A stretch of DNA of 32,000 bases from an archaeon (GCA_024275415.1 JAJRZD010000019.1:1-32000), one strand, 5' to 3'. Shown: positions 1-32,000, numbered from the stretch's first letter. Translations and numbers: made by a program. Notes: a model not told the origin generated them from the letters alone.

Positions 1-99
1 CCCTAACAAGATGCCTGCTTTTTGAGATCGGTGTGCATCTTTCGTAGGGGTTTCATTCACCTCATCAGGTCGGGGATTGCTTCCTACCCTTATCGACAT
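1..99 (-). CDS. Possible N-terminus of a CDS running off the left edge (MSIRVGSNPRPDEVNETPTKDAHRSQKAGILLG...)
   Basis: Manual translation: ATG at 99, open to the window edge; TTTATTTT about 22 nt upstream on the minus strand is consistent with a leaderless promoter. Confidence 0.3.
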   Translation of the reverse strand, partial: MSIRVGSNPRPDEVNETPTKDAHRSQKAGILLG

Positions 100-107
100 T
101 ACTCTTA

Positions 108-220
108 ATGAACAGCTCTGTAAAATAAATCACATTTTTTTACAATGGGTATGGATTAAGCCTTCATCTTTATGAGCAAATCTACCAATCGTTAGTATTA
201 CTTCCATTATTTCACAGAGC
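108..220. repeat. AT-rich dispersed repeat, copy 1 (copy 2 at 23653-23776)
   Basis: Shared blocks gctctg-aaaa-aaatcacatttttt, aagc-ttcatcttt, aatcgtt--tattacttc and ttatttcac-gagc; the differences are mostly transitions. Confidence 0.75.
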
Positions 221-240
221 CAATCGACAACGTGATTGAA

Positions 241-395
241 CGATTGTGAGTACATCCGTCCTCATGCTTGCGCGTCATCCGCTTGTCCTGTCTTAGGACA
301 GGGGGTGCAGGTTTTGACGGGGTTGTGCAATCGTACTGGTTGCCTAAGAGGGACTTGCCCTTCTCATGCTGTTGAGCACCCCTTCATTTCCACAA
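241..395 (-). repeat. ~150-bp repeat, copy 1; putative structured RNA or IS200/IS605-like end remnant (copy 2 at 2395-2534)
   Basis: 299-361 versus 2439-2501 is 60/63 identical; flanks align with indels; hairpins are conserved on the minus strand. Confidence 0.8.
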
Positions 396-493
396 TGGTC
401 TTTTTTGATGAATGGAAACAAGGTTAGTACTCTTCTCGAATACTTGGTCTACTTGACGCTTTTCTCAAGGTATGAAATAGATATAAACAGATA

Positions 494-516
494 TATACTA
501 TGTATGACTTAGTATA
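494..516. promoter_or_regulatory. Inverted repeat TATACTA-N9-TAGTATA, candidate antitoxin operator
   Basis: Perfect 7-bp inverted repeat 10 nt upstream of the antitoxin ATG (527). Confidence 0.4.
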
Positions 517-526
517 CAAGATTGAG

Positions 527-832
527 ATGGGTGAAGTATTGTCAGTTCGGATGGATGAGGATTTGAAAGAACGCCTTGCATTCCTAATGAAACAAAAGAA
601 GATAGTTGACAAATCCGCTTACATTCGACAACTGATTGCCCGGTCCTTATCGGCTGACCTGCTTGATTATCTTGCCGAACAGGTTGTTGCAAAACGAATA
701 AGCATCTGGAAGGCAGCATCCATTGCCAAAATCTCTCTTCGAGCAATGATGGAAGAATTATCAAGACGCAACATCACTATGTACGATGAGCAAGCACTTA
801 GAGAAGATCTTTTTTTTGCTGAGGGCAAATAG
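527..832 (+). CDS. UPF0175-family antitoxin with an RHH-like N-terminus
   Basis: N-terminal LSVRMDEDL (RHH-like) and ISIWKAASIAKIS..MMEEL (UPF0175-like HTH); lies directly upstream of a DUF3368 gene. Confidence 0.75.
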   Translation: MGEVLSVRMDEDLKERLAFLMKQKKIVDKSAYIRQLIARSLSADLLDYLAEQVVAKRISIWKAASIAKISLRAMMEELSRRNITMYDEQALREDLFFAEGK

Positions 833-833
833 G

Positions 834-1340
834 ATGATTGCAATAGTGAACGCATCCCCTCTCATTTACCTCGGTAAAGTAGGTTCTCTCTATCTCCTTG
901 ATGCTATCTTTGATAGAGTAGTAACCGTCCCATCGGTCAAGGATGAGGTACTTGAGCAGACAGCACCAGAATTTGCAGCGCTCACAGATGCATTCTCGAA
1001 CTGGTTGAATGTGATAGATGGGCCGAGGAACTCTTTTTCCAAAGCACTAGATAAGATGGGACTTCACAAAGGAGAAGTAGATGTGCTTGATCTTGCGTAT
1101 AAGATGCATGGAAACAATCAGGATGCCATTGTTGTCGTTGATGACCTTGCTGCAAGAGACATAGCACGTGCTCTAGGACTGAGACTGACAGGAACCATCG
1201 GAATCATTCTTAGAGCAACTAGGAATGGTCTGCTCACAAATGCAGATGCAATGTTACAAATCAAATATCTAGTACACGAAACCCCTTTCAGATTGTCAAC
1301 GTCAATGTATTCTCAAATCCTTGCCGAGTTAGATGAATGA
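834..1340 (+). CDS. DUF3368-family PIN-domain toxin
   Basis: Motifs IVNASPLI, LHKGE, VVDDLAAR..A..LGL.LTGTIGIIL; ATG 834 directly follows the antitoxin stop. Confidence 0.85.
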   Translation: MIAIVNASPLIYLGKVGSLYLLDAIFDRVVTVPSVKDEVLEQTAPEFAALTDAFSNWLNVIDGPRNSFSKALDKMGLHKGEVDVLDLAYKMHGNNQDAIVVVDDLAARDIARALGLRLTGTIGIILRATRNGLLTNADAMLQIKYLVHETPFRLSTSMYSQILAELDE

Positions 1341-1360
1341 GCACAATGTCATACGCTTTA

Positions 1361-1500
1361 TCCATTGCTTTGTCTGACTGCTTTTCAATCGCAGCTGCAT
1401 GTATCGCAAAAGGGGAGGTAGTATTTGCACGAAAGGGGAGCTCGCTGATGCAATTAGTAAAAAGCGACTTGTTGATGCCATCGAGTTTCTTGAGTGCACT
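1361..1500 (+). pseudogene. C-terminal remnant of a PIN toxin paralogous to 3027-3461, frameshifted
   Basis: SIALSDCFSIAAA..KGEVVFARK then (frame change) ELADAISKKRLVDAIEFLE aligns to PISLPDCFSIAAA..NGKVIFARREKEIVDAIEMKKLEDQIEFLE. Confidence 0.8.
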
Positions 1501-1654
1501 CATGGAGATACAGATTGTTTGTATGACCAATCCAAGAGAAGTTTCCAATCGCACGTAGTATCCAATACATCCGGTAGTCAACCACTCGAAGAAGCCAGTT
1601 CATCAACGACCGAGTCATTGACCTATCAGAGTCTTGATGTACCTTTTATCTACG

Positions 1655-1668
1655 TCTACATATGTAGA
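1655..1668. promoter_or_regulatory. Perfect palindrome TCTACATATGTAGA, candidate VapB operator
   Basis: 14-bp palindrome between CTTTTATC (about 1643-1650) and ATG 1681. Confidence 0.5.
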
Positions 1669-1680
1669 TATCGACATCCA

Positions 1681-1899
1681 ATGGCATCGAAGACCATTTT
1701 CGTTACCCTGGAGGTGAATAATATTCTCAAGAAGATGCGACTCCCTGGAGAGAGTTTTGGAGATACGATTGCTCGTCTGTGTAAGGGCAAATCCTCTGAA
1801 CCACTGTACCTCTGGGCACAAACATCTGATGGTTGGACTGGCCTGACCCATGAAGATCAGCAGCTTCTTGACGAAACAACTCGAGATGTTCGGAAATAG
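1681..1899 (+). CDS. vapB: Archaeal VapB-type antitoxin (DUF217-like), possibly truncated by a premature TAG
   Basis: MASKTIFVT.EV...LKKMRLPGESFGDTIARL is typical; the frame continues FREERVDIF* to 1929, overlapping the toxin start. Confidence 0.7.
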   Translation: MASKTIFVTLEVNNILKKMRLPGESFGDTIARLCKGKSSEPLYLWAQTSDGWTGLTHEDQQLLDETTRDVRK

Positions 1900-1915
1900 T
1901 TCCGAGAAGAGCGAG

Positions 1916-2319
1916 TTGATATTTTTTGATACAACTTTCTTGGTGGATGTACTGCGGAAGGATATGGACGCTCTTTCATGACTTAAGGATACTGAAGTAG
2001 CCTTTATACCTCTGAAATCAATGCTTTTGAGCTCTACACAGGGCTATTCCGGCTGCCTACGAAATCGGGACAACCGTTGCGAAAGCGAAGGTGGGAACTT
2101 GAACGGGTTCTCTCCTGAATGGAGGTACTCCCATTTGAAAGGTCAGCTGCTCTGGAGTCTGGGAAGACTCTTGCCGACCTTCTGAAGCGTGGAACTCCCA
2201 TTGGCTCTCGGGATGTGATAATTACCGGAATCTCACTCGCAAGTGGTATCCGTAGATTTCTGACACGAAATGCCTGGCACTTTAAGACAATCCTCCGGAT
2301 CACCGCCGAGTCCCACTAA
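1916..2319 (+). pseudogene. vapC: VapC PIN toxin pseudogene
   Basis: MIFFDTTFLVDVLR, YTSEINAFELYTG, GTPIGSRDVII, FLTRN..HF; TGA at 1979 and 2116, and a 1-nt frameshift near 2001. Confidence 0.85.
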
Positions 2320-2394
2320 ATAACAGGAGTTTGAACATGATTGACCAAATCGTTTCAAAAATAGGACTTCAGACCTGAATGAAACATATGCGAC

Positions 2395-2534
2395 CGATGT
2401 GAATGTATGTATCCTCTGCTTGCCCTACCTTGAACCGGCAGGGGGTGCAGGCTTCGACGGGGTTGTGCAATCGTACTGGTTGCCTAAGAGGGACTTACCC
2501 TCTTCCACACTGTTGAACATCCTTCTTTTTACAA
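2395..2534 (-). repeat. ~140-bp repeat, copy 2 (see 241-395)
   Basis: Same orientation as copy 1, offset 2140 bp. Confidence 0.8.
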
Positions 2535-2797
2535 AGGCATCGATCCTAACGGGAGCGAGATGCTTGCTTCTTCAGCTGTCTGAGCATTTATCTCAACGAC
2601 TCAAGTAATCTGTTGTAGTCGGTGACAGTCTTCCTAGATTATGTATGCAAGCCGTCAACGTTATTGTCAAGTGAATTGACCACCATCCCTGTGACGCTTT
2701 CTTTATCAGAAGATGCCGTCTTCAAGATTCATAATCGCTGTGTCTAACACAATCGTTGTGTTTATTACATTAGAAGATAATATGACAAATGAGGAAC

Positions 2798-3040
2798 ATG
2801 ACTACTATCTCGATTAAGGAAGACACTCGAAAGAAGCTACTTCAGATTGCAGGTGATCTTCAGATACGAACTCAACGTCGAGCAGACTTCGATTCCGTGA
2901 TTAGGTTCTTGATTGAGAATTACATGAGAAGACAGCTTGATCGGGATGCATGGAATAGGTTCACAGCTCCCGTTCCTGGAATCGATTTCGAATCAGCATA
3001 CCATGACCTGATTCTGGAGCGGGGTCTTGATGAGGAGTAA
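2798..3040 (+). CDS. Putative antitoxin (VapB-like)
   Basis: MTTISIKEDTRKKL...DFDSVIRFLI (archaeal antitoxin style); overlaps the downstream PIN gene. Confidence 0.7.
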   Translation: MTTISIKEDTRKKLLQIAGDLQIRTQRRADFDSVIRFLIENYMRRQLDRDAWNRFTAPVPGIDFESAYHDLILERGLDEE

Positions 3041-3461
3041 AAGAAGTGCTATATCTGTTCTGGATGCAGAGGTGCTTATCGCTTTAGCACTTGGTGAGCC
3101 TTCTGCTGCCGAGTTATCAAAAGAGATAATCCATCAGCACGGTCATTATGCATGTACTGAGATTGCTCTTTGCGAATTGAGCTATATCCTCTGTCGCAAT
3201 TCCAGCTGGAAGCAAGCTTGGAACAAGACACAAAGTATAATCCAGTCCTCTGCAGTCATGACGCTCTCATCCCAACCTCTCTGGGTCGAAGCAGCACAGA
3301 TCAAATGTGGCGTTCCAATCTCTTTGCCTGATTGCTTTTCCATTGCGGCAGCACGAATATTCAATGGCAAAGTCATCTTCGCACGTAGAGAGAAAGAAAT
3401 AGTTGATGCGATTGAAATGAAGAAGCTTGAAGATCAAATTGAATTTCTTGAACAGTACTAG
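3027..3461 (+). CDS. vapC: PIN-domain (VapC-like) toxin
   Basis: VLDAEVLI, ALCELSY and SLPDCFSI supply the acidic PIN motifs. Confidence 0.8.
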   Translation: MMRSKRSAISVLDAEVLIALALGEPSAAELSKEIIHQHGHYACTEIALCELSYILCRNSSWKQAWNKTQSIIQSSAVMTLSSQPLWVEAAQIKCGVPISLPDCFSIAAARIFNGKVIFARREKEIVDAIEMKKLEDQIEFLEQY

Positions 3462-3536
3462 AAGAATGACTTTTTTCGATGCTTCCTTCGAAAAAGCTCT
3501 TGATGAGGTGGCTTCTGAGGATGCCGATCTTCTTGA

Positions 3537-3795
3537 ATGATTAGTTCGATAGCTGATGTTCTCAGGGTTTTCAACTTTGAGATACTGTCCTTCGATGAGA
3601 CATTATTGATCCACCGCAGGTTGATAAAGGACTTCGGTGGCGAAACTGGTGTCCTATCACAAGAGGCCATTGAGAACTGTGTAGCACTTCCTATGCTGGG
3701 ATTCTTTGGAGTCGCAGCCAGTTCGACACTGTGGACTAAGGCAGCAAAACATCTCCAGTGTATTGCTACCTGGTATCCATTCATTGATGGCAACG
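3537..3795 (+). pseudogene. doc: N-terminal remnant of a Fic/Doc (death-on-curing) toxin
   Basis: LIHRRLIKDFGGETGV..EAIENCVALP...KAA.....I...YPFIDGN; the Fic motif HPFxDGNKR is degenerate and truncated right after DGN. Confidence 0.7.
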
Positions 3796-3915
3796 AAATG
3801 TGGTATGCTATCGAAGGACGACGCAATTACCAAAATCAGTTTTCCTGTGGGTGATACATCATTCATAATATCCGCATCATTGTATTCCAAGATTCTCGGT
3901 GAATTGAATAAAGAA
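3787..3915 (+). pseudogene. C-terminal remnant of a DUF3368 toxin
   Basis: ATKCGMLSKDDAITKISFPVGDTSFIISASLYSKILGEL aligns without gaps to ATRNGLLTNADAMLQIKYLVHETPFRLSTSMYSQILAEL of 834-1340. Confidence 0.7.
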
Positions 3916-3982
3916 TGGGTGCTCTCTCGTTTTTTTACAATTTCTTTTGTATTGGTTTGAACTCAGATAATTTATCGTGCAG

Positions 3983-4399
3983 TCACAGAATACTAACAAG
4001 ACCATCAAAGTCAGAGTCAAAGGTTGCCAAATGGTCGATCTTATGCTTCTCGATGAATGAGAGGATACAGCAATCAGTAAAACTCAGAGGTCTTTGAGGC
4101 CAGATTGTCAGTTGTTGCCACTTTTTCCATGCAACATCCAAAATAGACGGAGTGACATGTTCAAACCTAATAAAATTCGGAGTGTTGCAAATCAAGTTGT
4201 ATGCATTGGTTACTATTTTCTTACGATGAGTGTGCATCCAAAGCGTTGTAACCACTTCATTCAACACATAATCAATGGTAACTCTCATGCCAATGTCTGA
4301 ATCCTTCAGTCTAGTCAACAGCTCACGGGATCTATCGTGGTTCTTGTCACGTGAGTTAAGCAATGCAATAATGACATTGCTATCAATGAACACTGTCAT
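3983..4399 (-). CDS. vapC: VapC PIN toxin
   Basis: VFIDSNVII, VLNEVVT, SFTDCCI and ATFDSDF give a full acidic tetrad. Confidence 0.9.
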   Translation of the reverse strand: MTVFIDSNVIIALLNSRDKNHDRSRELLTRLKDSDIGMRVTIDYVLNEVVTTLWMHTHRKKIVTNAYNLICNTPNFIRFEHVTPSILDVAWKKWQQLTIWPQRPLSFTDCCILSFIEKHKIDHLATFDSDFDGLVSIL

Positions 4400-4680
4400 T
4401 CTGTGGAGTCCCCATATACAATCTCATCAACTCTTGACGAGAGATCTTCACTACCTGCGCCAAAGTCCTCGGTCATGGATAAGATCTTTTTGATGGTTTT
4501 ATCATCAAGAGGACACTCTTTTGATCTGATTTCTTGGACGAGGCGGTCGTAATGGTCTCGCCCTATTCGGAAAACCAATTCCAGAATCTGCTTCTTTGTC
4601 AATTTCACCCTTGTATCAAGATACAGCCGAGCTTGTAGTTCTTCAAGATCATCTTGCAGGTCAAACTTGACAGTGGACAC
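4396..4680 (-). CDS. Putative antitoxin partner of VapC
   Basis: 94 aa, 4-nt overlap with vapC; MSTVKFDLQDDLEELQARL...KQILELVF resembles archaeal antitoxins. Confidence 0.7.
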   Translation of the reverse strand: MSTVKFDLQDDLEELQARLYLDTRVKLTKKQILELVFRIGRDHYDRLVQEIRSKECPLDDKTIKKILSMTEDFGAGSEDLSSRVDEIVYGDSTE

Positions 4681-4692
4681 TTATGACACCCA

Positions 4693-4705
4693 GTTACCTG
4701 GTAAC
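4693..4705. promoter_or_regulatory. Inverted repeat GTTACC-T-GGTAAC, candidate TA operator
   Basis: Lies between a minus-strand TTTAAA (about 4716-4721) and the GTG start at 4680. Confidence 0.45.
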
Positions 4706-4840
4706 CACTTATGGATTTAAAGTTGTGGATTCTACATATGATGCCATGATTTATCCATTGTTCAATAGAATCGTATTTAGGTTTACAATCAGACTCGAAC
4801 CAGCAGGTTTTACATGTCATCCTCTCGCCTTATACTGATT

Positions 4841-5196
4841 ACAGTTAGTTCGAATGCGCCACTGGACATATCGGAAGAACCGAGAAGAACACTCCTTAGA
4901 TGTTTTGAGCAATCAAAAGCTCATCGTCCATATACGTTCGGACATGGTTCACGATTCAAGAAATTCTGGTACAATATAGGCAGTGTTCTAAATGCAACTA
5001 GCCACTATGCAGAATTAACAAAGTATCCTTCAACGATATGCAGTCCATCGTTAGCGCAAAGGCTGATGCAAATGGGCGATTCACTCCCGAATCTGTCTAT
5101 CAGGATTTCAAGAAATGGTTCTTTGGCCAGAAAGATTACTGGTCGCCCTGGCTGACTCTCTCTATCTATCGAATCCTGAAACGAACAAGTGAATAA
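4841..5196 (+). pseudogene. C-terminal remnant of a prenyltransferase/terpene-cyclase-like alpha-barrel protein
   Basis: RPYTFGHGSRFKKFWYNIGSVL then (frameshift near 5030) FNDMQSIVSAKADANGRFTPESVYQDFKKWFFGQKDYWSPWLTLSIYRILKR; family recognised from memory. Confidence 0.5.
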
Positions 5197-6185
5197 CAAT
5201 GAAGCTGTCATATTGAGATAGTCAGCATTAGTTATCAACAGTCCACAGATTAACAAATACGGTGAGCAGCAGTTTCTCAGACACATCGATGCTACGTGGT
5301 CTGACGAAACATGCCCTCATGGACTGGGAGATAGAAGGCACTTGCCGAGTGCATGGCGCGCTACGAGCGTTAATTGGAAATTCTCCAAACTCAGACATCA
5401 CGATAACTTTTCACAGAACCGTATGTAGGACAAAAGACTTGACTATCCACAACGCACTTGATCACTAGTATCACTTCTTTCTAGGAGTGCGATTCAGACG
5501 AAATCCGATTACCTTTCGCTTTTGTTGTCCCTCTCTAACCCGCTTTATGACTGGCTGATTACCGATTCAGTTGGCTTCTTCATTTTCAGGATTGTGTGGT
5601 ATACCTTTCTCGTTTCAATTGCGTATTTTCTTTGCCCAAGAGTTGTAGAGAAAATGCGGGAACGAATGTAAGAACAGGCTCTAAGAGATGAACACTCCCG
5701 TGAATGGACAGAAAGCGACGAGTAGGTTTTAATACAATGGGTCGTTTCGCAATCGCGATGAACCTATTCCGCAGGCTGTTGGCGTGAGTCAACGCTCTAC
5801 GCAATAATCCACGTTCGAAGCGTTATATCCCACGAAAGCAGAGCTTGGCGATCCCGTCATGAGATATGTCTGGCAATGATGCCGCTACACGAGTAGACGG
5901 TCAGGTCGAACACTGTTAACGACTGAAGACAATCTTGTAATTCTTCCGACAAGTTAAATATGGCACCATTGTGATAACCGCCGCACTTGCTGGATTGGTT
6001 GGAGTGAGAACATTGAAGCACATTTCCCTTTGCAATGGCAATTCGCCTTCGCGTGAGTGAGATACGCAATCGGCTATTGATGCCTCAGTGCTACGACATA
6101 TGTGCTAAGTGTTGAACACAGATGCGCTACAGATGCCCTAATAAGTCGAAATTTCCATTTAGGACGAAGCCCGAGGTTTACACTC

Positions 6186-6539
6186 ATGAAATACCTCATC
6201 ATCCTGAACGACCCTCCCTATGGCACGGAACGATCCTACAATGGCATTCGTTTAGCCACCGCACTCAAAAAGAATGATGCAAATGCAGACATTCGAGTTT
6301 TTCTGATTGGAGATGCGGTATCATGTGCGATTGCTGGACAGAAGACGCCTGATGGTTACTACAACTTGGAACGGATGATTCGAGGACTGCTCGTCAAGAA
6401 GGCATCAATCGCGTGTTGTGGGTCGTGCATGGATGCTCGTGGGATTGAAGAACTGTCATTGATATCGGGTGTCGCTCGTGGAACAATGGGTCTTCTTGCT
6501 GAATGGACAGCTGAAGCTACAAAAGTCCTCACTTTCTAA
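6186..6539 (+). CDS. DsrE/DsrF-like (YchN-family) sulfur-relay protein
   Basis: ILNDPPYGTERSYNGIRLA, FLIGDAV, GQKTPDGYYN, CGSCMDARG. Confidence 0.9.
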   Translation: MKYLIILNDPPYGTERSYNGIRLATALKKNDANADIRVFLIGDAVSCAIAGQKTPDGYYNLERMIRGLLVKKASIACCGSCMDARGIEELSLISGVARGTMGLLAEWTAEATKVLTF

Positions 6540-6973
6540 GTATCCGCTTCCGCTCAGAAAGTGAATCTCTCCTGAAACCGTAAGTGCCTGCAAGATGGAA
6601 ACGGTGAACATCCCCTGAGATTTTTACTCCTCCTTTCGAAATAATCTCTTCATCTTGATGAATGGCAACACCATACGATGCAATCCCATCCGAATTCTAG
6701 GTGTGAGGCATCATCATCAAAAACACAAATCGAATTGGAGCAATGTGAATGTAAGGAAACAATCATCGTTTTTGGTACCGTTCACTGCAATCTGGATAAG
6801 TCTGGACACCAGAGTCTTGTCCTCCCAAGGACGGCACTGGTAACGCCCCCGTGTGGTCAGTATCGCGTGTCGTCCGACCTTGTGTCATAGTACTGTCCGG
6901 TCGTATAGAATCACCTACCACGAGATGTCCAGCTATCTCGCAGTTGTTAGCAACCCCGCCCCTCTAAAAAGTT

Positions 6974-6997
6974 AAATATACGAATTATTCGATATTT
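6974..6997. promoter_or_regulatory. Imperfect palindrome AAATAT(A)CGAAT-T-ATTCGATATTT, candidate ArsR operator
   Basis: Lies immediately upstream of the acr3 start; near-perfect inverted repeat. Confidence 0.55.
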
Positions 6998-7013
6998 CAT
7001 CTGTTTCCAGAAG

Positions 7014-8129
7014 GTGAATATAGAATTGGATTCATCATCTCCTCAAGCAGAAATAAAGAGTTCCATCATCGGCTTGAGTACCATTGACAAACTTCTACCA
7101 GTCTGGATACTATTGGCAATGGTTGTTGGTGTGCTTTTGGGATATCTCGTTCCTGGCCTTGCAGAGGCTTTGGACAATTGGAGTATGGGGACCGTTTCGA
7201 TCCCGATAGCGATTGGACTGTTATGGATGATGTATCCAGTCTTAGCAAAAGTGAAGTATGAAGAACTTGGCAAGCTCCGGACTGAGAAACGGATGTTTGG
7301 TATTTCGTTGGCACTCAACTGGATTGTGGGCCCTTTCCTTATGTTCACGTTGGCATGGTTATTCCTCCCTGATTTACCTGAGTATCGCACAGGATTGATA
7401 TTGATTGGTCTTGCCCGCTGTATCGCTATGGTTCTCATCTGGAACATGATGGCCGGAGGCTGCAGCGAATCTTGTGCTGTGCTCGTCGCATTGAACTCGA
7501 TATTTCAGATAACTATGTACAGCTTTGAGGCATGGTTCTTTGTCACATTTCTCCCATCCGTCATCGCGCCTGGTGGGGGGTCTGTCGTTAATGTGTCCGT
7601 CCTTGAGATTGCATGGAGTGTCATCGTATTTCTCGGCTTCCCGTTGGTAGGAGGTGTCATCACACGATGCACCCTGATAAAGCGCCGTTCAAAGGAATGG
7701 TATGATAACGAGTTTGCTCCAAAACTAGGTCCCTATGCGCTGATTGGTCTGCTTTTCACTATCATGGTGATGTTTTCATTGAAAGGTGATGTGATTGTTG
7801 CCCTCCCCTTCGATGTGCTGAGGATTGCAGTACCATTGTTATTCTATTTCGTATTGATGTTCTTGGTTTCGTTCGGGATATCCTACGGACTCCGCTTCAC
7901 TTACGAAAAAAACGTGACAATCTCTTTCACAGCAGCAAGTAACAACTTTGAGCTGGCAATTGCAGTTGCTATCGGGATCTTTGGGATTGGTTCCGGACAA
8001 GCATTAGCTGCGGTTGTTGGTCCCCTCATCGAAGTACCCGTCCTTGTGGGATTAGTATATGTTTCAATGTGGTTGGGAAGGAGGCTATATGGACGACATC
8101 CTACTGAACCAGCACAATGCGAATCCTGA
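7014..8129 (+). CDS. acr3: ACR3-family arsenite efflux transporter
   Basis: IAIGLLWMMYPVLAKV, GLARCIAMVLIWN, SNNFELAIAVAI, GPLIEVPVL. Confidence 0.95.
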   Translation: MNIELDSSSPQAEIKSSIIGLSTIDKLLPVWILLAMVVGVLLGYLVPGLAEALDNWSMGTVSIPIAIGLLWMMYPVLAKVKYEELGKLRTEKRMFGISLALNWIVGPFLMFTLAWLFLPDLPEYRTGLILIGLARCIAMVLIWNMMAGGCSESCAVLVALNSIFQITMYSFEAWFFVTFLPSVIAPGGGSVVNVSVLEIAWSVIVFLGFPLVGGVITRCTLIKRRSKEWYDNEFAPKLGPYALIGLLFTIMVMFSLKGDVIVALPFDVLRIAVPLLFYFVLMFLVSFGISYGLRFTYEKNVTISFTAASNNFELAIAVAIGIFGIGSGQALAAVVGPLIEVPVLVGLVYVSMWLGRRLYGRHPTEPAQCES

Positions 8130-8232
8130 TATGATTGCACACTATTAGAAAGATTGATTTATCGAAATATACAAAGTAAGTTGTTGTAATCACCTGACGA
8201 ATAAATGATGCATTGTAGGATGTTGCACACAA

Positions 8233-8529
8233 ATGTTCAAGGATAAGCAATCTGAATGGCGAGCGCACTTTCATAAAGCATTAAGCAACCCCGAACGACT
8301 CCGTATTGTTGATCTTTTGGCCGATGGGGAGCTGTGTCAGTGCGATATCTTCCCTCAGATTGGGCTTTCGCAATCGACTGTTTCTGCATACCTCACTCAA
8401 CTAGTTCGCGCAGGAATCCTGACAGTTCGGCGCGATGGAACTCGCAAGCTCTATAGCATCAGTGACCCCCAGATACGAGAAATGATCAAGGGAATTCAGT
8501 CCCTTGCAGAAAAGATGGTTTCCGTGTGA
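8233..8529 (+). CDS. arsR: ArsR/SmtB-family repressor
   Basis: KALSNPERLRIV, ELCQCDI (alpha3 CxC site), SQSTVS.YL..L. Confidence 0.9.
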   Translation: MFKDKQSEWRAHFHKALSNPERLRIVDLLADGELCQCDIFPQIGLSQSTVSAYLTQLVRAGILTVRRDGTRKLYSISDPQIREMIKGIQSLAEKMVSV

Positions 8530-8568
8530 TTCGGTTCGCTTTCTGAGATTCGAACAGAACTCGAAATG

Positions 8569-8850
8569 TTATTTATAGAGCACCGCGGCAAGAAGGTCTA
8601 CTATCCTTTCAGCTTCTGTTTCCGTTTCAAAATTCCTTAGAAGTAATCGTCCCGAAGGGAATATGTTGATGATGCTCCCATCAGGCCCTTCAAGAAGTAG
8701 TAATGCCGGGACGCTGACACGTACTGAATACCCCGTAATCTCCAAAATCTTCTTCTCCAAATTCATGAGATCTAGATGCAGACGGTTCACCGGCTTCACC
8801 TCATAGCCCGCCTTCTCTGAGCATATCTTGAAGTGGTATGATTTGGGCAT
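8569..8850 (-). CDS. Small protein resembling the C-terminal domain of long-form MoeB/ThiF
   Basis: ATG 8850 with GGAGG RBS inside the upstream stop region; aligns by eye with the C-terminus of the 26076-27101 protein. Confidence 0.7.
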   Translation of the reverse strand: MPKSYHFKICSEKAGYEVKPVNRLHLDLMNLEKKILEITGYSVRVSVPALLLLEGPDGSIINIFPSGRLLLRNFETETEAERIVDLLAAVLYK

Positions 8851-8852
8851 GT

Positions 8853-9995
8853 TCAACCTCCCTTTAGCACTATTATCTCAGCATCTGAAACGGCATCCTT
8901 TACCCAGTCATAGCCTATGTCTATCTCAGCGGTAGTTATCTTTGCTATATCCGCATGCAAGACCGGATACTTTGGAGGGAGTGAACAACATGATGCAGCG
9001 GCATTGGTGAACTCATACGTTCCAATCTCTCTTGCTTGTTTGGTAATCTCATCCTTGTCATCTCCGATACATGGCCTGATGATGGGCACTCGAGCAATCG
9101 CACTGTCCTCTGCGAAAAGGTTCCGTGTTGTCTGTGAAGCCTGCTCTCCAATTATCTCCCCTGTAATAATGGCATCAGCACCCTCGCGCAAAGCAACCTC
9201 CTGAGCAAGCCTATACATGTTACGTCGGCAGAATACACATGTCATCCTCCGCGGGGCATACTTGAGTACCTCTACGAGATCCTCTCCATGGGGGACAACG
9301 AGCATTTTGACGCTAGTTCCGTGGATGTATTCTGACAGACGCGTTGCCTGCTCAATTGCGACTTTCTTGTTGATGTCGTCTGAGAATGGAGAATTGTCAA
9401 AGTACACGAATATTGGGACACACCCTCTTCTCATCACTTTGAAAGCTGCGACAGGAGAGTCCAAGCCGCTTGATATCATACAAACAACATGTCCTTCAGA
9501 ACCAGTAGGTAGCCCACCGATTCCACATAGTTCCTCGACTGATACAAACACTCTGTCTTGAAGTATGAGCACACTCTGAATGGTTTTGTATTGAGAATGG
9601 TTCGTTCTCAATAGTTCACGAAGATTTCCAATCAATTCCTCATCTCGACTGGAGTCATGATTGTAAATAATCGCATCTGAATGAGGATCAAATGGGTTTT
9701 CAATCACAATGGCTGAACTAGGAGTAGATACTTGTGCTTTGAGATTCGTTTCAATCATCTTTGCCACAGTTCCAACCCCAAAGACACCAGATGCCTTTAG
9801 TGCCATTGTGCCTGCTGCATCACCTCTGATCAAGATGAACCCATGCACATCTTCAACAACTAGCGGGATTGGATTGCCCTCTCGTAGGGCGGCTGACAGG
9901 TTGTTCTTTAGGATTTTAATGAACCTATGCCTTTCACCCTTTCTTTTTTCAGGGATATTCGGTCGTACTAGTAGTGCTGTGCTTGTTGGGATCAC
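8853..9995 (-). CDS. thiI: ThiI-like PP-loop sulfurtransferase (tRNA 4-thiouridine synthase family)
   Basis: GIGGLPTG, SSGLDSPVA, CVFC, TGEIIGEQASQT..NL, IRPCIGDDKDEI, SCC. Confidence 0.85.
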   Translation of the reverse strand: MIPTSTALLVRPNIPEKRKGERHRFIKILKNNLSAALREGNPIPLVVEDVHGFILIRGDAAGTMALKASGVFGVGTVAKMIETNLKAQVSTPSSAIVIENPFDPHSDAIIYNHDSSRDEELIGNLRELLRTNHSQYKTIQSVLILQDRVFVSVEELCGIGGLPTGSEGHVVCMISSGLDSPVAAFKVMRRGCVPIFVYFDNSPFSDDINKKVAIEQATRLSEYIHGTSVKMLVVPHGEDLVEVLKYAPRRMTCVFCRRNMYRLAQEVALREGADAIITGEIIGEQASQTTRNLFAEDSAIARVPIIRPCIGDDKDEITKQAREIGTYEFTNAAASCCSLPPKYPVLHADIAKITTAEIDIGYDWVKDAVSDAEIIVLKGG

Positions 9996-10156
9996 TGGAA
10001 CTCCTCATGGTTCACATTGAGCTAGACTGCTCAGGACTACATGTCTGTGCCTCTGCTTTTTGCTTTTCCATATGGTGCACAAATATAATGTAATCGATAA
10101 GAAGTATCAGATAGAAAGAACTAAGTCTTGTTTTTTCAAGCAACGCTGGAAATCCA

Positions 10157-10966
10157 ATGGATGCCGAAACTAGCGCAAAATTTGAGAAAGCAATGGACTT
10201 TCTTAGAGGTAAGCGGGTTCTTGTCGCTTTCAGTGGTGGTGTGGACAGTGCAGTCGTTGCCGTTATTGCAAAACAAAGTGCAAAAGAGGCACGCCTCCTC
10301 ACAGTGGATAGTATCACGTTCCCACGGCAAGAGCTGGAGGCTGCAGGATTGATCGCAGAAGAGATAGGTCTCCCACTTGAGATAATCCAAGTCGATGAGC
10401 TTGCCAATGAGGACATGGTTCGCAACCCACCAGATCGCTGTTACCACTGTAAGAAGGAGCTCTCGTCCGCATGGCTGAGCAAGGCTGAGCAGATTGGTTT
10501 TGATATCGTTGTGGATGGTACAAACGCCAGCGATGTATCTGGACATCGACCAGGGGCAAAGGCACTGGAAGAAGCTGGTGTCCTCTCGCCGCTGAAGACG
10601 GCTGGGATAACCAAGGACGAGGTACGCGAGTTCGCTCGGAGCAAGGGTCTCTCAGTTGCAAATCGTCCATCAATGGCTTGTCTTTCCAGCAGGTTCCCCT
10701 ATGGCACCGCTATCACTGAGGAGCGAATCAGGATGGTCGATGCAGTAGAGAGAGCAGTCCGGGAATTATTCAAAATCGAATGTGTTCGGGCCAGGTATCA
10801 TGGTGATGTAGTTCGAATAGAGGTGGGCATCGATGAGCGGCCGAAGATGTTTGACACCACTCTTCTTGACCGACTGAATGAACGGGCAAAGGATATCGGA
10901 TTTAGGTATATCACGCTTGACATACAGGGCTACCGCACTGGCTCAATGGATGAAGTCCTGAAATAG
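10157..10966 (+). CDS. larE: LarE-family ATP-dependent sulfur transferase
   Basis: AFSGGVDS, NPPDRCYHCK, DGTNASD..GHRPG, PSMACLSSRFPYG, GYRTGSM. Confidence 0.9.
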   Translation: MDAETSAKFEKAMDFLRGKRVLVAFSGGVDSAVVAVIAKQSAKEARLLTVDSITFPRQELEAAGLIAEEIGLPLEIIQVDELANEDMVRNPPDRCYHCKKELSSAWLSKAEQIGFDIVVDGTNASDVSGHRPGAKALEEAGVLSPLKTAGITKDEVREFARSKGLSVANRPSMACLSSRFPYGTAITEERIRMVDAVERAVRELFKIECVRARYHGDVVRIEVGIDERPKMFDTTLLDRLNERAKDIGFRYITLDIQGYRTGSMDEVLK

Positions 10967-11069
10967 ACACGAGCCTGTGAAAATGTGGGGCAAAGTCCGC
11001 CAATCCACACATTCTCATTCAAAAGAATGAAATAGGGCTTCTACACGATATGCACAATTCAACATAACG

Positions 11070-12077
11070 GTGAAACAGATGCGAAAAGAAAAGAAGATGG
11101 TAGCCACTTTGAGCATCATAGCCATCATTGTTGCTTCTCTCGGCTATCTTTTTTACTATACTCAGACTGCAAAAAAGGACACTCTTGTCATTTCAACGAC
11201 AACAAGCCTCTATGATACAGGTCTACTTGATGAGATTAAGACTACCTATGAGGCAGAGAACCCTCGTGTCATTCTTGCATTCATCTCAGCAGGTACTGGT
11301 ATCGCACTGGAGAACGCTCGGAGAGGCGATGCGGATCTTATCCTTGTGCATTCGCCCTCTCAAGAGTATGAGTTCATGCAGGAAGGATACGGTGTGAACC
11401 GCAAGATTTTTGCGTATAACTTTTTCACGATTGTAGGGCCATCCGAAGATCCTGTAGGAATCTACAATATGTCTCCATTAGATGCACTATCAGCGATTTT
11501 GAAGTATGGCCGTACAAGCCATGATGCCATCTGGGTGAGCAGGGACGACGGGTCTGGGACAAACACCAAAGAGAAGGCTCTCTGGTCGGCGTCGGGCTTC
11601 AATTACTCAGAAATTCAGGGAGAGGACTGGTTTGTTTCATCTGGGTCTGGCATGGGCACTACGTTGAATCTGGCCAACGAACGAGGTTTCTATACCCTGT
11701 CAGACATTGGCACTTACTTGAAGTACAAATCCGATGGACTAATCACCCTTGAGCAGATGGTCGAGGAAGGCGAATCACTGCTCAACGTCTATAGTGTTAT
11801 CGCCGTCAATGCGGAACGAATTTCCACGGTAAAATATGAGGCTGCGATGGACTTTGTCCGATGGCTGGTCGGCGAATCTGCACAAAATCTGATTGCGAAC
11901 TATGGCCATGACGCCTATAACGCCAGTCTGTTCTCTCCCGCTGTGACCGTAATTAAGGATCACTCCCCATCTGAGCTATACCAGTGGATACAAAATTATG
12001 CATTCTTTGAATCAGGAGGAGTTCTCTATGAGTGTCCTCCAGAATGGAGGAATGGAGATTATGGACTATACAACTAG
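11070..12077 (+). CDS. tupA: Tungstate ABC transporter substrate-binding protein
   Basis: N-terminal membrane anchor, STTTSLYDTGLL, GTG.AL, VHSP, SRDDGSGT, GMG.TL, YTLSDIGTY. Confidence 0.9.
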   Translation: MKQMRKEKKMVATLSIIAIIVASLGYLFYYTQTAKKDTLVISTTTSLYDTGLLDEIKTTYEAENPRVILAFISAGTGIALENARRGDADLILVHSPSQEYEFMQEGYGVNRKIFAYNFFTIVGPSEDPVGIYNMSPLDALSAILKYGRTSHDAIWVSRDDGSGTNTKEKALWSASGFNYSEIQGEDWFVSSGSGMGTTLNLANERGFYTLSDIGTYLKYKSDGLITLEQMVEEGESLLNVYSVIAVNAERISTVKYEAAMDFVRWLVGESAQNLIANYGHDAYNASLFSPAVTVIKDHSPSELYQWIQNYAFFESGGVLYECPPEWRNGDYGLYN

Positions 12078-12097
12078 AAACGGATGAGGTGGCTTAT

Positions 12098-12760
12098 ATG
12101 GGACTTCAGGATGAGATTGTAGAGATAACCCTCCGAGCTCTGTCCATATCTGGATTGGCCGCGTTGTTGGCTGCAAGTGTCGGGCTACCGATTGGGATTA
12201 TTCTTGGTATGTACAGATTCAGAGGACGCGACTCGGTCACAGGGGTTTTCAGAGCTCTCATGAGTGTGCCGACCGTGGCACTCGGACTCGTACTTTATCT
12301 GGTCTTCTCACGGTCAGGACCCCTCGGTTTCCTCGAACTTCTCTATACCCCGCTTGCTCTGGTCATCGGACAGTCCATCCTTGTCGTCCCTATCATCGTG
12401 AGCATAACCTCTGAAACCATCTCGAACGTCGACCCGTTGATACGTGATTTGTCTCGAACGTTGGGTGCAGATGAGCGTGCTGCTGCTGCTTCGGTGTTAC
12501 GAGAGTCGTTGGGCGGGATCGTTCTGGCTCTCTCCGCGAGCTTCAGCCGTGCAATATCCGAATTGGGTGTGGCTCTCATGCTTGGTGGGAACATCCAAGG
12601 ACTGACACGAGTCCTCACTACAGCAATCGCTCTGGAAACGACACGCGGTGAGATTCTGCTCGGGCTTGGTTTGACAGTGATACTTCTCACTCTCATGATT
12701 GCCTTCAATTTGCTTCTGAATCAGATTGAGAAAAAGGTGAAGTGGTGGTTATGGGAATAG
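12098..12760 (+). CDS. tupB: Tungstate ABC transporter permease
   Basis: SVPTVALGL, LLYTP.A.VIGQ, FSRAISELG, GGNI.G.TRVLTTAIALET. Confidence 0.9.
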   Translation: MGLQDEIVEITLRALSISGLAALLAASVGLPIGIILGMYRFRGRDSVTGVFRALMSVPTVALGLVLYLVFSRSGPLGFLELLYTPLALVIGQSILVVPIIVSITSETISNVDPLIRDLSRTLGADERAAAASVLRESLGGIVLALSASFSRAISELGVALMLGGNIQGLTRVLTTAIALETTRGEILLGLGLTVILLTLMIAFNLLLNQIEKKVKWWLWE

Positions 12761-13824
12761 TCGAGCTAAGGAATGTCACAGTGGACTTTGGTTAACAAAG
12801 GGCATTGGATAGTGTGAACATCCGAGCAGACCATGGCGAGATGCTCAGCCTTATCGGGCCAAACGGCGCTGGAAAGACCACCGCACTGCGAGTGATGGCC
12901 GGGTTACTCGAACCAACAAGCGGCGTCCTCCTCTTTGAGGACAAAATCCTTTCCGGGAACCAACTGCTTGGTCTTCGTAGACAAGCAACTCTAGTGTTTC
13001 AGAAACCCCTGATATTCAGCACCACAGTTTCAAAGAATGTGGCATATGGTCTCAGGATCAGGAATGTGTCCGGGATTGAAACTGATAGACGTGTCAAGGA
13101 GGCTCTGGATCTAGTCCAGCTCTATCCGATGCGTGACCGATTTGCACGGAACCTCTCAGGTGGAGAACAAAAACGGCTGAATCTCGCGATGGCTATCGCA
13201 ATCGAACCAGATATTCTCCTCCTAGACGAGCCTACAGCATTCTTAGACCCCGATAGTAGAAGGATAGTCGAGAACGTTCTCAAAGACATCAATAGGGAAC
13301 AGGGATCCACGATTGTAATATCGACCCATGACATGATGCAGGCTGATATCCTTACTCGAAAGGCTGTCATGATCAAGGATGGTAAGATTATCGGGAGTGG
13401 GTCTGCAACAGAGATGATTCGAGACAGGTTAGAAACTCTCATCTTCGAGGACGCTACCCTCAACGTCTTCTCCGGCGTAGCACAATGTATGAACGGGAGT
13501 GCACATGGGTCACGTCTCGTTCAAGTACGCATCAATGATGTGCTTTCCATAGAGGCGATTACTGATCGAGAAGGTGATGTCACGGTTCGCATACCGCCAG
13601 AAGATATCGTCCTGTCCCGTGGGAGCATCCTTTCTAGTGCACGGAACACGCTCAGAGGAAAAGTCACAGATGTGGACATCAAGAACGCCACTGCTCTGAT
13701 TACGGTGGATGTGGGAGTTAATCTGGTGACTCAAATAACGAGAGGCTCCCTTGAAAGGCTCCATGTAGCAATAGGGGATGATGTAGATGTGACCTTCAAG
13801 GCATCATCCGTCCGAGTCTACTAA
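12751..13824 (+). CDS. tupC: Tungstate ABC ATPase with C-terminal TOBE domain(s); in-frame TAA at 12793-12795
   Basis: MGIVELRNVTVDFG*QRALDSV..GPNGAGKTT, LSGGEQ, LLDEP, STH; C-terminal SSARN.L.GKV. Confidence 0.85.
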
Positions 13825-13886
13825 ATACCGAAATGCATGACCAAACATAACAGTTATCTTGGATAGATGGAGAATGAGGCCAAATC

Positions 13887-14861
13887 ATGACCGCCGATAA
13901 AGGGATTGACCGCATCAATACGGAGAGTAGTGCGCCGCTTGTTGACTCATACTCTCGTCCGATCGATTACCTTAGGATATCCCTTACCCAACGATGCAAT
14001 CATGCCTGTTTCTTCTGCCACCACGAAGGAGAGATAGGCATGGGATGCGAGATGACCGCCGAGGAAATCGAGAATCTTGTGCGAGTTGCTAACCGCAGGG
14101 GGATTCGAAGGATAAAGCTGACTGGGGGAGAAGCACTTGTTCGGGATGACATTGTTGAAATCGTCAGCAGATTGGCGCCTCTGACAGATGATCTGTCAAT
14201 TACTACTAACGGTTCGTTCTTAGAACACCTTGCTCGTCCCCTGAAAGAATCTGGGCTTGACAGAGTGAATGTGAGCCTCCACACCCTCAAGCCCGTTCTC
14301 CATGAACGTATCACGGGTCGCGCTAACATCGATTCCGTCATGCGAGGTATCGAGACCTCGATACAGGCCGGTCTGAACCCCGTCAAGATCAATATGGCTG
14401 TGCTCAGAGGACTGAACGATGACGAGATACAGGACCTCATGGAGTATGCAGGTGGTATTGGGGCAGTGCTACAGCTTATCGAGCTCCAGTTGTTCTCTAA
14501 GGATGATGAGTGGGCTCAATACTGGATGGACTTGACTGAGATTGAGAGCGACTTGGCAGGTCGGGCACTGACCGCTACTCAACGTTCCCTTCACGGTCGA
14601 AAGACCTACACTCTGCCTGTTTCAAACGGAACAGTACAGGTTGAAGTAGTCCGTCCAAATCATAATCAATCCTTCTGCCAGCGGTGTACCCGGCTTCGCG
14701 TGACATCTGATGGCAAACTGAAGCCTTGTCTGCTTAGGCAGGATAACCTGGTGGAAGTGCATTCGCTTCTTGGAAGCCAATCACTTGACGAGATGGTGAA
14801 TGACGCGCTTGAACATGCTGTGAGCTTACGAAAACCATTTTGGAGAGGTAAGAGCAAATGA
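13887..14861 (+). CDS. moaA: GTP 3',8-cyclase (radical SAM)
   Basis: YLRISLTQRCNHACFFCH, KLTGGE, FCQRCTRLRVTSDGKLKPCL. Confidence 0.95.
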   Translation: MTADKGIDRINTESSAPLVDSYSRPIDYLRISLTQRCNHACFFCHHEGEIGMGCEMTAEEIENLVRVANRRGIRRIKLTGGEALVRDDIVEIVSRLAPLTDDLSITTNGSFLEHLARPLKESGLDRVNVSLHTLKPVLHERITGRANIDSVMRGIETSIQAGLNPVKINMAVLRGLNDDEIQDLMEYAGGIGAVLQLIELQLFSKDDEWAQYWMDLTEIESDLAGRALTATQRSLHGRKTYTLPVSNGTVQVEVVRPNHNQSFCQRCTRLRVTSDGKLKPCLLRQDNLVEVHSLLGSQSLDEMVNDALEHAVSLRKPFWRGKSK

Positions 14862-15274
14862 TTGCATTGTCTGATGTGGACTTCTCAATCGATGAGGTCA
14901 TCTCGAAAACGCGCCGTCCATCCATGGGTGCAGTTGTGACGTTCCTAGGCACTGTCAGAGACCTCACTGACGGGAACGAGGTTGAAAAGCTGGAATTTGA
15001 GGCTGACACTGAGATGGCGGTGAAGGAACTTGAACAGATTCGTCAGGAGATAATCTCCAGATTTGGCGTGACTGATGTTTCAATCATACATCGGACAGGA
15101 GTTCTGAATCCTGGTGAGAACATCGTGGTCATCGCAGTAGGGGCTTCCCACCGTGACGAGGCATTCAAGGGCTGTCGATACGCGATAGAGGAGCTGAAGA
15201 AAAGAGCGATGATATGGAAGAAAGAATTCCTCAAGGATAGAAGCTATTGGGTCGGTGGTGTGAACGATGAGTGA
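14858..15274 (+). CDS. moaE: Molybdopterin synthase catalytic subunit
   Basis: GAVVTFLGTVR, IIHRTG.L..GE, SHRDEAF, IWKKE. Confidence 0.95.
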   Translation: MIALSDVDFSIDEVISKTRRPSMGAVVTFLGTVRDLTDGNEVEKLEFEADTEMAVKELEQIRQEIISRFGVTDVSIIHRTGVLNPGENIVVIAVGASHRDEAFKGCRYAIEELKKRAMIWKKEFLKDRSYWVGGVNDE

Positions 15275-15713
15275 GGATCCCATCAGAATGGTCGATGTCG
15301 CATCAAAGCCAATCTCATATCGAATGGCTGAGGCAGTGGGTGAGCTTATTCTTGAGCCACGAACCATTGCTCAAATCCAGGACAGGACTGTGAAGAAAGG
15401 GGATGTCCTGACAGTTTCTGAAATTGCTGCGATACAAGCAGCAAAGCGTACCTCGGATATCATCCCTCTTTGTCATCAGATTCCGCTCTCATCAGTACAG
15501 GTTTCATTCGATGTCCTTGAGGATCGAGTTCGAGCAATATGTCAGGTGGTCGCAAACCATACGACTGGCGTGGAGATGGAAGCATTGGTAGGAGTTTCGA
15601 CTGCACTGCTATCGATCTGGGATATGGTAAAGTATCTTGAGAAGGATGAACAGGGACAGTATCCCCATTCGCGGATTGATGGTATTAGGGTGACGAAGAA
15701 AATCAAGGAGTGA
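15267..15713 (+). CDS. moaC: Cyclic pyranopterin monophosphate synthase
   Basis: MVDV..K, KKGDVL, IPLCH, TGVEMEAL, IWDMVK. Confidence 0.95.
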   Translation: MSEDPIRMVDVASKPISYRMAEAVGELILEPRTIAQIQDRTVKKGDVLTVSEIAAIQAAKRTSDIIPLCHQIPLSSVQVSFDVLEDRVRAICQVVANHTTGVEMEALVGVSTALLSIWDMVKYLEKDEQGQYPHSRIDGIRVTKKIKE

Positions 15714-16219
15714 TATTATTGCCTGATGAGCATAGAAGGGATCAAAAGGTTAGTGTTGGCTTCGCTATTCTCACTACCAGTGATAGTAGGACCAAAGAGA
15801 ACGACCAAACGGGCCGTATTGCACACGAACTGATTACGTCGGAGCATCACCAAGTTGTTGAATATGATGTAGTACGAAATCGTGCTGAAGACATCCTTGA
15901 GAGAGTTGAAACTTATCTTCAGAACAAAGATGTCCGCGTCATCATCACAAGTGGAGGAACTGGTGTCGGCTCTCGAGACCTAACCGTTAGAACATTGATG
16001 CCAAAGTTCGAGAAGCATCTTGTTGGTTTTGGTGAGCTTTTTCGTCGAATCAGTTATGATGAGATTGGGGTTCCCGGCATCTACAGTCAGGCATCAGCGG
16101 GTCTCATTGGGACTACTGTCATCTATTGCTTACCCGGCTCGAAGAACGCCATGAGGACTGCACTATCAAAGATAATACTGCCAGGAATTGGACACCTGAT
16201 TTGGGAGATAGACAGATGA
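15710..16219 (+). CDS. moaB: Molybdopterin adenylyltransferase MoaB/MogA family
   Basis: LTTSDSRT..ND.TG, ITSGGTG...RDLT, GFGELFR, LPGS. Confidence 0.95.
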   Translation: MILLPDEHRRDQKVSVGFAILTTSDSRTKENDQTGRIAHELITSEHHQVVEYDVVRNRAEDILERVETYLQNKDVRVIITSGGTGVGSRDLTVRTLMPKFEKHLVGFGELFRRISYDEIGVPGIYSQASAGLIGTTVIYCLPGSKNAMRTALSKIILPGIGHLIWEIDR

Positions 16220-17430
16220 AGAAAATGGATCCTTTCAAGCTTCTGGTTTCTCAAGAGAAGGCGGAGGAATTGCTTTTGGAACACTGCCTTCCACTGAGTG
16301 ACACAGAACAAATTGCTATCAGTGCTGCGACCGGCCGTGTGTTGGCAAGTGACCTCAAAGCTGATCGTGATGTGCCACCTTTTGATAGAGCTGCCATGGA
16401 TGGGTATGCGGTCATTGCAGAGGACACTTTTGGTGCTCAGGACTCGGATGTACTCCTTACTCTGAAGGGCGTGATTCATGCTGGGGAGGTATCCGAATCG
16501 GAAGTGACTCGTGAAACATGTCTTCAAATAGCCACCGGCTCTCCCATGCCCGCGGGTGCAGATGCAGTCGTTATGGTAGAATATACAGAGGAACGAGGAG
16601 ATCAGATACTGGTCACACGGCCTGTTTACCCTGGTGCTAATGTTTCAAAGGCCGGTGAAGACATCAAGAAGAATGAGGTTGTGCTTCCTGCGGGGAGTTT
16701 TCTAACACCTGCAAGGATTGGAGCAGTTGCAGCTCTCGGTATGACCTCCATTGAGGTCTATAGGAAGCCCATGGTCGCTGTCATTCCTACAGGCAGGGAG
16801 GTTGCTCCCCTAGGTGAGCCTCTTAAGCCTGGACACATCTATGATGTGAACTCATATACCCTCGAGTCCGTCCTGACATCAAATGGTGCCGAAGTTACGC
16901 GGATGCCTGTTGTTACTGACGAGAAGGATGCACTGAAGCAAGCCATACAGCAAAGCCTAGGAACTGACCTTGTCGTTCTCTCGGGAGGAAGCTCTGTAGG
17001 CGAGAAGGATCTTCTGGCTGGGATTCTCGAAGAGATGGGCGAAGTCCTTTTCCATGGAGTCCAGATTAAACCTGGCAAACCAACGCTCTTTGGCATGGTA
17101 CAAGGCACTCCTGTTGTTGGGATGCCAGGATATCCCACCTCCTGTCTTAGTAATGCATACATCTTCCTGATTCCTGCGATTCGTAAGATGGGCAGACTCC
17201 CCCATCATTCAGGACACCATGTTTCTGCCAAGCTTGGGAAGAGAATTGTGTCATCATCTGGGAGAAAGCAGTTTCTTACGGTTCGGATTGAGAACGGTAT
17301 TGCTCACCCTGTGTACAAGCACTCAGGGGCGATAACCAGCATGGCCAAGGCTGACGGGTATATCATCCTCCCTGTGAACCTCGATGTCATCGAGGAAGGT
17401 GAAGAAGTACAAGTCACACTGTTCGAATGA
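16216..17430 (+). CDS. moeA: Molybdopterin metal insertase (gephyrin-like)
   Basis: VPPFDRAAMDGYAV, IATGSPMPAGADAVVMVE, SGGSSVG, IKPGKP, LPG-like MPGYP. Confidence 0.95.
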   Translation: MKKMDPFKLLVSQEKAEELLLEHCLPLSDTEQIAISAATGRVLASDLKADRDVPPFDRAAMDGYAVIAEDTFGAQDSDVLLTLKGVIHAGEVSESEVTRETCLQIATGSPMPAGADAVVMVEYTEERGDQILVTRPVYPGANVSKAGEDIKKNEVVLPAGSFLTPARIGAVAALGMTSIEVYRKPMVAVIPTGREVAPLGEPLKPGHIYDVNSYTLESVLTSNGAEVTRMPVVTDEKDALKQAIQQSLGTDLVVLSGGSSVGEKDLLAGILEEMGEVLFHGVQIKPGKPTLFGMVQGTPVVGMPGYPTSCLSNAYIFLIPAIRKMGRLPHHSGHHVSAKLGKRIVSSSGRKQFLTVRIENGIAHPVYKHSGAITSMAKADGYIILPVNLDVIEEGEEVQVTLFE

Positions 17431-17638
17431 CTCTTTTGTCTTAACATCAGTCAAGCCAATCTTTGTATCGAACTCTCGCGCTAGACAATTTTCGAACCAT
17501 GTGAAATGAAAACCGACGTGTCAGTACTGGTGTGTTGGAGATTCGAAGACAACAATCAAAGAGGAAACAACAGATATACGGTCCTTATTTTGTCTATAAA
17601 CGGAATTGTTTTTGTGCACCGAGGTGGTGAATTGTTTC

Positions 17639-18055
17639 ATGCCTCGACAAAAAAGACACCGGTTTGTTCACAGGGAGCCACCTATCTCGGTCTACAAGCC
17701 AGCTGGAATCCCGCTTAAAGAACTTGATGAAATACTAATAACATTGGATGAGTACGAGGCAATCCGACTGGCTGATTTCAAGGGGATGAATCAAAGAGAG
17801 GCATGCTCTGTTATGCACATCAGCCAGCCTACGTTCCACCGAATCCTTGCTTCTGCGCGTCACAAGATCGCCAAGGGTATTGTGGAGGGTCATGCACTTC
17901 GTATTGAGGGCGGGAGGTATATCCTTGCAGACGGCTCAGGTGGATTCCAATGTACCGGCTGTGGTACACGACTGGACATGCAGAAGGATGATGGGCGTCC
18001 ATGTCCCAACTGTGGTTCTAAGAGGATACGCTGGCAAAGATGGAATCGCCCTTAG
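17639..18055 (+). CDS. DUF134 (UPF0251) DNA-binding protein with a C-terminal CxxC..CxxC zinc ribbon
   Basis: MPRQKRHR, DEYEAIRL.D..GM.Q.EA...M.ISQPTFHRIL.SARHKIA; CTGC and CPNC; GAGGTG RBS. Confidence 0.9.
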   Translation: MPRQKRHRFVHREPPISVYKPAGIPLKELDEILITLDEYEAIRLADFKGMNQREACSVMHISQPTFHRILASARHKIAKGIVEGHALRIEGGRYILADGSGGFQCTGCGTRLDMQKDDGRPCPNCGSKRIRWQRWNRP

Positions 18056-18080
18056 ATTGTGAAGGATATCATGTTATTAT

Positions 18081-18956
18081 CTAGCTCCTTGAATAAACAG
18101 CCAACTTTTTGATCCTTATCCATATTCTCCTCAGCATCTGTGTGATTTCGTGATCGGGTGTAAACTCAGGTAAGGTCTTTCGCTGAACCATCGATTCAGT
18201 CATGATCCTATCAAATGGTATCCTCCCGAGAACTTCTATGCCGTTCTCTCTACAGTACTTCACGATTTCATCTGTGTTCTTTGGATTGATGTCAAATTTG
18301 TTGATGATCACGGTTGAAAGGATATGGAACTGCTTCATGAGCCCCAGCACCCTCTTCATATCATGGATTCCTGATAGAGTGGGTTCAGTTACCACAACCC
18401 CTACTTTCAATCCCGCAACTGTGGCGATGACTGGACATCCTATCCCCGGTGACCCATCGATCAGAATTATATCCCGATTCTCACTCTGAGCCATAATTTG
18501 GGCATGCCTCCTTACCTCAGTGACTAATTTTCCAGAGTTGCCCTGACCTGGTAGGAGTTTAGCGTGGGAAAGTGAACCATACCTAGTCTTCGATTGAAAC
18601 AAGTTCCCCGAAACGCGGTCATGCATGGATATTGCTTTCTCCGGACAGACAAACTCGCAGACCCCACACCCTTCGCATGCTATGGGATCAATCTCAGGAA
18701 CGCGTATTGCGTCAAAACGACAGGACTCCTCACACAACCCGCATTGAGTGCAGACATCCTTGTCGATGGTAGCAGTCTTCGAGCCAATGAATTCGCTTGT
18801 TTCTATTATCTCTGGCGTCAATAGGATATGAAGATCAGGGGCATCAACATCACAATCTGCAATGATGGCATCACCTGCAAAGGCAGCAAATGATGCTACA
18901 ATTGTTGTCTTACCCGTACCGCCTTTTCCACTAACAATAGCGATTTCACTGACCAT
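18081..18956 (-). CDS. MinD-superfamily P-loop ATPase with inserted 2x[4Fe-4S] ferredoxin (COG1149)
   Basis: SGKGGTGKTT, DCDVDAPD, CTQCGLC..SC, CEGCGVC..VC, DGSPGIGCPV. Confidence 0.9.
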   Translation of the reverse strand: MVSEIAIVSGKGGTGKTTIVASFAAFAGDAIIADCDVDAPDLHILLTPEIIETSEFIGSKTATIDKDVCTQCGLCEESCRFDAIRVPEIDPIACEGCGVCEFVCPEKAISMHDRVSGNLFQSKTRYGSLSHAKLLPGQGNSGKLVTEVRRHAQIMAQSENRDIILIDGSPGIGCPVIATVAGLKVGVVVTEPTLSGIHDMKRVLGLMKQFHILSTVIINKFDINPKNTDEIVKYCRENGIEVLGRIPFDRIMTESMVQRKTLPEFTPDHEITQMLRRIWIRIKKLAVYSRS

Positions 18957-19788
18957 TTGTTACTTCCCTCTTGATACGTTTCCATGTTTCTTGGAATTCT
19001 TTTCGGTATCTGGGCATCTCTTGGACGAACGGGATTCCGCGGGAGTATAGTTCTGCAATCTCCTTACTGAACGGGATCCTCATGAGGATGGGGATGCCTT
19101 TCTGCTCAAGAAACCCCACAGTTTCCTGATCTCCAATCCCATCTCTGTTAATAATAACCCCATGTGGTGTTCCAAGCTCGGCAATCACCTCAAGTGTCAT
19201 CGAAAGGTAGTGCAAGCCGAAAGGTGTGGGCTCAGTCACTAGGATTACATAGTCACACTCCTTTACAGTTTCTATCAGCGTACAGGAAGTACCTGGTGGT
19301 GCATCAAAGATTACTGACTCGTTATCATTCGCTTGAGCCTTAACGGCCTTGATTACTGGAACCGCCAATGGTTCTCCCACATTGAGGGATCCGTACGTGA
19401 GTTTTACCTCGTCAGTCGAACCCGAAACGATGGAGCCAATGGCCCGCTCCACCTCTGTAATTGCTTTCTGTGGGCAAGCCAGCATACATCCTCCACAGGA
19501 GTGACAAATCTCATCATATATCATGACTTTGGTCTTGCCCACAAAGATAGCATTGAACTGACAAAAGTCTACACATTTCCCGCAAAGTGTACACTCCCCC
19601 ATATTTACTCTAGGTGCCGGAACAGTAACTTCAGTCGTTACAGGTTCCTTCGGATGCAAAAGGGTATGTGCATTTGGCTCCTCAACATCGCAGTCAAACA
19701 GATGTGCATCATCCACTGATAATGCCAGATTCACGGCGACCGTTGTCTTGCCTGTACCTCCCTTTCCACTTGCCACTGCCACTCTCAA
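18946..19788 (-). CDS. Second COG1149 MinD-like ATPase with ferredoxin insert
   Basis: ASGKGGTGKTT, DCDVEEPN, CTLCGKC..FC, CHSCGGC..AC, DAPPGTSC, EPTPFG; likely TTG start at 19788. Confidence 0.9.
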   Translation of the reverse strand: MRVAVASGKGGTGKTTVAVNLALSVDDAHLFDCDVEEPNAHTLLHPKEPVTTEVTVPAPRVNMGECTLCGKCVDFCQFNAIFVGKTKVMIYDEICHSCGGCMLACPQKAITEVERAIGSIVSGSTDEVKLTYGSLNVGEPLAVPVIKAVKAQANDNESVIFDAPPGTSCTLIETVKECDYVILVTEPTPFGLHYLSMTLEVIAELGTPHGVIINRDGIGDQETVGFLEQKGIPILMRIPFSKEIAELYSRGIPFVQEMPRYRKEFQETWKRIKREVTNGQ

Positions 19789-19818
19789 ATCAGCCCTCTC
19801 CTCTACAAATGGCAAGTC

Positions 19819-20187
19819 CTACTTGTGATGTGCGTCGGCACAGCCCTCTGTAAGCTCGTCCAGTTCTCCTTTGTTATATGCATCAAGAGTTCGGTCAACG
19901 ACATTACTGTTTGCCCTGAGAACTGCTACATTCGCATCTTGGAAGCTCTGGATTCCGCGAGGACCCATCCCCCGGACGATGATTACATTCGGGTTCAAAC
20001 CCAGAATATTATCATGTGCATGTCCCCGTCCACCTCGGTGCGATCCAGTGTTAGACTGGATATTTGAGGAAATCACTTTTCCCGCTCCATCCAAATCAAA
20101 GACCGCAAAATAGGTCGCTCTTCCAAAATGTTCCGCAATGCTTTCCGCATCTGGACTGTCAGTAGGTATTATCACTCTGGGAGTCAT
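19819..20187 (-). CDS. NifB/NifX-family (COG1433) protein
   Basis: HFGRATYF, GMGPRG, His-rich loop and tail. Confidence 0.85.
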   Translation of the reverse strand: MTPRVIIPTDSPDAESIAEHFGRATYFAVFDLDGAGKVISSNIQSNTGSHRGGRGHAHDNILGLNPNVIIVRGMGPRGIQSFQDANVAVLRANSNVVDRTLDAYNKGELDELTEGCADAHHK

Positions 20188-20189
20188 TT

Positions 20190-20672
20190 CTAGTAAGCCC
20201 CTCGTCTACCTCTTCCTCTGCCCCATCCGCGTCCTCGCCCTCCTCTTCCATATCCTCCCCCGAAACCTCTTCCAGCACCTAGTCCTACCTCCATGGTTCC
20301 TCGTCCAACTCCTAGTCCTCTGTGGGAGGGACCGGGGGTCTCAATAGGCGTTAGAGTGCCTTTCTTATAGGCCTCGATTGCGTCGCGAATTGATGAGAAC
20401 ACCCCAGTCAGGACCTTTATTCCGCCATCTTGCAGAGCAGGAAGTGCATTTGGTCCGACGCTTCCGGTGATTACAGCCTCCACGCCGTGGGAAAGAACCG
20501 CCTGTGCGGCTCGTATTCCCGCCCCTCCTGATGCATTCATTCCCTCATTTGGTATGGCTTCGAAGTCCATTGTTTCAGGGTCGACTATTATGAAGTAATT
20601 ACACCGTCCAAATCTGGGATTCACTGGAGCATCCAGATTTGTCCCTGATGATGAAACGCATATTTTCGTCAT
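20190..20672 (-). CDS. NifB/NifX-family (COG1433) protein with a Gly/Arg-rich tail
   Basis: RFGRCNYF, GGAGIRAAQ, TGSVGPNA, tail GRGFGGGYGRGGRGRGWGRGRGRRG. Confidence 0.9.
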   Translation of the reverse strand: MTKICVSSSGTNLDAPVNPRFGRCNYFIIVDPETMDFEAIPNEGMNASGGAGIRAAQAVLSHGVEAVITGSVGPNALPALQDGGIKVLTGVFSSIRDAIEAYKKGTLTPIETPGPSHRGLGVGRGTMEVGLGAGRGFGGGYGRGGRGRGWGRGRGRRGAY

Positions 20673-20689
20673 TTCTTGCGCACCTCATT

Positions 20690-20728
20690 ATGAATATTAA
20701 TTCACTATCATAATGAATCATTATTCAT
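20690..20728. promoter_or_regulatory. Two tandem palindromes ATGAAT-N4-ATTCA(C/T) directly downstream of a minus-strand TATA (TTATAT, 20727-20732)
   Basis: 20690-20705 ATGAATATTAATTCAC and 20713-20728 ATGAATCATTATTCAT. Confidence 0.65.
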
Positions 20729-20846
20729 ATAAGGTTATCGAAGCCTCTCAGATCGTTTCTGAAGTTGGGCTGCTATAAGTATCACATGCGGATGATCCAT
20801 CCAATAAGTAGTCGTATATACTGCCCGTTTCCGGATCAAGCATTCC

Positions 20847-21206
20847 TTACTTTTCTTCGATCTCGTATCGTTTTGGTTCTGCAAAGAAGTCAATCACTCG
20901 GCAAAATGTTTTGAATTCTGCAGAATGTACAATACCTTCTGGGATGAAATACGAATCTCCCTTCTTGTAGAGATTGGTTTCGTCACCGATTGTAAGTAAC
21001 ATTTCTCCTTCAAGTACGACTCCATATTGTGCACCATGGCTATGTGGGGACACGATACCTATCGGTTCAATCTCAAAAAAACCGACCTGAGAAGTACCGC
21101 CTTGAACCATCCATGCCTTTACACCGTCAAATGGAATGATGGCCTCGGGCAGTCCTTTGATACAATTTGGATAAGGCTCGTTCGACATTTTGACATCACT
21201 GGACAT
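20847..21206 (-). CDS. Cupin-domain protein (start may be ATG 21188)
   Basis: PHSH.AQYG.VLEGEM...IG, GDSYFIP.G..HSA. Confidence 0.85.
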   Translation of the reverse strand: MSSDVKMSNEPYPNCIKGLPEAIIPFDGVKAWMVQGGTSQVGFFEIEPIGIVSPHSHGAQYGVVLEGEMLLTIGDETNLYKKGDSYFIPEGIVHSAEFKTFCRVIDFFAEPKRYEIEEK

Positions 21207-21311
21207 CTTCTGGTATGTCGAGGATTTGAGAGTTGTCTCATGAAAGACTGTCCTGCAAACACCAATCGAGCAAAAGACTCATGCATATGTGCCTCCTCTA
21301 ATATCTGCACT

Positions 21312-21992
21312 ATGAGTGAATACTACGCTTCAAAGCTTTCGTCTGAGAACCTCAAAAGATGCTATGCCATCGCCCCTCAACGAATTCAGAGGTATCTTAA
21401 GGCAGAAATCCAGCATGTCCTATCATATGTTCGACAGAACGCCACTGTCCTTGAGCTAGGATGTGGATACGGGCGTGTTCTTTCACGAATGACCGAGACG
21501 TGTTCTTCAGTTGTCGGGATTGACCTTTCTCGAAGCAGTCTGGTCATGGCAAACCATCTACTGGGTGACACCAAATCCATCTTATTGGCTCAGATGAATG
21601 CAGTCGATCTCAGCTTTGCCGACAATAGTTTTGACATCGTGTTCTGTATCCAGAACGGGATTTCGGCGTTCAAAGTGGAGCCATCCGATTTGATACTTGA
21701 AGCTTGCAGAGTCGCCAAGCCCAATGGCATCTGTCTGTTCTCAAGCTATAGCCCCAAAATCTGGCACTCAAGATTGGAATGGTTCATTCTTCAATCAGAA
21801 GCAGGTCTTATTGGCGAGATGGATTGGGATCTTACTGGGAATGGTATCATAGTATGCAAAGATGGATTCAAAGCAACCACATTCACCGAGCATGATTTTG
21901 TTGAGTTGCTGGATGGTCTTGGACTACAAGGCAATATCGTTGAGGTCGATAGTTCTAGCGTGTTCTGTGAGATTATTGTCAGAGGTTCTTAG
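21312..21992 (+). CDS. Class I SAM-dependent methyltransferase
   Basis: VLELGCGYGR, VVGIDLS, QMNAVDLSFADNSFD. Confidence 0.85.
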   Translation: MSEYYASKLSSENLKRCYAIAPQRIQRYLKAEIQHVLSYVRQNATVLELGCGYGRVLSRMTETCSSVVGIDLSRSSLVMANHLLGDTKSILLAQMNAVDLSFADNSFDIVFCIQNGISAFKVEPSDLILEACRVAKPNGICLFSSYSPKIWHSRLEWFILQSEAGLIGEMDWDLTGNGIIVCKDGFKATTFTEHDFVELLDGLGLQGNIVEVDSSSVFCEIIVRGS

Positions 21993-22033
21993 AACAACGC
22001 TCACCAATTCATGTCTTATACACACTCATGGTG

Positions 22034-22555
22034 TTAGCGGGCATCTCGCTTTCTGGTCAATGTGAAACTCCCCGCAATCTCAGAGTGTACGGGATTATTT
22101 AGAACCTCGACTATCTTGCCTCGTCTCATACCAACCGATATTCCAAAAAATATCAATAGACCATAAGGCGAGCCATCTGGAGCAGGAACCAGTGTCGCAC
22201 ACCAGCGTCGTTTTGTGATTGCCCTTGAAGTGGAGAACTCCCTAGCAATTCTGTCCTTGCCTGCGAGCCTCACAGTTAGCTTCTGATATAATCTGAGTGG
22301 GATGTGTTTTGAACCGTAGAATGCTCTGCGTATCAATCGATCTAGCGTTTCATAGTCGTGCTTCTTAGCCTTGTATTCCCGCACCACAAACTGTTCTTGG
22401 CGGTCAGGCTTTCCTGACATTACCAGATAATATCCTGGCGCTGGGAATTTCCTCACCTTGAATAATGATTCTAGTCTTTCGACAGTGAATCCTATTGGTG
22501 ACATTTCATGATTGCGGGCTTCCCTAACAGTGGAGTGAATTTGTTCTTCATTCAT
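22034..22555 (-). CDS. Uncharacterised basic protein, paralog 1 (possible PsbP/Mog1-like fold)
   Basis: About 55% identity to 22876-23403 by manual ungapped alignment; GAGGT RBS before ATG 22555. Confidence 0.8.
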   Translation of the reverse strand: MNEEQIHSTVREARNHEMSPIGFTVERLESLFKVRKFPAPGYYLVMSGKPDRQEQFVVREYKAKKHDYETLDRLIRRAFYGSKHIPLRLYQKLTVRLAGKDRIAREFSTSRAITKRRWCATLVPAPDGSPYGLLIFFGISVGMRRGKIVEVLNNPVHSEIAGSFTLTRKRDAR

Positions 22556-22875
22556 ATTTCTTACCTCGTCCTTCCTGATGACTATTGCCCTAATCCCTAG
22601 CAGAATTCGCTTGTGCATTGTGGGTTTCAAATGCAGATGCGAACATCCATTTCGACTTGGACCGGAACCGTCGCTACATATCGAAGTTCAATCTATGAGA
22701 AGCAGACTTCCTATTGCAAATCTATCGCTTATATGTAGACCGAGAGTGCTACATTCAGAGTACGTTTTCCTTAGTCATATTGATTAGAGAACCTACTGTT
22801 AAGAACGTTTCGAACCAGATGTTTTACTCGTGGTTTGTGCCATAATTGGCATACGTACTTGTGTGGCTGAGCTGG

Positions 22876-23403
22876 TTACTCAGCCGCACTCCCGTGTGAG
22901 AGTGCGAAGCTTCTGGCAATCGCAGAATGTACTGGGTTATCCAATACAGTAGTGTTCCTCTTTCCCTTTAGTCCGACATCTACACCGAAAACCACTAGCA
23001 GTCCATAAGGGGATTTGTCAGAGGCTGGCACCAATGCAGCACACCAACGACGTTTTGTTGCCGCTCTGGAAGTGGTAAACTCTCTGGCAATCCTATCCTT
23101 CCCAGCAAGTTTCACGGTTAGCCGCTTCCCAAAACGTAGTGGGATATGATTTGGCTCGGAAAATGCCTCCTGTATCAGACCATCAAGGGTTTCATAATCA
23201 TGTTTGTCTGTCCTGTAGCCCTTTACGATGAATTTCTCGTTGTCTTTGAATTTACTGGACAATGTCAAGTAGTATCCTGGTTCAGGGAATTTTCTGACTC
23301 TGCGAATGGTTCCTATTTGACCAAGTGAGAAACCGATAGGAGGCATACCATTCTTTACTGCTTCACTTATCGTAGAGTATATTCGTTCATGCTTCACTTG
23401 CAT
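22876..23403 (-). CDS. Uncharacterised basic protein, paralog 2
   Basis: Shares VRKFPxPGYYL, KHDYETLD, HIPLR, LAGKDRIAREFxTSRAxTKRRWCA and NPVHS with paralog 1; start is 23403 or GTG 23397. Confidence 0.8.
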   Translation of the reverse strand: MQVKHERIYSTISEAVKNGMPPIGFSLGQIGTIRRVRKFPEPGYYLTLSSKFKDNEKFIVKGYRTDKHDYETLDGLIQEAFSEPNHIPLRFGKRLTVKLAGKDRIAREFTTSRAATKRRWCAALVPASDKSPYGLLVVFGVDVGLKGKRNTTVLDNPVHSAIARSFALSHGSAAE

Positions 23404-23652
23404 CACCTCAGTTTCTCTTCTGTTTCGAAGGTGCCATTTCCCGATCACGGCACTTGTTCTTTTTCGTACTGTGTCTTGGGAGTTGAATCAAATCTTCTGG
23501 CACGACTTCTTGCCCTATCATCATTTCTTGGTTGAGCCATCAAACCCAACAAGAACTTGGCCAACATATCTTTGACCAACTGTATCAATGTGTGATATTA
23601 GTTCTAATTTCGGGTACATACTCTCATTTTTACAAATATGAGATTTTCGAAT

Positions 23653-23776
23653 ATGAATGCTCTGCAAAACAAATCACATTTTTTGGTATTGTATAAAGAT
23701 CAAGCTTTCATCTTTGTAAACGAAGCAACTAATCGTTGATATTACTTCTATGGATTAACGCGTTATTTCACCGAGC
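23653..23776. repeat. AT-rich dispersed repeat, copy 2 (see 108-220)
   Basis: Same orientation as copy 1, with a ~13-nt insertion near its 3' end. Confidence 0.75.
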
Positions 23777-23796
23777 AGAATATATACTAAGAAAAG

Positions 23797-23821
23797 AAGA
23801 GGCGGTGTAGTCCGCCTTTTC
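23797..23821. terminator. GC hairpin AGGCGG-TGTAGT-CCGCCT flanked by A-rich and T-rich runs
   Basis: 6-bp perfect stem in an intergenic region. Confidence 0.35.
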
Positions 23822-23960
23822 GTATGCACGTTTTTTCCATCGCGACTCTTACACTATCTATGACGACTGCCGCGGAAACTGCTACTTTAGATTCAGCCCA
23901 TAACACAGAACTCAAGTATTCTCATGACAGACTATATGTTTGAATGTGGGCGAATAACTG

Positions 23961-24278
23961 ATGAATAAGAGCAAATACGAGATTGCAATGCTGGTGAAAG
24001 AGCTCTTGGAACTAAGGCTTGAGGCTGAGCGAAGGCGAAAATGGGCCGAGAAACTTCGTTTTGGAGGCAGAGTCAAAGTTGTCAGGCACGATGCTGTGGA
24101 CATCGACCCTTCAGGTTTCAAGATTCTGTCCCAGACGACCCATCCGAACGGGGATATATTGATTGAATGGGAAGCAGTCGGTCATATCAAATCGAGTTTC
24201 GTTGTGAATAGATTGGATACTATTCGTAGATCCGGCACACTGCTGCTTAAGGCAAACGGTGATGCAGAACTGCTATGA
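23961..24278 (+). CDS. Hypothetical protein (105 aa)
   Basis: Plausible composition; fills an otherwise empty gap; no family recognised. Confidence 0.55.
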   Translation: MNKSKYEIAMLVKELLELRLEAERRRKWAEKLRFGGRVKVVRHDAVDIDPSGFKILSQTTHPNGDILIEWEAVGHIKSSFVVNRLDTIRRSGTLLLKANGDAELL

Positions 24279-24380
24279 TATCTGAATACAAGCAACTACA
24301 TCTTTTCTTTGGTACTATATGCATTTCTCTAACTGCCGATAGTAGATTCAACATAGCCTGTCAAATGATCAATGTACAAT

Positions 24381-24863
24381 TTACTTTCCGCGTGCCTCTC
24401 TATAAAGCGTATCACTGCCATCAATCAGTTTTAGCAATATCCGATGGAAATCGATGATGTCCTGCTTGTTAAGGGCGGCAAACAACAACCTGAGGTTGTC
24501 GGCATGCTCTTGCGTGCGTCCCTTCCAGAACTCCTTATTCTCGTCCGTAGCCATGAGCAATTTCCGTCTTCTGTCTTTCGTGTCCTCGACGATATTGATT
24601 AGTTTCCTTTTCTGAAGTTGAAGGGCTATCTTCTTGATGTTCTGATGGGATGTACTTAGCACTTCCGCGACCTCACTGATTGATGGGGTGTGGTCAAATG
24701 CAGCGCCTATTGCTATCAGAACCAAAAGCTGTTTCGTCGTCAGGTTGTCCTTTTTGAGCATCGAGTCTGTGATGTACTCAAATCTCTGACTTATGAGAAA
24801 TAGATAGCCGAAGCAGTCTGCCATCATTTTTGATTGTTCATCGCTCATTTCCACATTCGACAC
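24381..24863 (-). CDS. MarR-family transcriptional regulator
   Basis: LTTKQLLVL, SISEVAE.L.TSHQNI..I...L, D..DRRRKLL. Confidence 0.9.
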   Translation of the reverse strand: MSNVEMSDEQSKMMADCFGYLFLISQRFEYITDSMLKKDNLTTKQLLVLIAIGAAFDHTPSISEVAEVLSTSHQNIKKIALQLQKRKLINIVEDTKDRRRKLLMATDENKEFWKGRTQEHADNLRLLFAALNKQDIIDFHRILLKLIDGSDTLYREARGK

Positions 24864-24946
24864 CTTTTCCTGTCATTTATGCTCTCCTGTTCGTTCTTAT
24901 GAGTAGGCGAGAGAGAAGACAGAGCCTCTCCCGCCGTTAGCGTCCT

Positions 24947-25858
24947 CTAATCAATTGCATGACTGGCAGTGAATGGGATCTTGCTTTTAATTAGATAGAA
25001 GAAACCACTCCATGACAGCACGCCTAGGATTGGAAATATGACCAGTCCTGCAGCGACCGCTCCTGCCAACTCAGGATCTCCGCTCAGGAGTTGTACTATT
25101 GCCATTGCATTCACTGAGGTTCCAAGCGTTATGAAGAACCCGAAGAAGAGTAGAATGACAGGGTACGCCTTCTGCGGTCTAGTGACCATCATGTACAATG
25201 CCATGAACCCTAATGGTATAGTGATGCCCAGATCAAAATAACGAACGACCCAGAATGCCGTTGGGGCAGTAGCATATGCCCCGCTACTCGTGGTTCCAGT
25301 CACTGCGACCTCATACATTTCGCTCATCCACATGATTGCGAAGAACATCAGAAATGTGCCTACCAACAGAACATAGACCCTCAAGCTCCGAGAGCTAAAT
25401 GAAGGAGCGTCCTTTTCTGAGAACAAAGAAAGGCTCCCTACTCCTAGCATCAAGCCACATATCATCATCGTCAAAAAAAGGAACGAGAACACTTCTACAT
25501 TCCCCACGTAGGTCGTTTCATTCCACTCCTGTCCGATGCCATAGGCAAGCCCATTATAGAGCAACGTGATTGGTGGAAGTATTAACAGATACTTTGCACC
25601 ATCGATATTCATTGCTAGCAAGACTCCTCCGATGATGAGGATAGGAGCTATCAGAAGGACATTGACATAGTCTTGTGCCATTGTCTGGTACACGCCAGAC
25701 TGTGATGTGCGATATTTGATCACATCCATTCCTATTGGTCCCAGAACCGCGAGAAGCACTAACACACTTGCAGCAATGAATGCTGTGATGCTAATCATGT
25801 ATCTCTCAAATGCCACGTATCTTGGCTCAATTAGTTCGTTGTCGTTTGACTTTTCCAA
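24947..25858 (-). CDS. Polytopic membrane protein of unknown function
   Basis: About 8-9 hydrophobic segments; GGTGA RBS before TTG 25858; motifs AQDYV and FDLGITIP. Confidence 0.8.
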   Translation of the reverse strand: MEKSNDNELIEPRYVAFERYMISITAFIAASVLVLLAVLGPIGMDVIKYRTSQSGVYQTMAQDYVNVLLIAPILIIGGVLLAMNIDGAKYLLILPPITLLYNGLAYGIGQEWNETTYVGNVEVFSFLFLTMMICGLMLGVGSLSLFSEKDAPSFSSRSLRVYVLLVGTFLMFFAIMWMSEMYEVAVTGTTSSGAYATAPTAFWVVRYFDLGITIPLGFMALYMMVTRPQKAYPVILLFFGFFITLGTSVNAMAIVQLLSGDPELAGAVAAGLVIFPILGVLSWSGFFYLIKSKIPFTASHAID

Positions 25859-25873
25859 TTTACTCACCAATTT

Positions 25874-25931
25874 AAGTAATAGGTTACCTAAACACATAAC
25901 ATATTACCTTATAAAGGTTAACATATTACCT
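25874..25931. promoter_or_regulatory. Three related 16-bp sites (consensus AGGTAA-N4-TTACCT) around a minus-strand TATA (TTTATA, 25910-25915); candidate MarR operators
   Basis: 25874-25889 AAGTAATAGGTTACCT, 25894-25909 ACATAACATATTACCT, 25916-25931 GGTTAACATATTACCT. Confidence 0.65.
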
Positions 25932-26075
25932 ATTTATCTGGAACGCTCTGGTACTACCTCTGAAATACGCATCACATCGTTCTCTTGCAAATGATGTGCA
26001 CTCCCCATCCGCAACAGTTACAAGCCATCGCGTTCTGCGAAGAGGATGTCCGGTTAGCTAGGAGCTGGCTTTACC

Positions 26076-27101
26076 TTGAATGACTCCCGTCAAGATCGAC
26101 TCGAGATGTACTCTCGCATGCTGGCATTGCGTGATTTTGATGAAGAAGATCTCAGGTCTGTTGAAGGTACCAGCATCACCGTTGTTGGAGCAGGTGGGCT
26201 TGGAAGTCCAATACTTCAGTTGCTGACCTCAATCGGCTTCGGAAAGATTCGTATCATTGATTATGATGTGGTAGAACTCTCTAACCTCCAGCGACAGACC
26301 ATATACAATTATGATGACATTGGCATCCCGAAGGTAGATGCAGCCGTCGCGAACCTTTCAAAGCAGAATCCTTTCGTGCAGTTCTAACCGATTGCCTTGG
26401 CAATCAAAGAGAGTAATGCTCTGGATCTCCTCAAAGGTACCGACATAATCGTTGACGGACTGGACACAATGACTGCTCGAAGGGCTGTCAATCAGGCAAG
26501 TTATGCTCTGAAGATTCCTTATGTTTACGCAGGTGCCATAGAATACTACGCTAACATTTCCACTTTCATACCTGACGAAACGGGATGCCTTTATTGCCTG
26601 GTTGGGGATATGGAAGATAACCCTGAGAATACGTGTGCCAATGTTGGGGTGTCGCCCATGTTGCTTTCACTGGTAGGAGCGATTGAGGTTCGGGAAGCGG
26701 TTTCATTGGCAACAGGAAGGCAACCGCGACTGGCTGGGAAATTAATGCATGCCGATATTGATGTGCTTGGATTTGACACATTTGATATTGCTCGCTCCGA
26801 TGCATGCCCGGTATGTTCTGCTGCACCCTCCACGTCATCATCAGAATCCGATGAGCTCAGTATCACCATGTTATGTACGAATAGTTTCAGCATATCCCCT
26901 TCGAAACCCTTGGCTCTCGACCTTGAGAGCGTTGTTACACGAGTTGAAACGCAACGCCTACTCAGGAGGAAAACTTCTGTCATCATCAAATTTGCCTCCG
27001 GGATATCGGTGACCCTGATGAATACCGGAAGTGCCGTCATCAAGGGTGCAAAAGATAAAGATGAAGCTCTTTCAGTCTATCACACTCTCGTTTCGCACTA
27101 G
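26076..27101 (+). pseudogene. moeB: MoeB/ThiF (E1-like) adenylyltransferase with C-terminal extension, interrupted by in-frame TAA at 26385-26387
   Basis: GAGGLG, DYDVVELSNLQRQ, IVDGLD, CLYC, TCANVGV, CPVC; reads VQF*PIALAI in frame across the stop. Confidence 0.8.
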
Positions 27102-28312
27102 AGATATAACGACAGCGCAGCCCGAGGGTTCTTGCGTAGCATACGAAATGTCAGCTTTCTCTTTGCCTCCTTCTGTGAGATTATCCCACCAATGGCACTT
27201 CCAATGAGTTGACGGGAGTAATAGTCATCTCTGAAGAAACTACAAAGGGTTTCCATGTTTCTTATACTCTTGTAGAACAGCTTGGCCATTGATTGGGTGA
27301 CATTGAGTTCGCTTAGAATCATTCTCTTGCAGTCCTCAACATAGGCACTCAATGCCATTGGATTCGATGCTACAACAGCTTCTCTAACGGCTGATGCAGC
27401 TAAGATGCCAGACTGGATTGCTTCAGGTATTCCCTCTCCTGTGAATGCGTCGACAAGTCCTGCAGCATCCCCAACTAATAGGGCTCTACCCTTGACCATC
27501 CGGCCGGCAGGTCGGACTGGGAATCGTGCGGAAGAATCTGATAGTATCTGTGGCTCGATGGAATGCTCATCCTTGAACTTGCTGAACCATCTCTCAAATC
27601 CCGCTCTTAGATTACTGACCTTGTCCTGTCTACAGCAGGCTCCAACACTTAGGATCTCGCGTTTTGGGAAGCACCATGTATAGCCATGTGGGAACTCTCC
27701 AAAGTACAACTGAATGAGACTTGTATCATCGTTACCCGGCTCTCCGCAGATCTCCCGTACTTTTTCTTCTCCAACCTTAGCTTCGATTTCAAGTGCGACG
27801 CTGGCAGAGTCGTTCCTCCAACCCGCGTAGAATCTAAGTTGTTTTGCGACTCTGCTATTCATACCATCTGCGCCAATCAAGAATTTTCCTGTATGCGTTT
27901 CTCCATCCATGGTGGTAACAGACACACTGGTCGAGCTCTCCTGTATATCTATCACCTCACAATTCTCCATGACCTGGGCTCCGGATTCAGCAGCCTTTAT
28001 CAGTAACAGGTGGTCGAAGTCCTCCCGCATGACTGTTATCCCTGGCTTGGAGCGATTTTCAGGGATACAATCCACTCGAAAGCCAGAGGGAGCAAAAATT
28101 GAAACACCGCTAATCTTTCTCTGTGCAACACTACTAAGGTCAAAATCTAGCAGTTCAGAAACCAAGAACCTCGCTCCGCCCGCGCACGGTTTGCTCCTAG
28201 GGAAGGTTTCTTTGTCCACCAGAAGGACTGACAGACCAAGATTCGCAGCCTGCTTGGCTGCAGAGGAACCAGCAGGGCCTGCACCTACAACTATCACATC
28301 GTACTCGGCCAT
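27098..28312 (-). CDS. Geranylgeranyl reductase-family FAD oxidoreductase
   Basis: DVIVVGAGPAGS, FPRSKPCAG, R..FDHLL, IGADG, GYTWCFPK, LVGDAAG.VD.FTGEGI. Confidence 0.9.
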   Translation of the reverse strand: MAEYDVIVVGAGPAGSSAAKQAANLGLSVLLVDKETFPRSKPCAGGARFLVSELLDFDLSSVAQRKISGVSIFAPSGFRVDCIPENRSKPGITVMREDFDHLLLIKAAESGAQVMENCEVIDIQESSTSVSVTTMDGETHTGKFLIGADGMNSRVAKQLRFYAGWRNDSASVALEIEAKVGEEKVREICGEPGNDDTSLIQLYFGEFPHGYTWCFPKREILSVGACCRQDKVSNLRAGFERWFSKFKDEHSIEPQILSDSSARFPVRPAGRMVKGRALLVGDAAGLVDAFTGEGIPEAIQSGILAASAVREAVVASNPMALSAYVEDCKRMILSELNVTQSMAKLFYKSIRNMETLCSFFRDDYYSRQLIGSAIGGIISQKEAKRKLTFRMLRKNPRAALSLYL

Positions 28313-28374
28313 CTCAAACCAGCCATATAGCCTACAACAACACTTCCCATTAAATCATTGCACTCGCTTTTATA

Positions 28375-29142
28375 TTAATAAGCCAAATAACCCCCATCTA
28401 CAGCAAGTGTCTGCCCTGTGATGTATCTAGCATCCTCACTTGCGAGGAAACATGCTGCGCCACGGATCCACTCGTTCTGTGCGAACATCGGGAGCGCGGT
28501 TCGTGGCTCTATCATCTGTGTCCGGATTGCATCATCATTGAAGGCTTCAGCTGACATACTGGTAGGAAAGAATCCCGGTGCTATAGCATTGACACGGATG
28601 TTGTGCTTTCCAAGCTCGATTGCTAGCGCCCGCGTCATCGTGATCATCCCGCCTTTCGAGGTGTAGTATCCCACCTCGGGGAACCGTGTCCCCCTGAACC
28701 CGAAGGTCGATGTGATGTTGATGATGACCCCTTCCTCCTTTTGGATCATCACACGCGCAACTTCTCTTGATGCGAGAAATGCTGAGGTTAGGTTTACATC
28801 CATAACTGTGTGCCAATCATCCAGTGTCTGCTCAATCAGAGGTTTTACGATGTACATTCCTGCATTGTTGACAAGGACATCCACTGTTCCGAATTCATTG
28901 ACCGCAGATTCTACAAGAGCGATGATGTCTTCTTCCTCCTTCACATCAGTTTGAATTGGTAGCGCCCTTACATCATATTCTTTCTCCAAGGTCTTAGCTA
29001 TTTCTTCAAGGAGATTCATTCGTCGGGCAGCAAGAACAATATTGGAACCCGATTCAGCAAAACCATGTGCGAATTGTTCTCCAAGACCAGCGGAAGCACC
29101 AGTAATGATTGTCACTTTCCCGTTCAGATCATATCTCTTCAT
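28375..29142 (-). CDS. Short-chain dehydrogenase/reductase
   Basis: TGASAGLG, LVNNAG, YYTSK (YxxxK), NAIAPG, ITGQTLAVDGG. Confidence 0.95.
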   Translation of the reverse strand: MKRYDLNGKVTIITGASAGLGEQFAHGFAESGSNIVLAARRMNLLEEIAKTLEKEYDVRALPIQTDVKEEEDIIALVESAVNEFGTVDVLVNNAGMYIVKPLIEQTLDDWHTVMDVNLTSAFLASREVARVMIQKEEGVIINITSTFGFRGTRFPEVGYYTSKGGMITMTRALAIELGKHNIRVNAIAPGFFPTSMSAEAFNDDAIRTQMIEPRTALPMFAQNEWIRGAACFLASEDARYITGQTLAVDGGYLAY

Positions 29143-29205
29143 CTCACGACCTCAAATCGTTTCTCTGTGAAGAGGTATGATATACCCCCAGATAAACCAT
29201 GACCA

Positions 29206-31209
29206 TCAAAGCAGTTGTTTTCCACGTTTGACAATATTCTCTGGCGAGAAACCAAATTTCTCAAAAAGCACCTCTGAAGGTGCTGAAGCACCGAACCTGT
29301 CTATCGATATCACATCTCCTTCCTGTCCTATCCATCTATCCCATCCGTGCCGCACTCCTGCCTCTACTGCAAGCCTTGCAGTCACAGCTGGTGGGAGGAC
29401 AGAATCCCGATATTCTTGACTCTGTGCTTCGAAGAGTTCCCAGCTGGGGAATGAAACGACCCGGACTGCAATTCCCTCAACAGATAGGCTTTTTGCGGCT
29501 TCTAATGAGGGCGACACCTCGGATCCGGACGCCATAATGATGAGATCCGGAATACCATCTGAATAGTCCGCCAGTACATATGCGCCTTTTTCGGTATTTC
29601 TTGAACTTGCATATTCGGAACGGTCAATAATTGGAACCCCTTGGCGGGTCAGCACAATCACGGTTGGCGAGTGCCGTCTTCCTATCGCAATTCGCCATGC
29701 CTCCACGACCTCATTGGCGTCAGATGGTCTAATGACAACAATATCTGGCATTGCCCGCAGGGTGGACAATTGTTCTATGGGCTGATGTGTTGGGCCGTCC
29801 TCTCCGAGACCTATACTATCATGGGTGAAGACCCATATGCTCGGATAACCTGACATTGCTGATAAACGAATTGCAGGTCGCATGTAGTCTGAGAAGATGA
29901 AGAATGTTCCCGCATAGGGGATAAAGCCTCCGTGAACCGCAAGGCCGTTCACAATGGCACCCATTGCATGTTCCCTGACACCATAGAAGATATTACGTCC
30001 TTCAGGAGTGTCCTTTTGAAACGCAGGACTATCATTGATCCATGTCTTGTTTGAGCCAGTCAAATCTGCAGAGCCCCCTATAAGCTCGGGAAGGCTCTTG
30101 GCAAGTATGTTCAGGACTTTCCCAGAGGCAGCTCGCGTAGGCATCATTTTCCCAGTGCTATCGAATACCGGCAGATCTGAATCCCACCCCTCTGGAAGGT
30201 TCCCCTGCAAACGCCTCTCAAGTTCTGTTCCAAGATTCTTGAACTGTTTCTTGTATGAGCGGAAGCGACTCTCCCACTCATTCTGCATCTTCTTGCCACG
30301 AGGAATTGCTTCCCTGAAATGTTCTAGAACATCCTTTGGGATGTAGTATCTCGGCTCTACGGGCCATCCAAGTGCTTCCTTTGCCCCATTCAGTTCTTCC
30401 TTCCCTGCCGGCTCCCCATGTGACTTCTCAGTGCCTTGTTTGGTCGGAAGTCCGAATCCAATTACGGTCTTGCACATGATCAGAGTTGGTTTAGAACCCT
30501 GTTTGGCGCCATTTATGGCATTATCAATCGTTTCCACATCATTTCCATCTTCGACCCTGACGACATTCCATCCTAGGGCATTATACTTGGCTGCAACATC
30601 TTCTGTGAACGTACGGTCCGTGCTACCATCAATGGAAATCCTATTGTCATCATATAGCACTATGAGCTTTCTCAGCCCCAAATGTCCCGCTAGGGATGAC
30701 GCCTCAGAGGCGATTCCCTCCATCAAGTCCCCGTCTGTCGCAATCACATATGTATAATGATCAACTACCTCATAATCTGGTCTGTTGTACACTGCTGAGA
30801 GGTTCGCCTCCGCAATCGCCAAACCGACCGCGTTACTGATACCCTGTCCAAGCGGTCCTGTGGTCACCTCGACTCCGGGAGTGCAGCCATATTCAGGGTG
30901 GCCGGGTGTCTTGCTTTCCCATTGTCTGAATCTCTTTATCTCCTCTAAGGGAAGGTCGTACCCTGTTAGATGGAGCAACGAATAGAGCAGCATCGACCCA
31001 TGTCCTCCCGATAGCACGAACCGATCCCTGTCTGGCCACATCGGGTCTTTTGGATTGAATCTCAAGTGTCGTGTCCAAAGGGCATATGCCATGGCAGCTG
31101 CCCCCATAGGCATTCCAGGATGTCCTGATTTTGCATCTTCAATTGCATCGGCTGAAAGGAAACGAATAGTGTTGATTGCTCTTTCTTGGAGTGAGGCTCT
31201 TGGTGTCAT
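29206..31209 (-). CDS. tkt: Transketolase, single-chain type
   Basis: [63 protein letters not shown]. Confidence 0.97.
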
Positions 31210-31429
31210 TGCTGGCTATTCTCTCCACAAGGATTGATCAAATCCATCGGTTTGAACGATGCTCTCAGGACTCAACCCTCTTTTGGTTGTTACGCTTTGT
31301 AGGATTTCCAAGCACACGATCTGGTTCGAATCCCTAAGAGCAATCCTCGCTAACGGCTCAAGTGTGAATTTGCAACATCTTCTCATTGCTTCCTTCAAAT
31401 GCCATGTGCATTCCATCTTGCCTCATACA

Positions 31430-32000
31430 TCACAGCTCTAGTGTTTCTCCAATAGTATGTCCCGGAGGGAACCTGTTCATGAACTCTCCTTTGAGAATGT
31501 CCATGGTTACCATGTACTGAAACTTTCCCATCGAGAAAAGCATCTCTCGGAACACACCTACCTTTTTGAACCCAACCTTTTCGTAGGTTCTTATCGCACT
31601 CTTATTGTGTTCCAGAGCATAAAGGTAGATGTTATTCAGCCCGAGCACATGGCATCCCCCAGAGCGTAACTAGCATCGCTTCAGTCGCGTATCCTTTCTC
31701 CCTTTCATTGAAATTCCAGATCGAGATTCCAAGTTCAGCGTGTCTATGTACCTTTGAAATATCAAACAGGCTAGATGTTTCGAGGAACACCTTGGTGTCT
31801 TTGTGTTCGATTGCGAAGAGGATCTCTGCCCATTATCCCATGGTTTGGCAATACAAGCATTCTCCAACCACTGCTGTTCAGCCAGACGCGAGTTTGGGAG
31901 CGGATTTCCAAGATACTGTCTTGTATCAATATTGTTGATATACTGCATGAGGACATCAATGTCATTCACCTCAAGTGCCCGTAGATGAACATGATTACCA
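31430..32000 (-). pseudogene. RimJ/RimL-type GNAT acetyltransferase with two frameshifts; N-terminus off the window edge
   Basis: HLRALEVNDID...PWDNG / EILFAIE...RHAELGISIW...KGYATEAM..TLW / VLGLNNIYL...N..AI..YEKVGFK.VG; shifts near 31830 and 31655. Confidence 0.75.

Follow-up and report, generated by a model that had tools for sequence, protein, structure and literature searches.

Organization of the locus

We analysed a 32,000-nucleotide stretch of a Thorarchaeal genome (GCA_024275415.1, JAJRZD010000019.1:1-32000; hereafter the window), in which genes for LarE and a ThiI-type enzyme adjoin a tungstate-uptake and molybdopterin operon (Table 1). An earlier note on this DNA had described a ThiI-like gene and larE diverging from a 161-bp spacer, with larE followed on the same strand by tupABC-moaA-moaE-moaC-moaB-moeA; the coordinates agree, and every gene lies where it was placed. 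The gaps that it put at about 100 bp (larE-tupA) and about 60 bp (tupC-moaA) measure 103 bp to the GTG start of tupA (112 or 130 bp if either of the two following ATGs is taken) and 62 bp. Also borne out was the absence of larA, larB, larC and moaD from the window: neither these genes nor any member of the ThiS/MoaD family was found on the whole contig. The note did not mention the 93-residue gene small95, though its start coordinate of 8569 takes that gene in, nor the MoeB/ThiF-type E1 gene at 26106-27101. The true start of MoeA is probably later than the TTG listed. A search of the 161-bp spacer against Rfam returned no match, and a promoter scan using a bacterial-type model on this archaeal DNA gave nothing informative.

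Table 1. Genes and features of the window
Feature	Coordinates	Strand	Basis
DsrE/TusD-like protein	6102..6539	+	PF02635, 4.6e-25
small95, 93-aa protein	8569..8850	-	ATG 2 nt past ThiI-like TGA, GGAGG upstream
ThiI-family PP-loop sulfurtransferase paralog, eroded THUMP (by homology)	8853..9995	-	PF02568 only
Divergent intergenic region ThiI-like/larE, 161 bp	9996..10156	.	gene bounds
LarE, CxxC-C ([4Fe-4S]) class	10157..10966	+	TIGR00268 271.7 bits, cut-off 150
TupA-like tungstate-binding protein	11070..12077	+	PBP_like_2; NF041772 176 bits, below 400 cut-off
TupB-like ABC permease	12032..12760	+	NF038017 190.9 bits vs cut-off 100
ABC ATPase with TOBE, TupC/WtpC-like	12805..13824	+	ABC_tran + TOBE; WtpC 218 bits, below cut-off
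MoaA, GTP 3',8-cyclase	13887..14861	+	NF001199 373.9 vs 231; TIGR02668 (archaeal MoaA model) 345.4 vs 325
MoaE, molybdopterin synthase large subunit	14858..15274	+	PF02391, 3.7e-39
MoaC, cyclic pyranopterin monophosphate synthase	15267..15713	+	NF008999 204.4 bits vs 171
MoaB/MogA-type MPT adenylyltransferase domain protein	15710..16219	+	PF00994; TIGR00177 95.9 vs 85.35
MoeA, metal insertase	16126..17430	+	MoeA_N, MoCF_biosynth, MoeA_C; NF011068 468.8 bits
MoeB/ThiF-type E1	26106..27101	+	PF00899 200 bits; full-length match to subfamily NF009123

A ThiI-like protein and its small partner

The sole domain detected in the ThiI-like protein was PF02568 (residues 165-357, 3e-52). Against TIGR00342, the equivalog model for the ThiI tRNA 4-thiouridine synthase, it scored 191.7 bits, under the cut-off of 264.5, and matched model positions 148-363 only; a search for the THUMP domain (PF02926) gave no match. 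A full-length alignment with P0118, a ThiI that has THUMP, shows 46% identity, and the THUMP region of the ThiI-like protein is still alignable to THUMP-bearing ThiI at low identity, with residues 86-113 modelled by AF2 at a pLDDT below 50. The Fe-S-type cysteines C253, C256 and C336/C337 are invariant. By homology, the product is assignable as a PP-loop sulfurtransferase paralog of the ThiI family whose THUMP domain has eroded; the assembly has a canonical THUMP+ThiI gene on another contig, C18.

From its start site, small95 appears to be translationally coupled to the ThiI-like gene, and every small95 that we found stands directly after a ThiI-family gene. It had no significant match in Pfam or NCBIfam. 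Its AF2 model has a pLDDT of 91.6, and the top Foldseek matches were mostly TBP half-domains (probability 0.97-1.0, with weak E values of 0.04-0.1). In profile comparison with hhalign, small95 matched the C-terminal domain of the E1 with 95% probability (E 3e-8), the cysteines being aligned, where 20 shuffled controls reached at most 1%. Cys10 of small95 is invariant. The protein is therefore predicted, from fold model and profile, to be a single TBP-like domain homologous to the E1 C-terminal domain.

LarE and the nickel-pincer pathway

The match of LarE to TIGR00268 covers residues 19-264 of 269. Its PP-loop motif, SGGxDS as defined in PMC9283937, reads FSGGVDS (residues 25-31), and the CxxC and ACLSSR motifs pointed out in the earlier note correspond to C95-x-x-C98 and C175, a cysteine triad. 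Structures of L. plantarum LarE align over the full length (E 8e-42); C175 falls opposite the residue that follows L. plantarum C176, and such a one-residue shift is found in the T. maritima class of LarE, the characterised CxxC-C class (PMC9283937). The substrate-phosphate residues named in the same study, a Ser and an R-x-R, are also kept in the alignment.

The assembly holds a single LarE, with no second match above the TIGR00268 cut-off; its other contigs carry larB and larC, one of each, and three larA-like genes. The description of this LarE as an orphan thus applies to the window alone. In a 41-genome sample of the phylum, LarC accompanies LarE in all 35 LarE-positive genomes, and LarE, LarB and LarC are jointly missing from three. 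Clusters of larE-larC(-larB) occur in same-phylum genomes outside the family, and within the family the lar genes are generally scattered. The LarE tree unites the window's type and a family paralog in a single clade (SH-aLRT 99), whose sister or nearest outgroup is LarE from larE-larC-larB clusters; the branches of the window's type are short, unlike those expected of a protein whose function has changed. Phylogeny and motifs place this slowly evolving LarE in an ordinary archaeal LarE lineage and mark it as what would be an ordinary enzyme of nickel-pincer cofactor synthesis, inserting sulfur in an ATP-dependent reaction.

Tungstate uptake and pterin synthesis

The TupA-like protein carries an N-terminal hydrophobic segment and the TTTS anion-binding motif, taken as diagnostic of TupA. 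TupA, TupB (147 bits against NF041773) and the ATPase fall below NCBIfam equivalog cut-offs, so we infer the specificity for tungstate. MoaA and MoaC exceed their family-model cut-offs, and MoaE, MoaB and MoeA pass Pfam domain cut-offs. The genome encodes eight AOR-family enzymes and one bis-PGD enzyme.

The E1 and its sulfur carriers

The E1, the sole one of the genome, lies 9 kb downstream of the tup-moa genes. Its reading frame is interrupted by a TAA, at a position occupied by Glu or Asp in five relatives, and mutation and assembly error are indistinguishable; if the nonsense codon is real, the canonical dithiolene sulfur route may be impaired in this organism. Five MoaD/ThiS-type carriers, recognised by beta-grasp family matches and all ending in GG, are encoded on other contigs: a MoaD with an FPPVGGG tail on contig C27, and four of ThiS type. 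In terms of gene content, this classic MoaD, the four ThiS-type proteins and the MoeB-type E1 would cover the usual dithiolene sulfur route. No moaD was present in any tup-moa cluster examined. Of 80 diverse loci, 10 have an E1 gene next to larE, and these 10 represent at least three lineages; an E1-ThiI-like-LarE association occurs independently in bacteria. The architecture of an E1 core with a TBP-like domain has been published, together with links of archaeal E1 genes to MoCo and ThiI genes (PMC2948915).

Recurrence of the neighbourhood

We compared 86 related genomes of the family, using raw counts in which kinship is ignored. Of the 33 MoaA-positive genomes, 11, representing four genera and five arrangements, have LarE and/or ThiI-small95 no more than 13 kb from tup-moa. 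ThiI-small95 heads the operon on the same strand (ThiI-small95-tupABC-moa) in G084 and G086 and sits between moeA and the E1 gene in G008 and G092, placements that count against reading the modules as side by side on a shared sulfur supply. In G083 it stands just after moeA, with the E1 gene about 4 kb past moeA, and the E1 gene directly follows moeA in G002, G004 and G010. The DsrE/TusD-like protein is likewise a recurrent neighbour of the ThiI-small95-LarE module: orthologs adjoin it in G054 and on a Sifarchaeial contig, G081 has one at 0.9 kb from LarE, and G008 has one about 1.7 kb past tupA.

The neighbourhood of sulfur-inserting enzymes and tungstate/molybdopterin genes is thus recurrent and not an accident of one genome. 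To this extent the sulfur-insertion hub proposed in the earlier note stands, whereas the same-strand abutment of larE and tupA is limited to G000 and G001. The note had named larB and larC elsewhere in the genome, together with an unconserved larE-tup adjacency in relatives, as refuting its proposal. The two genes do lie elsewhere; given the 11 genomes, four genera and five arrangements, the adjacency is, in a loose sense, conserved.

Interpretation of the gene neighbourhood

The explanation that we consider probable is that three orthodox modules stand side by side and share an E1-centred sulfur supply, with LarE not feeding the pterin. ThiI-small95 would be a PP-loop/Fe-S sulfurtransferase with an eroded THUMP domain and a coupled, 93-residue, Cys-bearing TBP-like partner. 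The sole LarE would thiolate the pyridinium-dicarboxylate precursor of the nickel-pincer nucleotide cofactor, serving a Lar pathway that is complete but dispersed over other contigs. The tup-moa importer and molybdopterin operon would supply the eight AOR-family tungstoenzymes, with dithiolene sulfur arriving by what is presumably the canonical route, as a MoaD thiocarboxylate (from the C27 gene) made by the E1 and used by MoaE. All three would depend on one sulfur supply, regulated in common and with the genome's only E1 at its centre, and this is most likely why they recur together; a Cys-bearing TBP-like domain is found as part of that E1 and, as a protein on its own, next to ThiI. The analysis shows what the genes are, what the genome as a whole encodes, which domains are homologous, and how neighbourhoods and phyletic distributions are patterned; we infer that the modules share a supply, and likewise any relay chemistry that the conserved cysteine might perform. 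The idea of a shared supply is drawn from gene order, and the pattern is also what joint inheritance of a single variable island would produce.

Such co-inheritance could operate with no functional link at all, the modules having been ancestrally adjacent and inherited or lost together, with inversions and deletions producing the arrangements. This we regard as unlikely, even though much of the gene order fits it: direct larE-tupA abutment is confined to two genomes, the slot after larE in the syntenic contig of G005 is filled by transporters and a DNA methylase, larE and tupA are 10 kb apart in G004, the modules are unlinked in G010, G042, G065, G068 and G081 (in the last by 756 kb on one chromosome), and the lar genes are dispersed across the family in any case. 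Against it, linkage persists between genera that differ in the flanking genes and share no more than 50-70% protein identity, and both the independent bacterial association and the published archaeal E1 links (PMC2948915) suggest more than inertia.

The earlier note suggested direct delivery. With small95 added to that idea, the window's LarE type and/or the ThiI-like protein with small95 would bring sulfur into molybdopterin or tungsten-cofactor maturation; this could proceed by thiolating a pterin intermediate, loading MoaD or sulfurating the finished cofactor, and would be a new function for a PP-loop sulfurtransferase. The repeated adjacency to tup-moa in four genera, the co-directional operons of G084 and G086, the positions of ThiI-small95 around moeA and the E1 gene (G008, G092, G083) and the lack of moaD in the tup-moa clusters all accord with it. 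So does the phyletic pattern, since 23 of 33 genomes with the window's LarE type have MoaA, versus 3 of 36 with the paralog only, a strong association that a direct role would also predict. The exceptions, however, run both ways. Ten genomes have this LarE type and no MoaA, among them G005 and G017 (95% and 98% complete, respectively), and ten MoaA-positive genomes lack it, seven of them without any LarE found; the ten LarE-type genomes without MoaA and the seven MoaA genomes without LarE make a direct LarE role in pterin sulfuration unlikely. Similarly, small95 occurs without MoaA in six genomes and MoaA without small95 in 16. The window's LarE is moreover the only one in genomes that retain LarA, LarB and LarC, keeps its substrate-phosphate residues (PMC9283937) and sits on a short branch in an ordinary lineage; LarE in general travels with LarC in the phylum sample, and MoaD, MoaE and the E1 are all encoded. 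Taken as a whole, delivery by either protein seems to us highly improbable.

A more specific version of the shared supply would assign the TBP-like domain a chemical role. Rhodanese domains act as persulfide relays on E. coli ThiI and on E1 proteins of the MoeZ/MOCS3/Uba4 type. Tentatively, and with considerable doubt, the Cys-bearing TBP-like domain, free in small95 and fused in the E1, might be a sulfur-relay module in the place of rhodanese, on a single Thorarchaeota supply line; the analogy is a functional speculation. If true, the domain would do what rhodanese does in E. coli ThiI and MOCS3/MoeZ, and the relay together with E1-made thiocarboxylates would provide sulfur to MoaD, to the [4Fe-4S] LarE and for the thiolation of tRNA or small molecules. 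One supply would then branch through LarE to nickel-pincer synthesis and through MoaD to tungsten-cofactor synthesis. Such a common line would explain why the ThiI-small95, LarE and tup-moa genes travel together.

Comparison with known systems

With the LarE of T. maritima and the L. plantarum structures (5UDQ and related), the Thorarchaeal protein has in common the PP-loop SGGxDS motif, the CxxC-C triad, the Ser and RxR phosphate-binding residues and full-length homology, and its one-residue offset from L. plantarum Cys176 matches the T. maritima class; LarA, LarB and LarC are also encoded in its genome. Unlike in that system, larE here has no larB or larC alongside, pairs with a ThiI-family gene and lies near tup-moa in several relatives, and the family has a second LarE paralog. 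The tup-moa genes match bacterial TupABC and moaA-moaE-moaC-moaB-moeA in their domain families, the TTTS motif of TupA, the TOBE domain of the ATPase, MoaA and MoaC scores above equivalog cut-offs and AOR-family clients in the genome; they differ in the sub-cut-off scores of TupA, TupB and the ATPase and in having moaD outside the operon.

Like the published E1 (PMC2948915), the Thorarchaeal E1 consists of a core and a C-terminal domain of about 85 residues, and in relatives its gene directly follows moeA, with a ThiI-family gene nearby. Unlike that system, this one has the TBP-like domain also as a separate protein, small95, which lacks a GG tail, bears an invariant Cys near its N terminus and is coupled to ThiI. 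In the literature that we consulted on such E1 systems we found neither a pairing of a free TBP-like domain with ThiI nor LarE in the neighbourhood. As with the rhodanese domains of E. coli ThiI and MoeZ/MOCS3/Uba4, the same pair of hosts carries a small Cys-bearing domain here; unlike rhodanese, the fold predicted for small95 and the E1 C-terminal domain is TBP-like and unrelated.

Gene content of the locus

The divergent ThiI-like and larE genes, with larE followed by the tupABC and moa genes, were described in the earlier note, and this gene order was confirmed by ORF listing and by Pfam and NCBIfam scans. Two further genes of the same window, which that account had not included, are small95, encoding a 93-aa protein directly 3' of the ThiI-like gene, and a MoeB/ThiF-type adenylating enzyme (E1), the sole ThiF-family E1 of the assembly. 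A spacer of 103 bp separates larE from tupA (GTG start), and one of 62 bp separates tupC from moaA. An Rfam scan of positions 8000-18200 gave zero matches at E values up to 1, and thus no MoCo riboswitch in this region; a promoter and terminator scan with a bacterial-type tool gave signals no better than those of shuffled sequence. An inverted repeat in the larE-tupA spacer is not followed by a T-run.

TupA carries the TTTS motif, the Tup proteins fall below the NCBIfam equivalog cut-offs, and the genome encodes eight enzymes of the AOR family and one bis-PGD enzyme; the motif and the eight AOR-family enzymes make "tungsten" a reasonable label for the cofactor operon. On its 3' side, two MinD-type P-loop ATPases with ferredoxin inserts and two NifX/NifB-like (Nitro_FeMo-Co) genes converge on a DUF134/zinc-ribbon gene, a metal-cluster handling set adjoining the operon. 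Five relatives have GAA, GAG or GAC (Glu/Asp) at a position where the E1 gene reads TAA in frame; a nonsense mutation, variation within the population or an error of assembly may account for it.

Features of the window and of related loci (window positions unless a locus, L, or genome, G, is named)
Feature	Position	Strand	Remark
small95	8569-8850	-	start 2 nt past ThiI-like stop
ThiI-like gene	8853-9995	-	
larE	10157-10966	+	161-bp spacer from ThiI-like gene
Inverted repeat	11010-11029		CATTCT-N8-AGAATG
tupA, tupB, ABC ATPase with TOBE domain, moaA, moaE, moaC, moaB, moeA	ending at 17430		3' of larE
DUF134/zinc-ribbon and metal-cluster genes	17606-20672		3' of moeA
E1	26106-27101	+	
In-frame TAA in E1	26385-26387		
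DsrE/TusD-like genes	6102-6539; L070:6288-6647; L077:8436-8849; L162:372-800		
tupA fragment beside larE	L054:5959-6429 (G001, contig C98)		~160 aa; in-frame TGA
LarA-family gene	L159:9932-11218 (G045)		2.7 kb 3' of THUMP-bearing ThiI-small95
LarE-like stretch	G069, contig C154:3780-4421		three in-frame stops; 1.3 kb from small95
E1/ThiI-like/NFACT-R frame	L109:~6060-7920		~614-623 aa in L107, L109, L113, L122, L132 and L137 (Deferrimicrobiaceae and relatives); shorter in L114 and L127

The ThiI-like protein and small95

A canonical THUMP-bearing ThiI gene is present elsewhere in the genome, on contig C18. The paralog in the window can be aligned over its whole length to a ThiI that carries THUMP (46% identity), and its own THUMP region has no Pfam match and an AF2 pLDDT below 50. 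small95 was always found directly 3' of a ThiI-family gene, THUMP-bearing ones and those of Bathyarchaeial and Sifarchaeial contigs included, and its Cys10 was invariant in 39 sequences. BLASTP of small95 against E1 gave no match, and the homology is visible by profile comparison only: hhalign matched small95 to the C-terminal domain of E1 at 95% probability and an E value of 3e-8, with the Cys residues aligned, and 20 column-shuffled control profiles reached a maximum of 1%. Searches with the small95 profile further hit ~350-aa frames, possibly E1 genes, in three genomes.

Pfam and NCBIfam yielded no significant family for small95, only TBP models at E values of 0.06-0.13. Its AF2 model (pLDDT 91.6) most closely resembles TBP half-domains, which made up most of the weak Foldseek matches, with nothing at E ≤0.001; the TBP-like fold assignment therefore leans on the hhalign result and on PMC2948915. 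No similarity was seen between small95 and the NFACT-R domain of bacterial ThiI-like fusions.

Recurrence of the neighbourhood

Within a 41-genome sample of the phylum, larE adjoined tupA only in the genome of the window (G000) and in G001. The resulting view, that the adjacency is limited to one genus, was overturned by a subsequent search of 86 family genomes and by the fetched loci. The family has two LarE paralogs: LarE-A, at least 62% identical to the LarE of the window, in 33 of the 86 genomes, and LarE-B, with 46-57% identity to it. Of the 33 MoaA-positive genomes, 11 have LarE-A and/or ThiI-small95 no more than 13 kb from tup-moa; these 11 represent four genera and five arrangements: ThiI and larE divergent with larE running into tupABC-moa (G000, G001); larE divergent from ThiI-small95-tupABC-moa (G084, G086); larE directly divergent from tupABC-moa (G085, G088, G045); larE convergent on moeA (G054); and small95 convergent on moeA without larE (G008, G083, G092). 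Thus the sulfur-enzyme neighbourhood recurs within the family, while the exact same-strand larE-tupA adjacency belongs to G000 and G001 alone. E1 orthologs lie directly 3' of moeA in G002, G004 and G010; ThiI-small95 lies between moeA and E1 in G008 and G092, and in G083 it follows moeA, with E1 about 4 kb past moeA.

Several side observations concern these loci. The tupA beside larE in G001 is a fragment, and an intact tupA is found on contig C225. In G045, which has a LarA-family gene near ThiI-small95, LarE-A adjoins tup-moa 240 kb away. The LarE-like stretch of G069 looks like a decayed copy, and an intact LarE-A fragment is on another contig. In several genera, and on a Sifarchaeial contig too, a DsrE/TusD-like gene lies no more than 1-2 kb from the ThiI-small95-LarE module and is possibly a further component of sulfur relay.

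LarE and the sources of pterin sulfur

LarE has the PP-loop FSGGVDS and, as had been noted, a CxxC pair (C95, C98) and a third Cys (C175) within ACLSSR. Aligned over its full length to L. plantarum LarE structures, it shows a one-residue offset of the third Cys and retains the phosphate-binding Ser and RxR; these features are those of the [4Fe-4S] LarE class of T. maritima (PMC9283937). The suggestion that this LarE is an orphan did not survive a search of the assembly (127 contigs, 92.9% complete), whose other contigs carry one gene each for LarB and LarC and three of the LarA family; no LarE match but the gene in the window exceeded the cut-off. Across the 41 sampled phylum genomes, LarE occurs in 35, all of which have LarC; LarE, LarB and LarC are jointly missing from three, and in several genomes from outside the family the genes are clustered as larE-larC(-larB). 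In a quick maximum-likelihood tree, LarE-A and LarE-B group together (support 99) as a clade of this family whose sister group is the LarE of lar clusters; LarE-A is monophyletic (support 93) and short-branched.

The genome also encodes the canonical route for pterin sulfur: alongside E1, with its in-frame TAA, and the MoaE of the moa operon, there are five ThiS/MoaD-family proteins, all from other contigs and all with Gly-Gly ends, one of them, on contig C27, having the classic tail FPPVGGG. The gene neighbours of the five were uninformative on inspection.

Interpretation of the neighbourhood

The earlier note proposed that LarE and/or the ThiI paralog may supply sulfur for maturation of the pterin or tungsten cofactor. 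MoaA is present in 23 of 33 LarE-A genomes, 3 of 36 with LarE-B only and 7 of 17 without LarE, as raw counts from mutually related genomes. LarE-A occurs without MoaA in 10 genomes, including G005 (95% complete) and G017 (98% complete), and MoaA without LarE-A in another 10, so neither gene needs the other. Furthermore, LarE-A is the sole LarE in G000, G010 and G011, all of which encode LarB and LarC, so in these genomes it must work in the nickel-pincer pathway. LarE-type sulfuration of pterin is thus unsupported, and a direct role of LarE in it is improbable. What stands of the proposed hub is the neighbourhood of sulfur enzymes around the tungsten-cofactor operon within the Thorarchaeaceae; the mechanism is not supported.

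The most likely reading is that the neighbourhood juxtaposes clients of one E1-centred sulfur supply. Its main rival is plain co-inheritance of modules on a variable island. The G005 contig is syntenic on both flanks, with transporters and a DNA methylase in the tup-moa slot; the modules show no linkage in G010, G042, G065 and G068 and lie 756 kb apart in G081; and the five arrangements bring them together in four genera.

The failure of the LarE-molybdopterin idea spares a costly reconstitution on the wrong enzyme. Also, the family provides a compact natural experiment, with a small Cys-bearing domain both fused to E1 and coupled to ThiI, and may bear on the function of the TBP-like domain, which is widespread on archaeal and bacterial E1 enzymes. 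Additionally, the repeated presence of LarE and the tungsten-cofactor operon around the E1/ThiI domain pair may bear on what donates sulfur to [4Fe-4S] LarE enzymes in the cell.

Comparison with known sulfur-relay clusters

In 80 LarE loci from diverse prokaryotes, LarB was found within 8 kb of LarE in 21, LarC in 16 and an E1 gene in 10, eight of these last from one bacterial clade. There, E1, a ThiI-like PP-loop domain and NFACT-R share a single open frame, at most about 620 aa long, and LarE directly follows it. In L109, the locus of this kind that was scanned with Pfam, a cysteine-desulfurase-like gene is divergent from the fused frame and a MoCF_biosynth-domain gene lies 3'. LarE, ThiI, ThiF and ThiS are also among the genes clustering around Thi4 (PMC13325395). 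The grouping of sulfur-relay genes with their clients is therefore a recognised pattern. Links of E1 neighbourhoods to MoCo genes and ThiI are already listed as known (PMC2948915). Only a modest element seems to be new: a free Cys-bearing, TBP-like protein that shares homology with the E1 tail, is coupled to ThiI and has LarE as a regular neighbour.
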